DNA of 64,000 nt from an uncultured Dehalococcoidales bacterium (lineage in GTDB: Bacteria; Chloroflexota; Dehalococcoidia; Dehalococcoidales; UBA5760): NCBI GenBank assembly GCA_964472625.1, contig CAYYLM010000004.1, forward strand, positions 27,422 through 91,421. Reading direction: 5' to 3'. Below the pieces are notes generated by a model. That model made no database searches, was not told where the DNA came from, and saw nothing but the letters and a program-made list of their open reading frames with translations. The stretch's first letter is position 1. Each line of letters opens with the position of its first letter. Below are positions 1 to 64,000 of the stretch, piece by piece. The position numbers and the translations under genes are program-made.

Positions 1-1477
1 CGGCTTCGGCACAAGCAATAGCATTACATCCAGTCGTAAGTACCATTACATCGTTCTTTATTAGCTCCTTAACCATAGTAATATGACTCTCATTGTGCTT
101 AACCCGAGCATTATTGCAGCCGACGACTCCGGCTACACCCCTAATTCGACCGTTGATGATATTCTCATTTAGCGGCCGGTAGGAAGCACGGAACATACCG
201 CCCAAGAGGTAGTTAATAGTTTCATGGCTAAATCCAGCAATTTGGTTAATCTGCTCACCAGGAATATTGATATTCCCCTTCCGATTAGGAAAGTTTTCGA
301 TAGCCGTCTTAACTATTTCCCGAGCCGACTTCAGGGCATCGTGCTCATCAAACTCAATATGAACAGCTCCGGGTATCTTAGCCTTGGGTGAGGTAGTGAT
401 AATCTTGGTGTGGTAGCACTCGGCTACCGTAGCTATGGATTGGAAAATACACTGGACATCTACTACCATGGCATCCACCGCCCCAGTTACTATAGCCAGC
501 TCCTGCTGCAAGAAATTCCCGGCTATGCCTACCCCGTGGCGCATTAGTATCTCGTTGGCAGTGCAGCACATACCGGCCAGGTTTATGCCCTTGGCCCCTT
601 TGGACTTGGCTAGCTCTATCATCTCCGGCTCTTGAGCAACGGCTACAATCATCTCGGAGAGCAGGGGTTCGTGACCATGAATTATAAGGTTTACTTCGTC
701 TTCCCTGAGCACCCCTAAGCTTGCCTTGCCTAGAATGGGTGCCGGGGTACCAAACAGGATATCCTGTAATTCAGTAGCAATCATGCTACCCCCCCAGCCA
801 TCGGCTATAGATGCCCTCACCCCCTGCTTGAGCAGGTTCTGGTAGTCTTGGTCAACCCCAATATGGGTGCGATGCATTATTTCCACAACCTCTCTATCTA
901 TGCCTCGGGGAGCAACACCCTGCTTCCGCCACAGTTCCTGGCGCTTTAATGGTGCCTTCCTCAGGGTTATAAGTTCGCCCTCCTGCCTGCCGAATTCAGC
1001 CAGGGCTATATTTCCAATATCAGCGGCTATTTCGTTATTACTACGGTCTCCGATCTTGACACCCCAGTCCATAGCTAGCTGCAGCAGTTTCTGCTCATCC
1101 TTTATCTCGTAGCCCGGCGCCTTGCCCTTAGCTACTGCCAGGAAGAGCTCTGCCACCCCCCGGCCATGGTCGGAGTGGGCCGACGCCCCACCGGCTATCA
1201 TCCGGATAAAGTTACGGGCAGCAATAGTTTCCGCCGTTGCTCCACAAATACCCCTTCTCTTCAGCTTATCTTCCGGGGTTTCCTCCTTGCCTTTAGGCAG
1301 CGGCACCCGGCATGGTCCCATTCCGCAGTGCTTACAGCAACTACCTACGGAGCCTATAGGGCAAGGCTTCATTGTTTCAGCCCGATCAAAAGCAGTACTA
1401 ACTCCATCACTAGCCGCCTTGGCTATCATCTCAACAGTACCTGGATCAATACTCTTCTTAGCTTCTCCTTCAGTCAT
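1..1477 (-). CDS. cooS: Anaerobic Ni-Fe carbon monoxide dehydrogenase catalytic subunit (CooS/AcsA), first ~492 codons; the 3' end runs off the left edge of the window
   Basis: Absent from the ORF track because it has no stop codon in the window. Minus-strand translation from the ATG ending at 1477 gives MTEGEAKKSIDPGTVEMIAKAASDGVSTAFDRAETMKPCPIGSVGSCCKHCGMGPCRV, then HGHEPLLSEMIV and GINLAGMCCTANEILMRHG. These are cysteine/histidine patterns typical of CooS metal-cluster ligands. Confidence 0.85.
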   Translation of the reverse strand, partial: MTEGEAKKSIDPGTVEMIAKAASDGVSTAFDRAETMKPCPIGSVGSCCKHCGMGPCRVPLPKGKEETPEDKLKRRGICGATAETIAARNFIRMIAGGASAHSDHGRGVAELFLAVAKGKAPGYEIKDEQKLLQLAMDWGVKIGDRSNNEIAADIGNIALAEFGRQEGELITLRKAPLKRQELWRKQGVAPRGIDREVVEIMHRTHIGVDQDYQNLLKQGVRASIADGWGGSMIATELQDILFGTPAPILGKASLGVLREDEVNLIIHGHEPLLSEMIVAVAQEPEMIELAKSKGAKGINLAGMCCTANEILMRHGVGIAGNFLQQELAIVTGAVDAMVVDVQCIFQSIATVAECYHTKIITTSPKAKIPGAVHIEFDEHDALKSAREIVKTAIENFPNRKGNINIPGEQINQIAGFSHETINYLLGGMFRASYRPLNENIINGRIRGVAGVVGCNNARVKHNESHITMVKELIKNDVMVLTTGCNAIACAEA

Positions 1478-1520
1478 ACCACTACTCCCTACTTTCTAAT
1501 CAATAAATAATTCAAGTAAT

Positions 1521-2468
1521 TCAGGAAGCGGACAGCTCCGCTATCATCTCCCGAACCAACCTTATTGCCTCGGGGTGTCGCATAATCATCACATCCCCAC
1601 CTGCCAGAAGCAGTATCACAGCCGATATTGCCTCCATCAAGATACCCCTCTTTTTAGCATCACCCAGCGTGGGGTCTTCCTCAGTGGGGATATGGACCTC
1701 CTTCGTCTTCCACACCTCTTTAGCTACATTGCAGATAATGGGAAACTGGAGCTTATCATCCTGCTGGGTCAGCCCCGCCATCCTCATTCTCTCCATCACC
1801 GAGTAACAATACTCAATCCCATAGCCGATACCACTGACCGTAGGGTCAATTGTCAAAAGTTCATCAGCGACACCGAGATTACCGAGCAGAATATTAAGCT
1901 GCTTGGCTAGATTGATATCTATCGGGGAGGAGGCAACCACCGTATGCTGGTAGGCAATCGCCGAGGCACCAATCTTCTTATGGTCACCCTCCTCAACCGG
2001 CCCAAGTATCAGCCGCCTGTGCTGGCAGGCCTCAGCCACCTGCCTTAGTACCTCAGTATCCTTCTCATGATTGGCCGTCCCCCACACGATTAAGGGGACG
2101 GTGATGGCATCGGCCACCTTCTTGACAATCTGAGCCGCCTCTTCAGCCCCGCGGTCAAGACCATTGGGGTCAGTGCTCAGAAGCTGCAGGCAGATCATCT
2201 CCGCCCCGTAATCCTCGATACACTTTTTCGCCCAGACTACCGGGGCATCGGTTACCCCGCTGAAGGGCTCCAGAGCGGCTGGTGCCCACTCTTCAGGCGG
2301 GCAGTCATAGACCTCCATAGCGATTCTGGGAAGACGCGGCATCTCACCTTCCCAGAGGTAGAAAGGATAACAACTCTCGCCACCAACTGTAATTGCCTTA
2401 TCCCCTTCGCCCAGTTTTATTTCTTTAATTTGACCACTATATTGGGTTTTTGGAATCTCAAACGCCAT
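1521..2468 (-). CDS. acsD: Corrinoid iron-sulfur protein small subunit (AcsD/CdhD-like)
   Basis: The 315-aa ORF has the length and TIM-barrel-like sequence of CFeSP delta subunits (MAFEIPKTQYSGQIKEIKLG...). A GGTGGTGAG Shine-Dalgarno lies upstream. It sits between cooS and folD in a Wood-Ljungdahl context. Confidence 0.8.
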   Translation of the reverse strand: MAFEIPKTQYSGQIKEIKLGEGDKAITVGGESCYPFYLWEGEMPRLPRIAMEVYDCPPEEWAPAALEPFSGVTDAPVVWAKKCIEDYGAEMICLQLLSTDPNGLDRGAEEAAQIVKKVADAITVPLIVWGTANHEKDTEVLRQVAEACQHRRLILGPVEEGDHKKIGASAIAYQHTVVASSPIDINLAKQLNILLGNLGVADELLTIDPTVSGIGYGIEYCYSVMERMRMAGLTQQDDKLQFPIICNVAKEVWKTKEVHIPTEEDPTLGDAKKRGILMEAISAVILLLAGGDVMIMRHPEAIRLVREMIAELSAS

Positions 2469-2483
2469 TTCTCACCACCTTAC

Positions 2484-2720
2484 TCAGGCTGGATTTTTTC
2501 TCTTTTCACTGCCATACCAATCTTCACCATACCAATATCGCTCGCCAGTCTGTAAATATTTAAGCTTTTCTTCACGGTCCGCCAGTTTCTGTCTCCACTT
2601 CCCCAGCTCCTCCCCCTCAGGCTGACCCACCTCATAGGTTGCCCCCAACATCTCCACCTTCTCTCTATTGGGAGCAGCCGCTTCCTCAATCTGGTACTCG
2701 ATCTCTTTATCTTTCCCCAT
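2484..2720 (-). CDS. Hypothetical 78-aa highly charged, Trp/Tyr-rich protein
   Basis: The ORF fits tightly between the folD stop (2733) and the acsD start (2468). A strong AAGGGGGA Shine-Dalgarno lies 4-5 nt before the ATG at 2720. I recognise no family. Confidence 0.5.
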   Translation of the reverse strand: MGKDKEIEYQIEEAAAPNREKVEMLGATYEVGQPEGEELGKWRQKLADREEKLKYLQTGERYWYGEDWYGSEKRKNPA

Positions 2721-2732
2721 CTTTCCCCCTTT

Positions 2733-3620
2733 CTATTTCAAACCAGCCGCCAGCTTAGCCGCCTTTAAGGTATTTAGCATGAGCATGGTTATGGTCATTG
2801 GACCCACACCACCAGGCACCGGGGTAATCGCCCTGGCCTTTTCCTTAACCGCATCAAAGTCGACATCGCCAACCAGGATTCTCTTACCCTCTGCTGTCCT
2901 GCCGACCTCGTTCACGCCGACATCGATGACCACCACCCCTTCCCTGACCATGTCGGCGGTAACCGCCTTCGGCTTACCAGCAGCTACTATTATTATATCA
3001 GCCCGCTTGGTGTGAAGTGAAATATTTTGAGTCCGGGTATGGCACACGGTAACGGTAGCATTAGCCCCCTCCTGCTTTTGAAGGAGAATATTGGCTATTG
3101 GCTTACCGACGATGTTACTTCTGCCGACCACGACCACCTCGGCCCCCTCAATCTTGGTACCGGAGCGAATCAATAACTGCTGGATACCGGCGGGGGTACA
3201 GGGTAAATAATCAGGTTTCCCAATCATCAGCCTACCCAGATTCACCGGATGAAAGCCATCGACATCCTTCTTGGGATTAATGGCATAGAGGACTTCCTCC
3301 TCGTTCAGGTGCTTGGGCAGGGGTAGCTGAACCAGGATACCGTGAATCTTGGGGTCTTTATTGAGCTTGTCGATGAGTTTCATGAGCTCTGCCTGGGTGG
3401 TCTCCACCGGCAGGTCGTACCTCTCCGAGTAGATACCCAGCTCTTTCGAGGTTTTCTCCTTAGCGCCGACGTAGACCTGCGAGGCCGGGTCGGCACCAAC
3501 GAGGATGGTAACCAGGCCGGGCACGACGTTGTGCTTAGCCTTGAGGTCGGCAATCTCTTTTTTCAATTCTTCGCGAATCTGCGCGGCGACCTCAGCGCCT
3601 TTGATCAGTTGTGCTGTCAT
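2733..3620 (-). CDS. folD: Bifunctional 5,10-methylene-tetrahydrofolate dehydrogenase / methenyl-THF cyclohydrolase
   Basis: 295 aa. Contains PGLVTILVGADPASQVYV, GILVQLPLPKHL, a VVVVGRSNIVGKP Rossmann motif and PVPGGVGPMT. Confidence 0.95.
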   Translation of the reverse strand: MTAQLIKGAEVAAQIREELKKEIADLKAKHNVVPGLVTILVGADPASQVYVGAKEKTSKELGIYSERYDLPVETTQAELMKLIDKLNKDPKIHGILVQLPLPKHLNEEEVLYAINPKKDVDGFHPVNLGRLMIGKPDYLPCTPAGIQQLLIRSGTKIEGAEVVVVGRSNIVGKPIANILLQKQEGANATVTVCHTRTQNISLHTKRADIIIVAAGKPKAVTADMVREGVVVIDVGVNEVGRTAEGKRILVGDVDFDAVKEKARAITPVPGGVGPMTITMLMLNTLKAAKLAAGLK

Positions 3621-3700
3621 TTTCGCCTCCCTTACATCCTTATTCTAGCCCCAGGGCATCTCCGAGGCCTTAAATCTCTCCTCTGTATCGTGACCCAGTC

Positions 3701-4453
3701 TTAATTAAGAAGCCTAGCCATTAAATCATTAACCGCCCCGACTGCTGGGGAGCTATCGGGTAGGTCAAGTAAAGACTTTAGTTCAAGGTCATACTGGTAG
3801 ACTTCATCGTCTAAAGGTATCCTAGCCGCCGGCTCAATCCTCAGTCGGGACAGCTCCCCTATAACGAACGGAGCTAGCTCAGGGGGAGCAAAATTAATTA
3901 TCACCGAGCGCCTCTTTACCTGCAGCCCAAGCTCGGCGACTAACTCGGCTATCTGAGCCACCGCCCGCACCCCCTTCACCGAGTGGTTAGACACCATCAA
4001 TAGTTCATCAACATTCTGCGTGGTGCGCCGCGACAGGTGCTCCAGCCCAGCCTCATTATCCATAACCAGGTAAGCGTAGTTATCAGCCAGCCGGTCAATA
4101 ACCTTCCTCAGGATAAGGTTAGGATAGCAGTAGCACTCCGGCCCCTCACCCCGACCCATCGCCACCAGGTCCAGTCTCTGACTCTCAACTAAAGCCTGAT
4201 TCAGTCTATACTCCAGATAGTTCTCCTTGGTCATGCCGGGAGGGATGTTTATCTTCTCCTCATTGAAGGCAGCGATTATGGAGCCAACGGTCTCTTTAAC
4301 ACTCAAACCCAGGCTCTCACCCAGGTTGGCGTTAGGGTCAGCATCAACCGCCAGGATTGGCCCGGTGCTATTCTGCATCAGGTAACGAATGACTAAGCTG
4401 GCCACTGTAGTTTTCCCGCTGCCACCCTTGCCGGCTACCGCAATAGAAACCAT
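3701..4453 (-). CDS. cooC: CooC/AcsF-type Ni-insertion ATPase for CODH/ACS maturation
   Basis: 250 aa. Has the deviant Walker A GKGGSGKTT and a CYCYP metal-binding Cys-x-Cys motif (MinD/CooC family). Its start overlaps the stop of the upstream gene. Confidence 0.8.
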   Translation of the reverse strand: MVSIAVAGKGGSGKTTVASLVIRYLMQNSTGPILAVDADPNANLGESLGLSVKETVGSIIAAFNEEKINIPPGMTKENYLEYRLNQALVESQRLDLVAMGRGEGPECYCYPNLILRKVIDRLADNYAYLVMDNEAGLEHLSRRTTQNVDELLMVSNHSVKGVRAVAQIAELVAELGLQVKRRSVIINFAPPELAPFVIGELSRLRIEPAARIPLDDEVYQYDLELKSLLDLPDSSPAVGAVNDLMARLLN

Positions 4454-6399
4454 CAGCCAGCCAGCCTCCTAGCCACCGAAGGGAACTCCTCGGTGTGGGT
4501 ATGAGGCAGGAACAGCGCCGCCACATAATTATTCATAAAATCGGCCCGTTCGCTAAGCTCCAGGTTGGTCATCATCATGGCCACCTTTCGGGCATCATCG
4601 AGCAGATCAGTAGAGAAGGAGGTCAATCTGGCTCCAGTGAGCGAGCCGTTACCAACAAAGATGAATCTATCCTGAGGTATATCAGGCAATAGACCAATGG
4701 TAATACTTTTTTCGATGTCAATATGACTACCAAAGGCGCCAGCGATGATTACCTGCTCCAGATCAGATAACTTGAAACCTACGCTCTTGGTCAGCGTCTG
4801 GCAGCCGGCATACATGGCTGCCTTAGCCCGGATAAGATTGTCAATGTCCACCTCGGTAATGACGATATCCTGGCCCGTCTCGGTTTCACCTGCCCTGGCA
4901 AGAACGTACTCATAGCCATCACCGCCTTTTCTAATCCGGCTGGTTTTAAGGTCAGCGTTGAACTTGCCGTTCTGGCCGATGACCCCCGCCTCCAGCAGCC
5001 CGGCGATAGTGTTTATCAGCCCTGAGCCGCAGATTCCCCTCGGTTTTTCCCCACCGATAGTGTGCAGGCTCGGCTCTAGAGTTTTCGGGTCAATGTCAAA
5101 GTCCTGAATCGCCCCCTTAGTAGCAATCATGCCGTGCTTAATGCCGCCACCCTCAAAGGCGGGGCCCGCCGAACAAGATGCGGTTACCATCCAGTCTGCG
5201 TTACCCACCACTACCTCACCGTTGGTACCAATATCCATATACAGGGTTAGCTTCTTCCTCTGGTGCAAGCCAACCCCAACCACCCCGGAAACGATATCGC
5301 CGCCAACATAACTGGCTACTGAAGGAAAGGTGAAGAGATAGACGTGTTTTCCTACCCGGATACCCAGAGAACGTGCCTTTATCGGGGGAATGAAGCTAGC
5401 CACCGGCGTGTAGGGGGCTAGCCTCAGGTATTTAGGATCAAGCCCGAGGAGAATATGAGCCATGGTGGGATTACCGGCCACAATCATATGCCCAATATGC
5501 TTAATCTCAACCTGACTCTGGCTCACCAGTTCATCGATAATCTGGTTAATCGTGGTTACCACAGCCTGCTGCAATTTCTTAAGACCACCTGGCGTCTGGG
5601 AGTAGCCGATGCGGGTAATAACATCAGCCCCGTAGCTTATCTGTCCGTTATATGCCATACCCTCGGCGAGGATCCGGCCCCGGTTCAGGTCAAGCAGTTG
5701 ACCACTAACCGTAGTCGTGCCAATATCAAAGGCCAGGGAATAGTGCTTCTGGGCGGTATTGCCCACCTCGACCTTTATTACCGTCGGCTTACGCTTGTCG
5801 GCTTTAGTCTTGACCGCCTTGACCAGGGTGCTAACCGTAACCTGCCCACCCTTTTTGCGCAGGACTTGTGGCAGGTTCCCGACCACGTCGAAGTCCACCG
5901 AAACGTTACTGACATTGCAGCGCCGCTTTAGGCCTCGCAGTAGTCGTGATAGATCACTAACGTTATTTCTTATGGTTGGCGGCGTTAGCTCAACATAACA
6001 TTTACTCAAGGGCGGATTGAAACCCCACCCCGTAGCGACTAGCTCGGCAGCTTTAGCCTCAGCTGTGGCCATCTTCATCTCCCGGCTGAGAACCGCCGTC
6101 TCCAGCCGTGATTCTACCGGAATATCAACCACTAGGTCACTGAGTACCCGGCTCTGACAAGCCAGCCGGTAGCCCTGCTGGTATTCTTCGGCAGAAAGCT
6201 TATCACTACGGGTACTTTCTACCTCTCCCTTCCTAATCAGAACCTTGCAGGTGCCACAGACACCGTTACCCCCACAGGCAGCGTTAATATGCACTCCCGC
6301 AGAGAGCGCCGCCTTAAGCAGACTCCAACCTTCCGGTACGTTAATATCAACATTATCCGGGCTGAAGTGAACCCTCAGCTTCCTCTTTACGTTCGCCAT
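4453..6399 (-). CDS. Reductive activator of the corrinoid Fe-S protein (RACo/AcsV-like): 2Fe-2S ferredoxin domain plus ASKHA ATPase domain
   Basis: 648 aa. The N-terminus carries a plant-type ferredoxin motif (ACGGNGVCGTCKV ... LACQ). It is followed by an actin-fold ATPase-like region (FDIGTTTV, MDIGTNGE). The size matches RACo proteins and the gene lies in the WL cluster. Confidence 0.8.
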   Translation of the reverse strand: MANVKRKLRVHFSPDNVDINVPEGWSLLKAALSAGVHINAACGGNGVCGTCKVLIRKGEVESTRSDKLSAEEYQQGYRLACQSRVLSDLVVDIPVESRLETAVLSREMKMATAEAKAAELVATGWGFNPPLSKCYVELTPPTIRNNVSDLSRLLRGLKRRCNVSNVSVDFDVVGNLPQVLRKKGGQVTVSTLVKAVKTKADKRKPTVIKVEVGNTAQKHYSLAFDIGTTTVSGQLLDLNRGRILAEGMAYNGQISYGADVITRIGYSQTPGGLKKLQQAVVTTINQIIDELVSQSQVEIKHIGHMIVAGNPTMAHILLGLDPKYLRLAPYTPVASFIPPIKARSLGIRVGKHVYLFTFPSVASYVGGDIVSGVVGVGLHQRKKLTLYMDIGTNGEVVVGNADWMVTASCSAGPAFEGGGIKHGMIATKGAIQDFDIDPKTLEPSLHTIGGEKPRGICGSGLINTIAGLLEAGVIGQNGKFNADLKTSRIRKGGDGYEYVLARAGETETGQDIVITEVDIDNLIRAKAAMYAGCQTLTKSVGFKLSDLEQVIIAGAFGSHIDIEKSITIGLLPDIPQDRFIFVGNGSLTGARLTSFSTDLLDDARKVAMMMTNLELSERADFMNNYVAALFLPHTHTEEFPSVARRLAG

Positions 6400-6433
6400 C
6401 TACATCCAATTTCCACAAACGATGAAAGTTTTG

Positions 6434-8197
6434 CTAGAAGAGCCCGGTGACCTTTCCCGTGTTGACATCGACATCAACCCTTCTAAAAGCCGGATCGGAA
6501 GAGGTTCCCGGCATCAGGCTGATGGCGCCAGCGCAGGGACAGAGGAACTTGGCTCCAGAATAGATTAAGACATCGCGGATGGGTAGCGCCCACCCCTTGG
6601 GGACACCCTTGAGCGCCGGCTCATGAGTCAGGCTGAGGTGCGTCTTCACCATCATGGTAGCGTAGTCGTCATACTTAGAGTCAGCCTCAAACATCTTGGC
6701 TTTAGCCTCAGCCTCAGGGCTCCAGGACACGCCATCAGCGCCGTAGACTACCTGGGCAATCTTGCCCACCCTCTCCCTCAACTTCATATCCAAGGGATAG
6801 AGAAACCGGAACTCATTCTCATCCTGACAGGCTTCCTTTACGGCATCAGCCAGTTCCAGGGCACCGTCACCGCCATCGGCCCAGTGAGTGGACACAGCAC
6901 AACGAGCCCCGGCTGCCTCAGCCGCCTTCCTAACCATAGCGACTTCACCCTTGGTATCGGTATGGAAGCTGTTGATACACACCACTGGGTTGATGCCAGA
7001 CGTGCGGATGGTGTTGATATGGTGCAGCATATTGGGGAGACCCTTCTCCAAGAGTCCGAGATCCTCTTTAGTGTAGGCATCAGGCAGAGGTAAGCCAGCG
7101 ACTACCTTGGGCCCACCACCATGCATCTTCAGAGCCCGAATGGTGGTCGTAAGCACCGAGACATGCGGCTTTAAGCCACTCAAGCGGCTCTTAACATTCC
7201 AGAACTTCTCAAAGCCGATGTCAGCGGCAAAGCCACTCTCAGTAACGTGGTAATCAAATAGCTTTAAGCCAACCCGGTCGCCAATAATGGAGGACTGACC
7301 GACGGCGATATTGGCAAAGGGGCCGGCATGCACCATACAGGGCTGATATTCCACCGTGCAGGACAGGGTGGGATTGATGGTATTACGCATCCAAGCGGTC
7401 ATGGCACCCCCCACCTCCAGGTCGCCGGTGGTAATTGGGTTACCCTTTTTATCGAAGGCAACCGTAATCTTATCCATTCTCTCCCTGAGGTCCGCCAGGT
7501 CTCTCACGATGGACAACATGGCCATAAGCTCCGAGCTCACCGTGATACCGAACTTGGACTGCATCATATAGCCGTTCATGCGACCGCCGAGACCGATGAT
7601 GATTTCGCGGAGACTCTGGGCGCAGAAATCTATTACCCAGCCCATCTCCACGCGGGTCGGGTCAACATCCAGGCGGCGCATACCGGTACGCCTGGCTAGC
7701 TGCTCATCGTCGTAGTTACGCTCGTGCTGCATCCGGGCGGTAAGAGCAACCATCGCCAGATTATGGGCATTGGTAATATCGTTAATGTCCCCGGTAAGAC
7801 CCATGGAGAACTCGGTCATGGGAATAAGCAGGGCGTTACCGCCACCAGCGGCGGTGCCCTTGATATTCATGGTGGGACCCCCTGAAGGCTGACGAATACA
7901 GCCGCCAACATTAAGCCCCCGCTTGCCCATCCCCTCCAGGATACCCATGGTGGTCGTCGTTTTCCCCTCACCAAGTGGTGTCGGCGTTATCGCCGTCACC
8001 TCAACATACTTGCCATCCGGTTTAGCCTTGAGGCGCTCGATAATCTTCAGGAAATCTAGTCGGCATATCCTCCCAAAGGGGATTATCTCGTCCTTCTCCA
8101 AGTTCAACTTCTCACGCCACTCATCCGGGGTAGGCATGTTAGCTTCAGCTGCCTCGGCAATCTGCCAGTCCTTCAACTTTACCGCATCGTAAGCCAC
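6434..8197 (-). CDS. fhs: Formate--tetrahydrofolate ligase
   Basis: 587 aa. Contains the P-loop-like [13 protein letters not shown] and conserved FANIAVG and HGGG regions. GTG start preceded by AAAGGAGG. Confidence 0.95.
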
Positions 8198-8367
8198 TGG
8201 TACCTCCTTTTCACTTTTGTGTTATTTAGGAAATGCTCTATTTAGCCTAGTAAATTCACAGTAAGACTCTCTCCTACCAGTTTTTGCCTAAAACGGCTTC
8301 TACTCGGCTTTCTAACGCGCCAAGCCGATGATAATAAATAGGGGGCAACTAGCTTATCCACTTTATC

Positions 8368-9180
8368 TCAATGCCCGGATTTAACCTTGTCATGCCACAG
8401 CGTTCCCTTAGTGCCAGTAGCCACTAGCGCCTGATAGATATCTCCTACCGCCTCGCTGACCTTGGGACTGGCATCGAGAAGCGGCCGACCCGCCATATCG
8501 GCATCAACTATGGCTTGATCGTAAGGAACAAAGCCGAGGAACTCGAAGCCAGCCAGGCTGGAAATTAGGAATTCCTTGTCCTCTGGGCTACGAACCTTGT
8601 TTCCGACTGCGGCGATATTCTCAAGACCGATATCCTTAGCCAGTTTACTTACCCGGTAAGCCGAGTCGACGCTGCGCCGGCCCGGTTCCACGACGATAAG
8701 CAGCTTATCCACCGCCCTAGCGGTGGCTCTCCCCAGGTGTTCAATCCCCGCCTCCATATCCAGAATAACGACTTCATCTCTGGCGAGCAGTAGATGGCTA
8801 ACCAAGGCACGCAGTAAGGTATTCTCCGGACAGTAACAGCCACTGCCGCCCTTCTTCAGCCGACCCATCATCATTAGCTTAATGCCACGGTGCTGCTGGG
8901 AATACTCTTCAGGCAGGTCATCAACCTTGGGGTTCAATTTGAAGAAGCCGCCACTTTCACCCGGCTTGGCGCCGGTCCTTTCTTCAATAAGGGAACTCAT
9001 TTCAGATATGGGGACTATCTGCTCAGAATGGGGAAAACCCAGGGTAGCCGCCAGATTACCGTCAGGGTCAGCATCGATAGCTATTACCGAGTAACCAGAC
9101 TCCGTAAATACCTTGGAAAGCAGGGCCGTCAGCAAGGTCTTGCCAACTCCCCCTTTACCACCAATCGCAATCTTCATCAC
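8368..9180 (-). CDS. cooC: CooC-type CODH nickel-insertion accessory ATPase (second paralog)
   Basis: 270 aa. Contains GGKGGVGKT and the GSGCYCPEN Cys-x-Cys nickel motif. Confidence 0.85.
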   Translation of the reverse strand: MMKIAIGGKGGVGKTLLTALLSKVFTESGYSVIAIDADPDGNLAATLGFPHSEQIVPISEMSSLIEERTGAKPGESGGFFKLNPKVDDLPEEYSQQHRGIKLMMMGRLKKGGSGCYCPENTLLRALVSHLLLARDEVVILDMEAGIEHLGRATARAVDKLLIVVEPGRRSVDSAYRVSKLAKDIGLENIAAVGNKVRSPEDKEFLISSLAGFEFLGFVPYDQAIVDADMAGRPLLDASPKVSEAVGDIYQALVATGTKGTLWHDKVKSGH

Positions 9181-9382
9181 CTACTGAAACCCTCTTGGGC
9201 ATTAACTAGTACTGGGATTTATGAGGGAAAGCACACAGTCTAGTAAAACTAGCTACCGCTGGTATCCGTATAAGCACTTCAGCCTAAGCATTTTAGCCTA
9301 GAATCGGTAGAAAAGTCAACTACGACGCTCGCCACATTATATCGGGTGATAAAGGTGCCAGTATATTTTGGCCTATTATCCT

Positions 9383-10309
9383 CTAAACCATCCTCTTAAC
9401 CCAAAAGGTAAGCCAAATGAAATGGACTATGGCGAAGACCGTGGCGACTGCCGCTGGTATCGCACCTCGAGGACTGAATATAGCCAAGGCAATGGCAGCC
9501 GCCATGCCGTAGTTTTTCCTGGTACTTAATAAGATAAGGCTCACCCGGTTAGGCTTATCTCTACCCAAGAACCTAGCCAAGCGGTCTACTAAGTAACCAA
9601 GGACAAAGGTGCTAACAAAGGCAATAAGCGCGACGGGCAGTAGCGTAGCCGGGTGCGCCAGAAAGGCATCCTGGTTCAAGCCTACAATGGTATAAACCAC
9701 CACGAAGAATCCCCAGTTAATAATACTACCTCGGTATTTCTCCAGCTTAGAAGCAACGCCAGTTCGCCTCAATAAGTGCGCGACGCCAAAGGGAATGGCA
9801 ATTAGCTCACCCAAGGTTATGAGTAGCCTCCCGGGCTGAATGAAGCTGGTACCCACAAATGCTATGGAAATGAGCGGGGTGATGAAGAGAGCGGCCAGAT
9901 ACGAAGCTACCGTGCCGATCAGTGAAAAATTAACATCACCATCTAGGCGGTAGGTAAAGGGTATCACCGCCACGGCCGGAGGCACTGATGCCAGGATTAC
10001 AAAACCGACCCACAGCTCATAATCCCGGATAAAGAGGGAGGCGAGCCCGATGAGAACGAGGGTCAGGACCGCGTAGTTTAACAGTAAGGAAATCAGAATA
10101 GGGCGCGAGACCACCTTGAAATCCAGGAACAGTTTAGGTGAGACCCCAGTAATAGAGAGGGTCATGATTAATGCCAGTAAGGGGGTTACCGTGGGGCTCA
10201 TCTGCGAGCCACCCTGGGGGAGAGCTAACCCGATGATGAAAGCCAGGGCAAGGATAAAGCCCATATTCCGGAAAAGGTGGCTAAAACGTTGCCTAGTTAC
10301 CATCACCAT
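9383..10309 (-). CDS. Polytopic membrane transporter, bile-acid:Na+ symporter (BASS/SBF)-like fold
   Basis: 308 aa with about 9-10 hydrophobic segments. Clear paralog of the ORF at 26522-27379 (shared LLLNY, ELW.GFV..A..PPA....PFTY.L.GD..FSLIG). Confidence 0.6.
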   Translation of the reverse strand: MVMVTRQRFSHLFRNMGFILALAFIIGLALPQGGSQMSPTVTPLLALIMTLSITGVSPKLFLDFKVVSRPILISLLLNYAVLTLVLIGLASLFIRDYELWVGFVILASVPPAVAVIPFTYRLDGDVNFSLIGTVASYLAALFITPLISIAFVGTSFIQPGRLLITLGELIAIPFGVAHLLRRTGVASKLEKYRGSIINWGFFVVVYTIVGLNQDAFLAHPATLLPVALIAFVSTFVLGYLVDRLARFLGRDKPNRVSLILLSTRKNYGMAAAIALAIFSPRGAIPAAVATVFAIVHFIWLTFWVKRMV

Positions 10310-10425
10310 CTCTTATCCATAGTTTCCGGACTCCACAAAGCCACTATAAAAGCCGCTAGGGCATTATACCTTCCCGAGGCGTTGATTCCAAGAAAACTAC
10401 CTTTTTCTGGGTTCTCCTCTTTGGC

Positions 10426-10920
10426 TTGACCTTTAGCCTGTGTTATTATTGTCCCGTGGAGATTAATGTCCTGATTGATGACGGGCTGGAGACGCATCTG
10501 GATGTTGGCTGGCTACAGCGCATCGGAGAACAAGTCCTTACCCTACAGCATGCCGACCCTGAAGCTGAGCTTGGCCTGGTCATCATCAGCCAGGAAAGGG
10601 TGCAGGAGCTAAACCGGAAGTACTTAGGTAGGGACGCACCTACCGATGTCCTCGCCTTTCCCATGCTACCCGCTGAGGAAGGGCCAGCTTCTTTTGTCCC
10701 ACCCCCCGACGGAATACCCCACCTCGGTGAAGTCATTATCTCCTACCCTCAAGCGGTGACACAGGCTGAGGAAGAGGGCCACTCTACTGATAAAGAAGTA
10801 GCCATTCTTGCAATTCACGGGGTGCTCCACCTCCTGGGATATGGTGATGAAACGCCGGAACTTAAGAAGCAGATGCAAGCCAGGGAACAGAAAATCCTGG
10901 GGAGCCTCGGGATAGACTGA
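10426..10920 (+). CDS. ybeY: Endoribonuclease YbeY (rRNA maturation factor)
   Basis: Contains the HGVLHLLGYGD zinc-binding motif and TDVLAFPM. The true start may be the in-frame GTG at 10456. Confidence 0.85.
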   Translation: MTFSLCYYCPVEINVLIDDGLETHLDVGWLQRIGEQVLTLQHADPEAELGLVIISQERVQELNRKYLGRDAPTDVLAFPMLPAEEGPASFVPPPDGIPHLGEVIISYPQAVTQAEEEGHSTDKEVAILAIHGVLHLLGYGDETPELKKQMQAREQKILGSLGID

Positions 10921-10941
10921 CCCCGAGAGAGGTATGAAGCT

Positions 10942-12096
10942 ATGTCTCGCAAGCTCATAGTTAAGGGTCTAGAACCATTTATCGGAAAGCACTGTGAAAC
11001 CACCGCCCTAAAAAGGGTACTGGATTATCACGGGCTTTCTCTATCGGAGGAGATGCTCTTGGGTTTGGGTGGGGGAATCGGCTTTATCTACTGGTATATG
11101 AAAATGATGCCCGCCCCCTTTGTTGGGAGTCGCTCGGGAAAAGACACCGACTTTGCTAGCAATATCTGTCGCCGAATTGGCGCTGAGGTGACCATTATGG
11201 AAACGGCCAGCGCCAAGAAGGGCTATGCGGAGTTAAAGGCGCTACTCAGCGCCGGTGAACCGGCGGTTGTCTACGGGGATATGGCCTATCTACCCTATTT
11301 CGCCCTGCCTGAGGTAGCTCACTTTGGTGGCCACGTATTTGTCGTCTTCGGTCTCGACGAGGAAACCAATAAAGTCCATATCTACGACCGGTCGCAGAAT
11401 CCGGTAACGGTGAGCATAGATGACCTGGCTCGGGCGCGAGGCTCAAAGTTCCCTCCCTTTCCCCCCAAGCACCGGCTGCTCAAGATAAGATACCCCTCAA
11501 GGCTTGAGGATCTTGAGGCAGGCATCAGGGAAAGTATTCGGGAATGCTGCCAAGGTATGCTCAAGCCCCCCATTAGCAACCTGGGGCTTAAGGGAATGGA
11601 AAAGTGGTCAAAGCTAGTGATGAAGTGGCCCAAACAGTTCACGGGCCTGAATCTACTGGGCGCTCTAATGAATGGCTTTATCTATATCGAGATCGGGGGT
11701 ACCGGTGGCAGCGCCTTCCGCCCCATGTATGCCAAGTTTCTGGAAGAAGCTAGCCAAGTCATTAACCAGCCAGCCCTGAACGAAGTAGCTAAATTGATGC
11801 GACAGTCGGCAGTGGTCTGGAGCCAGATTGCCTCAGGTTTACTGCCTAATTCCTGGCCCAGTCTTAAACGAATGAGAGAGCTAATGATAGAGAAGAACCG
11901 GCTATTTGAAGAGGGTGGACTGGATGCCTTAGCTGCCATGAAAAGGATTAACGAAGACCTAGACAACCTGATGGGGCAAGCCGTAAAAGACTTAGGGGAA
12001 ACACCCCCGGAATTTCTACCTCAGGTGCAGCAGAGTATTGTAGAATGCCTAAACATAGAGAGGAAGGCTTTTCAAACCCTAAGCAGCCTTCTTTAA
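10942..12096 (+). CDS. BtrH-N-like (papain/C39-like fold) plus DUF4872-like protein
   Basis: 384 aa. The N-terminus GKHCETTALKRVLDYHG ... HFGGHVFVVFG resembles the butirosin BtrH N-terminal peptidase-like family. Assignment is from memory of that family only. Confidence 0.55.
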   Translation: MSRKLIVKGLEPFIGKHCETTALKRVLDYHGLSLSEEMLLGLGGGIGFIYWYMKMMPAPFVGSRSGKDTDFASNICRRIGAEVTIMETASAKKGYAELKALLSAGEPAVVYGDMAYLPYFALPEVAHFGGHVFVVFGLDEETNKVHIYDRSQNPVTVSIDDLARARGSKFPPFPPKHRLLKIRYPSRLEDLEAGIRESIRECCQGMLKPPISNLGLKGMEKWSKLVMKWPKQFTGLNLLGALMNGFIYIEIGGTGGSAFRPMYAKFLEEASQVINQPALNEVAKLMRQSAVVWSQIASGLLPNSWPSLKRMRELMIEKNRLFEEGGLDALAAMKRINEDLDNLMGQAVKDLGETPPEFLPQVQQSIVECLNIERKAFQTLSSLL

Positions 12097-12109
12097 CTGG
12101 AGGGTTCGA

Positions 12110-12685
12110 ATGAAAGTCCTTGGAATTGCCGGTAGCCCCCGGCGGGGTGGTAATACCGACCTCCTGCTGGCTGAGGTCATGAAGGGTGCCGCTAGCTGCG
12201 GGGCGGAGGTCAAGACCATTATTCTTAACGACCTCAAGATTACCCCCTGTCAGCACTGTGACGCCTGTCTTAAGGCAGGTAGGTGCCGCATAGATGATGA
12301 CATGCAGATGATTTACCGTGAGCTTAAAGAGGCTGACCGAGTGGTCATAGCTTCTCCCATCCAATTTATGGGCCCCACAGCCCAGATGAAGCTAATGATT
12401 GACCGTTGCCAAGCACTATGGGCCAGGAAATACGTGCTTAAAATACCGCCACTGGGTACTAACCAAGAGAGGAAGGGGCTCTTTATCTCCGTTGGCGCCC
12501 TAAAAATAGCCAATCTCTTCGAGCCAGCACTAACGATAGTAAAGAGCCTGTTTAAGGTTCTGGATATTACCTACGCCGGTGAATTGGTATTTCCCGGGAT
12601 GGATAAGAAGGGAGCCATCGCTAAGCACCCTGAGGCTCTGAAACAGGCCTTTCTGGCGGGGCAGAAACTGGCAGCAGACCACTAG
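12110..12685 (+). CDS. Iron-sulfur flavoprotein / NADPH-dependent FMN reductase family
   Basis: 191 aa. Has a flavodoxin-like GSPRRGGNT start and the compact cluster motif CQHCDACLKAGRC (C-x2-C-x2-C-x5-C) characteristic of Isf proteins. Confidence 0.75.
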   Translation: MKVLGIAGSPRRGGNTDLLLAEVMKGAASCGAEVKTIILNDLKITPCQHCDACLKAGRCRIDDDMQMIYRELKEADRVVIASPIQFMGPTAQMKLMIDRCQALWARKYVLKIPPLGTNQERKGLFISVGALKIANLFEPALTIVKSLFKVLDITYAGELVFPGMDKKGAIAKHPEALKQAFLAGQKLAADH

Positions 12686-12902
12686 CCTTGCCTCCACTCC
12701 AAATCTGCCTCGATTTTAACCTATAAATAAATCGCCGTCACAGTTGAAAAGGCTGTGGTATTGGTGTAGTGTCGAATCCCGCTTTAGCCCCCTACTCCAA
12801 CCTCGATGAAAAAATAAGCTACTGAGAGCCTCCTTAGCACCATGTTTCTGTCCCCAGTAGCTTAATCCCTAGATCTGAACAGGATAAATTATGTCACACT
12901 GG

Positions 12903-14465
12903 TTATTTCTTTTTGGTCTTCTTGCCTTCGGCTTCGGCTTCGGCTTCCTCACCCAGTACAAAATGGAGAAGCTGCCGCTGCGAGGTTTGATGAGGTAGCA
13001 GCTCATGGGTAATTTTCCCCAGACGCATTACGATTATTCGGTCGGCAGCGATCATAATCTCCCTCAGGTCCGATGATAGAAGCAGGACACCCAGACCTTT
13101 CTCTCTTATCTGCTGACGCACCACCTCGTATATTTCTTCACGAGCACCGACATCAACACCACGTGTCGGCTCATCCAAAATCAAGAGTTTTGATTCGGCA
13201 GCCAGCCACTTACCAAGGACTACCTTCTGCTGGTTACCACCACTTAAGAACTTCACCAATCTGTTTGGCTCAGGAGGACGAAGCGCCACGTCCTTAATAA
13301 TGCCACGCACCAAATCTCGGGCTAACCTACCAATTATCACGAAGCCGCGGACAACCCTGTGAAAAGCCGGTAGGATGGTGTTGAAAAGTACCGATTGCTC
13401 GCTTATTATACCCTCCACCTGACGGTCCTCAGTCACAAAACCGATGCCCATTTTCTTGGCACGGGAAGGGTTAAGGGATTTGAGGTCTACTTCCTCACCA
13501 TCAAACACCATCTTGCCCGTGATGGTGATAGTCCCCGGCAGAGCACCAAAGATTGTCTTACCTAGCTCAGTTTTTCCAGCACCAATCTGCCCAGCTATGC
13601 CGACAATCTCACCTCTACCGACTTTCAGATCAACACCAGTATAAAGCACTTTCTCCTTTTCTTTCGCCTCAAGATTTTCAAGCTCAAGTATATTAGCCTT
13701 AGGCTTCTTGTACGTATCCTCACGGACAACCTCGGCGCTAACCTTCTTTCCGGTCATCTTCTCTACCAGTGTCGATAAATCCAGTTCAGAGATGTCAAAG
13801 GTGCCCACGATACGTCCGTCTCGGATAACCGTGCACCTGTCGGCGATGTCGAAGACCTCATTCAGCTTGTGAGTTATGTAAACTATAGCCACGCCCTGGG
13901 ACTTTAGCGTATTAATAAGTTCATATAAGTGCCCAATTTCATCATAGGAAAGGGCAGCCGAGGGCTCATCCATGATAAACACCACCGGGTCATAGGAGAG
14001 GGCCCGAGCAATTTCAACCTCCTGTTGGTCAGCCACCTTCAGTTCGCCCACCACAGAGGTAGGCGGAACATCACTGCCCAGACTCTTCAGAACTTCGGCA
14101 GCCCTCTCCCGAGTGTGGCCCCACCTTATCATGCCCCGCCTTGACGGCAACCGACCCATAAAGATATTCTCGGCAACGGTGAGATATTTAACTAGCCCAA
14201 ACTCCTGATAAACCATGGAAACACGGTTGCGTTGCGCCTCAGTGGGGTTGTTGAATCTAACATTTTTACCAGCGACAACATAATCGCCACTATCAGGTCG
14301 ATGCACACCCATTAAGGTCTTCATCAGCACGCTCTTACCAGCACCGTTCTGCCCGAGGAGGGCATGAACCTCACCAGCACGCACATCAAAATTCACATCA
14401 TACAGTACCTGCACCCCCCCAAAGGACTTGTTAACATTGGTCATTTTCAGGGCAACTTCGTCCAC
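12903..14465 (-). CDS. Tandem-domain ABC transporter ATP-binding protein (sugar/nucleoside CUT2-like), with no adjacent permease or binding protein
   Basis: 520 aa with two ABC cassettes (GQNGAGKS; LSGGNQQKV; ILDEPTRGVD). GTG start after AAAGGAGG. The C-terminal low-complexity tail EEAEAEAEGKKTKKK is encoded by a CTTCGG hexanucleotide run at about 12926-12947. Confidence 0.85.
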   Translation of the reverse strand: MDEVALKMTNVNKSFGGVQVLYDVNFDVRAGEVHALLGQNGAGKSVLMKTLMGVHRPDSGDYVVAGKNVRFNNPTEAQRNRVSMVYQEFGLVKYLTVAENIFMGRLPSRRGMIRWGHTRERAAEVLKSLGSDVPPTSVVGELKVADQQEVEIARALSYDPVVFIMDEPSAALSYDEIGHLYELINTLKSQGVAIVYITHKLNEVFDIADRCTVIRDGRIVGTFDISELDLSTLVEKMTGKKVSAEVVREDTYKKPKANILELENLEAKEKEKVLYTGVDLKVGRGEIVGIAGQIGAGKTELGKTIFGALPGTITITGKMVFDGEEVDLKSLNPSRAKKMGIGFVTEDRQVEGIISEQSVLFNTILPAFHRVVRGFVIIGRLARDLVRGIIKDVALRPPEPNRLVKFLSGGNQQKVVLGKWLAAESKLLILDEPTRGVDVGAREEIYEVVRQQIREKGLGVLLLSSDLREIMIAADRIIVMRLGKITHELLPHQTSQRQLLHFVLGEEAEAEAEGKKTKKK

Positions 14466-14621
14466 TTCTACCTCCTTTACCGGCTTCTGTTTAGATTAAG
14501 ACGTACAGTAACCCTTTTTAGCACCGTAAATTTATGAAGGGTATCTACCTTCTTAAATATACTATAAGCTTAAGCAGATTACAAGATATCACAGCTACGT
14601 AAAGACCGCCTGACAAGTGAC

Positions 14622-14649
14622 ATTATATTACAAAAACCACGGAAGTCAA
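14622..14649 (-). promoter_or_regulatory. Sigma-70-like promoter for the ABC ATPase gene
   Basis: The minus strand reads TTGACT - 16 nt - TATAAT, about 150 nt upstream of the GTG start. The -35 element is embedded in the palindrome GTCAAG-TG-CTTGAC. Confidence 0.4.
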
Positions 14650-14773
14650 GCACTTGACCGTCAGTTTTGCAAACATACCTAAACCCTCGTCTCTCACTAA
14701 AAGCCGCCCCTCTATCCTGAACTCAAAAGAGCCATCAAAATTAAGTAGCTAAAATTATCCCGATGGATAATCT

Positions 14774-15352
14774 CTAGTTATACTTATTCATGGCTGGTAA
14801 GAGACCTTTAGTCAGAAGGCAGAGGATGGCCTCATTCACCCGGGGTATGACTTGGGTAACAATTTGCTTTTCTTCTGGGTTGAAGTCACTGAGCACATAA
14901 GTGATTATGCCTTCGCCAGTCTCAGCATGACTCTCGACTGAAGCTGGTCGTCCAATTCCAACCCGAAGGCGGAGGAAGTCCTCGTTTCCCAGAGAAAAGA
15001 TGATAGAATCAACCCCCTTATGCCCCCCAGAGCTACCACCGCGGCGAAGGCGGATTTTCCCCAGGGGAAGGTCAAGGTCGTCGTGAATGATAAGAAGGTC
15101 ATCAAGGGCAATATCAAACCTAGTCACCAATCGACTGACCGACTGACCGCTCAGGTTCATAAAGGTCTGGGGCCTGGCTAAAATCACCCCCTCACCCGCT
15201 ACCTCTCCCGCGCCAGTTCGGGCCTTCCCCAGCTTTCTATCAAGTCGAATACCCTGCTTCCGGGCAAAGTGACTAAGGCACATAAAGCCGATGTTATGTC
15301 GGTTATGAGCATAACCCCGACCGGGATTACCCAATCCCACAATCAGTCTCAT
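14774..15352 (-). CDS. pth: Peptidyl-tRNA hydrolase
   Basis: 192 aa. Contains LIVGLGNPG..Y...RHNIGF and HDDLDLPLGK motifs. Confidence 0.95.
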   Translation of the reverse strand: MRLIVGLGNPGRGYAHNRHNIGFMCLSHFARKQGIRLDRKLGKARTGAGEVAGEGVILARPQTFMNLSGQSVSRLVTRFDIALDDLLIIHDDLDLPLGKIRLRRGGSSGGHKGVDSIIFSLGNEDFLRLRVGIGRPASVESHAETGEGIITYVLSDFNPEEKQIVTQVIPRVNEAILCLLTKGLLPAMNKYN

Positions 15353-15394
15353 CTTCTATCTCAAATTCCCGTTTTAGAATTACTTTCTCTCATC

Positions 15395-17434
<2,040 letters not shown>

Positions 17435-17584
17435 TTAAACCCCTAAGCAGCTTTTTAAAAATTATAACACATCCAAACCACCCTGATACTGCGGAAACTT
17501 GCGCCCCTTCCCTAGCATACGATAAACTATGTCGGGTAAAGGGCTATCTGGTTACCAGCGTGATTAAAGAGGAACAAGTCAAGG

Positions 17585-18898
17585 ATGGCTGAGATTCGCC
17601 CCTTTCGGGGCGTACGCTATAACGAGGCACTAGTTAATGACCTCGCCACGATTATCTGCCCTCCCTACGACATCATTACCCCACAGATAGCGCAAGAGCT
17701 TTACCAGCGTAGTGAGTATAACTTTGTCCGGCTTGAGTATGGCCACCAGCTACCACCCGGGGTAGCTACTAACGACCGGCATGCTCATTCGTTAGCTACC
17801 CTGAATGAGTGGCTTAGGCTGGGTATCCTCAAGATAGATAAGAAGCCGGCTATCTATCTCCACGACCACTACTTTACCTACCAGGGAACGGAATATAAGC
17901 GGCGTGGCATCCTCACCAGTGTCCGACTTGAGGAATGGGACAGGATGATAATTCGCCCCCATGAGGGCACGCTGGCTAAAGCTAAGGATGACCGACTTAC
18001 CCTCCTGTGGGCACTCGGAGCCAATACCAGCCCAATCCTGACCCTATTTGACGACGAAGAGGGAAAGCTCTCTTCACTGCTAACTCTTGAGACGCAAAAA
18101 CAGCCGATAATTAGCCTGAGCCACGCTACTGAGGGCAGCCACCATATCTGGGCGATTACCGAGCCTGCAGTCATCAGTCAGATAAGCGCTCAGCTAGCGC
18201 CAAAGCCGCTTTATATCGCTGACGGTCACCACCGCTACGAGAGTGCCCTTACCTATCAGCGGGAGAGACGGGCCTGCGCCGGGGCAGCCTCAGGAGATGA
18301 AGAGTTTAATTTTGTGATGATGACGCTGGTGGATTTTGCCGACCCCGGACTCATCATTCTATCACCCCACCGGCTGGTTAGGGGCTTGTCACAAGCCGCC
18401 CTTAAGGAACTGAGAGCCAAGCTGGAGTTAGTCTTTGCAGTCGACGAGCTACCCTTAAGCACACCCGATGTCTGGCAGCAAGTTGACGCTCTACTAGCCG
18501 ATGACAACGCTAGTCAGGTTAGCTTCGTTCTATTTGGCCTGTCACCGGAGCACCTCCTGATGCTTAAGCTGCGCAACCTTAATGCGGCACGCCAGATGAT
18601 GCCCTATTTTCATGGTGAGCTATACTCAAAGTTAAGTGTCAGTATCCTCGACCATGTGATACTGGAGGAGATGCTGGGACTGGGTGGTAGCGATGAGGCA
18701 TCCCTCGCCTTTAGCTACGACAAACAGGATGCAGTCAGGAAAGTAATAGACCAGGAATACCAGCTAGCCTTTCTGTTAAGCCCGGTTAAGGCAGAAACGG
18801 TTAAAGCCGTCGCTGACGGCGGGGAACGGATGCCCCGGAAATCAACCTACTTCTATCCCAAGCCGCCGGCGGGACTGGTTTTCCGCCGACTGGATTAG
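17585..18898 (+). CDS. DUF1015-family protein
   Basis: 437 aa. The N-terminus MAEIRPFRGVRYN ... ICPPYDII and the later ADGHHRYESA are characteristic of DUF1015. It is adjacent to serA, as is often seen. Confidence 0.8.
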   Translation: MAEIRPFRGVRYNEALVNDLATIICPPYDIITPQIAQELYQRSEYNFVRLEYGHQLPPGVATNDRHAHSLATLNEWLRLGILKIDKKPAIYLHDHYFTYQGTEYKRRGILTSVRLEEWDRMIIRPHEGTLAKAKDDRLTLLWALGANTSPILTLFDDEEGKLSSLLTLETQKQPIISLSHATEGSHHIWAITEPAVISQISAQLAPKPLYIADGHHRYESALTYQRERRACAGAASGDEEFNFVMMTLVDFADPGLIILSPHRLVRGLSQAALKELRAKLELVFAVDELPLSTPDVWQQVDALLADDNASQVSFVLFGLSPEHLLMLKLRNLNAARQMMPYFHGELYSKLSVSILDHVILEEMLGLGGSDEASLAFSYDKQDAVRKVIDQEYQLAFLLSPVKAETVKAVADGGERMPRKSTYFYPKPPAGLVFRRLD

Positions 18899-18915
18899 TA
18901 ACTCCGCGGGAGCTC

Positions 18916-20490
18916 CTATAGCTTTACCAGCTTGGCAGTATAGACATCAGGGATAGACAGTACCTGCTTCAGGTGCTCCTCAGACAGGGGTTCATCGAGG
19001 GACAGGACCATCAGCGCCTTCCCCCGCGGCTTGAGACGTCCCACATGCATGGAGCTAATATTGACATCAGCGTCACCGGTTACCTTGCTCACGGCACTGA
19101 TGAGACCAGGGCGGTCCCGGTGGTCACTAAACAGGAAATAGCCCCCGGTGGGCACGATATCAAGCCAGTAGTTATTAACCCGGACAATATGCAATTCACC
19201 GCGCATCACTGTGCCCGCCACGGCGGTAACCCCGCGGTTGGTGGCAACCTCAATAGTGAAGAGACTGGCATAGTTTTCACAGGTGGCTTCCTTCTGCTCC
19301 ACCACGCTTAGACCACGATGCGCGGCTATGATATTGGCGTTAACCAAGTTCACCCGTTCCTCACTCACCTCCTCCAGTATCCCCCCAAGAGTAGCCGCCT
19401 TGAGAACGTTGGTATCATAGTTGGCAACCTCACCCTCATACCTGATCTGTATGGTATTCATCTGCCCCTCGGCTAGCTGGCTAGCCAGCTTACCAGTTGT
19501 GGCCACCGCCCTGATAAAAGGTGCCAGCACGGCTAGAGCCTCTGGCGAAATAAAGGGGGCGTTAACCGCATATCTGGCTGGCTGTCCCTTGAGAACATCG
19601 ACAATCTGGGTGGCAACATCCCTAGCCACCATGACCTGAGCTTCGGTGGTGGAAGCCCCCAAGTGCGGGGTGACAATGATATTATCACTTTCAAAAAGGA
19701 CGCTGCTGGTTGCTGGTTCTTCAGGAAAGACATCAATGGCAGCACCGGCGACCCTCTTTTCCCTTATCGCCTTAACCAGCACCGGCTCATCAATTAGCCC
19801 ACCGCGCGCAGTATTAATAATATGGACTTGAGGCTTAACTAAAGAGAGTTCCTTAGCTCCGATTAGTCCCTTGGTTGATGCAGTCAGCGGAAGGTGAAGG
19901 GTGATAAAATCTGATTCCTTAAGTAACTGCTTAAAAGAAACGAGCTCTACCTGCAGGTTACGGGCATGGTCAACCGAGATGAAAGGGTCATGGGCAATGA
20001 GCTTCATTTCCAGGCCCCGTGCTCGCCGAGCCACCTCGGAACCAACACCACCCAAGCCAATAATTCCCAATGTCTTATTTCTGACCTCGGTGCCCATGAA
20101 GTCTTCTCGCCTCCATACCCCAGACCTGAGCAGAGCGTTAGCCTGGGGAATGTGACGAGCCAGGGCAAGCATGAGGGCAATCGTGTGCTCAGCCGCCGAG
20201 ATAGTGTTGCCGGTGGGGGCATTAACGACCACGATACCGCGCCGAGTGGCTGCTTCAATATCAACATTATCAGTACCAACCCCGGCTCGGGCGATAACCT
20301 GCAGGTTTTTGCCAGCCTCTATAATTTCAGCCGAAGCCTGAGTCTGGCTGCGCACCACCAGGGCGTCATAATCACTGATTACAGCCAGGATTTCCTCCGG
20401 CTCTAGCTCCAGCCTGACATCCACCTGAGCGCAGCTACTCAGAATTTCCAACCCCTCATCAGCAATAGCTTCGGTAACCAAAACCCTCAC
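18916..20490 (-). CDS. serA: D-3-phosphoglycerate dehydrogenase (long form with ASB and ACT domains)
   Basis: 524 aa. Contains the GIIGLGGVGSEVARR NAD-binding motif, a 2-hydroxyacid dehydrogenase core and a C-terminal ACT-like domain. Confidence 0.92.
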   Translation of the reverse strand: MRVLVTEAIADEGLEILSSCAQVDVRLELEPEEILAVISDYDALVVRSQTQASAEIIEAGKNLQVIARAGVGTDNVDIEAATRRGIVVVNAPTGNTISAAEHTIALMLALARHIPQANALLRSGVWRREDFMGTEVRNKTLGIIGLGGVGSEVARRARGLEMKLIAHDPFISVDHARNLQVELVSFKQLLKESDFITLHLPLTASTKGLIGAKELSLVKPQVHIINTARGGLIDEPVLVKAIREKRVAGAAIDVFPEEPATSSVLFESDNIIVTPHLGASTTEAQVMVARDVATQIVDVLKGQPARYAVNAPFISPEALAVLAPFIRAVATTGKLASQLAEGQMNTIQIRYEGEVANYDTNVLKAATLGGILEEVSEERVNLVNANIIAAHRGLSVVEQKEATCENYASLFTIEVATNRGVTAVAGTVMRGELHIVRVNNYWLDIVPTGGYFLFSDHRDRPGLISAVSKVTGDADVNISSMHVGRLKPRGKALMVLSLDEPLSEEHLKQVLSIPDVYTAKLVKL

Positions 20491-20493
20491 TGG

Positions 20494-21582
20494 CTAACTC
20501 CTGAATCCGGCCTGCGGCAGTACTACCTTCAAGGCTGATATTACCACATCAATGTCGTCCTCAGCTACCCAGCCCATGTGGCCAATGCGGAAAATCTTGC
20601 CATCCAGTCTCTGCTGCCCGCCACCAAGCACAATCTGATGCTCCTCTCTCATAATCCTGAGCATCTTTTTAACATCAATCCCATCAGCAGCACTAACGGC
20701 CGTAACCGTATTGGAAGCGCATTTCTCATCAGCAAAAAGCGGTAGCCCCAGCGATTTTACGCTATCTCGGGCCACCTTAGCCACTCTGGCATGCCGGGCA
20801 AAGATATTAGCTAATCCCTCCTCTAGCATCATCTTCAGCGATAATGATAGAGCGAACACGACAGTCATACCCGGTGTCCACGGCGTCTGACCCTTTTCCA
20901 GATAACTCTTAGCCCTGGCGAAGTCCCAGTAGAAGCGGGGCATCCTAGCCTTTTTATGCGCTCGCCATGCCTCCTCACTGACGCTAACCATGGCTAGACC
21001 CGGGGGGACCATCCACCCCTTCTGAGAAGCGGTAACTACGACATCGCAGTGCCAGTCATCGACCGGTAGATTAATCGAGCTCAGACTGCTGACTGCGTCA
21101 ACCAGCGTTAGCTTACCAGACTCCTTAACCGCAGCGCTAATCTGAGCCAGGTCATTGGTAACGCCGGTGGAGGTCTCGTTATGGGTGACCAGCACCGCCT
21201 TTATCTCCGGCGTAGCTCCAAGAACCCGACGTACTGTGTCAACATCAGCGGCTCTACCCCACTCAAACTCAAGCGGGATTACCTCGGCACCAAATTGCTG
21301 GGCAATAGTGGCAAAGCGTTCTCCAAAAACACCATTAGCTACCGAGAGCACCTTATCGCCGGGGGAGAGGGTATTCACAATCGCCGCCTCTAAGCCACCC
21401 GTCCCGGAACTGGTAAGCAGAAAAAGGTCGTTCTTGGTTTGAAATAGCTGTTTTAGCTCATCGGTCACCTCATTTATTATCTGCCCAAACTCAGGGCCGC
21501 GATGATTTATCATCTGCTTGGTCATCGCCTGGAGGACCTCATTCGGGCATGGGGTAGGTCCGGGAATGCGCAGCCGTTCCAT
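20494..21582 (-). CDS. Class V aminotransferase (serine-pyruvate / phosphoserine aminotransferase-like)
   Basis: 362 aa. Contains RGPEF, HNETSTGV and the SQKG PLP-lysine region. It lies immediately downstream of serA. Confidence 0.85.
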   Translation of the reverse strand: MERLRIPGPTPCPNEVLQAMTKQMINHRGPEFGQIINEVTDELKQLFQTKNDLFLLTSSGTGGLEAAIVNTLSPGDKVLSVANGVFGERFATIAQQFGAEVIPLEFEWGRAADVDTVRRVLGATPEIKAVLVTHNETSTGVTNDLAQISAAVKESGKLTLVDAVSSLSSINLPVDDWHCDVVVTASQKGWMVPPGLAMVSVSEEAWRAHKKARMPRFYWDFARAKSYLEKGQTPWTPGMTVVFALSLSLKMMLEEGLANIFARHARVAKVARDSVKSLGLPLFADEKCASNTVTAVSAADGIDVKKMLRIMREEHQIVLGGGQQRLDGKIFRIGHMGWVAEDDIDVVISALKVVLPQAGFRS

Positions 21583-21644
21583 TTAAGTATCTCCTTTACT
21601 AGTTTCGTCAGTATCTATTACCTTAGCAATGGTCGTAAGTAATA

Positions 21645-22841
21645 CTAAGTAGACTTAATATAACTTCGCTTACCCACCTTTATGACCATACCTTTAGAGA
21701 CAATAAAATTCACATCGGTATTTTTCTTACCATCTACTTCCACAGCACCCTGTTCAATGAGACGCTTAGCCTCACTCCGACTCTTGGCGAGCTGATTTTT
21801 TACAAGATAATCCCGAAGAGTATCGCCTGATTTGGTGCCCTCTCTTATTTCCTCCGGCACTTCTCTCTTCTGAAAGACCTTGCTAAAGTGCTCCTCAGCC
21901 TGGAGAGCTAGCTTCTGGTCGTAGAGCTGCGCTATGATTTCTCTCGCCAGCCGTTTCTTAAGCACCATCGGATTAACGGTTCTTTTGCTAAGCTGCTCGC
22001 GGAATCCCCCCAGCTCCCCATCGGGAACATCGGTCAGCAGCTCAAAGTAGTCCATAATCAGGTCATCAGTGATGGACATCACCTTGCCGTATATCTCGTT
22101 CGGCGGCTCGGCAACCCCAATATAGTTACCCAGGCTTTTACTCATCTTCTGGCTGCCGTCGGTGCCAATGAGCAGTGGTGACAGAAATACCTGCTGGGGA
22201 GGCTGCCCGACCATGGACTGAAGCTCCCTCCCCACCAGCAGGTTAAACTTCTGGTCGGTGCCACCAAATTCAACGTCAGCCTTGATAGCTACCGAATCAT
22301 AGGCTTGCAGCAATGGATAGAGTAGCTCGGTCACCGCGATGGGGCGTCCCTCCCGATAGCGGCTGCTGAAGTCCTCACGAGCCAGAAGCTGGGCGACAGT
22401 AAACCGGCTGGTGAGCCTAATCACATCCGCCAGGTCAAATTTACCGAACCACTCGCTCTGCCACCTCACCTCCGTCCGGGCGACATCAACTACCTTGAAG
22501 AACTGCTCCATATAGGTCTTAGCGTTAGCCTGAACCTCTGCCTCGGTCAGCATCGGTCGGGTGACGGAGACACCACTTGGGTCACCAATCCGACCTGTCC
22601 AGTCACCGACAATAAGAACTACCTGGTGCCCCAGTTCCTGAAACTGACGCAACTTTCTCAAGGTTACCATGTGACCGAGGTGAATGTCGGGAAAACTGGG
22701 GTCAAAGCCCTCCTTAAGCCGTAACTTCCTGCCGGAGCGCAAAAGCGCTAGCATTTCCTCCCTGACTATAACCTCAGCGACGCCTCGCCCTAGCACATAG
22801 TCAATATCTTGGTGAGACATGCCCTTACCACCAGTACCCAT
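21645..22841 (-). CDS. tyrS: Tyrosine--tRNA ligase
   Basis: 398 aa. Contains the HLGH class I motif, KMSKS and a C-terminal S4 domain. The real start may be the internal Met at 22820 (MSHQDIDY...). Confidence 0.92.
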   Translation of the reverse strand: MGTGGKGMSHQDIDYVLGRGVAEVIVREEMLALLRSGRKLRLKEGFDPSFPDIHLGHMVTLRKLRQFQELGHQVVLIVGDWTGRIGDPSGVSVTRPMLTEAEVQANAKTYMEQFFKVVDVARTEVRWQSEWFGKFDLADVIRLTSRFTVAQLLAREDFSSRYREGRPIAVTELLYPLLQAYDSVAIKADVEFGGTDQKFNLLVGRELQSMVGQPPQQVFLSPLLIGTDGSQKMSKSLGNYIGVAEPPNEIYGKVMSITDDLIMDYFELLTDVPDGELGGFREQLSKRTVNPMVLKKRLAREIIAQLYDQKLALQAEEHFSKVFQKREVPEEIREGTKSGDTLRDYLVKNQLAKSRSEAKRLIEQGAVEVDGKKNTDVNFIVSKGMVIKVGKRSYIKST

Positions 22842-22843
22842 AA

Positions 22844-23776
22844 CTAATTCCTACCCTTAGATTCCAAAATAGCCCTGCCTCTGGCTACATCCTCAGCTAT
22901 CTGCTGTTTTAACGCCTCAACACTACCGAACTGCTTCTCACTACGGAGCCTCTCCATTATATCAATTTTTAGCACCTGACCATACAGGTTACCCCGGTAG
23001 CCAAGGATATAAACCTCAACTACGCTCTTCTCGCCACCGAAAGTAGGTCGCCGGCCGATATTAGTCACTGATTCATAGGCACGACTACCAACATAAGCCC
23101 AGGTAGCGTAAACACCCTCGGCAGGAAGAGCCTGCTCCGGTTCTATCTTCAGATTGGCCGTCGGGTAATCCAGCTTCGCCCCCCGGCTCTCACCACGGAC
23201 TACCTTAGCGCGCAAGCTAAAGGGACGACCGATCAGAATACGCACCCTCTCCAGGTTGCCACCAGCCAGCGCCTCCCTGATGGCGGTGCTGCTTACCATT
23301 TCTCCATTTATCCTTACCGGAGGCACCACGGTTACCGTGAAGCCCATGTCCTCACCCAATTTGCGGAGGGTACTAACATTGCCCTCTCTATCTCGACCCA
23401 AAGTGAAGTCAGGCCCGATTACCAGTTCCTTCAGCCTGAGGTGGTCCTTAAGCAGCGCCACAAACTCTCGGGCGCTCAGCCGAGCCAGCTCCCGAGTAAA
23501 GGGTAAAACGATGACTGCCTCAGCACCCGCATCTTTAAGAAGAGTCTTCCTTTGCTCAAGACTAGTGAGGAAGGGTAGCTTGGTCTTGGGTGACAGCAAT
23601 CTCTGGGGGTGCGGGTCAAAGGTCACCACCCCGATGAGCAGATTAAGCTGTCTGGCTCTTTCTACCAGCTTGGCAAGCAGGCGTTTATGTCCGAGGTGAA
23701 CACCGTCAAAAACCCCAATAGTTAGTATGGTATCCCTATCCGGTGATAAGCGAGATAGCTCTTCCTCTACTGACAT
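22844..23776 (-). CDS. ribF: Bifunctional riboflavin kinase / FMN adenylyltransferase
   Basis: 310 aa. Contains GVFDGVHLGH, a PTANL riboflavin kinase motif and a C-terminal kinase barrel. Confidence 0.92.
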   Translation of the reverse strand: MSVEEELSRLSPDRDTILTIGVFDGVHLGHKRLLAKLVERARQLNLLIGVVTFDPHPQRLLSPKTKLPFLTSLEQRKTLLKDAGAEAVIVLPFTRELARLSAREFVALLKDHLRLKELVIGPDFTLGRDREGNVSTLRKLGEDMGFTVTVVPPVRINGEMVSSTAIREALAGGNLERVRILIGRPFSLRAKVVRGESRGAKLDYPTANLKIEPEQALPAEGVYATWAYVGSRAYESVTNIGRRPTFGGEKSVVEVYILGYRGNLYGQVLKIDIMERLRSEKQFGSVEALKQQIAEDVARGRAILESKGRN

Positions 23777-23911
23777 AACTTCTCACTGAGCAGGATTACC
23801 GATAGCCGAAAATAAGCCAAGTGGCACTCTGTAAGACCCAATTTTACCGCGGATGAAATATTTGAATTAAATACTATCATAAGCCAATCTAGGCGTCAAT
23901 TTAGGGGGGTA

Positions 23912-23940
23912 TTGACAACCCCATAATCAGAGGCTAAACT
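23912..23940 (+). promoter_or_regulatory. Sigma-70-like promoter upstream of the GYD-domain gene
   Basis: TTGACA - 17 nt - TAAACT, about 60 nt upstream of the ATG at 24003. Confidence 0.4.
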
Positions 23941-24002
23941 CTAACCTTAGTAGTTCGGAACCGCCGTCGAGAGGGTGAGGCACTTGCCAAAGGAGGTGAC
24001 GG

Positions 24003-24299
24003 ATGCCTACCTATGTGAGCTTGGTCAGGATGACCGAGGGAGGTCTAAAGAGTATTGCTAGCTTCGGAAAGTCGTGGGAGGAGGGGAGGAAACGGGCTGA
24101 AGCCATGGGCATTAAGCACGTGGCTGCCTACGGGGTATTAGGATCCTACGATATGATGTTCATCTACGAAGCCCCCAACGAGAAAGCGGCGGCAGCTATG
24201 CCGCTATCGTTTGCCCCCCAGGGAAGCGGACAAACCACCACCTGGACTCTGATTCCCATGGAAGAATTCGCACAAATCTCAGCCAGACTAAGAGGTTGA
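24003..24299 (+). CDS. GYD-domain protein
   Basis: 98 aa. The pattern YVSLVRMTEGG ... LGSYDMMFIYEAP matches the GYD family. AAAGGAGG Shine-Dalgarno. Confidence 0.8.
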   Translation: MPTYVSLVRMTEGGLKSIASFGKSWEEGRKRAEAMGIKHVAAYGVLGSYDMMFIYEAPNEKAAAAMPLSFAPQGSGQTTTWTLIPMEEFAQISARLRG

Positions 24300-24377
24300 G
24301 TCTATATAAAATATCAAAGGCTCTGGCAGTGTCTCGCCCTCGCTAGATTAATATGCCCCCTCATAAGCAGCTTCATA

Positions 24378-24602
24378 ATGGATGAAATCCCAAGAGAAAC
24401 AGCTCTCAAACTCTGCCGTGAAATCCGTGAGAAAAACTTCAGCAGGCGTTTTAGTATGGCCCGCATGCAGTGCTGGGGCTGCACCCGATACGCTAAAGGA
24501 GACCCCGATAAGCTGTGCCTCACTAGCCAAGCGGGCAACCGCGGTTGCAGCCTAGTCAACAAACGTTACGAACAACTCAAACAAGGCCCATCGCCGAGCT
24601 AG
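24378..24602 (+). CDS. Hypothetical 74-aa Cys-containing protein
   Basis: ORF only. It has five Cys including a CWGC pair. No family recognised. Overlapping antisense ORFs make the strand choice uncertain. Confidence 0.3.
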   Translation: MDEIPRETALKLCREIREKNFSRRFSMARMQCWGCTRYAKGDPDKLCLTSQAGNRGCSLVNKRYEQLKQGPSPS

Positions 24603-24655
24603 TCTATCTGCCTGGGAAACCGCTGGTGGGTTTCAATTGCAGCCCTAACTACATA

Positions 24656-24684
24656 TTGACTCTAAAACCCGAAGGCAATATAAT
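24656..24684 (+). promoter_or_regulatory. Near-consensus sigma-70 promoter
   Basis: TTGACT - 17 nt - TATAAT (24656-24661 and 24679-24684), about 115 nt upstream of a 29-codon ORF. Confidence 0.55.
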
Positions 24685-24803
24685 CTAAACCGACTGGCGG
24701 TCTTGGGTCACGATTCTGTGAGCAACTTGGTATCTGCGGAATTTCTTGAATCAAGAAGACGAGACGTATCATTTCATCAAAATACTTGAAAAGGAGAAAC
24801 ATT

Positions 24804-24893
24804 ATGCCCGGACTTATAGCAGCCTTGGTTGCCCTGTTTGTGTGGTTACTTTACGAGACTAAATGGCTTACTATCCGTTTGCCTCAAAAATAG
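24804..24893 (+). CDS. 29-aa hydrophobic peptide (MPGLIAALVALFVWLLYETKWLTIRLPQK)
   Basis: Below the ORF-track size cutoff. An AAGGAG Shine-Dalgarno lies 7 nt before the ATG. It has one predicted TM helix and a basic C-terminus, and lies downstream of the consensus promoter. Confidence 0.4.
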   Translation: MPGLIAALVALFVWLLYETKWLTIRLPQK

Positions 24894-25161
24894 CCACCAT
24901 ATTCTGCTTCACGTAGTGACCCTGTAGACTAATTGGACGTGGGCGACATTAGCCGAAAAAAGCGGAGGTATTCAGAAATCCACAGCATCTTCAAACCTCA
25001 AGGGTAGGAGCAGTTCTGTATACGTGAGGCTATTTTAATTAAATGAATCACAATTCTTCAAACATAAGGACTACTCAAAGCCTGCTTTGGCCAATAGGAA
25101 GCAGTTTAGTTCTTGACCACTACGCCCGCAGTAGGAAGTTGGTAAGATTCCGAAAGCAGAG

Positions 25162-25563
25162 GTGGACCTTCACAGTAAAGAGGGCATCATGAAGGAGGCT
25201 AACAGCCGGCCAGATTTGATATCTCGCTACCTTAAGCGTTCAAGAACTTCATTTAAGAAGTTGTTCAGCAGTATTCCCAATCTTGCCCCTGACGGTGATA
25301 AGAGTGTCCACCGCAACACAAAGTCCTCAACTAGGGAAGTAGCCAAGCCCGAGCAGAGGTATCAAGACCTATTAGCGAAGCTTCAGAGAGACCATACTGG
25401 AGTGCCGAGGGCAAGAGAAAGACCAAGAAGTGTACGGCAACTTCAAGAAGCCGTTAATGATATCGTGTGTGAGCGAAAACAGAAAATGGCCAATGCCCAC
25501 AGCAAAGAGGAGATACTACTGGAGTTTGTGGGCGGCCTATATAAGATCAAGTCTCTGCTATAG
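25162..25563 (+). CDS. Hypothetical basic protein
   Basis: 133-aa ORF. The more likely start is the ATG at 25189, preceded by AAGAGGG. The sequence is Lys/Arg/Ser-rich, probably disordered, and matches no family I recognise. Confidence 0.4.
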   Translation: MDLHSKEGIMKEANSRPDLISRYLKRSRTSFKKLFSSIPNLAPDGDKSVHRNTKSSTREVAKPEQRYQDLLAKLQRDHTGVPRARERPRSVRQLQEAVNDIVCERKQKMANAHSKEEILLEFVGGLYKIKSLL

Positions 25564-26521
25564 AATGGGAAGACCCGCACTAGCGGCACCCATGAGAGAC
25601 AGTGACTCCCCACAGCGCGGTTAATCAGAAACCACTGTTCACTCTCCTCCATCCTAATAGCGTAATAAGACGATTAACCGTTAGGATAAAACCCTACACT
25701 ACCAATTTGTAACAGTGGCTTCCACGGGGTTCTCGTTTATTAGAATCTACCACTGGCTTATGCCTGTATATAACCTTCATGCAGTTAAGGCACTGCCAGC
25801 CGTCTTCATGTCTTATGAAGGTGTCACCATAACAGTAAGGCTTGGGGCATACTTGTGGTGGCTTATTTGCATGTATTGTTTCTATTACCGCAGGTTCGAT
25901 GATGCTCCTCTCCTTCTCTTCCTACAATGGAATTGTTTTGAAGAATGTTTTCCATTAGGATATATGCTGGCCCACCCATACCCCATAAGCAATTAGTCCA
26001 GCTGCTACCAGAGCACCGATTAAAACTATTATCCGGTTACGCTTACTCATTCTTCATCTCTAGAGATTACTTCTCATAACCCTTATTAACTCTATGTCAT
26101 CATAAGTATTTAAAACTATCGCTAAGTACGCTTCAATCACCCATTGGTACCATTCTGTTTGGAAATAGACTATACGAAAGTAGGAAACAACACTTGGTTT
26201 AAGACCTGGCTATACCCCCGCCGAGCATTTTAATCAATTTCCAGCTAATTCTCGTACCTAATTAATTAGGGAGATTAAAGGCCTTTAATAGTTTTCCAAA
26301 GTTATCAAAAAGGGGGGAATTAATACTCAGAGTGGCATTTCGCACGGGATAGACGAGTTGCGAAGGGCTTCTAGCAGAAAGATTTATACTTGTGCGTATG
26401 CTAACCTAGAGATTATGATTATTAGGAGAACTATTCCAGTGGTTAGATAGCGAGGTATCTTATAGGTACAAACGTTAAGGCAGCATTCAGAAGTCGGAAT
26501 TTCATTTTTATTCTGGCCATA

Positions 26522-27379
26522 GTGCTTGGACTCACTCTAGGTCAGGGGGCTGATTTTATAAAGCCTCTGCTATTGCCATCGGTAGCAGTAGCTATGACTC
26601 TCAGCACCATCAGCATAACGAATCGTGATCTTGCCTCTATCATACGTAACCCACGAACTCTATTAGTTTCACTATTGCTTAACTATGTTATTTTGAGCGG
26701 TGTAATGCTGCTTATGGCTAAGTTTATCTTAAACGATGGTGAATTATGGGCTGGGTTCGTGACCATTGCCGCAATGCCGCCGGCAACTTCCATAGTACCC
26801 TTCACCTACATGTTGGGAGGTGATATAGTTTTTTCCCTTATTGGTGTAGCTGGATTATATCTGGTAGCGATAGCTCTTGCACCCGCCATGATGGTACTGT
26901 CTCTAGGTGTCGACTTAGTCAATCCAGTCAAGTTACTCCTTACCCTCTTATACCTAATAATCATTCCGGTTGCGGTATCACGATTACTCCTTTTCAAGGG
27001 CCTACGTGAGGCCATTACTAAGTGGCAGGATACAGCGGTGACGTGGTGCTATTTCACTGCGGCTTACATCATAATCGGTTCAAATCAACAGTTCTTTTTC
27101 GAGCAAGCTGGTGTTTTGTTGAGGGTTCTGGCAATAGCTCTTACCGTTACCTTTGTCGTAGGACAACTCATTTTCCTCACCGCTAGGAAGTTACATATCG
27201 ACTGGTCAAGGAGCATCACCTTCTCAGTAATGGCCACCAGGAAAAACACTAGCTTGGCTAGTGCTATCGCAATTGCGTTTCTTGGCCAGAGAGCCTCTTT
27301 TCCCGCCGCTATCTACACAATAGTCCAAATCGTATATCTGGTGTGGCAGGGGTTTTACCTTAAGAAACGGACGGGATAA
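26522..27379 (+). CDS. BASS/SBF-like membrane transporter, paralog of 9383-10309; N-terminus apparently lacks a canonical start
   Basis: 285 aa from GTG 26522. The same reading frame stays open back to 26447 and encodes KAAFRSRNFIFILAI, which aligns with the paralog N-terminus RFSHLFRNMGFILALA. That stretch contains no ATG, GTG or TTG. Confidence 0.6.
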   Translation: MLGLTLGQGADFIKPLLLPSVAVAMTLSTISITNRDLASIIRNPRTLLVSLLLNYVILSGVMLLMAKFILNDGELWAGFVTIAAMPPATSIVPFTYMLGGDIVFSLIGVAGLYLVAIALAPAMMVLSLGVDLVNPVKLLLTLLYLIIIPVAVSRLLLFKGLREAITKWQDTAVTWCYFTAAYIIIGSNQQFFFEQAGVLLRVLAIALTVTFVVGQLIFLTARKLHIDWSRSITFSVMATRKNTSLASAIAIAFLGQRASFPAAIYTIVQIVYLVWQGFYLKKRTG

Positions 27380-27386
27380 ATGTAGC

Positions 27387-27419
27387 GACAAGCCTTTGTG
27401 GCTCAGACTTGTCTTTTTT
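27387..27419 (+). terminator. Rho-independent terminator after the transporter paralog
   Basis: GACAAG ... CTTGTC stem with an inner AGCC/GGCT pairing, followed by TTTTTT. Confidence 0.5.
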
Positions 27420-27499
27420 CAAGAGACTTAAATCCCTCCGACCTTCTTAATCAATTTTCAATATACGGGAAATATAGGGCTTACCCCATAATAACACAA

Positions 27500-27636
27500 G
27501 GCGCCTGATCGAATTCAGGCGCCTCACTTTTACAAAATATACCCAGTTAAAACTTATTACCATTGAACAAACATCGGTATGCTTACTAATCCTTCCCTTA
27601 TAGGTTTATACTCTCGGATACATGTATTTGTTGAAT
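27500..27636. repeat. Intergenic repeat, copy A: 9-bp GC hairpin plus conserved 28-nt box plus distal imperfect inverted partner
   Basis: GGCGCCTGA-N6-TCAGGCGCC (27500-27523). Box TTATTACCATTGAACAAACATCGGTATG (27555-27581). Partner ATGTATTTGTTGAAT (27622-27636) pairs imperfectly with the box. Confidence 0.75.
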
Positions 27637-27835
27637 CCACAGAGCTTCTATTATATCATTTATATCATACAGTTATGCTTCGAAGTAAATAATTAGTAAT
27701 TAGTCTGATCTGGCCTAATTAGAAAAAGCCCCAGTGACTTGATCTATCGTCAACCACTAACGGTAACAGCCTATTTCACGCAATACGCAAGACATCTTTC
27801 TAGAACCATGAGAAAATGAAAATGGAGGGACAGAG

Positions 27836-28849
27836 ATGAAAATGTGTTTTCTTGGTAAGAGTGGTATTAGGGTATCCGAGCTATGCTTCGGAACCATGAC
27901 CTTCGGGGGTCGTGGGGATTTCTTTAAGGCAGTCGGTCAAGTTGACCAAAATGAAGCCAACACAATGGTGGCTATGGCCTTAGACGCTGGGATAAACTTT
28001 TTTGACACAGCGGATGTATATTCTCAGGGTCTATCTGAGGAAATCTGTGGTAAGGCACTAGGAGTTAGGCGAAAAAACGTAATTCTGGCAACCAAAGTCC
28101 GTGCTAGAACCGGGGCAGGACCAAACGACGTGGGGCTTTCAAGGCATCACATCCTAGAGGAATGCGATGCTAGTCTCAAGAGACTGGGGACAGATTATAT
28201 TGACCTCTATCAGGTTCATAGCTTCGATCCTATAACACCATTAGAGGAGACCTTGCGTACACTTGATGACTTAGTTCGTCAAGGTAAAGTGCGCTATATC
28301 GGATGTTCAAATTTCGCTGCCTGGCAATTGATGAAAGCTTTAGCTGTTTCAGAGAAGTACGGCTGGGAAAGATTTATATCACTTCAAGCCTTTTATTCCT
28401 TGCTGGCGCGCGAATTGGAAAATGAGTTGGTTCCACTGTGCTTAGACCAGGGAATGGGGATCCTAGTCTGGGGTCCTTTAAGTTGGGGCTTTCTCACTGG
28501 CAAATACCGACGCGGGCAACCTCGACCCAAAGATTCCCGTATCACCAAGCTGGAATCGATTCCGTTGGTATTCGACGAGGAAAAAGGATTTGATGTTGTG
28601 GATGAACTGAACCTAATCAGCAAAGAGCACAAAGTTACCGTGCCACAGGCAGCTATAAATTATCTTCTTCGCAAACCAGGAATAACTTCAGTAATCATTG
28701 GCGCAAGGACACGCCAGCAGCTCGCCGACAATTTAAAGGCAACCGACTGGGAGATGACGTCCTCAGAAATGGCTAGGCTTGATCAGATCACAAATCCTTT
28801 GCCTTTATATCCATACTGGTTTCTGACGGGGAGGGTACACGAACGCTGA
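27836..28849 (+). CDS. Aldo/keto reductase
   Basis: 337 aa. Contains LCFGTMTFGG, FFDTADVY and IGCSNF motifs of the AKR superfamily. GGAGGGA Shine-Dalgarno. Confidence 0.9.
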   Translation: MKMCFLGKSGIRVSELCFGTMTFGGRGDFFKAVGQVDQNEANTMVAMALDAGINFFDTADVYSQGLSEEICGKALGVRRKNVILATKVRARTGAGPNDVGLSRHHILEECDASLKRLGTDYIDLYQVHSFDPITPLEETLRTLDDLVRQGKVRYIGCSNFAAWQLMKALAVSEKYGWERFISLQAFYSLLARELENELVPLCLDQGMGILVWGPLSWGFLTGKYRRGQPRPKDSRITKLESIPLVFDEEKGFDVVDELNLISKEHKVTVPQAAINYLLRKPGITSVIIGARTRQQLADNLKATDWEMTSSEMARLDQITNPLPLYPYWFLTGRVHER

Positions 28850-28886
28850 GTGAGCGCTATGATAATACCTAATCTAGATACCAAGA

Positions 28887-28919
28887 GCCCCTCGAGAAAT
28901 CGAGGGGCTTATTATTTTA
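28887..28919 (+). terminator. Rho-independent terminator after the AKR gene
   Basis: Perfect 8-bp stem GCCCCTCG / CGAGGGGC with a 6-nt loop, followed by TTATTATTTT. Confidence 0.65.
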
Positions 28920-28938
28920 AGAATTCCATGCTCAAAAT

Positions 28939-28973
28939 TTATTACCATTGAACAAACATCGGGATGTTTGTTC
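28939..28973. repeat. Intergenic repeat, copy B: conserved box forming a tight hairpin
   Basis: TTATTACCATTGAACAAACATCGGGATG matches copy A at 27 of 28 positions. GAACAAACAT-CGGG-ATGTTTGTTC forms a perfect 10-bp stem. Confidence 0.75.
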
Positions 28974-29141
28974 CGTTGTAGGTATACTTATACCATGGAC
29001 AAGGGCTACTCTCTGCCAACAGGGTACTAAATTCGGGACTATTTAATTAGGTAACAAAAGCATTTGCATAAGGGGTGTCTGTCCAATTCTTCACCATCGG
29101 GCTCAAAACAAAAGCCGTTATTTTAGGCTCCCCGGGTGGGA

Positions 29142-29378
29142 CTAGAAGCCGCTACCGTCAGGAATACCGTCGCCAGAGTTCGGAGCAGGCCCAATCGGTC
29201 CACACCCAGACCCTACATCACCATTTGCTCCGTTAGGGGCATCAAGTCCGCTTCCATCGGAAATACCATCGCCAGCATTAGGGGCAGGCCCCATCGCTCC
29301 AGCACTATCGGCAAGGGCAACACCAGACGTAGCCGCAAACAACGCTATGACCACAACTATCACCAACAACTTTTTCAT
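29142..29378 (-). CDS. Secreted 78-aa Gly/Asp/Pro-repeat peptide
   Basis: Has a Sec-type signal peptide (MKKLLVIVVVIALFAATSGVALA). The mature part contains two copies of GPAPN(A/S)GDGI(S/P)DGSG. Last gene of the ECF sigma cluster. Confidence 0.6.
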   Translation of the reverse strand: MKKLLVIVVVIALFAATSGVALADSAGAMGPAPNAGDGISDGSGLDAPNGANGDVGSGCGPIGPAPNSGDGIPDGSGF

Positions 29379-29427
29379 GGCTTCCTCACTATTAATTAAA
29401 CTTCTTAACCCAGACTATAATGTTAGA

Positions 29428-29586
29428 CTACGGCTGGAAAGGTGGAGGGTCTTGTACCTGCACCTGCACAACCTCACCTTGACCGTTCTCCCCACGGACT
29501 TTGTCACCGCTGGCAGAAACGGCAGAAGCCGTCGTTAGAGATAATACACCGGTAATCAAAAGGGCTAACAAAACCTTTCTTCGCAT
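29428..29586 (-). CDS. Secreted 52-aa peptide (MRRKVLLALLITGVLSLTTASAVSASGDKVRGENGQGEVVQVQVQDPPPFQP)
   Basis: Below the ORF-track cutoff and translated by hand. Strong AAAGGAGGAG Shine-Dalgarno. It has a signal peptide with an ASA-like cleavage site. Confidence 0.5.
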   Translation of the reverse strand: MRRKVLLALLITGVLSLTTASAVSASGDKVRGENGQGEVVQVQVQDPPPFQP

Positions 29587-29642
29587 TGCTCCTCCTTTGC
29601 TCCTACGTTATCGCAGTATTTCACAAGATATTGCTTTAACAG

Positions 29643-30524
29643 CTATTTCTTTGTTTGTACCCAATGGTTCTGAAGATCCGGGCCTTCACCTTCGCTGGTC
29701 TCGCCATATCCTGCTCCCGTGTTACCAGCACTGACACCCCAGCAGTTCTCAAGACCAGGGCCCGCTCCATCACTAGACTCACCCCACCCTGCTCCCGGCT
29801 CGCCTTTAACTACCTCTTCGCCTTTATATCCTGACGCTGATATTGTAACCTCACCAATATCCTGACCGGTGGATACAGTAGCCTCCTGTGAACCTTCCTG
29901 AACGCTCGTGGTTTCTCCCTCACCGGCTATTACTCTGATAGAATTACGCTGCCGCTCCCTGAGCACTAGTTTAACCTGATTGGCCGCCTCGGGGTCTTCT
30001 TGCTCCATCAGCCTTAAAGCCGTTTGCTGGCAGATACAGGCTCTTTCCCTGGTCTGAGTCATGGTTTCCCTGGCTTCTTCAGGAATCTCGCCTACAACGT
30101 CATCAAATATCACGGTGTGTTTTGCCATAGCCAGAGCTACCATTGCCCGAATACGATTGCCCTGATTCCCCGAGGTTTCAACAGCCTCCACTGCAGCATT
30201 TATACGGTCATTGTATCCGCTTAGTGCCCGTATCGTAGCTCTTACGTTATTCCTAGCCATCATGCAGTTCATTTCCGCCAGTCTCTCTTCGGCATACTGC
30301 AAGGCCTTCTGCACCCTCGCTTCTTCTCTGAAGGTAAACCTGAGCGCAATCTGCTCAGCCAACTCATCAAAAAAGTAGAGCGGGCTGTCCGGGGTAATGC
30401 CGGGGTTCGGCAGTTCCGTTGTCTCTTGGGCAAAGGCGGCCCCAGTAGGACAATAAACGAGGGCTAATGTGCAGACGGCAAGGACGATACTTAATCTTCG
30501 CATTGCTTTACCTCCCTTCCACAT
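29643..30524 (-). CDS. Secreted helical DUF5667-like protein with a Gly-rich repeat tail
   Basis: 293-aa ORF. The likely real start is ATG 30503 (MRRLSIVLAV..., after GGAAGGGAGG). After the signal peptide comes PNPGITPDSPLYFFDEL, as in DUF5667. The tail repeats GAGWGESSDGAGPGLENCWG / GAGYGETSEGEGPDLQNHW. Confidence 0.65.
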   Translation of the reverse strand: MWKGGKAMRRLSIVLAVCTLALVYCPTGAAFAQETTELPNPGITPDSPLYFFDELAEQIALRFTFREEARVQKALQYAEERLAEMNCMMARNNVRATIRALSGYNDRINAAVEAVETSGNQGNRIRAMVALAMAKHTVIFDDVVGEIPEEARETMTQTRERACICQQTALRLMEQEDPEAANQVKLVLRERQRNSIRVIAGEGETTSVQEGSQEATVSTGQDIGEVTISASGYKGEEVVKGEPGAGWGESSDGAGPGLENCWGVSAGNTGAGYGETSEGEGPDLQNHWVQTKK

Positions 30525-30667
30525 AGATACATAACGGGGAAAGGGGTAAATTGTTACAGAAGAGCCACCAATGCCTCAAATTCGCCCCGTCCAGCGCGAG
30601 TCGTCCTTGAAAAGGAAAGCCAGTAGCATCACTGATAATACGAGAGGGCTGAAAATGAAAACCTAGG

Positions 30668-31945
30668 TCAGTGTTTTCCGTTACCCGATCCAGCGGACCC
30701 GTCGCCCGAATCACGAGACCCACTACCAGAGTTGTTAGGATCAGGTTTCAAAATTCTTTCCTTTACATTTCCCGGAATGTCTTCAGGTATTGGTGGCTGC
30801 TCCGGGATATCGTCCAAAGCACCCTTTTCCTGCAACCCTTCCACTGCCTGGCCATAAGCGTCGACAGAAGCTTCCATTGCGTTCTCCACCGTTTGCTTTG
30901 CAGGCTCGGGGACTTTACCATAGATGACGCCCAACACTTCGAGATGAGCCGATGCAGCTCGAGCGTTCAGTTCATCAACCTGAGCTGAGCCATTACCCAG
31001 TCCCTTGGAGATTTGGGAAATCTCCTCGCCTAGTCTACTCAGCTCCTCGAATTGCTCGAGTGCTGCTTCGGCTTTATCCAACTGGTTCTCCTCAGCTTTA
31101 TTACGAGCACGACTCAGCCTAGACTCTATCGTCATAAGATTGATTTCGGCAGCTCTTACCGGATTCCCCACGGCAAGGTCCTGCAAAGACCTGATGTGTG
31201 CGTTAAATGCCATCTCTCCGGCCTGCCGGATGCTGTAGCTAGCCTCTTCCGCAACCGTATCCTCGATGGAATCAAACACCTCAATGTGGCCTGAGGTAGC
31301 TAGGGCCAGGGTCTCCAGGGTATTAGCCGATTTCGAGGCATCACCTATTTTCTCCGCGTTTTCCAGGGCTAAGGCAAGGTTCTTTTCGTACCCATCAATT
31401 GCCATAATTAGTTGTTCACTACCTCTATATGCCACAGCCGCAATCTCTCTTAATCTCGTGTTTGCAAATTCGAGCTCCAATTCTACTTCGCCAACATCAT
31501 CGACCTCAATCACCCTACGGATTTGCTCTGTGGCTAGCTTCACGGGGTACAGATTATCACCCGGCAGGCTATCCTGTGAGGCATAGGCTAAACCACCGCC
31601 TAATCCAAAGACACCGGCAACGACGGCAAGCGCGACCGTCGCAGCCTTAAGCCTGACTGAGTAGACCATTCGTTTCGCCTTAACAACCTGCCCGATGCGT
31701 GATGGCCCTTTCGCCATACGGTCTGCGTGAATATGCTCCATGAGACTCGCTCTTGCCCTGGCCTTGAACTCGCGGGACGGCCTTATGTCCGGGGGCTCGC
31801 CTAAACTAACCGCGATATTAAGCAGCGGTTCCAGTTCCTCTCGCAGGGAAGGATAACGCCGGAGACAACCGGCTACATCCGATTTTCCCGATTTAACCGC
31901 TTCAATGCATTCTAGAAGTATTTCCTCTATTCTTTTCTTCGACAT
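30668..31945 (-). CDS. Membrane-anchored anti-sigma-like protein with an extracytoplasmic DUF5667 domain
   Basis: 425 aa. Its ATG overlaps the stop of the sigma factor gene. It has a cytoplasmic N-terminus, one TM helix (ATVALAVVAGVFGLGGGLAYA), then LPGDNLYPVKLATEQ typical of DUF5667. The rest is a long helical ectodomain and a Gly/Ser-rich tail. Confidence 0.7.
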   Translation of the reverse strand: MSKKRIEEILLECIEAVKSGKSDVAGCLRRYPSLREELEPLLNIAVSLGEPPDIRPSREFKARARASLMEHIHADRMAKGPSRIGQVVKAKRMVYSVRLKAATVALAVVAGVFGLGGGLAYASQDSLPGDNLYPVKLATEQIRRVIEVDDVGEVELELEFANTRLREIAAVAYRGSEQLIMAIDGYEKNLALALENAEKIGDASKSANTLETLALATSGHIEVFDSIEDTVAEEASYSIRQAGEMAFNAHIRSLQDLAVGNPVRAAEINLMTIESRLSRARNKAEENQLDKAEAALEQFEELSRLGEEISQISKGLGNGSAQVDELNARAASAHLEVLGVIYGKVPEPAKQTVENAMEASVDAYGQAVEGLQEKGALDDIPEQPPIPEDIPGNVKERILKPDPNNSGSGSRDSGDGSAGSGNGKH

Positions 31946-32580
31946 CAGTCTCTTCCCGCCTCGAGAATATGCCTCAGCTTCTTCAGCGCCCGATGCAGAA
32001 TAACCCTGGTGGCCCCTTCACTCTTCCCAAGCGAATCAGCAGTCTCGGCGAATGAGAAACCCTCAATGAACCGCATCAGAACCACCCGTTGCTGATCGCC
32101 ACTCAATTGCGAGATAGCCATCCGGAGCCTCTCCTGGTCAAAATGAGCCTGAGCCATCACTTCGGGGCTTGATTCAGGGCCTTTTGCCACCACTCCGTCA
32201 GGGAGACGAACCTTATCTTTTTTAGCCCGGTAGAAATCTACAACCAGATTATGGCTGATAGTCATGAGCCAGGCTATGAATGGGCTGCCCGTCTTCTTGT
32301 ATCGAGGTATCGCCTGCCAAGCCTTTAAGAAGACTTGCTGAGTTAAGTCCTCTGTGTCCGCAACCCTACCAATTCGGTAGTAGATATGCCTGTAAACTCG
32401 ATCTACATGCATATCGTATAGCCTCCCAAAGGCTTCAGCATCGCCTGCTTTAGCCTTCTGAACCAACATGTCGACATTTACTGTCTCTGAAGTCGAAGCT
32501 TCGTACAATCGCAGTTCCTTTTTGTTTAACGAACAAACAGCCAGAATGTTACAGGTATGCAGTCGTCGTACTGATGACAA
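31945..32580 (-). CDS. ECF-type sigma-70 family RNA polymerase sigma factor
   Basis: Region 2 (DLTQQVFLKAWQAI, FIAWLMTISHNLVVDFYR) and region 4 (QQRVVLMRFIEGFSFAETADSLGKSEGATRVILHRALKKL) are present. The track start is TTG 32580. More likely starts are TTG 32508 (after AAGGAA) or ATG 32469. Confidence 0.9.
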   Translation of the reverse strand: MSSVRRLHTCNILAVCSLNKKELRLYEASTSETVNVDMLVQKAKAGDAEAFGRLYDMHVDRVYRHIYYRIGRVADTEDLTQQVFLKAWQAIPRYKKTGSPFIAWLMTISHNLVVDFYRAKKDKVRLPDGVVAKGPESSPEVMAQAHFDQERLRMAISQLSGDQQRVVLMRFIEGFSFAETADSLGKSEGATRVILHRALKKLRHILEAGRD

Positions 32581-33038
32581 TGAATTGAGCTAGCTGTAGC
32601 CAGGTTTCCTGACGCACTTTATTATACCCTGTCTTGCTGAGAACCCGGAAATTAAACGAAGGCCACAAGACACGAGAAGGTATAGCAAGTGAACGATCAA
32701 AGCGGTTGTATTATTGATCCCACCGATAATAACCAAAATCCATTATTACCCAAAGTGTAACAAATTAAGCATAGTTCCCGTTAACTAATTACAGGAGGCG
32801 GATTTTCTGATTTAAGCACCTTGCATGCTTTTTAGAATTTAAACCCAGGTATGCTTTGCATGGGATAAATAGGAAGGGAAGGGGGTGATAAGTTTACCGT
32901 TCATTTAGAAGTCGACTATGTTTCCAACATTGATTGATATCTTAGTTACTTCTGTTACCAAGATTGCTTTTAAAGCCGACAGCGTAGGTCGAGTACCAAG
33001 TGAAATAAAAATCGCTAGTTATATCGGAGGGATATGAA

Positions 33039-33683
33039 GTGAAAAAAAAGGTTTTAGCCATCGTACTGGCAGCAGTACTAGCAATCAGCCTGGCTGTGCC
33101 GTTGGCAGTAAGCGCTAACGGTGATCCCGTAGTAGCAGGAGAAGTCACTGGTGGCGGTCAAATTGAGACCGGTAAGGACAAAGACGCAGCCATGATAACC
33201 TTTGGTGGCAATCTTAACAATCTGGGTGGGGAACCGGTTGGACACTGGAATGTTGTTTTCCATAATGTGAACAATGATGACCTCGATATGAAGCAGTTCC
33301 ATCCGGCTGAAATAACATTCCTTGAATTCGAGCACATTCCCCAATGTCCGGAGCCAGACCCACCAGATGCCGATTATAACAGAGCTATTTTTAGGGCGAC
33401 TGGTCGCTTAGATAGTGAGGATGGCTGGAGCATTGAGGTTAGATTGGCGGATCATGGAGAAGGCAGGCGAGGAGAGGGCAGACAAGGTATGGCGGAACTA
33501 GATAGCATTAGGATTTTCCTATGGGGTCCTGATGGCGTTCTGCAATACGATTCATATGAGAATGGCGATGACTATCAAGGCGACTTTCCAGGTGAATCTG
33601 AGTGCGGCGTGGACGCTCTGACAAAACTCGACGGCGGCAACTTCCAGATACGCGCTAAGTGGGAAGGGCCTGAGCCAGGATAA
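33039..33683 (+). CDS. Secreted hypothetical protein
   Basis: 214 aa. GTG start after GGAGGGA. It has a signal peptide (MKKKVLAIVLAAVLAISLAVPLAVSA). No family recognised. Confidence 0.6.
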   Translation: MKKKVLAIVLAAVLAISLAVPLAVSANGDPVVAGEVTGGGQIETGKDKDAAMITFGGNLNNLGGEPVGHWNVVFHNVNNDDLDMKQFHPAEITFLEFEHIPQCPEPDPPDADYNRAIFRATGRLDSEDGWSIEVRLADHGEGRRGEGRQGMAELDSIRIFLWGPDGVLQYDSYENGDDYQGDFPGESECGVDALTKLDGGNFQIRAKWEGPEPG

Positions 33684-33761
33684 AGACAAAAGTAGTCCGA
33701 TGCCCCGTGGCTCGGAACCACCAGCCGTAACCGGACACTCAAACAATAAAAAGTCAATAGT

Positions 33762-33802
33762 GAAACCGACCTATCGAATCTATAGGTCGGTTTCATATTT
33801 TG
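33762..33802 (+). terminator. Rho-independent terminator
   Basis: Perfect 13-bp stem GAAACCGACCTAT / ATAGGTCGGTTTC with a 7-nt loop, followed by ATATTTTG. Confidence 0.7.
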
Positions 33803-33886
33803 CATTTGATAGCTTAAACAGCTAGATTTTTCGTGAGGAAACTCAACGAACCGCCACACAGTCGGTATAACAATACTAGAAAAAAG

Positions 33887-33970
33887 GGCGCCTGATTCTA
33901 TAACCAGACGCCTCACTTTATTGATAATTTAGCTACGGAAATTTATTACCATTGGACGAACATAGGTATG
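33887..33970. repeat. Intergenic repeat, copy C: GC hairpin plus conserved box
   Basis: GGCGCCTG ... CAGACGCC hairpin with one mismatch, followed by TCACTTTA as in copy A. The box TTATTACCATTGGACGAACATAGGTATG matches copy A at 25 of 28 positions. Confidence 0.75.
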
Positions 33971-34318
33971 ATAGCGTGGACATAATAACCCCCATAAATA
34001 GAAATAGGGGGGAGCATTTCTGCCCCTTTTGACTACCATATTTACACTTAGAATAATGAATCCTAGCAATTGCTCATGGTAGTCTTACACGCTATCATGC
34101 TTCTGATCAATTCTCCGTAAGATTGAACAATACTGACGAATGTGTAATCTTTCTCGACCTCAATTCATAGCTGGTGTTGGCGCATGATTCATTCGTAGTT
34201 GGCTAAATGGGAATTTGCACATCTATAGGCAGACAGGTAAGATTAGGTGCATAAACCAAGCCCTTACTGATATGGCAAGGAACGTAGGTGTTACCACCCT
34301 CACACCAGGAGCAAAGGG

Positions 34319-35839
34319 ATGTGCGGTATAGTCGGAATTTACGGTAAAGGGGCCGATCAACAGACAGTTCAGATGAATGCCATGCTGGGAAAGATCCGTC
34401 ACCGGGGGCCCGACGATCTTGGTACCTATGTGACTGACAACATTGCCTTAGGACAGACCAGGCTTTCCATAGTGGATGTGGCCGGGGGAAAACAACCAAT
34501 CTTCTCAGAAGATAGCAGAGTCTGTATCATCTGCAATGGGGAAATATACAACCATTTAGCCATAAAGGAGAAGCTCCCCAGTCACTATTTTAGAACTCGC
34601 TCTGACACAGAGGCTATACTCCACCTATTCGAGGAAGAAGGTGAACAGTCAGTTTCTCATTTGGATGGCATGTTTGCCTTCATAGTGTATGATGGCAACA
34701 GTATTTTGGTTGCTCGAGATCCTCTGGGAATTAAGCCTCTCTATCTTGGGGAAGAAGACGGCTGTCTCTTCTTCGCTTCAGAAATAAAGGCCTTACAAGG
34801 GTTAGTTCGGAGTATTCAGGAATTTCCTGCCGGGCATTATTTCACCCCCGAAAATGGCTTAGTGCGGTATTACCAAATGGAAGAGTCTCCAGAATGGGGA
34901 AACAATGTGGCAGAGATTAGCGCCGAACTGCGGGAGCATCTGGGTAGGGCTATTGAAAAAAGATGGATGGGTGATGTTCCCGTGGGTTGCTTCCTTAGCG
35001 GAGGCATTGATAGTAGCTTAGTATCTGCAGTATCTAAGTACAATTTTGACCATCTTGACACTTTTTCCGTAGGCCTAGGAGAAGAAGCCCCAGACCTACC
35101 ATTCGCCAGGAAGGTAGCTCAATATCTGGGTACTAGCCATCATGAATATGTCTACACCCCAAAAGAAGTTCTGGGAGCTTTGCCTGATATTATCTACCAC
35201 TTGGAATCTTTTGATCCTGCTTTAGTGCGTAGTGCTATACCCTGCTATTTCGTGTCCAAGTTGGCCAGCGAGTATGTCAAGGTAATTCTCACTGGGGAGG
35301 GTTCAGATGAGGTCTTTGCTGGCTATCATTACTTCAAACAATATGATAATCAAGAGGACGTCCATAAAGAAGCTTTGAGGATCCTTTATGGACTGCATAA
35401 TATGAACTTGCAGAGAGTAGACCGGGCCACCATGGCCCATTCAATTGAAGGTAGAGTACCTTTTCTAGATATCGAGTTTGTCGAGTATGCCTTCTCCATC
35501 GATCCAGAACTAAAGAAAGCGGGCAGGGGAATACGTCCGGAAAAATGGCTCATTAGGCGAGCCTTTAATGATTATTTGCCTGAAGAGGTTATATGGAGAC
35601 CGAAAATGGAGTTCGCTGCCGGCTGTGGTTCAGAGCAACTCATCACCCAACTGGTAGATGATGAAATCACGGACGATGAATTTGAGCATGATAAGAGTGC
35701 CTTCAATCACGTCAGTCTGGCCTCCAAAGAAGAACTCTATTACTACCGGATATTTCACGACTTCTTTGGTACTGACGTTGACGCCGAAGCGATTGGCCGT
35801 TGGCAGGGTGGCTTCTCCGCAGATTTCGCAGATCTGTGA
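34319..35839 (+). CDS. asnB: Asparagine synthase (glutamine-hydrolysing)
   Basis: 506 aa. N-terminal MCGI nucleophile Cys, a FLSGGIDSS PP-loop and an EGSDE motif. Confidence 0.92.
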   Translation: MCGIVGIYGKGADQQTVQMNAMLGKIRHRGPDDLGTYVTDNIALGQTRLSIVDVAGGKQPIFSEDSRVCIICNGEIYNHLAIKEKLPSHYFRTRSDTEAILHLFEEEGEQSVSHLDGMFAFIVYDGNSILVARDPLGIKPLYLGEEDGCLFFASEIKALQGLVRSIQEFPAGHYFTPENGLVRYYQMEESPEWGNNVAEISAELREHLGRAIEKRWMGDVPVGCFLSGGIDSSLVSAVSKYNFDHLDTFSVGLGEEAPDLPFARKVAQYLGTSHHEYVYTPKEVLGALPDIIYHLESFDPALVRSAIPCYFVSKLASEYVKVILTGEGSDEVFAGYHYFKQYDNQEDVHKEALRILYGLHNMNLQRVDRATMAHSIEGRVPFLDIEFVEYAFSIDPELKKAGRGIRPEKWLIRRAFNDYLPEEVIWRPKMEFAAGCGSEQLITQLVDDEITDDEFEHDKSAFNHVSLASKEELYYYRIFHDFFGTDVDAEAIGRWQGGFSADFADL

Positions 35840-35940
35840 ATCAGGCAACAACTCTTAATGCATTAGTCCCCGGGTTTGCTAAGATAAGCTCCCAACGGCT
35901 TGATCGGCACATCCGGCAAAGCAAATACTAGCCCACTAGC

Positions 35941-36002
35941 GGTTTTGAACGTATTATCACTTTTCAGTCTGCAAACTAGTGTTCGATAATACGTTCAAAA
36001 CC
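35941..36002. repeat. Perfect 18-bp inverted repeat with a 26-nt spacer between convergent genes
   Basis: GGTTTTGAACGTATTATC (35941-35958) and GATAATACGTTCAAAACC (35985-36002). Confidence 0.85.
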
Positions 36003-36186
36003 TAGTTTCTACAGGGACTCTATATCAATTCTATACTAGGTAGCCTCCGTAGCTTTATGCTAGTAATCTCTGTTGCCAATGAGAACCCTAATAATAGCTA
36101 CGCTCTACCGGCAATGAGTGTCACTCACTGCATCTAACATCAAAAGCTGAATTAACTTCTCTTTCCGGAGTTACGATGCTCTCTTA

Positions 36187-37140
36187 CTACTCTTCGACCA
36201 AGCCATGGGCAACAAGGTACTCGTGAGCAACTTCATCTGGTTCCATCTTGTCGATATCAACCTTTGCATTTAGTGCCTGCCAAACCTGCTGGCCCTGCGC
36301 CACTATTTCTGGGGTAGCCGCCTCACCCGCGCCCGGGAATGTAGCCACTAGATCATTGAGAATATTCTCGATCTCAGGGTACTTGTCAAGGACATCGGCG
36401 CGGACATAAGGTGTTAGGTCATAAGGCGGCCAGAAGGCTTCGTCATCTAGGTACGCATGCCAGGAATACTTAGCAATAATGGCATCAGTACCAAAGGCCA
36501 TGGCCACATCACACTCATGGTTTTCCAAGCCTAGGAGCGATGCTCCCGGAGCTCCAGTCATAAGAGTAGCTTCAGGGACTTCAAAGCCATAGTAGTCTTC
36601 TAAAGCAGGTAGACCATCAGGACGAGTAGAGAATTCAAAGCCAACAAAGGTTCTGATATCTACTTCCCCAGCTTGATAAAGCGCCGCCAAATCGGAGATG
36701 GTCTGTAGGTTATTCTCTTCAACGAACTCAGGCCAGGAAACCAGAACATAAGTGTTGTTATTCCAAATCGGGTCCAGCCAGATGAAACCGTTGCTCTCCT
36801 CTTCTTCCTTAACCATTTGGTAAATCTCGTTGTTATCAACACCCGGCGTGTACTCATGCCCGAGATGGGTCATCCAAGCCGTACCAGTGTAATCGGCACA
36901 GATGTCAATATCTCCGGCTTCCATTCCCTCCCTCAAGGCCATAGTAGAGAGGTCTGACACCAAACTAACCGTAAAGCCGCGTTCCTCCAACAACTGCTTC
37001 ATCAGTTCGCCAATGATGTACTCCTCTGTGAAGTTTTTATTGCCCACGGTGACTTGCTTAGGGGCACCTGGCCCAGCACAGCCCAGAAGCAACCCAAGGC
37101 TTATACAGACGGCCAAAACAATAGCAATTACTTTCCTCAT
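36187..37140 (-). CDS. Osmoprotectant (glycine betaine/choline type) ABC transporter substrate-binding lipoprotein
   Basis: 317 aa. Has a lipobox LLLGC signal and an OpuAC/OpuCC-like sequence with aromatic-rich ligand-box residues. Last gene of the four-gene ABC operon. Confidence 0.85.
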   Translation of the reverse strand: MRKVIAIVLAVCISLGLLLGCAGPGAPKQVTVGNKNFTEEYIIGELMKQLLEERGFTVSLVSDLSTMALREGMEAGDIDICADYTGTAWMTHLGHEYTPGVDNNEIYQMVKEEEESNGFIWLDPIWNNNTYVLVSWPEFVEENNLQTISDLAALYQAGEVDIRTFVGFEFSTRPDGLPALEDYYGFEVPEATLMTGAPGASLLGLENHECDVAMAFGTDAIIAKYSWHAYLDDEAFWPPYDLTPYVRADVLDKYPEIENILNDLVATFPGAGEAATPEIVAQGQQVWQALNAKVDIDKMEPDEVAHEYLVAHGLVEE

Positions 37141-37228
37141 CTTTTTACCTCCTCAGATTTAATATTGTCACTACTCTCGTTAATAGCTTCTTCTAAACTA
37201 GCGACTTTTACTCCATAGTCTACCTCCT

Positions 37229-37957
37229 TTAAGAAACTCCGGCCCTCACCTTCAATCCGCGTGGGGTCATCCATCTTTCAACACTTTCTATCATAAACCC
37301 TAGACTAATGGCCAGGGCCGCGGTAGGGGCTGCTCCTTGTAGAATAAGCAGAGGCTCTCTGGCAAAGACTCCGGTTAGGGTGATTCTGCCCAAACCAGCG
37401 CCGCCAACCAGAACCGCCAGCTCTGCCGTGCCTACCGTGATAACCGTGGAAATTCTAATTCCGGTTGTTATTACAGGCAGGGCTAATGGTATCTCAATTT
37501 TGCGAAGGATTTGCCTTCTGGTCATGCCCATTCCTCTGGCAGCCTCGATCATGGCAGGATCAATATTTCTCATAGCGGTATAGGAATTACGCAAGATAGG
37601 GAGCAGCCCATAAATGAATAAGGCTACAATTGCGGCTTTAAAACCAAAGCCAATCAGAGGCGCCATTATGGCAATTAAAGCTAGGCTAGGAATGCTTTGC
37701 CCAATATTAGCCCCACCGAGCACCGGCGGTATAAGCTTGGTAAACCTCGGGCGAGTAACTAGGATGCCCAAGGGTACGCCAATGGCAATCCCAATGAGTA
37801 CCGCTATGAAGACCATTTGGAGATGTGCCCTAGTATCGTGCAGTATCTCTTCAAAGGTGAAGGTGCGATAAATCCCCAGCTGACCTAGGCTGGTAATCCA
37901 AATAGTCAGTGCGATAAACAAACCCAAAAGTATGAATAGAACAATCCGACGTTTCAT
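37229..37957 (-). CDS. Osmoprotectant ABC transporter permease
   Basis: 242 aa. BPD-type permease with the EAARGMGMT.RQIL EAA loop. Confidence 0.85.
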   Translation of the reverse strand: MKRRIVLFILLGLFIALTIWITSLGQLGIYRTFTFEEILHDTRAHLQMVFIAVLIGIAIGVPLGILVTRPRFTKLIPPVLGGANIGQSIPSLALIAIMAPLIGFGFKAAIVALFIYGLLPILRNSYTAMRNIDPAMIEAARGMGMTRRQILRKIEIPLALPVITTGIRISTVITVGTAELAVLVGGAGLGRITLTGVFAREPLLILQGAAPTAALAISLGFMIESVERWMTPRGLKVRAGVS

Positions 37958-39069
37958 TCCAATTTTTCCGTTTCAGCAGCCTCACTTAGTGCCTTCTGGA
38001 TAGCATCAAAGGTTAAGATTCCCTCTAACTTGTTATCTTCGTTAACTATCGGCAGTGCCTTCAGTCCACTGCTCAACATAACTGATAGAGCTTCGTTCAA
38101 GACGGCGTTTATGGTGAAAGTGGTCGTCGAAGGCTTCAAAATATCACGCACCTTCTTCCTATCTTCCAAATCTGATGCGTCAAGCCATCCTATGAACTCG
38201 CTGTCATCTGCGATAACCGGTAATAACTCAATCCCTTCTCGTTCCATCCGCTCCCGAACAACTGCTAATTGTTCATCTGGTTTGGCAACCGGTGGTGAAC
38301 TCATCATAACTTCCTTCACTCGGAGTAGCTGCAGCCCCTTCAGGGCTCGATCAGCACCAACAAAACCCTCCACGAATTCGTCTTTGGGATGATATAGAAG
38401 ATTGGCAGGGGTATCGTATTGCACCAATTGCCCTTCCTTCATCAGGGCAATCCTGTCTCCCATCTTGATTGCCTCATAGATATCATGAGTTACAAATATG
38501 ATGGTCTTTTTTATCTTCTGCTGGATCTTTAGAAATTCGCTTTGTAATTCCACCCTAGTTATGGGGTCAATGGCACCAAAGGGCTCGTCCATGAGTAACA
38601 TCGGCGGGTCAGCACCTAATGCACGAGCTACGCCTACCCGCTGGCGTTGGCCGCCAGAAAGCTCGTTGGGATACTTGTCAATAAACTCACCGGCGGGCAA
38701 TCTCATTAATTCTAAGAGCTCTTCAGCTCTTTGCCTTCGCCTTTCCTTACTCCAGCCTTTGAGTGCCGGTACTGTCTCTATATTCTCGGCTACGGTCATA
38801 TGTGTGAAAAGCCCTATCTCCTGGATAGCGTAGCCTATATTCCTGCGTAGCTCAGTCTCGTCTATTTTGGTATTGTCCACCCCATCAATGTATATTCTTC
38901 CGCTAGTTATAGGTATAAGGCGATTTATCATTTTCATAGTGGTAGTCTTGCCACACCCGGAAGGCCCGAGAAAGACACAGAGCTCTCCATTCTCGACCTC
39001 AAAACTCATTCCCCGTACCGCCTTTGTTCCGTCAGGATAGACCTTAGTAACATTTTCCAGCTTGATCAT
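37954..39069 (-). CDS. Osmoprotectant ABC transporter ATP-binding protein with a C-terminal CBS pair
   Basis: 371 aa. Contains GPSGCGKTT, LSGGQRQRV and LLMDEPFGAID, with a tandem CBS region at the C-terminus as in OpuCA/OpuAA. Confidence 0.9.
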   Translation of the reverse strand: MIKLENVTKVYPDGTKAVRGMSFEVENGELCVFLGPSGCGKTTTMKMINRLIPITSGRIYIDGVDNTKIDETELRRNIGYAIQEIGLFTHMTVAENIETVPALKGWSKERRRQRAEELLELMRLPAGEFIDKYPNELSGGQRQRVGVARALGADPPMLLMDEPFGAIDPITRVELQSEFLKIQQKIKKTIIFVTHDIYEAIKMGDRIALMKEGQLVQYDTPANLLYHPKDEFVEGFVGADRALKGLQLLRVKEVMMSSPPVAKPDEQLAVVRERMEREGIELLPVIADDSEFIGWLDASDLEDRKKVRDILKPSTTTFTINAVLNEALSVMLSSGLKALPIVNEDNKLEGILTFDAIQKALSEAAETEKLE

Positions 39070-39752
39070 GGTTTCGACTTACCTATCTTTAGACCTCTCG
39101 GGGTAATTCGCCGTTCCACTATGGCCATAAGGCCATCGGCCAGCAGGGCTAGGATAGAGACAGATATTCCCCCAATAATTATTAAGTCCATTCGGGCATT
39201 CCTCAACCCCCGGAATATAGGGACGCCAAGTCCCCCGGCGCCAATCAAAGTGGCAATAGCTGCGATGCCAATAATTAGTACGATAGCATTTCTCAAACCC
39301 GCTATGATGACGCGAGACGCAAGTGGGAGCTTAATCTTGAATAATATTTGTCTTTCCTCCATTCCCATCCCCTTGGCGGCCTCGACCATTGCCGGGTCAA
39401 CTGCTTTTATCGCAGTATAAGTATTGCGCAATATTGGTAACTGGCCATAGACAATAAGGGCGATAATCGCTGGGAGAAAACCAATGGCACTCAGGTTCAT
39501 GGTAGCCAGAATGAACATGAGCAACCCAAAAAGTGCCAAGCTGGGAATAGTCATCATTACCTCTGCTAGGTAGAGTACAGTATCCGCTATATGCTGCCGG
39601 CCGTTACCGGTAATATAGATTCCCAGCGCTATACCGAGAGGGACTGCTATGGCAATAGCAACGAAGGTTATTCGCAAATGGGCAAGCGTCCATGCTGCGA
39701 GAAGTTCCGGCCGTTCGCTTATAAATTGCCAGGCTTCTAACATCAATAACAC
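39066..39752 (-). CDS. Osmoprotectant ABC transporter permease
   Basis: 228 aa. Contains the EAAKGMGMEERQIL EAA loop. It overlaps the ATPase gene by 4 nt. Confidence 0.85.
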   Translation of the reverse strand: MLLMLEAWQFISERPELLAAWTLAHLRITFVAIAIAVPLGIALGIYITGNGRQHIADTVLYLAEVMMTIPSLALFGLLMFILATMNLSAIGFLPAIIALIVYGQLPILRNTYTAIKAVDPAMVEAAKGMGMEERQILFKIKLPLASRVIIAGLRNAIVLIIGIAAIATLIGAGGLGVPIFRGLRNARMDLIIIGGISVSILALLADGLMAIVERRITPRGLKIGKSKP

Positions 39753-39881
39753 TCATCCTATGCTTTTATCTACTACAGAGGGAAATTGGATAAGTCAACC
39801 AGACTTGAAGCGTGGAAGCACAGCGGTAACAGGTTACTATTACTACTACGTGAGAGCTCTACCAACCATTTTTCTAGCCTA

Positions 39882-39910
39882 ACCATAATGCCTTTTCTAC
39901 TAGTTGTCAA
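39882..39910 (-). promoter_or_regulatory. Sigma-70-like promoter for the osmoprotectant ABC operon
   Basis: The minus strand reads TTGACA - 17 nt - TATGGT, about 130 nt upstream of the ATG at 39752. Confidence 0.4.
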
Positions 39911-40084
39911 TACTCCGAATAGGGCTGCCCTGTCTGATTAAGGCTATCATTTACTTCTACTTAGCTGCTCGATATCCCCTGTGAGAGCACATAAGGCAGA
40001 CAGCTTTTAACCCCGCGGCGGTTGAATTCCTCGAACTTACAGTAGTATTCACTTCTATAGTCCCAGATACCCGAAGTCAAACCC

Positions 40085-40113
40085 TTGAACCAGATTTATG
40101 ATTTGACTAGAAT
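40085..40113 (+). promoter_or_regulatory. Sigma-70-like promoter for the 77-aa ORF
   Basis: TTGAAC - 17 nt - TAGAAT, 22 nt upstream of the ATG at 40135 with an intervening GAAGGAGG. Confidence 0.45.
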
Positions 40114-40134
40114 AGAACCCTGAAGGAGGTTGGA

Positions 40135-40368
40135 ATGAAGGAGCAAGAAATAGGATTGATAGGATTGGTAGCAAGGATTCTGGGATTTCTGCGCGATCAT
40201 AATCAGCATTGCTATACAGCGGATGAACTGGCAGATAGAGAGAATATCAAGAGAGACGAGAGCGTAGACGCAAACAGAATGCGGGAAATCTGTGAGGAAC
40301 TGTGTAAAGAGGGGTTAATAGAACCCAAGCGTGAAGACGAGGTTCGATGTTATAAAGCCGTTCGGTAA
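40135..40368 (+). CDS. Hypothetical 77-aa protein, possibly winged-helix-like
   Basis: Good promoter and Shine-Dalgarno. The helical pattern (ARILGFLRDHNQHCYTADELADRENI ... LCKEGLIE) is reminiscent of small wHTH proteins. No family firmly recognised. Confidence 0.45.
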   Translation: MKEQEIGLIGLVARILGFLRDHNQHCYTADELADRENIKRDESVDANRMREICEELCKEGLIEPKREDEVRCYKAVR

Positions 40369-40842
40369 ATATAGAAGCAATCGGCTGAATCTAGTAGATC
40401 ACTTCTATTACCCTGAAGTCGGGGAAACTGTATGTTGATGGTAACATTTAGGCTATATGGGTTTATCCACAGAATACACTTGTCACTTTGATACCAATAG
40501 CTGAGCAGCGTCCCAAGCCGAATTCGAGGTCGCATTTGCTTATATTGTTCAATAGCATTTTTATATCGAAGTCAGTACAGTTCCCATTACTGCCCCTTTT
40601 GACTAATACATTTACCTATGAAGATGTAGACATTCAATTATTGTATAGTTCCCATTGTGGCCGATATGTTTCTGAATTACCTCCCCGAAACCACTCTCTA
40701 CATAGGTGGCGTCTGTCCAGCAATTCCATAATTAGGTCATATTCCGGCGGAATTGTTAAGCAATACGGAAAATTAACAAGATTTGATGCGAGGAATTGCT
40801 CATTTGAACCAGCTTCAGCTATACTTAGAAGTGATTTAGCCT

Positions 40843-40917
40843 GCCAGCGTAGCTCAGTGGTAGAGCAGCGGTTTCGTAAACCGCCGGTCGTCAGTTCGAC
40901 TCTGACCGCTGGCTCCA
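40843..40917 (+). tRNA. tRNA-Thr (anticodon CGU), CCA encoded
   Basis: Hand-folded cloverleaf. Acceptor stem GCCAGCG/CGCTGGC. D-arm AGCTCAGTGGTAGAGC. Anticodon stem-loop GCGGT-TTCGTAA-ACCGC. T-arm GTCAG-TTCGACT-CTGAC. Then discriminator T and CCA. Confidence 0.9.
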
Positions 40918-40987
40918 TTATTTGAGGCTAAATTTGTCTTCCTGAGCCGGGTAAATACCAGTGATATTTCAAAAAGCTAACCGATAG

Positions 40988-41521
40988 CTAACCAAGTTCT
41001 TCCGTGGCTTTGTCCTCGTGCCCATGGGATACCACCCTATCAAAGTGGTCCGCAGCAGCCTCTTTGGGAATTAGCTCTTCAAGCGCTCGCTTTCTAAGCT
41101 TTTCCAGTAGATTGGTAACAATCTGCATTTCTTCCTCTGAGCAGCAAGACGTCATTGTTTCGATTAATCCTAGACCATGGATAGTAGCTCGTTTAAAGAG
41201 ATCCTTCCCCTTCGCAGTTATGACCAGCCGCAGTGCCCGGCGGTCTTTCGAGTCTCTTACCCTCTTGACTAAATCAATCTTCTCCATACGGTCAATTATC
41301 AAGCTGATGCTATTCGTATTTCGATCGAGATAGCGCGCAATATCAGTTTGTGTTAACGGATGTTTAGCAAAGTTTATCACCATGAGGACTCTATATTGCT
41401 GAAGCGTTAGTCCGGCTTGAGCGAACACTGCTTCCTGGCACTTGGACACCGCGACATAAGTTTGATCCAAGATAATCCAGAGCTTATGCATCGGGTGACC
41501 ATAGTCTAAATCAGTTGACAT
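40988..41521 (-). CDS. MarR-family transcriptional regulator
   Basis: 177 aa. The MarR wHTH core reads LTLQQYRVLMVINFAKHPLTQTDIARYLDRNTNSISLIIDRMEKIDLVKRVRDSKDRRALRLVITAKG. Confidence 0.88.
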   Translation of the reverse strand: MSTDLDYGHPMHKLWIILDQTYVAVSKCQEAVFAQAGLTLQQYRVLMVINFAKHPLTQTDIARYLDRNTNSISLIIDRMEKIDLVKRVRDSKDRRALRLVITAKGKDLFKRATIHGLGLIETMTSCCSEEEMQIVTNLLEKLRKRALEELIPKEAAADHFDRVVSHGHEDKATEELG

Positions 41522-41708
41522 CTTTACTCCTTTAGCAATACTCCTTTAATGAATAATTCACTGGTGCAGTAGTTATTATAAATAAAGCAAGCCAATCTTT
41601 CCAGTATGGTTGCTTACGAGATACCAAATCGGCAATCTTGTCAGTCATTACCCTAGCAAAGTATATGATTGCCTATGAGAAAATTAACGAATGGGGTTAA
41701 ATAGGGGA

Positions 41709-41737
41709 TTGACAACTAGCGGTAATGGTGATAGTAT
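41709..41737 (+). promoter_or_regulatory. Sigma-70-like promoter in the MarR-divergent intergenic region
   Basis: TTGACA - 17 nt - TAGTAT, pointing toward the gene at 41944. Confidence 0.5.
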
Positions 41738-41747
41738 CATCTAAATT

Positions 41748-41780
41748 TATATCATATACGAATCATTTATATATGATATA
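41748..41780. promoter_or_regulatory. Palindromic candidate operator just downstream of the -10 element
   Basis: TATATCATATA - 11 nt - TATATGATATA, perfect 11-bp arms. The placement is typical of a repressor site such as a MarR box. Confidence 0.5.
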
Positions 41781-41943
41781 GTGTGTGCACCAACGAATTT
41801 GCTGCCTATGGATAATGCAGATTAACACAACTGAGTTTGTTTCTAGTTATTCTTGGTTATTCGTAAAGGGAAAAAAGTGATAAATCGAGATTTTGCTTGG
41901 TATCATCTGACAGATTAGAAGCATAAAACCGGGAGGACTAGCT

Positions 41944-42527
41944 ATGGTCAGAGTAGAAGGCATTTTCGAAGGGGGATGGGTGCAGGTACACATCTATGCA
42001 CCCACATATGCTCTCTCACATATCTGCACTGGATATGTCCACTGCCTTCCGGGCCGTCGCCTTTTAGACCAGCTCAACGATGTATTTCCGGGTACAGTGT
42101 CCGAAGCTAAGGATTTCCTTCCTTCAGGGAAGGTGAACTGCAAGCTCTAGGAAGAGAAAGTGAGACAGCGAAATTTGTCTGCTTTAATAAGGCCAGCATC
42201 CTCTTTGTAAAAGAGTATGAGGAAGGCCAGACTAGAGGGTTTGGCGGTAAGCTTGAGCATAGTGGGTATCCCTACGTCCCCAAGTCACCTGTAGCGGTAA
42301 AGCTTTACTTGCCGTTTTATGTTCTGACTGGCTATTTACACTGTGCTGAAGGGCAACGTGTCTCGGATGTGATGAACCTACCATTGAGATTCCTCCCTAT
42401 TACCAATGCCGAGATAAGTCCGGCAGTGGGTAGCAGTCAGCAGTCAGGGGTCAGCTTTCTAGCGGTGAACAAGGGTCAGGTAGTCCTTTTAGAAGAACTA
42501 GAGCCAAGGTTGGGAGAGTCGGAGTAA
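41944..42527 (+). pseudogene. Tandem-duplicated-domain protein of unknown family, interrupted by a single-base frameshift near 42120-42126
   Basis: ORF 41944-42150 (frame 1) and the open frame 42111-42527 (frame 0) encode two copies of one ~95-aa module. Compare TGYVHCLPGRRLLDQLNDV...DFLP with TGYLHCAEGQRVSDVMNLPLRFLP. The second half has no ATG or Shine-Dalgarno of its own, and joining the frames restores DFLP.REGELQALG parallel to RFLPITNAEISPAVG. Confidence 0.6.
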
Positions 42528-42836
42528 CAATAGGAAACACATAGACAAAGTCAAAGTTCATGAGGACAAAGACACTTCAATCGGAGTAGGTGTAGACAGA
42601 ACAAGAGCACAGGAAGATTGCGGGTCAAGAACATCAAGAATGGTATCAACGTTTATGGGAAAATCATTCATAATATCAACATAGTCATAGGCAACAAAAT
42701 AAGCTATCGCTCACCGCTAAGTTCACAGATGGCCGTAGGCAAGCTACGAGGTACCGCCTACCCTAGCCCATTGGATTCATAACACCTACTGTTGAACAAC
42801 TGGCGCTCTTGGTGTTACGTGGGGAATACTATGACT

Positions 42837-43211
42837 TCAACGTGCTCCATTCAGTACGGGAGTCACTACGTTCATCAGTTCCTGGGTGGTGAAAGGCTTG
42901 GTTATGTATCCATCGGCGCCCATTTCCTCGGCAAACTTCTTGTTGAGTTCATGGCCGACGGCAGTAAGCATAATCACCGGAATTAGCTTTGTTACCTGGT
43001 CAGCCTTTATTTGCGAGCAAGCGGTATAACCGTCCATCCTTGGCATCATAAGATCCATAAGGATGAGATCTGGTCGTTGCCCTTTAGCAATATCTAACGC
43101 TTCCTTCCCGTCATTTGCTTCGAGAACAACGTAGTCTTTCTCCAGCATCCTTGTCACTGTTAATCTTACCCCTGGTTCGTCGTCAGCTATGAGTATTCTT
43201 TTCTTGTCCAT
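42837..43211 (-). CDS. Stand-alone response regulator receiver (CheY-like)
   Basis: 124 aa. Contains DDEP, the phospho-acceptor context LILMDLMMP, and the conserved T and K (KPF). Confidence 0.9.
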   Translation of the reverse strand: MDKKRILIADDEPGVRLTVTRMLEKDYVVLEANDGKEALDIAKGQRPDLILMDLMMPRMDGYTACSQIKADQVTKLIPVIMLTAVGHELNKKFAEEMGADGYITKPFTTQELMNVVTPVLNGAR

Positions 43212-43233
43212 TTGATTTACTCCTAGTTCTTTA

Positions 43234-44328
43234 TCAGTTGCTAACAGTCTCCTGAGGCGAGCTTACGTCAACCTGGGATTGAAGAGACTGCCGCAGTTTT
43301 GTCGGATTACCACTTCTCAATAAGGCTTCTTCCAAAGTAACCATGTTCCTCTTTACCAAGTCAGCTAACGCCTGATCCAGGGTCTGCATCCCCTCCAATT
43401 TGCTCATCTCCATATTAGGGTGTATTTCGTATAGTTTCTCGTCGCGGATGAGTCTTCTGATGACGCTGTTGGCAATCATAATCTCAAAGGCGGCTATTCG
43501 TCCTCCATCAATGCGTGGTAGGAGGGCTTGCGATACTACCGCTTCTATTACCTGAGATAACTGCACTCTGATTTGCTGTTGTTGACCATGCGGGAATATG
43601 TCAATTATGCGGTCAATAGACTGGGGAGCGTCGATAGTATGTAACGTGCCAAGCACCAGGTGCCCGGTCTCAGCTGCGGTGATCGCGGTGCTTATCGTGT
43701 TCAGGTCACGCATCTCCCCGATAACAATTACATCCGCATCATGACGGAGAGCGTGTATTACCGCGGTAGAGAATGATTTGGTATCGCCCCCCAGGTCTCG
43801 CTGCAGGATAAGGCATTTCTTATCGCGGAATATGAATTCGATAGGGTCTTCAATAGTAATGACACTTCGCGTCGCATTATCATTAAGATGACTGAGCATT
43901 GCTGCTAGGGTAGTCGACTTACCACTGCCGGAGGGGCCGGTTACAAGAATAAGCCCTCTCGGCTTAAGTATAAGCTCCTTAAGAATCTGGGGCAGCCCCC
44001 ATTCATCAATAGACGGAACGTAGAATGGTACAAACCGGAAGGCAAGACCAATGACCCCTCTCTGCCGCAAGGCATTGACCCGGAATCGAGCTAGTCCAGG
44101 AACCGAATAAGCAAAATCCAGCTCCCATTCTCTATCGAAAACTGACCTCTGCTCTTCAGTAGCAACTCGTTGCAAGGTGAGTTCGACATCTTTGACGGTC
44201 ATTGGTGGTAGATCTTCCTGCGGCGTAAGCACACCATCAATACGGAGCACTGGTGGGCGGCGCACCGTGAGGTGTAAGTCTGAAGCGCCTTTATTTACCA
44301 TCAACTTGAGAAGTTCATCTACTTGCAT
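43234..44328 (-). CDS. pilT: PilT-family hexameric ATPase (type IV pilus retraction ATPase family)
   Basis: 364 aa. N-terminal GASDLHL, Walker A GPSGSGKST, Asp box ITIEDPIEF, Walker B VIVIGEMRD, His box TGHLVLGTLHT. SVIRRLIRDEK occupies the position of the AIRNLIRE motif. Confidence 0.9.
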   Translation of the reverse strand: MQVDELLKLMVNKGASDLHLTVRRPPVLRIDGVLTPQEDLPPMTVKDVELTLQRVATEEQRSVFDREWELDFAYSVPGLARFRVNALRQRGVIGLAFRFVPFYVPSIDEWGLPQILKELILKPRGLILVTGPSGSGKSTTLAAMLSHLNDNATRSVITIEDPIEFIFRDKKCLILQRDLGGDTKSFSTAVIHALRHDADVIVIGEMRDLNTISTAITAAETGHLVLGTLHTIDAPQSIDRIIDIFPHGQQQQIRVQLSQVIEAVVSQALLPRIDGGRIAAFEIMIANSVIRRLIRDEKLYEIHPNMEMSKLEGMQTLDQALADLVKRNMVTLEEALLRSGNPTKLRQSLQSQVDVSSPQETVSN

Positions 44329-45427
44329 GTTGGCTCCCCATAATCATACGCACTAATTGACTTTCTTGCTCATCCTGATAGCTATTTCTGATTGACAGTA
44401 TTTCGTCGGTAATGGCCAGGGAGGCATCTACAATATCGGGATCAAAATGACTGCCCCGACCCTGCCTGATGATATCTAGCGATTCTTCTACCGGTAGCGC
44501 TTTGCGATAGGGCCGTGTTGAGGTCAGGGCGTCGAAGGTATCAGCGAGGGCGGCAATGCGTCCCGCCAACGGTATCTCTGAACCCCCGAGTCCCTGGGGA
44601 TACCCACTTCCATCCCATTTCTCATGGTGGGTCAGGGCAATAATCTCCGCCAGCTGGATGAATTCGGCGTCAGAGCCCTGTAGAATCTCTGCCCCGATTA
44701 CGGTGTGTTTCTTCATAACTTCCCACTCATCTTCATCCAAGTTGCCGGTCTTGAGCAAGATGTGATCCGGAATGCCAATCTTACCCACATCATGCATCGG
44801 GGCAGCGTACAGTATATTTTCCACTTCTCTGTCCTCTAGGCCCAACCTACGGGCAATAGCGGCACTGTATTGGCTCATCCGTTTAATATGAGCGCCGGTA
44901 TCCTCATCTCTGTACTCTGCCGCTCGTGCCAGTCGGAGGACGGTGTCCAGCGAAGCTAGCTTCAGCTTCTCAACCGCCTGCTTGAGCTCTGCGGTTCTTT
45001 CGGCGACCATCTCCTCTAGGTGCTGCTGGTAAGCCCTGTTGTCGAGTTCCAGCCTTCTTTTCTCCAGGGCCCGCTGCACACTGATAGCTACTTCATCCAG
45101 GTTGAAGGGTTTAACCAGATAGTCGTGGGCTCCATCTTTCATGCATTTAATAGCGGTAGAGGTATCGGCAATCGCGGTAGCCATGATGACCGCTGTGTCC
45201 GGATACATGTGTTTTATCTCAGGTAACAGTTCAACTCCCGATTTACCCGGCATCTTGATATCCAGAACCACCAGCTCTGCCGGACTCTTAGCGAGCCTGT
45301 CCAAAGCCTCATTGGCACTGCTGGCTTCCCCACACAGGTAGCCCTCGGCTGACAGCCTCTGCCGTAAAATTCTCCTCACCACCGGCTCATCATCAACAAT
45401 GAGCACTCTATGCTTTTTGGCAGTCAT
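44315..45427 (-). CDS. Response regulator with an HD-GYP c-di-GMP phosphodiesterase output domain (RpfG family)
   Basis: 370 aa. N-terminal REC (VLIVDDEP ... VVLDIKMPG ... KPF). C-terminal HDVGKIGIP ... HHEKWDGSGYP motifs. Confidence 0.9.
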   Translation of the reverse strand: MTAKKHRVLIVDDEPVVRRILRQRLSAEGYLCGEASSANEALDRLAKSPAELVVLDIKMPGKSGVELLPEIKHMYPDTAVIMATAIADTSTAIKCMKDGAHDYLVKPFNLDEVAISVQRALEKRRLELDNRAYQQHLEEMVAERTAELKQAVEKLKLASLDTVLRLARAAEYRDEDTGAHIKRMSQYSAAIARRLGLEDREVENILYAAPMHDVGKIGIPDHILLKTGNLDEDEWEVMKKHTVIGAEILQGSDAEFIQLAEIIALTHHEKWDGSGYPQGLGGSEIPLAGRIAALADTFDALTSTRPYRKALPVEESLDIIRQGRGSHFDPDIVDASLAITDEILSIRNSYQDEQESQLVRMIMGSQHASR

Positions 45428-45472
45428 TTCCCTCTTCGCCTTAAAGCTTCTCCGACTATGCTTTTCAGTTCA

Positions 45473-45820
45473 TCAGGGGGTGAACGGTTTGGGTAAGAAC
45501 AGCCTACCGCTTTGCTCCAGAAAGCTCTTCGTGCCTCCGCTGAGTAGATCCCCGGTGGTTAATATGACCCCGCTTACCACTTCGGGATGCCTTTCCAAAA
45601 TAGACTGGTAGATTTGTTTCCCGTTCATCACCGGTGTCCTGATATCGATAAGAACCAGGTCGTATTCTTTTTCCTCTAGCATACCCTGAGCCAAGCTACC
45701 GTTAGCGGCAGTATCGACCATGAATCCTTCGCCGCGAAGCGTCTGCAAGCAGACCCGGCTAATAACAGGCTCAGCTTCAACTACCAGTACTCGAACTGCC
45801 TTTGTGCTTGCACTCTTCAT
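45473..45820 (-). CDS. Stand-alone receiver domain protein, C-terminus truncated by a frameshift in a homopolymer run
   Basis: 115 aa REC (VLVVEAEP ... LVLIDIRTP ... KPFTP). It is a paralog of 55185-55580. A shifted frame after the G5 run at 45476-45480 encodes PDELKSIVGEALRRRGK and ends in an ATGA overlap with the next gene at 45424-45427. Confidence 0.85.
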   Translation of the reverse strand: MKSASTKAVRVLVVEAEPVISRVCLQTLRGEGFMVDTAANGSLAQGMLEEKEYDLVLIDIRTPVMNGKQIYQSILERHPEVVSGVILTTGDLLSGGTKSFLEQSGRLFLPKPFTP

Positions 45821-48800
45821 TCTATCTCCCCTTGGCTGAGGGGCAGCTCGACAATAAAAGTTGCTCCTTTGCCCGGTTCGCTTTCGGCGTATATCTGGCC
45901 GTTGTGGGCACTGATTATCCCGTGACAGATGCTAAGACCCAGCCCGGTCCCCTTGCCCACCTCCTTGGTGGTGAAGAAGGGATCGAAGATATGCCCCAGG
46001 TTCTCCTTGGGTATACCTAGGCCATCATCAGTAAAGGAGGCTCTGGCATAATCTCCTGCCCGCTCAGTCGTAACCGTTAGCGTGCCCTTATTATGTGCCT
46101 CAATCATGGAATATTCAGCGTTGATGACGATGTTGAGGAAGACCTGCTGCAGCTGAAAATAGTCAGCCATGACTTGGGGCAGATCAGGCGCTAAATGTGT
46201 AACCACCTCAATATTGTTCACTCTCTCTTCATAGGCACGAAGCTCGAGCACCTTGTTTATTACGTCATTTATGTTTAAAAGATCCTCGGCTGGAGAGTGC
46301 TTGCGGGCAAAAGTGAGCAGATTTTTCACAATATTAGCGGCGCGTTGTGCCTCACTGTATACCAGGTTCAGGTCTTCTTTGATATCCTCGGGAACGTCCC
46401 TTCGGACGAGGAGCTGGGCTAGCCCGATCACCCCGGTGAGCGGGTTATTTAGCTCGTGGGCGATACCCGATGCCAGCTCACCAACCGATGCCAGCCGGTC
46501 GGTTAATACAAGCTGCTCCTCCATACTCTTACGCGCGGTTATATCCCGGGTGACGGCAATAAACCCTACGGGATTTCCGGCACCATCTTTAAGCAGAGCC
46601 GCACTTAACTCAGCCGGAAATTCGCTACCATCCTTCTTCAAGAATGTATACTCGATAGTCGCAGACTGTCCTCTTTCCAGCGTCTCTTTGAGGCTCTCCA
46701 TAGCCCGAATGTGGTCTTTTTCGGCTATCAGCTCAAAACTACTCTTCCCAAGCATCTCCTCTTTACTATCATAGCCGTGCATGCGTACCGCCGTTTCATT
46801 CGTGTCCAGAATGGTCCCATCCATGTCAGAAACAGTAATCCCTTCGGGAACTGACTTGAACATGAGGCGTAGCTTTTCCTCTGATGCCTTTAACGCGTTT
46901 TCCGCCAGCTTACGTTCGGTGATGTCGCGGATAAATACAAACAGTTGCCCTTCCCTGACATCAAGATAATTTACGCTAATCTCAACATCAATTATCCTGC
47001 CGTCTTTACGTCTATGCTGGGTCTCAAAACGGTCGTAACCTTGCTTCACTATTTTCTTTATACGTCGAGCAGTCTCCTTGGGAGTTTCTACGGCTTCTAT
47101 ATCCGGTATGGACATTTCAAGTAGTTCCTCGTGCGTATAACCCACCATCTCACAATATGAGTCGTTGACTTCGAGTAATCTGCCCGCTAGATCGGTAATC
47201 CAGAAGCCGTCGACGGCCGTTTTTATGATTGCCTGGTGTTTCGCCTCAGCCTGTTTCCGTTCGGTGATATCTCTAATGTAAACAACGTTAGCAGTTCCCC
47301 CCAGATATTTTGTGTAGGCACTGGTTACTTCAATGGGAACCTGAGTGCCATCCTTTCTGATAATCTGTATCTCGAAGAGACCAGGGATAGCTTCACCCCT
47401 CATCTTTCTTCGATGCCTTTCTTGAGAAGCCTTGCGGTCTTCGGGACGGACGAGATCAAAAAAGGGCATCTTGAGCAGTTCCTCTCTCGAGTAGCCGGTG
47501 ATACGAGGCCACTCTCTGTTGAAGAAGACATGGACAGCATCTCCATGCTTATCATCCTGCAGCATGACGACGGCCTCCCCAACCCCAGCACCCAGATCTA
47601 CGACAGCCCGATATCTCTCCTCTGACTCACGCAGGGCTTCCTCCGCCTGCTTGCGCTCGGTGATGTCCTCAACTATTCCCTGGGCTTCGGTTACTTGTCC
47701 GGAATCGTCCGATAAGGTTTGCAAAGCCTCCCTAACCCACGCAGTACTCCCATCCTTACGAACTATGCGGTACTCTCTAGTAGCTGAACATGTATGCTCA
47801 GAAGTAACTTCTTCCACATCTTCTAACACCCGCGGCAAATCGTCCTTATGAATAATATCTTGCCATTTGACCTTCCCCTTCATAAAATCATCTTCAGTGT
47901 AGCCAGTGATCTCCTTGACACGGCCATGCAGAAAACTAGCCTTGAAATTTTTATCACCACGGTAGGCTATACCACTAAAGTTCTGGACAAATGAACGATA
48001 ACGCTCCTCACTCTCCCGCAGTGCCTCCTCTGCCTGCTTGCGTTCGGTGATGTCCTGTGAAAAGCCTATTAGGCCAACTGGAATGTCATCTTTGTCAAGA
48101 ATCGGAACCTTATCTGTCTGCACCCATCTTATGCCGCTTGCGGATTCATATTGTTCTATTATGTTGAATTTAGGGCGTCTTAGTTTAAGAACCTCCTGGT
48201 CATCGTTTGTCATCTCTTGTGCGATCCTAGCTGAACAAAGATCGAAAACTGTTTTCCCCACAAATTCTTCTTCAGACACTTCATACGCTTCAGCAAGTGC
48301 CCTATTGACGCGCACAAATCTTCCTTCTTTATCTTTGTAGAAAACTAATATTGGTGAAGAGTCGATAATGAGCTTCAATTCCTGCTGTTCTTCCCTCAAA
48401 TCTTCTTCCAGTCTCTTGCGCTCGGTGATGTCCTCGACGATGGCATCAACGTACAGTATCTTGCCGGCATCGTCTCTCAGGGCAGCAACGGTGTCCAGCA
48501 CCATTATCTCACTGCCATCCTTCCTCCTACACTTAATTTCCTTGGTTACCACCCCTTTAGTTGAGGCTACTTCTTTCATGAGGGCTTGTCTGTCTTCACG
48601 ACGAATATAAAGGTCTTCTACGCCCATCGCCATTAGCTCATCTCTGGAATATCCGGTGATTTCCTCAAAGGCCGGATTCATTTCTAGGATTTTCCCCGGA
48701 GTATCCGGCGTCGAGCGGAGGATGCCAAGTCGTACGTTGTTTACCAAGCTACGATACCTTTCTTCACTCTCTTTGAGTGCCTCCTCGGCCTGCTCGCGCT

Positions 48801-50427
48801 CGACACGCATGCGCTGCGCTTTGATACCGTACGCTAGGTCATCTGCCAGTTCCGTAAGCAACTTTACTTCACCTTCTTCAAACGGATCCGCCCCCGCACT
48901 GTATATGATTAGAACCCCGCTGGGCTGACTGTTAATACTTAACGGAAGGGTGATTAGGGATGTGTAGCCCCGCTCGTTTGCTTCAGCGTGAAGAGGAGCA
49001 TGGCTGGTGTCGCTGTGAATATTCCTTAAGACTAGCGGTTTACCTGAATTCACAGCCTCCTTAAACATGGCATGGTCATCTTCATTCTCGGCCCAGGCGA
49101 CGTCGTGATGACTACAATCTCCGTTATCATGCCACGCTTCTGCTGCCGGGCGTACTGCTAGCCCGCCTCTTGGGTCAATCAACCCCACGCGTGCCCCACA
49201 ATATTCACCGTAGGTTACAATAATCCGGCAGATACCTTTCAGCAACGTCGGTTCATCGGTAGATCGTACCAGTATCTGGTTACATTCACTGAGCGTCTTA
49301 AGTGCCCGATTAGCGCTACGCAGAGTATTATTTGTTCGGACCAGGTTTTCTGTCATTTCATTGAAATGTTGTGCCATCATCCCAATTTCATCGTTGGATT
49401 TTACCTCGGCTCTCTGCGAGACATCGCCTTCCCTAATCTTATCGGCAACGCTAGCCAGACTTTGAATTGGTTTGCTGATGCTTCGAGCCAAGTAGAGAGA
49501 GACTGTCACGACGAGGGCGGCGGCAAGGCCTATGGTGAGCGCCGTCAAATTGTACAAACGAGTCACCGGGGCAAGGGCTTCAGCCTCGTCTATTTTAGCT
49601 ACCAGACCCCAGTCTACCTCCGGAATATACTGGGCGGCGGCCAGGACCGTCTCACCGCGGTAGTCGACGGCATTGGTGAATAGTCCCTCGTTTCCTAATA
49701 ACGCCTGCACTGTAGGCGAATCCAGATTATATATTGACATCGTCCGATGAAGCTCAGCCTCAGGGGCAAAGTGAAGTGGAGAGATAAACAGGACGTTGCC
49801 TTCTTGGCTTCTCTCGGCGAGGAGCGTTTCCCCTGTTCTACCCAGTCCAGTATAGTCTCCTAATACTGAAAGAATGTTATCGGCGCTCGACCTGATTATT
49901 ACCACACCGATAAGCTCGCTTTCTAAATACAGCGGACCGGACAGATAGTTTTTTAACTCCTCGTCTCCATTGAGAAAAAGCAAGGCGCCGCTGTCTTCCC
50001 CAGCACGCCCTTGTATAAAGGCTTCCTCATTGGCAAGCGATGAACCAATTATTGTTTCGCTCGTGGAAGCAACCACCTCTCCATCAAGGTTTAGCACATA
50101 TATCTCCTCAAAGTCTTTGATTGAGGAACGGGCATCAAGCAGTATCGTATTCATCCTTTCCTGGTCGGCAGTGCTATTCTGTTTGAGATAGCTATCGAGG
50201 CTAATCCGTAGCTGAGTTCTACTGGACACTAGGGCTAGTCTCTCCAGGTTCTGCGATATTATGCTTTCAATGCGGTGCTTCTGGATTACGGCAACAGACT
50301 GGAGTTGATTGAGGACTCCGTTGGTAACACTTTCCTTAGCATTGTTATATGAGAAAACACTTAGTATCACAAGCGGAACTAGGCTCGCTAATATAAAAGC
50401 CAGCGCTAACTTTGGCTTAATCTTCAT
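45817..50427 (-). CDS. Large membrane sensor histidine kinase: TM, extracytoplasmic Cache-like region, TM, HAMP, GAF, six PAS modules, DHp, HATPase
   Basis: 1536 aa with two TM helices flanking a ~280-aa region. HAMP region ([18 protein letters not shown]...) and a GAF-like segment. Six PAS-like modules each end in D-I-T-(E/A)-R-K. H-box [11 protein letters not shown]; N and G boxes ([21 protein letters not shown]). Confidence 0.9.
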
Positions 50428-50518
50428 GTTTTACTCACCAGTCCTTCGTCCCGACTCTTCATTTACATGGTTATCACTTTAGCCAAGTCTTGACCTTTCG
50501 TAGTCAGCCCAACCTCTG

Positions 50519-50725
50519 CTAGGTTTTAGTTACCCGATTGGCTTCGCTTCTTAACCTAAGTAGATCCTCTTCAGTGAAGAGCCTCCACCCCCTTCTGTCT
50601 CTCATTCCAACGTCTGGTAACAACCCCTCCCTAAGCCAGCGAAAATAGGTGTTTCTGCTAATACCAGCCAACTTGCATGCTTCAGCGGTTCTGTAATAGT
50701 CCTTACCGTCTACAGAGATGGTCAT
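50519..50725 (-). CDS. Small excisionase/MerR-superfamily HTH (HTH_17-like) DNA-binding protein
   Basis: 68 aa. YYRTAEACKLAGISRNTYFRWLREGLLP ... RGWRLFTEEDL fits the excisionase-type HTH. GGAGGA Shine-Dalgarno. It lies 91 nt upstream of the kinase gene on the same strand. Confidence 0.7.
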   Translation of the reverse strand: MTISVDGKDYYRTAEACKLAGISRNTYFRWLREGLLPDVGMRDRRGWRLFTEEDLLRLRSEANRVTKT

Positions 50726-50910
50726 GTTAAATCCTCCGATACTACTTAGGTATACTCAGTTTATTCTAGACTGATCTACAGAACAATCACCCAAAGAGGG
50801 CAATTAATAATACCTTCGTATTAGCCTGATGGAGTCTCCAGACTCTTCTTGATAGGTGGCCTCTGGCATCCTGGCTTGAACTCTTCAGGCATGAAGCGAA
50901 CCTCCTTCCT

Positions 50911-51096
50911 ATTAGATCTCGACCATTAGGAACTATTACCAACATTAACGACCGGGGGACGACAATTTATGTAACAGTCATGGTACCACCTGATTTTGTA
51001 TGCCTAGTGAATCGTAATACCTTTAGGGCTCTGGGACTCGGGGTGGGAAACCGTGTTTACATAGCCTTTGACCCCTCGTCAATTCACGTTTTTTGA
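50911..51096 (+). pseudogene. TOBE (Mop-like, molybdate/tungstate-binding fold) domain ORF without a canonical start
   Basis: The frame is open from 50830 to the stop at 51094-51096. It encodes IRSRPLGTITNINDRGTTIYVTVMVPPDFVCLVNRNTFRALGLGVGNRVYIAFDPSSIHVF, which follows the TOBE pattern (SARN-like start, LGL..G..V.A..K-like end). The only in-frame ATG (50980) would give a 38-aa fragment. Confidence 0.4.
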
Positions 51097-51225
51097 TTCA
51101 CCTGCACTAAAGCCTACCGCAGACTCGGACAGATGGACATCTCCGACACAATCCGTCATCTAGTTGAATGTGCAAGGCGGTGCAGTAGCAGTTGGGTGGG
51201 GAAATATCTAGATAGCGGCAAGGTA

Positions 51226-51254
51226 TTGACACGGGCATCTGCAAGGAGTATAAG
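51226..51254 (+). promoter_or_regulatory. Near-consensus sigma-70 promoter with a long downstream leader
   Basis: TTGACA - 17 nt - TATAAG. The next credible start codon is the cupin ATG at 51578, about 315 nt downstream. Confidence 0.5.
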
Positions 51255-51514
51255 TGTATGAAACGAACGGTAATAAAGGAGGTGAGGCTATAGTAACAGC
51301 CACAACGGAGCGCTACAATAACTGATCGTGAGGTGCTCCTGCAGGGGAAGAGACTTCAAAGAAGGCAGCGACATAAGCTTACGAACAAGATTATCCTAAC
51401 CGTAAAGCGCATATAAGTTTATTTGTTTTTATTTTTGTGGAGCGTTAAGTGGATGATCCTTAAGGATAAAATGGTCGATAAAGAATAGAGTATCTAAAAA
51501 GCGATAACCTAGGG

Positions 51515-51982
51515 GTGCCGGTGTCTAAGAACTTCCGGCATTCAGAGGCTAGACTTAACACCCAGAGGAGGAGAATTATGAAATCGGAGGGCAAGAGGTT
51601 CGTCGAACCGGAGGAGGTTGAGACCCAGTTATTCGATTGGGGAATAGTAAAGTGGCTCAGTGCGCCAAATGTAACCAATGCTAAACAGTTCAGCTTGGGG
51701 ATAGTCTTTCTCCAGCCTGGCAAAGCACATGCGAAACACAATCACCCCGGCGTCGAGGAAATACTCTATGTTATCTCAGGTGAAGGAGAACAGATGGTGG
51801 CAGGTGAAAGACGGCAAGTCAAAACTGGGGACTTGATACACATTCCTCCTGACATCTATCATGAAATGATAAACACTGGTTGGGAGCCGATGAAACTCAT
51901 TGCCGTCTATGCTCCGCCAGGTCCGGAAGCTGAATACGTTAAATCTGGGGAATGTAAAATAATTCCTCCACAAAAGGGCTAG
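51515..51982 (+). CDS. Cupin-domain protein
   Basis: Cupin motifs G.AHAKHNHPGVEEILYVISGEG and GDLIHIPPDIYHEMINTG. The likely true start is ATG 51578 (MKSEGKRF...), preceded by GAGGAGGAG. Confidence 0.8.
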   Translation: MPVSKNFRHSEARLNTQRRRIMKSEGKRFVEPEEVETQLFDWGIVKWLSAPNVTNAKQFSLGIVFLQPGKAHAKHNHPGVEEILYVISGEGEQMVAGERRQVKTGDLIHIPPDIYHEMINTGWEPMKLIAVYAPPGPEAEYVKSGECKIIPPQKG

Positions 51983-52183
51983 AATACCTAGAAATACAGT
52001 GACCTGCCCCCAATAGTGGAGTTATTAAGCTAGAGCTAGCAACGTGATAGCCTCAGGAGCCGGCGGCCGGTAACCCAGTGAGCTGTGCCGATCGCATCTG
52101 GTTACATTCCTTTTGCCATGCTTCTATCAAAATACCTTAGCCTGAGTTAAAGTCGTAAATACCTCTTTGGGCTCTTCTTTAGG

Positions 52184-52522
52184 TCATTCTCTTTTTTGCT
52201 TACGCGCTTGGTGACTCCTAAACCAAACCAGTATAGCCGCCAATAATGCAACCCCGGTAGTGAAAAAAGCTACCTTTTGGTTTGTAGAGGCAGGGAGTCC
52301 CAATGATATTAAGACGACGCCCGCAGCTATTCCTATGCCAAACCAGAACCTTCGATACCAACGACTTCTATATATTAATGGGATTTCGTTGTCCTTCTCG
52401 CATTCTAGCCCAGCATCACTACCTTCAATAGTACCTTCTTCTTTTCTCAATTCTACACCGCATTTGCGGCAGAATTTGTCTTGCTCATCAACTTCTATTT
52501 CACACCGAGGGCAGAAAGGCAT
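52184..52522 (-). CDS. Zinc-ribbon membrane protein
   Basis: 112 aa. N-terminal CPRC ... CRKCG zinc ribbon, then two hydrophobic helices and a basic tail. Confidence 0.65.
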   Translation of the reverse strand: MPFCPRCEIEVDEQDKFCRKCGVELRKEEGTIEGSDAGLECEKDNEIPLIYRSRWYRRFWFGIGIAAGVVLISLGLPASTNQKVAFFTTGVALLAAILVWFRSHQARKQKRE

Positions 52523-52697
52523 TATCTATGCTCCAACCAAGTTAATCTTGAGTCAACTTATACTCTGATATTGATACCATTGTCAACACTTAAGTTCACG
52601 GGGTTACTAATGTTGGGCAAATAAAACTGCAGTTGATGGGTCAGTCCATACCCTGGTGCTAGGCCATTTTCAGAAGCAACCATTCCTATTTGGGGTA

Positions 52698-52726
52698 TTG
52701 ACCGAGCCACCAAACATGAGTAAACT
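52698..52726 (+). promoter_or_regulatory. Sigma-70-like promoter for the gene at 52764
   Basis: TTGACC - 17 nt - TAAACT, about 40 nt upstream of the ATG. Confidence 0.4.
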
Positions 52727-52763
52727 TCGCTTAGAGAAAATGAGAGGATGGCAGGGTCGCTAG

Positions 52764-53321
52764 ATGGGTTTCTTTGACAAAGCGAAGGAGACATTTCGGG
52801 AAAAGACTAGAGACAAGGTATGCACCGCTCTAAAAAGCATAGGAGTGGACGCTAAACTGGCCGAGAATGGACGCGCTGAGGAAAATATAAGATGTGGTTT
52901 CGGTATCCACTCGCTGGGAATAATTGACATAGGTGAAGGTCCTATACATTGGGTCAACATACGCATTGACGTCAATGGAACTAATTGGATCGATTATGGA
53001 GTCCCAGACCCAAGGCTGAGCCAAAGTGAACACAAAGTTCTAATTCAAGCACACTTTCGAAAGACTCTGTTTGGTCTGGGTAGGGTCGTCGATTTGGTCT
53101 GGCGGGGCGAGGACTCTAGTTTGGGCATTATTCATCGTCTCAATAATGATGTGCCACTGAAGAACACACTAATGAAGACAAGTGTATACGATTTCACAAT
53201 TATCAATTATAATAATCCCAGTTGCTGGATAATTTCAGCGGCTTACTCGATTCCTCCTACTAAAGAGTTATGGAATTGCTACCAATCGATAGCTGAGCAT
53301 CTGCTCTCTGAGTGGGTGTAG
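52764..53321 (+). CDS. Hypothetical protein
   Basis: 185-aa ORF with its own promoter-like element. No family recognised. Confidence 0.5.
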   Translation: MGFFDKAKETFREKTRDKVCTALKSIGVDAKLAENGRAEENIRCGFGIHSLGIIDIGEGPIHWVNIRIDVNGTNWIDYGVPDPRLSQSEHKVLIQAHFRKTLFGLGRVVDLVWRGEDSSLGIIHRLNNDVPLKNTLMKTSVYDFTIINYNNPSCWIISAAYSIPPTKELWNCYQSIAEHLLSEWV

Positions 53322-53527
53322 GCACTAAATATTTGCAGCTGCGGGGGGATGAGTGACCACAACTGGAACTGTGTTCTAGAATAAGGTACCTTTTCACAGG
53401 GGACAATTCATGTATAGTATTATAGAGAAAAGCCGTGGACACTCTTACTTGAGCTTCATTGTAGCCGCTGAGATCTGGGGGAGTTTGTCCTACTAGAAAA
53501 GACTCTATAACGTATTGGTGTTATAAC

Positions 53528-55030
53528 ATGGGAAATATAGTGGGTGAGTCACACAAAATGTTCGTAATACGGAAGTTAATGGCAACGGGGCTGATTTTGG
53601 CATTCGCCCTGGTGCTGAATGGCATGGTTTTCATAGCGCAACCAGCATCAGCCGCGGTTGGCGTTCTGTTCGATACAGGACACCAATTGGATGCCTCTGA
53701 TATTTCCGGGTACAGCAGTATGATTGCCGACCTCACTTCACGAGGCTTCCAATTCACTGAAGACAACGACGGTGATATTACAGAAGAGGATTTGAGTGGC
53801 AATCATATTCTAGTAATAGTGGAGCCAGACAAGGCGCTATCTACCTCGGAGATAAACAACATTCAGAGTTTTATCGCCACGGGACATAGCTTATTAATTA
53901 TGTCGGATGAACTGGACGAAAGTGGTAGAGTCGCGGTTAATACTCTCCTCAGCCCCTATAATATCCAACAATCAACTAGACTAGAAGGAATGGGCGTCAA
54001 TACTGACATCGCTAGCCACGCGGTAACCAATGGTGTATCACGATATAACCATGAATCAGAGGGTGTCGAATTTGATATAGCCGGTTCTCCGGCGTTGTCT
54101 TTAATAATGGACGGGGATGGTGGTACATTAGTTGCTGCCTGGGAGGCAGGCGCTCGAGTTGTAGTTATATCTGACGAGAACTCTTTTCGACGAACCCGCT
54201 ACAACACCCCCGATAATAACATACTCATTCGGAACATTTTTGATTGGCTGTCCGGTGTTGAACCTCCGGTGGCTAACTTCTCCGCTCAGCCAAGAACAGG
54301 AGAAGGCTTGTTAAATGTCCAATTCAGCGATAGGTCTACCGGCAGCATTACCTCTTGGCTATGGTACTTTGGTGATGGTACCACTAGTGATGAACAGAAC
54401 CCTACCCATGAATATGAAAATGTCGGAAGCTATAGTATCAGACTTCATGTTATTGGCCCGGATGGGGCAGATACTGAGATAAAACAGGACTATATTAATG
54501 TGGTTGACGTGTCAGGAACAGTAGCTGAAATTGAAGCGGCTGAGTTTGCGACATCTAACATTGACATAGCACCAACCCAGGTTCTGCCCGACCAGGTGGT
54601 AAGTATCTCCGTAAATGTTATTAATAGTGGTGGTGCCAGAGGAGACTATCAGGTCGTTCTCAATATAAATGGGCACCCAGAGGACAGCCAGTTAATAAGC
54701 CTATCTCCCGAGTCTTCCCGTAGAGTTGTATTTAACGTAACCAAGACAACCCCAGGCACTTATGAGGTCTCGATCGGAACACATAAAGGTCAGTTTACCG
54801 TGGTGGAAGGTGCACCCAGTGCACCAGCTACCAATCTACCCGGTAGCCCATCAAACGAAGATAGACTGGGGACGCCAGCGATTATTGGCATTATTCTTGG
54901 TAGCGTAGGTGCCGCCATAGCTGCCATCATGGTCACCCGACGTCGGCGCCGCCCAGATTATATAAAAGACCTAGAAGAAAAGTATCAAAAGGTTTTAGAC
55001 GACTTGGAGAAGATAAAGAAATCGTTATAG
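53528..55030 (+). CDS. Membrane-anchored surface protein: DUF4350-like domain, PKD domain, CARDB-like domain, C-terminal TM anchor
   Basis: 500 aa with a signal/anchor helix at the N-terminus. PKD signature (FSDRSTGSITSWLWYFGDGTTSDEQNPTHEY). CARDB-like beta domain (VVSISVNVINSGGARGDYQVVLNING). C-terminal TM followed by RRRRRP. Confidence 0.75.
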   Translation: MGNIVGESHKMFVIRKLMATGLILAFALVLNGMVFIAQPASAAVGVLFDTGHQLDASDISGYSSMIADLTSRGFQFTEDNDGDITEEDLSGNHILVIVEPDKALSTSEINNIQSFIATGHSLLIMSDELDESGRVAVNTLLSPYNIQQSTRLEGMGVNTDIASHAVTNGVSRYNHESEGVEFDIAGSPALSLIMDGDGGTLVAAWEAGARVVVISDENSFRRTRYNTPDNNILIRNIFDWLSGVEPPVANFSAQPRTGEGLLNVQFSDRSTGSITSWLWYFGDGTTSDEQNPTHEYENVGSYSIRLHVIGPDGADTEIKQDYINVVDVSGTVAEIEAAEFATSNIDIAPTQVLPDQVVSISVNVINSGGARGDYQVVLNINGHPEDSQLISLSPESSRRVVFNVTKTTPGTYEVSIGTHKGQFTVVEGAPSAPATNLPGSPSNEDRLGTPAIIGIILGSVGAAIAAIMVTRRRRRPDYIKDLEEKYQKVLDDLEKIKKSL

Positions 55031-55184
55031 ATAACTGATCGGATTCACTTCCCCGGGCTGGAGCCCCTACTATTTGGCACTGCCCGCCTCAAGACACTCA
55101 TGACCCTCACTGTTAGCCTCCGCTTGAGAAGCCTTATAATGGCTAGCTCATCATCAGTAATCAGTATTGTGGCCCGTTTGCCAG

Positions 55185-55580
55185 TCATTTTTCCGCCCGT
55201 CTCAAAGTCTCCCCGACGATGGTTTTCAGCTCATCAGGAGTGAACGGTTTAGCCAGGACCGGTCGGCCGCTCTCCTCCAGAAAATTCCTGGTCGTGCTAT
55301 CGATCACGTCTCCGGTAGCGAATATTACCCTATCTACCAGTTGAGGATACTGGCTCTTTATAAACTGATAAAACTCCTTACCGCCCATTACCGGCATCTT
55401 GATATCCAGAATTACCAGGGTGTAGTCCCTTTCCCCCAGCATCTCCTGGGCCACCTCTCCATTGATGGCCGTATCAACCTCAAACCCATCTCCGGTAAGA
55501 ATCCGGTGACAAACCTGGCTAATGGCCGGTTCGTCTTCAACAACCAAGATTCTCTTTGCCCCGCCAGCTGAGTTTTGCAT
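55185..55580 (-). CDS. Stand-alone receiver domain protein (intact paralog of 45473-45820)
   Basis: 131 aa. ILVVEDEP ... LVILDIKMP ... KPFTPDELKTIVGETLRRAEK. Confidence 0.9.
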   Translation of the reverse strand: MQNSAGGAKRILVVEDEPAISQVCHRILTGDGFEVDTAINGEVAQEMLGERDYTLVILDIKMPVMGGKEFYQFIKSQYPQLVDRVIFATGDVIDSTTRNFLEESGRPVLAKPFTPDELKTIVGETLRRAEK

Positions 55581-55611
55581 TTTAGCTCTCCTTCCCTATC
55601 AGTATCAGTGC

Positions 55612-57318
55612 TCACTGGATAGGTAATTCCACGGTAAAGGTAGCCCCTTTGCCCAATTCGCTTCTGGCATATATTTTGCCGCCGTGTTCCGTAATTATCC
55701 CGTGACAGATGCTTAAGCCCAAGCCGGTTCCTTTACCTACCTCCTTGGTAGTAAAGAAGGGATCGAAAAGGTGCCCCAGGTCTTCTTCAGGAATCCCGGG
55801 GCCATCATCAGTGAAGAAAGCCTTAACCACATTACCTACCTTTTCTGTAGTAATCGTCAGAGTACCCTTGCTATGCGCCTCAACCATAAAATGCTCGGCA
55901 TTGATAACGATGTTGAGGAAGACCTGTTGCAGCTGAAAATAGTCCGCCATGACTTCGGGGAGGTCAGCCGTAAACCGGGTCTTGACCCGAATGTCACTTA
56001 CCCTTTGCTCATAAGCACGTAGTTCCAGAACCTTCCCAATAATATTATTTATGTTCACCAGCTCCTTTACCTGAGCGTGCTTTCGAGCGAAGGTGAGCAG
56101 ATTTTTCACCACCCCGGCGGCACGCTGAGCCTCACTGGAGACAATTCTTATGTCTTCCTTAATATCTTCGGGAATATCCTTACCCAGGAGGAGCTGAGAA
56201 AAGCCGATAACACTGGTCAGCGGATTATTTAGCTCATGGGCAATGCCTGAAGCCAGCTCACCCACAGAAGCCAGCCGGTCAGTAATAATAAGCTGCTGTT
56301 CCATCTGCTTGCGCTTGGTAATATCCCTGATATAGACGACGTTAGCCGCTTTGCCCCAGTATCTGGTGTAACCACTGGTAAGTTCAATAGGAACCTCGGT
56401 TCCGTCCTTTCTAATGATGGATAACTCATAAAGTCCGGGGACAAGTTCACCCTGCATCTTTCGGCGATGTCGCTCCATACTTTCGGCTACATCACGGGAG
56501 TGAACCAGGTCAAAAAACGACATGGCGCGCAGTTCCCCACTGGAGTAGCCGGTAATGTAACACCACTGGTCGCTGACAAAGGTATGAACCCCTTCTACCT
56601 GCTCAGTGTCTTGCAACATGATGACCGCCGCCCCAAACTGACCACGTAGCTTTACCAGAGCGCGATATCTTTCCTCTGACTCCCTCAATGCCCTTTCGGC
56701 CCTCTTGCGCTCAGCAATTTCCCGCTGCAGTTCCTCATTGGCAGCCTGAAGCTCATCGTTCTGAGCCTCGAGTTGCTCTGTCCCTTCTTGAAGCTCCCGC
56801 TCCATTCGCTTGCGTTCGGTGATGTCCTCGAAAATGGAATCAAAGTGTAGGATCTTACCGGCATCGTCTCTCACGGCAATAAGTGTGTCCAGCACCGCTA
56901 TCTCACTGCCATCATTCTTCCGCCAGTGAAGTTCCCGGGTTACCGTCCCTTTAGCTGAGGCCAACTCTTCCATGAGAGCCTGCCTCTCTTCACAATGGAC
57001 GTAGAGCTCTTCTATATCCATCGCCAGCAGCTCATCCCTGGAATATCCAGTAATCTCCTCAAAGGCCGGATTTACTTCCAGGATTTTCCCCGGAGGCCCC
57101 AGCGTCGACCTGAGGATGCCCAGTTGCACGTTGTTTACCAGGCTTCGGTACCTTTCTTCAGAGGTCCGCAAAGCCTTCTCCAGCCGTGTCCGCTTAAGTT
57201 CCAATTTCTCAAGTTCAGCCACGCGCTGGCGCAGTGTCTCTAACTCACTAACAAGCTGCTCTCTACCTTCGACAACGCCTTTCATGCCCACACCCACCAT
57301 CAAGCCTATTATTGCCAC
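55612..57318 (-). CDS. Soluble PAS-PAS histidine kinase, mosaic paralog of the 1536-aa kinase
   Basis: 568 aa. Coiled-coil N-terminus, two PAS modules, H-box [11 protein letters not shown] and an HATPase domain. Long runs are identical to parts of 45817-50427. The start (GTG 57318) is uncertain. Confidence 0.9.
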   Translation of the reverse strand: MAIIGLMVGVGMKGVVEGREQLVSELETLRQRVAELEKLELKRTRLEKALRTSEERYRSLVNNVQLGILRSTLGPPGKILEVNPAFEEITGYSRDELLAMDIEELYVHCEERQALMEELASAKGTVTRELHWRKNDGSEIAVLDTLIAVRDDAGKILHFDSIFEDITERKRMERELQEGTEQLEAQNDELQAANEELQREIAERKRAERALRESEERYRALVKLRGQFGAAVIMLQDTEQVEGVHTFVSDQWCYITGYSSGELRAMSFFDLVHSRDVAESMERHRRKMQGELVPGLYELSIIRKDGTEVPIELTSGYTRYWGKAANVVYIRDITKRKQMEQQLIITDRLASVGELASGIAHELNNPLTSVIGFSQLLLGKDIPEDIKEDIRIVSSEAQRAAGVVKNLLTFARKHAQVKELVNINNIIGKVLELRAYEQRVSDIRVKTRFTADLPEVMADYFQLQQVFLNIVINAEHFMVEAHSKGTLTITTEKVGNVVKAFFTDDGPGIPEEDLGHLFDPFFTTKEVGKGTGLGLSICHGIITEHGGKIYARSELGKGATFTVELPIQ

Positions 57319-57606
57319 GTGGCTTGATTGTAGCGTAAATAATGACTTTTGTCAATAGAACGGCTTAGCAATTTGGGGAGGAGATGATGCCAATCGGGTC
57401 CCTACGAGTAATTCTACCCCAGCAAAGCAGTTGACTAACTCTGCCTAGGTTTCTAGAGTAATGGGGAAAATCACCCAACCGAGATTATCCACCGCCAGTA
57501 GCTAATAATTGAATCGCTTTCAAAACTTCTCTCCTTAACGCAGATATGATATTATTGGTGGCGAGCCTGTAAGTACCCCAATGTTGTCAGTTAGGTAAGC
57601 ACCACA

Positions 57607-58350
57607 ATGATTAAGCGCCATCGGAGATTCATCATACTGGCGGCTATCTTTGTAGCCAGTTCCGCCCTGATATATTTCGTTCACTACCGCATTTTCGGGA
57701 ACCCCTACCACATATTTATCTACATGATTGGCGATCTAGCTTTCCTACCCCTGGAAGTATTCATCGTCGTTATCGTGATCGAGCGTATCCTTACTTATCG
57801 GGAGAAGCAGGCTTTGCTAAGCAAGCTCAACATGGTGGTGGGCGCTTTTTTCAGCGAAGTGGGAAACAATCTTATAACCGATCTCATCTGCTCAATGGAG
57901 AACCGCGACGAGACCTTCCAGTGTCTTGACATAGGGCAGGATTGGACGGCGAGAGATTTTAAAAAGGCAAAAGCCTGTGCCCGTAACATCAGGGTTAATG
58001 CTGACTGCAGCGGCCTTGACCTAGCGGCACTAAGAACCTTCCTCATCCAGAAACGAGAGTTTCTCCTCAGGCTGCTGGAAAATCCTAACCTACTGGAGCA
58101 CGAACGCTTCACCGACCTAATGTGGGCAGTCTTTCACCTCGTCGAGGAGCTTGAGGCAAGACCATCGGTACAGAACCTCCCCGAGAGTGACCTAGCGCAC
58201 CTTGCCGGCGATATCCAGCGGGTATACGGTCCGCTGGTTAGCGAATGGATACGCTATCTAGAACACCTAAAATCAAAATATCCCTATCTCTTCTCACTGG
58301 TTCTACGCACCCACCCCTTCCAGCCCCACCCGTCACCAGTGGTAACCTGA
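57607..58350 (+). CDS. Hypothetical membrane protein (two N-terminal TM helices plus a helical cytoplasmic domain)
   Basis: 247-aa ORF. No family recognised. Confidence 0.55.
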   Translation: MIKRHRRFIILAAIFVASSALIYFVHYRIFGNPYHIFIYMIGDLAFLPLEVFIVVIVIERILTYREKQALLSKLNMVVGAFFSEVGNNLITDLICSMENRDETFQCLDIGQDWTARDFKKAKACARNIRVNADCSGLDLAALRTFLIQKREFLLRLLENPNLLEHERFTDLMWAVFHLVEELEARPSVQNLPESDLAHLAGDIQRVYGPLVSEWIRYLEHLKSKYPYLFSLVLRTHPFQPHPSPVVT

Positions 58351-58603
58351 AGCCCACTTCCCAGCCACAAAACCAAGGGGAAATTTAGCCCTCTTTCTGG
58401 CGAGTCTCTCTGGTCAGCAGGGTACCGATAAAGCCCGTGTTGCTCCATTCTAGCAAGAGCTCATCGCAAGGTCTACGTTACGACGCTACCCTTTCCTTGA
58501 TTTTGTCACCGATTAGCTTTAATATTTTACCGTGGGCGTCAAGCTGAAGCTAATTGCGTTTCTCCGCCGTTAAGAGTGATAGAAAGGAGGGCCAGAGCCA
58601 GGT

Positions 58604-59632
58604 ATGCTCCAGCAGGCAGTTATCCTGGTCGGTGGTGAGGGAACCCGGCTCCGGCCGCTTAGCTACCATATGCCCAAGTCTATGATGCCAGTACTGAACC
58701 GGCCCTTCCTGGAGCATACCCTCGCCTACCTCAAGAATTACGGGGTTAGCGATGTCATTTTGACCCTAAGCTATCTTCCCGAAGTCATTCAGGACTACCT
58801 AGGCAACGGCAGTAACCTGGGAATTCGCCTCAGCTATGCGGTGGAAGACAGTCCTCTCGGCACTGCCGGCGCGGTAAAGAATACCGAACCACGCTTAGCG
58901 GATACCTTTGCCGTCCTCAACGGAGACATCTTCACCGACCTTGACTTGGCTGACCTAGTCACCTTCCACCGGCACAGAGGTGCCCAGGCGACCATAGCCC
59001 TAACCTACGTCGACAACCCCAGTGCCTTCGGGGTGGTGGAGACTGAAAGTGACGGCAGGGTGAGACGCTTTATTGAAAAACCAAGCCCCAACCAGATAAC
59101 CAGCCACTGGATAAATGCCGGTATTTATATCCTCGAGCCGGAAGTTCTAAGGTATGTACCTCAAAATAGTCACTACATGTTTGAGCGGGGGCTTTTCCCC
59201 CGGCTCCTTGAGCTAGATGAACCAGTCTACGGCTATCCCTTCCGTGGCTACTGGCTTGACATGGGCACACCGGAGAAATACCTGCGCCTGAACTGCGACC
59301 TTTTGCGGGCCGAGGCAACCAGCCACCTCTGCCCAGACATAAAACCAGCTACCGTCTCACATGGTGCGGATGTTATTATTCACCCCTCAGCCAAAATAAG
59401 CGGGCCGGCTATCATCGGCAGCCAATGCCGCATAGACCAGAGAGCCCGGATTAAGGGACCAGTGGTTATGGGGGAAGGCTGTCATATCGGCCAGGGAGCC
59501 AGCCTCGAGAGCGCCGTTCTGTGGCCCGGGGTTAGTGTTGAGGCCGGTGCTAGTCTTAAGCAGTGTGTTATCTGCTATAACCAGGAAAACATGGCGCAGA
59601 TTATAAGCTGTAGTCACTCCCAACCATGTTAA
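58604..59632 (+). CDS. NDP-sugar pyrophosphorylase (mannose-1-phosphate guanylyltransferase / glucose-1-phosphate nucleotidyltransferase-like) with a C-terminal left-handed beta-helix
   Basis: 342 aa. N-terminal LVGGEGTRLRPLS signature, GDIFTD, and hexapeptide repeats at the C-terminus. Confidence 0.85.
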   Translation: MLQQAVILVGGEGTRLRPLSYHMPKSMMPVLNRPFLEHTLAYLKNYGVSDVILTLSYLPEVIQDYLGNGSNLGIRLSYAVEDSPLGTAGAVKNTEPRLADTFAVLNGDIFTDLDLADLVTFHRHRGAQATIALTYVDNPSAFGVVETESDGRVRRFIEKPSPNQITSHWINAGIYILEPEVLRYVPQNSHYMFERGLFPRLLELDEPVYGYPFRGYWLDMGTPEKYLRLNCDLLRAEATSHLCPDIKPATVSHGADVIIHPSAKISGPAIIGSQCRIDQRARIKGPVVMGEGCHIGQGASLESAVLWPGVSVEAGASLKQCVICYNQENMAQIISCSHSQPC

Positions 59633-59712
59633 CCTAACTAACCGGATGTTACTAAAAATAAGCCTAACACAAAGGTTACACCTCAAAAGCCAGTGCCTAA
59701 AAGGAGATTTCA

Positions 59713-60378
59713 ATGTCTGAGGAGCTGGGAAAGATTGAAAAGCCCTCGCTTGAAGGGTTCAGAAAAGGGAGGAAGCTATATTTTGTGCCCCTCATCTACT
59801 GCGGGAGAGAATCTCCAGACGAGTATCTTGAGAAATTTAACCGCTACTGGAACCAGGTTGAAGATAAAATGAGCGCCCTGGAACTGAAGCTGGGTCAGGT
59901 GGCTAAGATATACCATGAACTGGTGCCAGCCGGAGGTGAGGAGGGGACTAAAGCCATCAAAGAGATTAATGATAAAAGCTATGAAATTACCAAAAACCGG
60001 CTGGACAAAGGAGCCCAACTTGAATCTGTGGAGGAAGGGGAACTGCTAACCGAACTTATGGACTGGAGTCGGTGTTTAGCCGTCGGACTACAGAGCCAAA
60101 AAGCCTTTGCCACTATTTATCAGTCATATACGGAGATAAGTAAAAAGAGAAATGAACATATTGCCCGCCAGATAGACGAAACGCTTAAGGCAGATGAAAT
60201 TGGCATGCTGTTTATGCGCGAGGGACACCAGGTTCAATTCCCGGAAGACATACAGATATTTTACATTGCCCCACCGGCCTTAGATGAGATTAGGCGCTGG
60301 CTCAGAGATCAAGAAGTTAAACAGCCAAGCGAGCCAGAGGCTGAGGAAGAAAAACAGGAAGAAGCCACGAATAAGTAG
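59713..60378 (+). CDS. Hypothetical protein with an acidic C-terminal tail
   Basis: 221-aa ORF with AAAGGAG Shine-Dalgarno. No family recognised. Confidence 0.55.
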   Translation: MSEELGKIEKPSLEGFRKGRKLYFVPLIYCGRESPDEYLEKFNRYWNQVEDKMSALELKLGQVAKIYHELVPAGGEEGTKAIKEINDKSYEITKNRLDKGAQLESVEEGELLTELMDWSRCLAVGLQSQKAFATIYQSYTEISKKRNEHIARQIDETLKADEIGMLFMREGHQVQFPEDIQIFYIAPPALDEIRRWLRDQEVKQPSEPEAEEEKQEEATNK

Positions 60379-60416
60379 ACTACCACCATCTTTAAGCTCA
60401 CTATTCCATAACCAAA

Positions 60417-61349
60417 ATGGATGATTCGGTCTTAAAATCAAAGTTCCTCGGGGCCTTAGTGGGCACCGGCCTCGGCGATGCTTTGGGGGCACCCTTTGAA
60501 GGACGCCGCCAGGTTAAGCCCGAAGAAATTGACTGGATAGTGGAGAGACTTGAGACCCTGACCTATACCGATGATACCCACATGATGATTGGTATCGCTG
60601 AGTCTTTGGTGAGAGCCGGGGGCTTTGACGGCGCCGACATGGCCCATACCTTTGCCCATAATTACGAGCTTGAGCCCTGGCGCGGTTACGGACCAGGGCC
60701 ACCACGCATTTTTCGGTTGATAAGGGCTGGTGGCGCCTGGGATAAAGTGGCTCAAGGGCTATACCGCAGCGGTTCTTACGGAAATGGTGCTGCCATGCGG
60801 ATCGCCCCAATAGGTGTCCTTTACCATAACAATTTACCGCTGCTAACCGAAATCGCCCACAAATCAAGCCAGATTACCCATGCGCACACGCTAGGTAAGG
60901 AAGGGGCCGCCCTAGAAGCCTGTGCGATCGCCTTGGCAACAAGCCTTAGTCCAGGAGAAACCTTTGACCGGGGTGACTTCCTTAAAAAGCTAATGAATTA
61001 TGCCTCAGACCAAGTCTACAAAGAGAAACTGGCTCGGATACCAGCCCTTTTGGATTACCCGGATAAGGATAGGGCTATTAGTGAGCTGGGGAATGGCATC
61101 GAAGCCTTTAACTCAGTACCGACGGCGATATATTCTTTCTTAGCCCAGCCTAGTTCTTTTGCCGAGGCTGTCCGCTCTGCCATCAGCCTAGGAGGCGATG
61201 CCGACACGATTGGAGCCACGACCGGGGCTATCTCCGGGGCCTATCTTGGCATTAGCGCCATACCCGATAGCTGGCGGAGCAAACTTGAAAATGGCCAGTA
61301 TATCGAGGAACTAGCCGAGAAGCTTAAATCAGGCAGTAGAGAGTCTTAA
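60417..61349 (+). CDS. ADP-ribosylglycohydrolase family protein (DraG/ARH-like)
   Basis: 310 aa. GLGDALGAPFEG, YTDDT and GGDADTIGATTGAISGAYLG motifs. Confidence 0.88.
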   Translation: MDDSVLKSKFLGALVGTGLGDALGAPFEGRRQVKPEEIDWIVERLETLTYTDDTHMMIGIAESLVRAGGFDGADMAHTFAHNYELEPWRGYGPGPPRIFRLIRAGGAWDKVAQGLYRSGSYGNGAAMRIAPIGVLYHNNLPLLTEIAHKSSQITHAHTLGKEGAALEACAIALATSLSPGETFDRGDFLKKLMNYASDQVYKEKLARIPALLDYPDKDRAISELGNGIEAFNSVPTAIYSFLAQPSSFAEAVRSAISLGGDADTIGATTGAISGAYLGISAIPDSWRSKLENGQYIEELAEKLKSGSRES

Positions 61350-61390
61350 TCTAATAGGCTTCTCTTTGGTTGAGCTACAGCTTCTACCAT

Positions 61391-62527
61391 TTACTTTGTA
61401 CCCAGCTCGGAATGGACACGGAGAAAACCCGTCAGGCTCTCACGGGTAACTAGCCCCATAACCCGGCCCTCGCTTACGACCAGTACCTGGTTGATACCAC
61501 TCTCATTCATCCGTTCCAGTATGCTTAAAGCATTCTCGCTAGCTTGAGCTACCCTAAGCTGGTCACGGGAGGTCATGATGTCTTTCACCCGGGTCACCCC
61601 CCAATCCTGACGGGAGACAGCCTTAATATTATCTAGAGTCAAAACACCCTCGAACCCCCCTTCACCAGCCACCATAAAAAGCCGATGCCCGGTGGGGAAG
61701 ATGTGCTCCTCAACCAAACGACTGAGGGTGATATCGGGAGGAATCACCGGATAGCTAGAGGTCATTACCTGAGCCGCGGTAAACTGGCGGAGAGTCTCCC
61801 GCCATTCGGTCTGCCGGTAGCTGGTTTGAGCCGCATTCCGCAGGAACCAGCCAATAAAAGCTATCCACACCCCGCTGAACCAGTTCAAATCAAAGGGCGA
61901 CAGGCCGAATAGAGAGAGCACGACGATGCTAATCCCGGCACCAATAAAGAAATAACCGACCCCCTGTCCCACCCTGGTAGCAATCCGGGTGGAACGCCGG
62001 AAGTCACCGCTACGGCGCCAGACGGCGGCCCGGAAGAGACGACCGCCATCCAGCGGAAAACCAGGGATTAGATTAAAGACGGCCAGGGCAAAATTCATAA
62101 TCATTAGCCACCAAACCATGTCGGCTACCTGGGGCGGCATACCCTGACCCAGAACTCTCAATATTGAGAGGCATATCCCCCCGATCACCGCACTACAGAT
62201 TGGACCAGCGGCGGCCATCTTGAGCTCAGCTTTAGGGTGAGCGGCCTCCCGGGTCATCATGGCTAGGCCACCAAAGATAAAAAGGGTAATACTGATCACC
62301 GGAATACCATTGGCCCGACCCACCAGACTGTGAGCCAACTCATGAGCCACCACCGAGGCAAAGAAAAGTAAACCGGTAGCGATGCCAATAGCCCAGGCAA
62401 AAGGGGAAGACCACTCAGGGGAGACCAGAGCCAGCGTGAGCAAAGCAAATATCAGGAACCAGCTGTAGTGAAGCCTCAGCTGGATACCAAAAATCTTGCC
62501 GAGATTAACTGCGCCACCCATTTCCAA
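61391..62527 (-). CDS. Site-2 protease family (M50) zinc metalloprotease with a C-terminal CBS pair
   Basis: 378 aa. HELAHSLV HExxH motif within TM helices, NLIPGFPLDGG, and CBS domains at the C-terminus. Confidence 0.85.
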   Translation of the reverse strand: MEMGGAVNLGKIFGIQLRLHYSWFLIFALLTLALVSPEWSSPFAWAIGIATGLLFFASVVAHELAHSLVGRANGIPVISITLFIFGGLAMMTREAAHPKAELKMAAAGPICSAVIGGICLSILRVLGQGMPPQVADMVWWLMIMNFALAVFNLIPGFPLDGGRLFRAAVWRRSGDFRRSTRIATRVGQGVGYFFIGAGISIVVLSLFGLSPFDLNWFSGVWIAFIGWFLRNAAQTSYRQTEWRETLRQFTAAQVMTSSYPVIPPDITLSRLVEEHIFPTGHRLFMVAGEGGFEGVLTLDNIKAVSRQDWGVTRVKDIMTSRDQLRVAQASENALSILERMNESGINQVLVVSEGRVMGLVTRESLTGFLRVHSELGTK

Positions 62528-62635
62528 TCAATATATGGTTTATATTATACCCTAACAACTGGCACTATCGACACTACTCGCAAGAAAACGAACACGATAA
62601 GACAATCTTTGGACTCCAGACCTTTTTAGTGCCAA

Positions 62636-63858
62636 TTAGCTAGCCAGCACCTTCCTCAGCTCAAATAGAGCTGCCGCTACCACCCAACGCCTCACCCGAG
62701 CTCGACTGCCGGGGTAACTACTGGTAACCACATGTTTATTCTTGCCGTAAGCCACTCCGATGTAAAAAGTGCCAAACAGTCTCCTCTCAGCCTCACCCAA
62801 CTCATCCTCTCCGGTTACCCCAATGCCAATAGCCGCCCCCAACCGTGACCGGGCTACCTCAGCCATCGCCAGTGCCATCTGGGCACTTTCCCGACCAGAC
62901 CCAGCGATAAACTGATAATCAACCCCATAGGCCACCCGAGCTTCATCAGAGCCAGCCACCAAGCCGCCCTTGAAATACGGTGCCGCCTCGGGAGACTCAC
63001 TAATGGTAGCCGAAAGTAAGCCACCGGTATAGCTCTCCATTACCGCCAGGGTCAGCTTCCTTTCTGCCAAGAGGCACCCGACAACAGCCGGCAGGGTGTC
63101 ACTATCCACCCCCCAGATGTAATCACCCAGTATCTTTCTTAGCTCGGCTTCAAACGGGGTAATCATCTCCCCGGCTTCTTTTTCATCCCCAGCCTTAGCT
63201 GTCAGGCGGAGATAGATACCGTCCGCCTTAGCATAAACACCCAGGGTAGGATTGGCTGAAGATAGCCTGGGAGCAACCATCTCAGCCACCTGGGCCTCTG
63301 GTAAGCCAAAAAGCTTAATCACCCGGGAAATAATTACCCCACCTATTTGGGGGCGTAAGCGGGACAGAACCCGGTTTTGCCACATAGGTTGCATTTCCCT
63401 AGGGGGACCGGGCATGGCGACCAGGATATGGGAGTCCTTTTCCACCCACCAGCCAGGGGCTGTCCCGCTGGGATTGGGAATTGCCTCCGCCGAGGGAATG
63501 ATGGTCGCCTGTTTAAGATTAGTGAGCGGCATCTCCCTGCCCAGACGGGCAAAAAACTCCCTTAACTCACGCTCTAAAGCAGGAACGGGCTTTAGCTTCT
63601 CCCCCAATAGCTCGGCAATTGCCTCACGGGTTATGTCATCCTCAGTAGGCCCCAAGCCGCCGGTAGTCAGGATGAGGTCAGAGCGTTGCCAGGCACGCTT
63701 AAGCACCTTTACCAGCCGTGCCTGGTTATCACCCACCTGGGAAATCCAGTAGAGGTCTATCCCCAGCGCGGGTAGCTCAGCCGCCAGAAATGGGGCATTG
63801 GTATCGGTTATTTCCCCCAAAAGGAGTTCCGTGCCAATTGAGATAATCTCAGCTCTCA

Positions 63859-63859
<1 letters not shown>
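62636..63859 (-). CDS. cinA: CinA-family competence/damage-inducible protein (MoCF-binding domain plus nicotinamide-nucleotide amidase domain)
   Basis: 407 aa. N-terminal IISIGTELLLGEITDTN ... TGGLGPTEDD, and a C-terminal PncC-like domain. Confidence 0.9.

Positions 63860-64000
<141 letters not shown>

Follow-up and report, generated by a model that had tools for sequence, protein, structure and literature searches.

A short repeated box in the genome of an uncultured Dehalococcoidales bacterium very probably serves a family of large serine recombinases (LSRs) in Dehalococcoidia as attachment site, with the box copies in the window (the 64-kb stretch of DNA that was analyzed) as att-site junctions. 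The box matches the 3' end of dnaN, it is linked to the LSR family in other genomes, and its flanks have been shuffled between copies; taken together, these three lines of evidence make attachment-site junctions the most likely identity of the window copies. The three copies most likely bound two recombinase-less segments, one with an aldo/keto reductase gene and the other with an ECF-sigma module, in a strain-specific island, and would thus be seams in acquired DNA.

A repeated box matching the 3' end of dnaN

The initial annotation had claimed a 28-nt box in three copies, and this repeat is real: copies A, B, and C (Table 1) all lie on the plus strand, and no match was found in 100 dinucleotide-preserving shuffles. 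The repeat unit common to the three copies extends to 36 nt. When 144 boxes from other genomes were used to build a profile HMM, it picked out exactly these three sites from the whole window (E = 9e-12, 8e-10, and 1e-9), the next-best match having an E value of 0.5.

Sequence comparison identifies the box as the last 24 bases of dnaN, on the minus strand, plus ~12 nt downstream. Its minus-strand codons read (M/I)-P-M-F-V-Q-W-stop, the end of the gene that encodes the beta clamp of DNA polymerase III, and the three differences between the window copies are at third-codon positions of this reading frame. A pattern scan covering one genome per species found the box in more than 117 genome stretches, almost all from Dehalococcoidia or from metagenome-assembled genomes of Chloroflexota. 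Among the loci fetched, 81 boxes were true dnaN ends and 69 were solitary copies. In the 81 cases, the box closes an open reading frame of ~380 aa ending in ..HVVMPMFVQW*, which was assigned to DNA_pol3_beta by Pfam in loci L120 and L121. No dnaN gene was detected in the window by tblastn, and the comparison rests on the dnaN genes of other genomes. When the final 224 nt of 77 such genes were combined into a profile, its only matches in the window were the three copies (E = 1e-7, 2e-4, and 3e-4). The third base of the codon to the left of Pro was G in all 81 dnaN genes, whereas the 69 solitary copies had G (23), C (32), A (10), or T (4) at this position. Changes to the right of it were mostly synonymous, including exchanges among TAA, TAG, and TGA.

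Boxes of one locus all had the same orientation, both in the window and in 25 multi-copy loci, where no inverted copy was found. In 80 dnaN loci, extra boxes numbered 0 in 245 kb upstream of the gene versus 18 in 241 kb downstream. Box-to-box spacing had a median of 1.45 kb, with varied cargo between boxes.

The box had also been proposed to be a REP/MITE-like dispersed repeat, or a transcription factor operator or promoter element of the downstream genes. Intergenic placement, a partial dyad symmetry in the box (TACC-N14-GGTA), and sigma-70-like hexamers 50-60 nt downstream of copies A and C would suit these proposals. However, the copies are not dispersed: there are only three in the 64 kb, on one strand and never inverted, with no terminal inverted repeats and no target duplications. 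The next plus-strand start codon lies at 255 nt for copy A and 349 nt for copy C, with none for copy B, and promoter-like matches were not enriched (18 versus 16.1 in shuffles). In most genomes the sequence lies inside a gene, the box being coding sequence in the 81 cases above. Neither proposal held up, and we consider both extremely improbable.

Table 1. Box copies, intervening segments, and neighboring features of the window
Feature	Position	Strand	Evidence or remark
Copy A of box	27549..27584	-	Repeat search; 28-nt box 27554-27581 (0 mismatches); dnaN 3'-end profile 27581-27557, E 2e-4; box HMM, E 8e-10
Copy B of box with inverted arm	28934..28974	-	28-nt box 28939-28966 (1 mismatch); 36-nt unit 28934-28969 (92%); folding z-score -5.3; dnaN profile, E 3e-4
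Copy C of box with extended dnaN-like stretch	33938..33992	-	28-nt box 33943-33970 (3 mismatches); 36-nt unit 33938-33973 (81%); dnaN 3'-end profile 33992-33946, E 1.1e-7
Segment between copies A and B	27585..28933		Box start-to-start 1385 bp
Aldo/keto reductase gene	27836..28849	+	Sole gene between copies A and B
Segment between copies B and C	28975..33937		Box start-to-start 5004 bp
Two DUF5667 proteins	29643..30524 and 30668..31945	-	Between copies B and C
ECF sigma factor	31945..32580	-	Between copies B and C
214-aa ORF	33039..33683	+	Between copies B and C; no Pfam match
Hairpin of the same class as at copy C, after copy A on the minus strand	27496..27527	-	
Different GC hairpin between aldo/keto reductase gene and copy B	28885..28910		Predicted bidirectional terminator
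Terminator hairpin after copy C (minus-strand sense)	33887..33912	-	11-bp stem with G-U pairs, then CUUUUUUCU
Region holding the array (15.2 kb)	25640..40808		Absent from close relative; low GC
tRNA-Thr (CGT)	40843..40917	+	Right edge of strain-specific region

Arms of the three window copies

Copy A has the dnaN-terminal half-site and the center only, without an adjoining inverted arm; its minus strand (..CAT ACC GAT GTT TGT TCA ATG GTA A) encodes I-P-M-F-V-Q-W-stop. The distant pairing arm attributed to this copy, ATGTATTTGTTGAAT, is present 47 nt away. At copy B, the perfect 10-bp stem with a 4-nt loop described earlier was recovered (GAACAAACAT CGGG ATGTTTGTTC). On the minus strand it forms a near-complete dyad, GAACAAACAT-CCCG-ATGTTTGTTC, centered on the CC of the Pro codon. 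The minus strand of copy B also reads ..T-E-Q-T-S-R-C-L-F-N-G-N, resembling the C-terminal tail found in recombinases whose genes run into the site from that side, and residues 530-540 of recombinase P0101 match 28973-28941 at 82% identity. At copy C, 47 nt match the dnaN end (..G-Y-Y-V-H-A-I-I-P-M-F-V-Q-W-stop), and tblastn with DnaN residues 382-393 gave a match at the same place as the dnaN profile. Copy C thus has the appearance of a junction left over from a dnaN 3' end.

A large serine recombinase family linked to the box

Complete LSRs, with Resolvase, Recombinase, and Zn_ribbon_recom domains, were found at two box loci. The LSR gene of L111 adjoins the box and overlaps it; that of L041 is located ~2.5 kb downstream from the dnaN box. 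At L018, a degraded copy overlaps the box. The L111 recombinase had 563 homologues at E<=1e-20, and a tail of the form (L/F)(V/A)TI(E/V/A/G)(Q/R)T(S/W)(A/G) was present in 78 of the best 120 of these. This nine-codon C-terminal tail is the antisense translation of the box. In L120 and L121, the recombinase gene and dnaN are convergent and overlap by 26 nt at the box, and in L122 two recombinase genes converge on a single box. The closest solved homologue is the SPbeta integrase (E = 1e-15). At the level of gene and protein sequences, these data establish a family-wide link between the LSRs and the box.

Complete or degraded LSR genes were found in only three of 117 genome loci, in addition to two short unconfirmed fragments. 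Recombinases are thus scarce in the neighborhood of solitary boxes; the majority of cassettes would need to be fossils or to have been moved in trans. No LSR homologue was found in the 64-kb window, and tblastn of the segment between copies B and C revealed no recombinase remnant beyond 11 tail codons at copy B. A search of IMG/VR for a free attP-bearing element gave no box matches.

The initial annotation had placed the copies after cassette-like genes and had suggested that they might be integron-type attC sites in a CALIN-like array. Such sites would act as single-stranded hairpins for an IntI tyrosine recombinase encoded elsewhere. The copies do look like a recombination-type site at cassette boundaries, partly palindromic and with no integrase in the window, and they do come after gene blocks. 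The perfect hairpin of copy B also suits an attC site, as does the end of the distal arm of copy A, GTTGAAT, which agrees with the proposed GTTRRRY core. However, neither GTTRRRY nor RYYYAAC occurs in copies B and C, and only copy B is a hairpin, copies A and C having no adjacent complementary arm. What is conserved across the bacterial class is a sequence of 28-36 nt and not a structure, and this sequence is no more than the coding end of dnaN. Both strands carry genes between the copies, each with a terminator of its own, and the enzyme overlapping the box in relatives is an LSR, not IntI. No relevant Rfam match was found, either at the gathering score or at E<=10. The general idea of a boundary site is supported; its attC/CALIN form is not, and is highly improbable.

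Flank exchange and the candidate crossover point

Comparison of loci showed the same downstream flank joined to upstream flanks that differ (breakpoints at -1/0), and the same upstream flank joined to downstream flanks that differ (breakpoint at +21). In most solitary copies, homology ended at nearly the same point, varying by only a few nucleotides (-5 to 0). Solitary junctions had dyad symmetry about the point between C3 and C4, with 6.9 of 12 positions complementary versus 3.75 of 12 at dnaN, and their central CC was never self-complementary. The other-side flanks of solitary copies belonged to conserved inverted-arm classes. The probable crossover position is inferred from the breakpoints and the symmetry.

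These features were weighed against non-site-specific duplication of the dnaN 3' end and its terminator, by homologous recombination, gene conversion, or replication slippage, unrelated to any recombinase. Such duplication could account for L085, where a second copy of the locus's own dnaN end (148 nt, 95% identical) lies 663 nt downstream, and for the 47 nt of dnaN-like sequence retained at copy C. It would not predict the nearly constant homology boundary, the inverted-arm classes of the other-side flanks, or a specific recombinase family that ends in the box in most of its best homologues. We judge duplication very improbable and favor site-specific integration by the LSRs.

Two further observations fit this picture less well. 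Some solitary copies, copy C included, carry extra dnaN-like codons, and these are not simply explained by a 2-bp serine-recombinase exchange. One cassette is found elsewhere (L074) flanked by a different pair of repeats, indicating that the system is more complex than the simple model.

Recombinase-less segments in a strain-specific island

The earlier calls of an SBF-type transporter and an aldo/keto reductase were confirmed. The reductase gene is the sole gene between copies A and B. The segment between copies B and C holds the genes listed in Table 1, and ~680 nt of it beside copy B contains no ORF. The array lies in a 15.2-kb region with a GC content of 0.42-0.48, versus 0.50-0.55 to its left. 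In blastn comparison with a close relative (L123), 90% identity extended over window positions 11600-25640 and then jumped to 40808. The relative keeps only the 5' half of the tRNA-Thr gene, joined directly to core genes. Junctions homologous to copies B and C are present there, oriented as in the window, but the cargo is different: an FMN reductase and a protein of 616 aa. Around boxes in other genomes the cargo varies widely, with 159 and 194 Pfam families matched in two sets (277 proteins in total). Because the array lies beside tRNA-Thr and not beside dnaN, relocation, a composite island, or integration at a secondary site must be assumed.

Hairpins beside the boxes

A GC hairpin had been reported near each copy, and one indeed ends ~30 nt to the left of every copy. 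The hairpin said to be shared by copies A and C is likewise present (GGCGCCTGA…/…CAGRCGCC TCACTTT). At copy C it is a good predicted intrinsic terminator on the minus strand only (U6 after the stem) and a weak one on the plus strand. Its class (GGCGTCTGG..) trails the box in other genomes, in seven solitary and two clear dnaN-attached cases. Most likely, the terminator-like hairpin that follows each window copy on the minus strand belongs to the repeated module.

A minus-strand small RNA had been suggested. The box, a ~30-nt spacer, and a U-tract hairpin would then form a short regulatory RNA; such an RNA might be antisense to the dnaN mRNA 3' end, or mimic it. The terminator part of this suggestion was borne out, most clearly by the 11-bp stem with G-U pairs at copy C, and hairpins of this class trail boxes in other genomes as well. 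The RNA part was not: no conserved minus-strand promoter was seen upstream, where the flanks differ wholly between copies and genomes, variation in the box tracks dnaN codons rather than base-pairing, and Rfam gave no match. A terminator is in any case expected after a sequence able to serve as a dnaN end. The hairpins are better read as terminators trailing a mimic of the dnaN end, and the small RNA is very unlikely.

Proposed origin of the box arrays

Site-specific integration by the LSRs would proceed as follows. An element inserts itself at the dnaN end, with crossover probably at the CC within the Pro codon, and its own copy of the half-site then supplies the last codons of the gene. Since the incoming half-site encodes the end of an essential gene, that copy would vary only synonymously. 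The older copy would be pushed downstream by each new integration, and repeated integration, accretion, and decay may produce same-orientation arrays that separate cargo blocks, many of them without a recombinase. The three window copies would likewise have arisen by integration, copy C being a relic with its 47 nt of dnaN-like sequence, copy B having both half-sites, and copy A one. The orientation and position rules, the shuffled flanks, and the different cargo of the close relative are direct observations. The use of dnaN as an integrase target appears to be unreported in the literature searched.

A bolder reading, which we hold tentatively and think rather unlikely, is that dnaN-end boxes constitute a platform on which serine recombinases capture genes much as integrons do. 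If so, small recombinase-less cassettes would be captured, exchanged, and reordered at boxes by a trans-acting recombinase. The end of an essential gene would be the primary landing site, with arrays also possible at secondary loci such as the tRNA-Thr region, and the codon-constrained half-site would be a class-wide cassette recombination signal rather than a mere scar.

Comparison with known systems

Like integrons and CALINs, the box arrays have short gene blocks split by a recurring recombination-type site, with no integrase nearby. In attC sites it is structure that is conserved, not sequence; folded single strands are recombined by a tyrosine recombinase, and the cassettes are promoterless and co-oriented. 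None of these properties holds here.

Closer parallels are the ssrA islands of Dehalococcoides, which occur in tandem, the 3' end of an essential single-copy gene being repeated directly at their borders (McMurdie et al. 2011, PMC3146451). Beside attL, in opposite orientation, is a gene for a serine recombinase of ~540 aa (DsiB), which overlaps the repeat. Many islands have no integration module and are considered either cis-mobilisable or fixed (PMC3146451). The likeness, drawn by analogy, lies in the same bacterial class, direct repeats of a gene's 3' end, and a recombinase overlapping the repeat in relatives. In contrast to the tmRNA gene, the target here would be the protein-coding end of dnaN, which puts the site under codon constraint so that it varies only synonymously. 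The repeat comprises 24 nt plus ~12 nt versus 20 bp in ssrA islands, dnaN-box segments are much smaller (median spacing as above), and the window array is not beside its target gene.

In the staphylococcal cassette chromosome (SCCmec), the large serine recombinases CcrAB or CcrC integrate at the last codons of rlmH (orfX), near the replication origin. SCC elements, which the ssrA-island paper also discusses (PMC3146451), form composite tandem arrays with direct repeats between them, and ccr-less pseudo-SCC segments occur. The proposed dnaN-box system would resemble this in having an LSR act at the last codons of a conserved gene close to the origin, with tandem direct-repeat arrays and recombinase-less segments. 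They differ in phylum, target gene, and recombinase clade, and no paired small and large recombinase was seen at dnaN boxes.

Streptococcal CIMEs (cis-mobilisable elements), a concept cited in the same paper, are att-flanked segments without recombination genes that arise by decay and tandem accretion and are mobilisable in trans by a related integrase (PMC3146451). The recombinase-less segments here resemble them in being att-flanked, on the present reading, and lacking recombination genes, and may be mobilisable too; the streptococcal examples differ in using tyrosine integrases and other target genes.

The box-linked LSRs have the same domain architecture as the integrases of SPbeta (SprA), A118, and phiC31. 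Like the proposed dnaN-end sites, the att sites of these phage and prophage integrases are short and dyad-like, the dinucleotide at their center is asymmetric, and integration takes place within a host gene. Integrations of the SPbeta, A118, and phiC31 type usually split that gene, which excision restores. In contrast, the dnaN-box element is proposed to supply a replacement 3' end, so that the essential dnaN gene would stay intact.

Copies of the box in the window

The 28-nt box reported in the initial annotation was recovered in three copies, A, B, and C, all on the plus strand, and shuffled window sequence gave no matches. The unit common to the three copies is 36 nt and thus longer than the box. 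The hairpins described ~30 nt left of the copies, one of them common to A and C, are present, as are the perfect 10-bp stem of copy B and the partial arm at some distance from copy A. Coordinates of the copies and of neighboring genes are listed in the table.

Box copies, dnaN-end profile matches, and neighboring genes in the window
Feature	Position	Strand	Length	Mismatches or E value
SBF-family transporter	26522-27379	+		
Box, copy A	27554-27581	+	28 nt	0 mismatches
Copy A, dnaN-end profile match	27581-27557		25 nt	E 2e-4
Aldo/keto reductase	27836-28849	+		
Box, copy B	28939-28966	+	28 nt	1 mismatch
Copy B, dnaN-end profile match	28965-28942		24 nt	E 3e-4
DUF5667 protein	29643-30524	-		
DUF5667 protein	30668-31945	-		
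ECF sigma factor	31945-32580	-		
ORF without Pfam match	33039-33683	+	214 aa	
Box, copy C	33943-33970	+	28 nt	3 mismatches
Copy C, dnaN-end profile match	33992-33946		47 nt	E 1.1e-7
Asparagine synthase	34319-35839	+		
tRNA-Thr	40843-40917			

Two Logan contigs from the same run (L001 and L119) end or begin inside copy B (28941-28963); short-read assemblies of the window's genome break there because of the repeat. Adjoining copy B, ~680 nt (28990-29640) contain no ORF of >90 aa and do not detectably resemble the recombinases described below, and by tblastn this stretch was not recognizable as a recombinase pseudogene. A repeat around the transporter gene (26217 and 27434) did not extend on alignment. 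Farther to the right (45200-57100), long minus-strand ORFs (e.g., 45817-50427, 1536 aa) contain internal tandem repeats of ~380 nt, and 300-nt blocks of them are 74-80% identical to a second region ~9 kb away; by their sequence, these repeats resemble PAS-domain sensor kinase paralogues.

The box corresponds to the 3' end of dnaN

One genome per bacterial or archaeal species was scanned with the box pattern, leaving four variable positions open. More than 117 stretches with the box were found, nearly all from Dehalococcoidia or Chloroflexota MAGs, and Dehalococcoides mccartyi and SAR202 were among them. On the opposite strand the box reads ATG CCG ATG TTT GTT CAA TGG TAA, and in most matches it closes an ORF of ~380 aa that ends in ..NYxHVVMPMFVQW and a stop. 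In two loci, L120 and L121, this ORF carries all three DNA_pol3_beta Pfam domains, identifying it as the DNA polymerase III beta clamp encoded by dnaN. When secondary copies with ≤5 mismatches were taken in, 81 boxes were real dnaN ends and 69 were solitary, that is, not forming the end of a dnaN gene.

A dnaN-end profile, made from the final 224 nt of 77 genes, matched the window at copies A, B, and C only. No dnaN or recombinase gene was found in the 64-kb window, where tblastn with DnaN, the recombinase of locus L111, and 12 members of its family returned only short tails at the boxes. The initial annotation had also considered a transcription-factor site, and sigma-70, ECF, sigma-54, MerR-type, LexA/Cheo-box, and cre motifs were looked for in the box by eye. 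Since the box is coding sequence in most genomes, promoter and operator readings were dropped.

A minus-strand small RNA was another early candidate. On the minus strand only, the copy C hairpin has an 11-bp stem that includes G-U pairs and precedes U6, the plus strand being weak. This GGCGTCTGG.. hairpin recurs after the box in other genomes, in seven solitary copies and two clear dnaN-attached ones, and is therefore part of a repeated module, a terminator after the dnaN-end mimic. The small-RNA reading is not supported. No Rfam family was found in the box region at the gathering score or at E≤10, the sole matches of these scans being a tRNA and two miRNA-like ones attributed to chance. We also rejected the copy C hairpin as terminator of the upstream plus-strand gene; that gene has a separate terminator (33760-33796). 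A 31-nt match lies directly to the right of copy C and again upstream of tRNA-Thr (34009-34045 and 40585-40615; hairpin GGGGAGCATTTCTGCCCC, a T run, and TTGACT); it did not extend on alignment. Similar GGGGAGCA..TGCTCCCC terminators stand beside boxes in five other loci (L009, L030, L039, L074, and L102), and the match looks like a common terminator type.

Signs of exchange within the box

Boxes were compared all against all with 500 nt on each side, position 0 being the A of ATGCCG. Between solitary and dnaN-attached boxes, similarity is confined to about -5 to +35. Pairs with the same downstream but unrelated upstream flanks break at -1/0, and those with the same upstream but unrelated downstream flanks break at +21. 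The codon left of Pro has G as its third base in 81/81 dnaN genes; among solitary copies this base is G in 23, C in 32, A in 10, and T in 4. To the right of that base, changes are mostly synonymous and all three stop codons occur. Such a pattern is expected if an essential gene has to be completed by the right half and never by the left.

Solitary junctions show partial symmetry around the first two bases of the Pro codon, with 6.9/12 positions complementary versus 3.75/12 in dnaN itself, and the central CC is never self-complementary. Serine-integrase sites have an asymmetric central dinucleotide, which the central CC fits. We infer a crossover position within the box.

Recombinase genes that end in the box

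A large serine recombinase (LSR) gene with Resolvase, Recombinase, and Zn_ribbon_recom domains adjoins the box in L111, and a degraded form does so in L018; in L041, a further complete LSR lies ~2.5 kb downstream of the dnaN box. The genes in L111 and L018 converge with the reading direction of dnaN, their last codons running through the box on the other strand. A search with the L111 recombinase returned 563 homologues at E≤1e-20, and 78 of the best 120 of these have the tail (L/F)(V/A)TI(E/V/A/G)(Q/R)T(S/W)(A/G), the exact antisense translation of the box. About 60 recombinases end directly after ..TSA, with a TGA stop made of the dnaN codons left of the box. Recombinase gene and dnaN lie tail to tail in L120 and L121, with a 26-nt overlap at the box. 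The closest solved structure to the family is the SPbeta prophage integrase. An integron attC (CALIN-like) array, which the initial annotation had proposed for the gene-associated palindromes, thus finds no support, as the associated recombinase in relatives is a serine recombinase.

Two recombinase genes converge on a single box in L122. The second comes in from the opposite side, and its end, ..DEHTSRCLFNGD, is read from the inverted arm and then, in the +1 frame, from the box. The minus strand of copy B reads ..TEQTSRCLFNGN, an 82% match over 11 residues to this second tail. Copy B reads like the tail of an other-side recombinase, and its "palindrome" is therefore interpreted as the two half-sites of the recombination site, each also forming the end of a recombinase gene.

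On the evidence of these sequence comparisons, the best explanation for copies A, B, and C is that they are attachment-site junctions of serine-integrase elements that target dnaN. The three junctions would bound two segments that lost their recombinase.

In seven loci (L002, L011, L012, L066, L083, L098, and L104), a conserved flank of ~80-110 nt (TAAATTCTAACGGAACCGCAATACGGATTTTCAT…) directly follows the box. On its opposite strand a mini-ORF, MKIRIAVPLEFITIEQTSA, runs through the box and may represent a recombinase gene that has lost a large part of its interior.

Arrangement of boxes across relatives

All boxes within a locus have a single orientation, without exception, in the 25 loci with at least two boxes and in the window, which speaks against a REP/MITE-like element. 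Around dnaN (80 loci), no extra boxes were found in 245 kb upstream and 18 in 241 kb downstream. Median box spacing is 1.45 kb. Upstream of dnaN the gene order is conserved; downstream it is hypervariable, even among near-identical dnaN alleles.

Near boxes, the genes are ordinary in kind and their diversity is extreme: 277 tested proteins gave 159 and 194 Pfam families in two sets, including two-component systems, dehydrogenases, transporters, and methyltransferases. Clustering of 912 ORFs revealed no gene family recurring beside solitary boxes except the rare recombinase. A sensor kinase and response regulator pair that recurs in four loci was assigned to cargo. Free elements were sought by scanning IMG/VR with the box pattern, with 0 matches.

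Two loci differ from the usual arrangement. In L074 (dnaN orientation), a different 23-nt direct repeat (125-147 and 1742-1764) bounds a cassette 90% identical to the one enclosed by the two boxes in L009. The repeat reads I-P-K-N-V-stop, its copies differing only synonymously; it may represent the 3' end of another conserved gene that is also used as an attachment site. L085 (oriented, 5656 and 6319) has its own dnaN 3' end duplicated 663 nt downstream of dnaN, over 148 nt at 95% identity. This copy is far longer than the usual 24-36 nt, and simple serine-integrase exchange does not account for it.

The array in its genome and in a close relative

Housekeeping genes (serA, an aminotransferase, tyrS, and ribF) lie left of the array, and GC content drops from 0.50-0.55 to 0.42-0.48 between ~24 and 44 kb of the window. 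The tyrosyl-tRNA synthetase encoded in the window shares 77-90% identity with proteins annotated as Dehalococcoidia or Dehalococcoidales, which places the organism in this group. Assemblies with exactly the window's proteins were limited to same-sample contigs or none. The close relative L123 is 90% identical in nucleotide sequence over 11600-25640 and lacks 25640-40808, so the window has, relative to L123, a 15.2-kb low-GC insertion between core genes and tRNA-Thr. This tRNA gene is intact in the window; L123 retains only the 5' half (7099-7176), broken after the anticodon loop and joined directly to the core.

L123 has boxes in the same relative orientation as the window but in a different order: one with the inverted-arm flank of copy B (79% over 89 nt), one with the copy C hairpin flank (80% over 85 nt), and a third, partial copy. 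Between them lie other genes than in the window, encoding a 616-aa protein and an FMN reductase. Homologous junctions with another order and cargo indicate recent cassette turnover in the window's own lineage, and this sequence comparison provides what we regard as direct evidence of turnover at box junctions.

The array sits in a tRNA-Thr-linked variable region and not beside dnaN, which is the main loose end. L124 has an intact tRNA-Thr and one tRNA-like fragment (2169-2259 and 5665-5739) and fragments of tyrosine-integrase genes. The differences in tRNA-Thr across the window, L123, and L124 indicate that a tRNA-Thr integration hotspot coexists with dnaN-type boxes.

Significance and comparison with known systems

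Full-text literature searches turned up no paper that presents dnaN as a target of integration. The dnaN end is apparently an undescribed integration hotspot conserved across the class Dehalococcoidia, and it is paired with a large family of serine integrases that match it. Reading the box as a dnaN end accounts for a puzzling intergenic repeat. The site illustrates how codon constraint can be imposed on an attachment site, since any element that enters has to restore the terminus of an essential gene. For MAGs of Dehalococcoidia, the box offers a simple marker for delimiting horizontally acquired segments. Dehalococcoidia are important for bioremediation and for the carbon cycle in the sea, and their genetic manipulation is very difficult; a native integrase, paired with the attachment site that the examined dnaN genes carry, could be tested as a landing-pad tool.

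The ssrA-specific islands of Dehalococcoides have a serine integrase, DsiB, overlapping attL, and occur as tandem islands, many without an integration module (PMC3146451). The dnaN-box system appears to work in the same way as these islands and as the staphylococcal cassette chromosome (SCC) at rlmH.

Follow-up and report, generated by a model that had tools for sequence, protein, structure and literature searches.

A receiver-linked PilT cassette in Dehalococcoidia: a candidate control unit for a type IV pilus retraction motor

Introduction

Six co-directional genes on the minus strand of the window (the whole 64-kb stretch of DNA that was analyzed) form a cassette that we interpret as a lineage-specific control unit for a type IV pilus retraction motor, conserved in Dehalococcoidia. 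By our reckoning it is somewhat better than an even chance that the PilT protein of this cassette is a true retraction ATPase under the control of its own receiver, with input from a two-component system and from c-di-GMP. The arrangement seems to be a known type of pilus control wired in a new way rather than a motor that works without a pilus.

Results and discussion

Organization of the cassette

The genes are listed below in their order of transcription, with the profile models on which the assignments are based.

50519..50725, minus strand: HTH_17/MerR-type DNA-binding protein at the head of the cassette, 68 aa (Pfam HTH_17, MerR_1)
45817..50427, minus strand: membrane sensor histidine kinase, 1536 aa, TM-dCache_1-TM-HAMP-GAF-6xPAS-HisKA-HATPase_c (Pfam)
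45424..45820, minus strand: single-domain receiver, frameshift-corrected span; called as 115 aa (45473-45820) (Pfam Response_reg)
44315..45427, minus strand: RpfG-type response regulator, REC + HD-GYP, 370 aa (Pfam Response_reg, HD_5)
43234..44328, minus strand: PilT-family hexameric ATPase, 364 aa (TIGR01420)
42837..43211, minus strand: single-domain receiver, 124 aa, here called REC124 (Pfam Response_reg)

The ORF listing agreed with the initial annotation on the positions and common orientation of the six genes, and Pfam and NCBIfam scans upheld its domain assignments, with a correction to the length of the 115-aa receiver. The HTH and kinase genes are 91 nt apart. The kinase gene overlaps that of the 115-aa receiver by 4 nt, 45 nt separate the latter from the REC-HD-GYP gene, which in turn overlaps pilT by 14 nt, and a further 22 nt lie between pilT and the REC124 gene. 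Overlaps of 4 nt and 14 nt, which link the kinase through to PilT, are suggestive of translational coupling, and we count them in favor of the retraction-motor interpretation.

The 68-aa protein scored 33 bits with HTH_17 and 32 bits with MerR_1, and it aligned with the DNA-binding domain of the MerR-family structures 5e01 and 5d8c. In the 1536-aa kinase, the Cache domain lies between two hydrophobic segments (residues 3-30 and 291-317), there are 6 PAS_9 stretches, and the H-box and G-boxes are intact. A paralogous HK-REC pair is present elsewhere in the window, at 55185-57318.

The 115-aa receiver (Response_reg, 54.6 bits) ends just past a run of five C residues at 45476-45480. When one C was deleted from this run, the +1 frame after KPFTP read PDELKSIVGEALRRRGK and then a stop codon, and the ATGA overlap with the next gene was regained. 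Since the orthologs of this protein are 130-131 aa long, with 4-nt overlaps at both ends, the 45-nt gap that follows it in the window is artefactual and stems from a frameshift, either a true mutation or an assembly error. Its acidic pocket reads E-A in the window and E-D in the orthologs. We regard this protein as the cognate partner type of the 1536-aa kinase and as part of an optional kinase unit.

Conservation of the gene neighborhood

Searches of the gene neighborhood showed that the block recurs. The identical six-gene order was present in four contigs from other metagenomes (L086-L089), with PilT 88-91% identical, and the 14-nt overlap of pilT with the HD-GYP gene was the same in L086 and L087. 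Across contexts drawn from NCBI, ENA and JGI, the conserved core of the cassette is the MerR/HTH_17 protein, PilT and REC124, and the kinase, the extra receiver and the REC-HD-GYP protein are a variable, at times shuffled, insert between the HTH gene and PilT. Orthologs of the 68-aa protein (44-99% identical) headed the cassette wherever upstream sequence exists (12 of 12 contexts), and kinases orthologous to the 1536-aa protein but with variable sensor regions were found in L004, L006, L009, L011, L086-L089, L174 and L175. In L175 the order is changed: PilT-REC comes first and an HTH-HK-REC-HD-GYP unit follows it. The Dehalococcoidia assignment made in the initial annotation is supported by the source names given for the closest homologs.

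The cassette might be suspected of being a chance assembly, or a rearrangement confined to one strain and without function, because the genes outside it vary in nearly every context and because mobile-element genes lie near some copies, namely an IS110 transposase (L087) and an integrase fragment (L004). Yet the co-location of the cassette genes outlasts this shuffling: the same order recurs in the four independent contigs, the core is kept in 16 contexts, and the overlapping stop and start codons are conserved too. The conservation of gene order and core refutes chance juxtaposition, to which we give almost no weight.

REC124 and the question of transcriptional wiring

REC124 (Response_reg, 105.9 bits) has an intact phospho-acceptor set (DD, D, T and K). 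In all contexts in which PilT is at least 75% identical and downstream sequence is present (16 distinct contexts plus the window), the gene that directly follows PilT encodes an ortholog of REC124, 63-84% identical; beside PilT relatives of 72% identity or less, the ortholog is absent. The L086 contig ends at the REC124 position, in a 33-aa partial ORF. Minimal cassettes, which lack the kinase and the other receiver (L001, L007, L008 and L010), also retain REC124 next to PilT. Of the two single-domain receivers that the initial annotation took as possible direct modulators, only REC124 is a conserved partner of PilT; the other is part of the optional kinase unit and is frameshifted in the window.

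These observations bear on the idea that the wiring is transcriptional only, with pilT placed under the kinase and the HTH regulator and with receivers and HD-GYP protein that never touch PilT but have other targets, acting by way of global c-di-GMP, as phosphate sinks or together with the HTH protein. Single-domain receivers are often phosphate sinks in two-component systems, which favors such a role here. Moreover, L012 has a fusion of the HTH_17 domain with REC, and in L013 and L175 PilT is directly preceded by an HTH + REC pair, which together suggest a split DNA-binding response regulator. However, a sink or an HTH partner would be expected to move with the kinase or the HTH gene, and REC124 stays with PilT in the minimal cassettes. 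Direct regulation of PilT by a receiver also has experimental precedent (PMC13507683). We consider purely transcriptional wiring unlikely, and propose instead that REC124 may contact PilT directly.

The c-di-GMP connection

The 370-aa protein scored 102.7 bits with Response_reg and 122.6 bits with HD_5, and contains HHEKWDGSGYP. Against the NCBIfam model 'response regulator c-di-GMP phosphodiesterase' it reached 228.7 bits, which is under the model cutoff; its best solved relative is the active HD-GYP protein PmGH (4mcw, 217 bits). It keeps the HD, H, HH, GYP and D ligands, with the first Glu replaced by Asp, and its receiver residues DD/D/T/K are intact. Its substrate is presumably c-di-GMP. 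In a sister clade (L016, L017 and L026), a 7TMR-GAF-GGDEF-HD-GYP protein lies directly upstream of PilT. HD-GYP enzymes of two different architectures adjoin PilT, and the c-di-GMP link to this PilT clade recurs independently. Against our reading, a search for a PilZ domain in the cassette and for a c-di-GMP-binding MshEN motif in the pilus-locus PilB gave neither. Taken with the shared six-gene order and the invariant PilT-REC124 pair, the HD-GYP neighbors bear out the earlier suggestion of a genetic hard-wiring between PilT and a phosphorelay/c-di-GMP module.

PilT and its relation to pilus genes

The 364-aa ATPase matched the PilT/PilU family model TIGR01420 over its full length at 435.8 bits (cutoff 319.1), and the solved PilT proteins of Geobacter, Aquifex, Thermus and Pseudomonas at 333-358 bits. 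Its motifs are Walker A GPSGSGKS, Asp box VITIEDPIE, Walker B DVIVIGEMRD and His box TGHLVLGTLHT, together with an AIRNLIRE-like motif, VIRRLIRD. Over 120 database clusters share at least 77% identity with it, which points to strong purifying selection.

As the initial annotation had stated, the 64 kb are devoid of other recognizable pilus genes: Pfam scans of about 50 other ORFs gave no T2SSE, T2SSF, PilM/N/O, Peptidase_A24, N_methyl or secretin match, a six-frame search of the window gave no prepilin leader motif, and PilT was the only match in a search of the window for T2SSE-type Walker A sequences. The contexts whose PilT is 75% identical or more likewise had no pilus gene within 10 kb of it. 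PilT is an orphan, however, only as far as the 64 kb are concerned; to read it as the orphan motor of a lineage without pili is not supported, given the pilus loci of Dehalococcoidia and published surveys. Complete type IV pilus loci occur in sequences named Dehalococcoidia (L091 and P0381), and PilB-PilC-pilin-PilM/N-PilT-PilD loci were found in L091 and L093-L173. In a published MacSyFinder table, 10 of the 19 Dehalococcoidales genomes given there scored for a type IV pilus system, among them every D. mccartyi and Dehalogenimonas entry, and roughly half of the Dehalococcoidales MAGs in the table scored zero for any pilus system (PMC12488501 supplement), which may or may not reflect MAG incompleteness. 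Expression of pilABCMOTX by a Dehalococcoides MAG has also been reported (PMC13085523).

The PilT paralog of the Dehalococcoidia pilus loci is only 46% identical to the cassette PilT, so the latter may be a second, specialized motor, or may belong to other lineages than the pilus loci do. Probably it is a paralog that exists beside a pilus-locus PilT, as in L091-type loci. Possibly, this PilT paralog with its receiver could instead constitute a signalling-gated hexameric ATPase acting on a target other than the type IV pilus. The separate locus paralog, the lack of pilus genes near PilT in close relatives, the many MAGs with no scored pilus system and the free movement of the cassette between genomic positions are all consistent with such a non-pilus motor. 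Against solved retraction ATPases, however, the cassette PilT outscores the locus paralog (358 versus 314 bits), and it keeps the AIRNLIRE-like motif. To our knowledge, the only role known for PilT/PilU-family members that score above the TIGR01420 cutoff is that of a pilus motor. In the sister clade, PilT of L017 has a prepilin (QKG|FTLMEL) and PilD 8 kb away, and PilD is also present in L026; the nearest relatives outside the class (L020 and L022, PilT 63-66% identical) close a secretin-PilB-PilC-pilin operon. These points speak against the non-pilus role that the initial annotation had raised, and we hold it to be distinctly improbable. L063 offers a precedent for the mechanism proposed below, in that a single-domain REC follows PilT/PilU within a full pilus operon.

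Proposed mechanism

For a gated retraction motor, we envisage that the kinase would sense an extracellular ligand with its Cache domain and, with its GAF and PAS domains, intracellular or redox cues, and would phosphorylate the receivers. Phosphorylated REC124 would then bind the PilT hexamer and alter its ATPase activity or the way it engages the pilus base, and phosphorylated REC-HD-GYP would either lower c-di-GMP or, in RpfG-like fashion, nucleate a protein complex on PilT. The HTH protein, possibly with the small receiver, may set transcription of the cassette. In this genome PilB, PilC, PilM/N, pilins and PilD would be encoded outside the window.

Comparison with known systems

In Xanthomonas campestris, the sensor kinase RpfC phosphorylates the REC-HD-GYP regulator RpfG, whose output reaches PilT/PilU through GGDEF and PilZ proteins (PMC3749722). 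The cassette is similar in that a sensor kinase is paired with a REC-HD-GYP protein of RpfG architecture, the 370-aa protein, whose output would reach a retraction ATPase, and the sister clade places fused GGDEF and HD-GYP domains beside PilT. However, the Xanthomonas genes are dispersed and use separate GGDEF and PilZ adaptors, whereas the cassette has no PilZ gene and its REC-HD-GYP gene overlaps pilT by 14 nt. Also, the cassette kinase carries Cache/GAF/PAS sensors and is not of the hybrid RpfC type, and the cassette has an extra and more conserved partner, the dedicated receiver REC124.

A parallel to the mechanism proposed for REC124, at the level of the REC fold, is the Xanthomonas protein DrdR, an output-less receiver protein that binds PilB and PilT directly and increases the ATPase activity of both; this orphan regulator has a tandem of REC domains, of which one is degenerate, and its gene is not beside pilT (PMC13507683). 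REC124, in contrast, is a single canonical receiver always adjacent to pilT. It also resembles, as a single-domain receiver with a proposed part in pilus control, the CheY-like proteins PilG and PilH of Pseudomonas aeruginosa, which bias pilus extension versus retraction (cf. PMC7029496). PilG and PilH differ in that their input comes from a CheA-type chemosensory array and their genes lie with pilI/pilJ/chpA rather than with pilT; no CheA, CheW or MCP was detected by Pfam in the cassette or in the other scanned ORFs of the window.

Multiple PilT paralogs are familiar from other systems, such as PilT/PilU, PilT1-4 of Geobacter and PilT1/2 of cyanobacteria. The cassette PilT would be a further such paralog, with the difference that here the more canonical of the PilT sequences stands apart from the pilus locus.

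Genes of the cassette

The initial annotation described six co-directional minus-strand ORFs, and our ORF listing returned all of them at exactly the coordinates reported there.

Genes of the cassette in the window, from its head
50519-50725, minus strand: HTH_17/MerR_1 protein of 68 aa, HTH68 (ORF call and Pfam)
45817-50427, minus strand: kinase of 1536 aa, dCache_1-HAMP-GAF-PAS(x6)-HisKA-HATPase_c (Pfam)
45473-45820, minus strand: small receiver, called as 115 aa (Pfam; frameshifted)
44315-45427, minus strand: receiver fused to an HD-GYP domain, REC-HD-GYP (Pfam; PMHDVGK and HHEKWDGSGYP)
43234-44328, minus strand: PilT/PilU family ATPase (full-length TIGR01420 match)
42837-43211, minus strand: second single-domain receiver, REC124 (Pfam)

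We observed that the ATPase scored 435.8 bits against TIGR01420, for which the cutoff is 319.1, with residues 3-342 aligned to positions 2-341 of the 343-position model. All of the ATPase boxes are there, namely Walker A (GPSGSGKS), the Asp box (VITIEDPIE), Walker B (DVIVIGEMRD) and the His box (TGHLVLGTLHT). A C-terminal motif of the AIRNLIRE type is characteristic of PilT, and the sequence at residue 289, VIRRLIRD, is a conservative variant of it. Among proteins of solved structure, those closest to it are true retraction ATPases (333-358 bits); in this comparison the window PilT reached 358 bits, versus 314 bits for the PilT paralog of the Dehalococcoidia pilus loci described below.

The kinase is a class I histidine kinase by its HisKA (57.7 bits) and HATPase_c (86.9 bits) matches in Pfam, with an intact H-box and the motif GTGLGLS, and its Cache domain is flanked by two transmembrane segments. 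Aligned with E. coli CheY, REC124 and the receiver of REC-HD-GYP each showed the complete DD/D/T/K phospho-acceptor set. The MerR_1 match in HTH68 spans residues 11-59, and solved MerR proteins matched it over their own first 50 residues only; its 68 aa hold the DNA-binding domain alone, with none of the C-terminal coiled-coil or effector domain expected of the MerR family. The term stand-alone HTH_17/excisionase-like protein suits HTH68 better than MerR-family regulator.

REC-HD-GYP matched HD_5 at 122.6 bits and contains both the HD motif (PMHDVGK) and HHEKWDGSGYP, which fits HHExxDGxGYP. In an alignment to the active enzyme PmGH (4mcw), whose metal ligands are E185, H189, H221, D222, H250, H276, H277 and D305, all ligands were kept except the first, which is changed from Glu to Asp. 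The second-best solved relative is the cGAMP-specific HD-GYP protein 5z7c (140.9 bits). The putative substrate of REC-HD-GYP is c-di-GMP, with 3'3'-cGAMP as one conceivable alternative.

Frameshift in the small receiver

The small receiver ORF stops directly past a run of five C residues (45476-45480). Shifting the frame by one base after this run yields PDELKSIVGEALRRRGK followed by a stop codon, which matches the C-termini of the orthologs; the corrected frame (window 45424-45480) gains back 17 residues at the C-terminus and shares an ATGA with the start codon of REC-HD-GYP. Because the orthologs in four related contigs are 130-131 aa long and overlap both neighbours by 4 nt, the 45-nt gap that had been listed at this junction is a footprint of the frameshift and not genuine spacing. 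After correction, stop and start codons overlap at every junction from the kinase to pilT. As read, the protein lacks the last helix of the five-stranded alpha/beta receiver fold as a consequence of the frameshift, and its acidic pocket is E-A instead of an acidic pair (E-D in the orthologs). The frameshift could be a real mutation, which would make the gene a pseudogene, or a homopolymer or assembly error.

The window also contains, at 55185-57318 on the minus strand, another kinase and receiver pair, formed by a PAS histidine kinase of 568 aa and an intact receiver of 131 aa. This pair is a paralog of the kinase core and the small receiver of the cassette, with 74% nucleotide identity over 300 nt.

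Conservation of the cassette

We gathered contexts of related genes by exact look-ups, by scanning a single genome of each species and by annotation with the window's own proteins; the loci fetched in this way carry L-numbers. Homologs of PilT at least 77% identical to that of the window are abundant, and their sources label them Dehalococcoidia. The signalling-gene block around PilT, proposed for a neighbourhood check, proved to be conserved. We highlight the following observations.

1. The identical six-gene order occurs in four contigs from other metagenomes, one from ENA (L086) and three from separate JGI samples (L087, L088 and L089), whose PilT proteins are 88-91% identical to that of the window.

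2. In all 16 distinct contexts in which PilT is at least 75% identical, PilT has an ortholog of REC124 (63-84% identical) directly after it wherever this position is covered by sequence. It is absent from contexts with PilT at 72% identity or less.

3. Each of the 12 contexts that include the upstream part has an HTH_17/MerR protein at the head of the cassette. The interval from the HTH gene to PilT is empty in L001, L007, L008 and L010, and elsewhere holds a kinase (L011), a kinase and a receiver (L004), a kinase and REC-HD-GYP (L006, L009 and L174) or several receivers (L005 and L012). In L175, an HTH-kinase-REC-HD-GYP unit sits downstream of PilT-REC instead.

The HTH, PilT and REC124 genes are thus fixed and the interval is variable, and therefore the core is HTH...PilT-REC124, to which the kinase and HD-GYP genes form an add-on that recurs but can move. 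Genes flanking the cassette vary across nearly all contexts, and the persistence of co-location through such reshuffling argues for function and not for inherited synteny; we regard a chance juxtaposition of the cassette genes as extremely improbable. A shared function might also go no further than a purely transcriptional coupling of pilT to the signalling genes, an alternative that we consider unlikely, if worth keeping in mind.

The L175 locus (9215-18149) is shuffled and expanded, in the order HTH-REC-PilT-REC-HTH-HK-REC_HD-GYP-REC-HK-REC-REC_HK. The HK-REC-REC_HK trio at its downstream end was also found in L006, L009 and L174.

Pilus machinery in the window and in the class

PilT had initially been described as an orphan, and within the 64 kb of the window this description stands. 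Pfam scans of about 50 further window ORFs gave no match to T2SSE, T2SSF, PilM/N/O, A24 peptidase, N_methyl or secretin families, a six-frame search of the window gave no prepilin leader, and the secretion-ATPase Walker A sequence in the window is that of PilT only. Beyond the window, however, both Dehalococcoidia loci and published pilus data speak against an orphan. A Dehalococcoides MAG expresses pilABCMOTX (PMC13085523), DET0922 is the PilT gene of D. mccartyi 195 (PMC5102406), and a MacSyFinder table published with a 2025 survey assigns a type IV pilus system, under the label T4bP, to 10 of its 19 Dehalococcoidales genomes, among them all listed D. mccartyi and Dehalogenimonas (PMC12488501 supplement).

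In L017 (Dehalococcoidia MAG UBA5760), two pilus genes lie 8 kb from an HD-GYP-PilT pair, and the same PilD is carried by L026.

Pilus genes in L017
983-1375, minus strand: classical prepilin, QKG|FTLMELLIVVAILG...
1787-2551: PilD

PilD homologs are many and are labelled Dehalococcoidia or Dehalococcoidales. Through one of them we reached a complete locus (L091) encoding PilB, PilC, a pilin, three unknown proteins, PilM/N, a PilT paralog, a pilin, a TackOD1 protein and PilD, and a metagenome scan with Dehalococcoidia PilC returned 80 more loci of this type; one PilC of this type is labelled Dehalococcoidia by NCBI. None of the cassette-bearing samples or contigs is among these 80 loci, and no PilT of the window type, REC124 or HTH gene was found within 10 kb of them. 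The PilT paralog of the Dehalococcoidia pilus loci is only 46% identical to the window PilT, and a second PilT paralog in Dehalococcoidia is likely. Two explanations are conceivable: the cassette PilT may serve as a specialised second motor in cells that also carry such a pilus locus, or the cassette and the pilus loci may be divided between different lineages. Outside the class, the nearest relatives of the window PilT (L020 and L022; 63-66% identical) end a secretin-PilB-PilC-pilin operon.

The most novel proposal is that PilT and REC124 form a self-contained, phosphorylation-gated motor without a canonical pilus. Such a motor could operate in genomes without PilB and PilC, or as a second motor on a substrate other than that of the pilus-locus PilT; we judge it distinctly improbable. 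If it were true, the kinase and HD-GYP insert would be a sensory front end, and the whole a new kind of signalling-controlled ATPase system.

Loci of the L091 type (L091:1-10777 and L093-L173) encode an unusually long PilB of 770-830 aa with two N-terminal Mrr_cat-like (restriction-endonuclease-fold) domains, a fused PilM/N, a PilT paralog of their own and, adjoining PilD, a TackOD1/Mrr_cat protein. One Dehalococcoidia MAG has, a few kb away from its PilD gene, a prophage-like block (L090:13149-20762) with a capsid-like protein, Gp80 and numerous small ORFs.

Receiver and c-di-GMP genes beside PilT

L012 encodes, just upstream of REC-HD-GYP-PilT-REC, two proteins that join HTH_17 to receiver domains. 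A sister clade (L016, L017 and L026; PilT 67-68% identical) has a 7TMR-GAF-GGDEF-HD-GYP gene directly upstream of PilT.

Domain fusions near PilT in related loci
L012:2231-3073: REC-HTH_17 fusion
L012:4490-5032: HTH_17-REC fusion
L017:7331-9862 (also in L016 and L026): 7TMR(HisKA_7TM)-GAF-GGDEF-HD-GYP protein, 837-843 aa, immediately 5' of PilT

In L013 and L175, the HTH and small receiver genes are adjacent to each other and precede PilT. Together with the L012 fusions, this adjacency suggests that the stand-alone HTH protein and a receiver may together make up a split DNA-binding regulator. The REC-HD-GYP of the window type and the GGDEF-HD-GYP of the sister clade place two unrelated c-di-GMP enzyme architectures beside this PilT lineage. 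No c-di-GMP receptor stands out; the cassette contains no PilZ gene. We also considered an action of the HD-GYP protein through a c-di-GMP-binding MshEN domain on PilB, and dropped it since the MshEN c-di-GMP motif was found in none of 37 full-length PilB proteins of the Dehalococcoidia pilus loci; a GSPII domain is present in the PilB proteins of these loci.

The L012 cassette comprises five receiver and two REC-HD-GYP genes, and its PilT is split by a frameshift (6473-6709 and 6715-7527). In an unclassified bacterium (L063:8153-18739), one operon holds secretin, PilT, a PilT paralog, REC, PilB, PilC and pilins; this REC (123 aa, 40% identical to REC124) is an independent single-domain receiver beside retraction ATPases.

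Proposed mechanism and comparison with known systems

The reading we favour, with moderate confidence, is that the cassette encodes a pilus retraction ATPase gated by a dedicated receiver, with two-component and c-di-GMP input. The membrane kinase would combine an external ligand, sensed by Cache, with internal cues sensed by GAF and the six PAS domains, and would phosphorylate the receivers. By analogy with DrdR, an output-less receiver protein that acts thus on PilB and PilT in Xanthomonas (PMC13507683), phosphorylated REC124 may bind the PilT hexamer and tune retraction. Phosphorylated REC-HD-GYP may reduce c-di-GMP or build a complex on PilT, as suggested by RpfG, which reaches PilT via GGDEF and PilZ proteins (PMC3749722). 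HTH68 would set transcription. In this scheme the gene identities, motifs and conservation were observed, and the phosphotransfer routes, contacts and substrate are inferred.

Functionally, the cassette is like the RpfC/RpfG-PilT pathway, DrdR and PilG/PilH, and differs in that the partners are all in one operon, a dedicated single-domain receiver always adjoins pilT, and a small HTH protein stands at the head. Literature searches for PilT or type IV pili of Dehalococcoidia, Dehalococcoides and Chloroflexota gave no description of the cassette. The hope that it represents a categorically new system was not borne out; we see in it a new form of known receiver/HD-GYP pilus control, and a new category would be opened only if the motor served no canonical pilus.

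A few proteobacteria are known to control pilus retraction through receivers and HD-GYP proteins; their genes for this are scattered, and interaction screens were needed to find the contacts. With the partners in one operon, and a minimal version of three genes (HTH, PilT and REC), regulation of a retraction motor by a receiver becomes clean and directly testable, and the cassette is a compact test case for it in an understudied class. The Dehalococcoidia are abundant in the subsurface and relevant to bioremediation, and little is understood of how they attach to surfaces and may take up DNA.

Other features of the window

The 1.3-kb gap 3' of the cassette contains two small paralogous ORFs that are convergent on it (41944-42150 and 42309-42527, plus strand), the second of which matches DUF6812. 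Both are absent from every related locus and have no relation to the cassette. A genomic island bounded by tRNA-Thr (40843-40917) was rejected, as no second copy of the tRNA end turned up. This tRNA was the sole Rfam match, and promoter and terminator scans gave counts no higher than the shuffle level. The segment 23800-26500 is of low GC content (0.42-0.47, versus about 0.50-0.55 in its flanks); ORFs of 100 aa or more are almost absent from it, and it has no Rfam match.

The further window ORFs scanned with Pfam, about 50, encode housekeeping proteins, an OpuA-type transporter, an ECF sigma factor with DUF5667 proteins, a MarR regulator, a cupin, a PKD protein, the second PAS kinase and receiver pair, and Wood-Ljungdahl enzymes. 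The last of these form a minus-strand set at 1521-8197 (CdhD, FolD, a CooC-like ATPase, the RACo corrinoid activator and formate-tetrahydrofolate ligase) that is consistent with acetogenic-type Dehalococcoidia metabolism.
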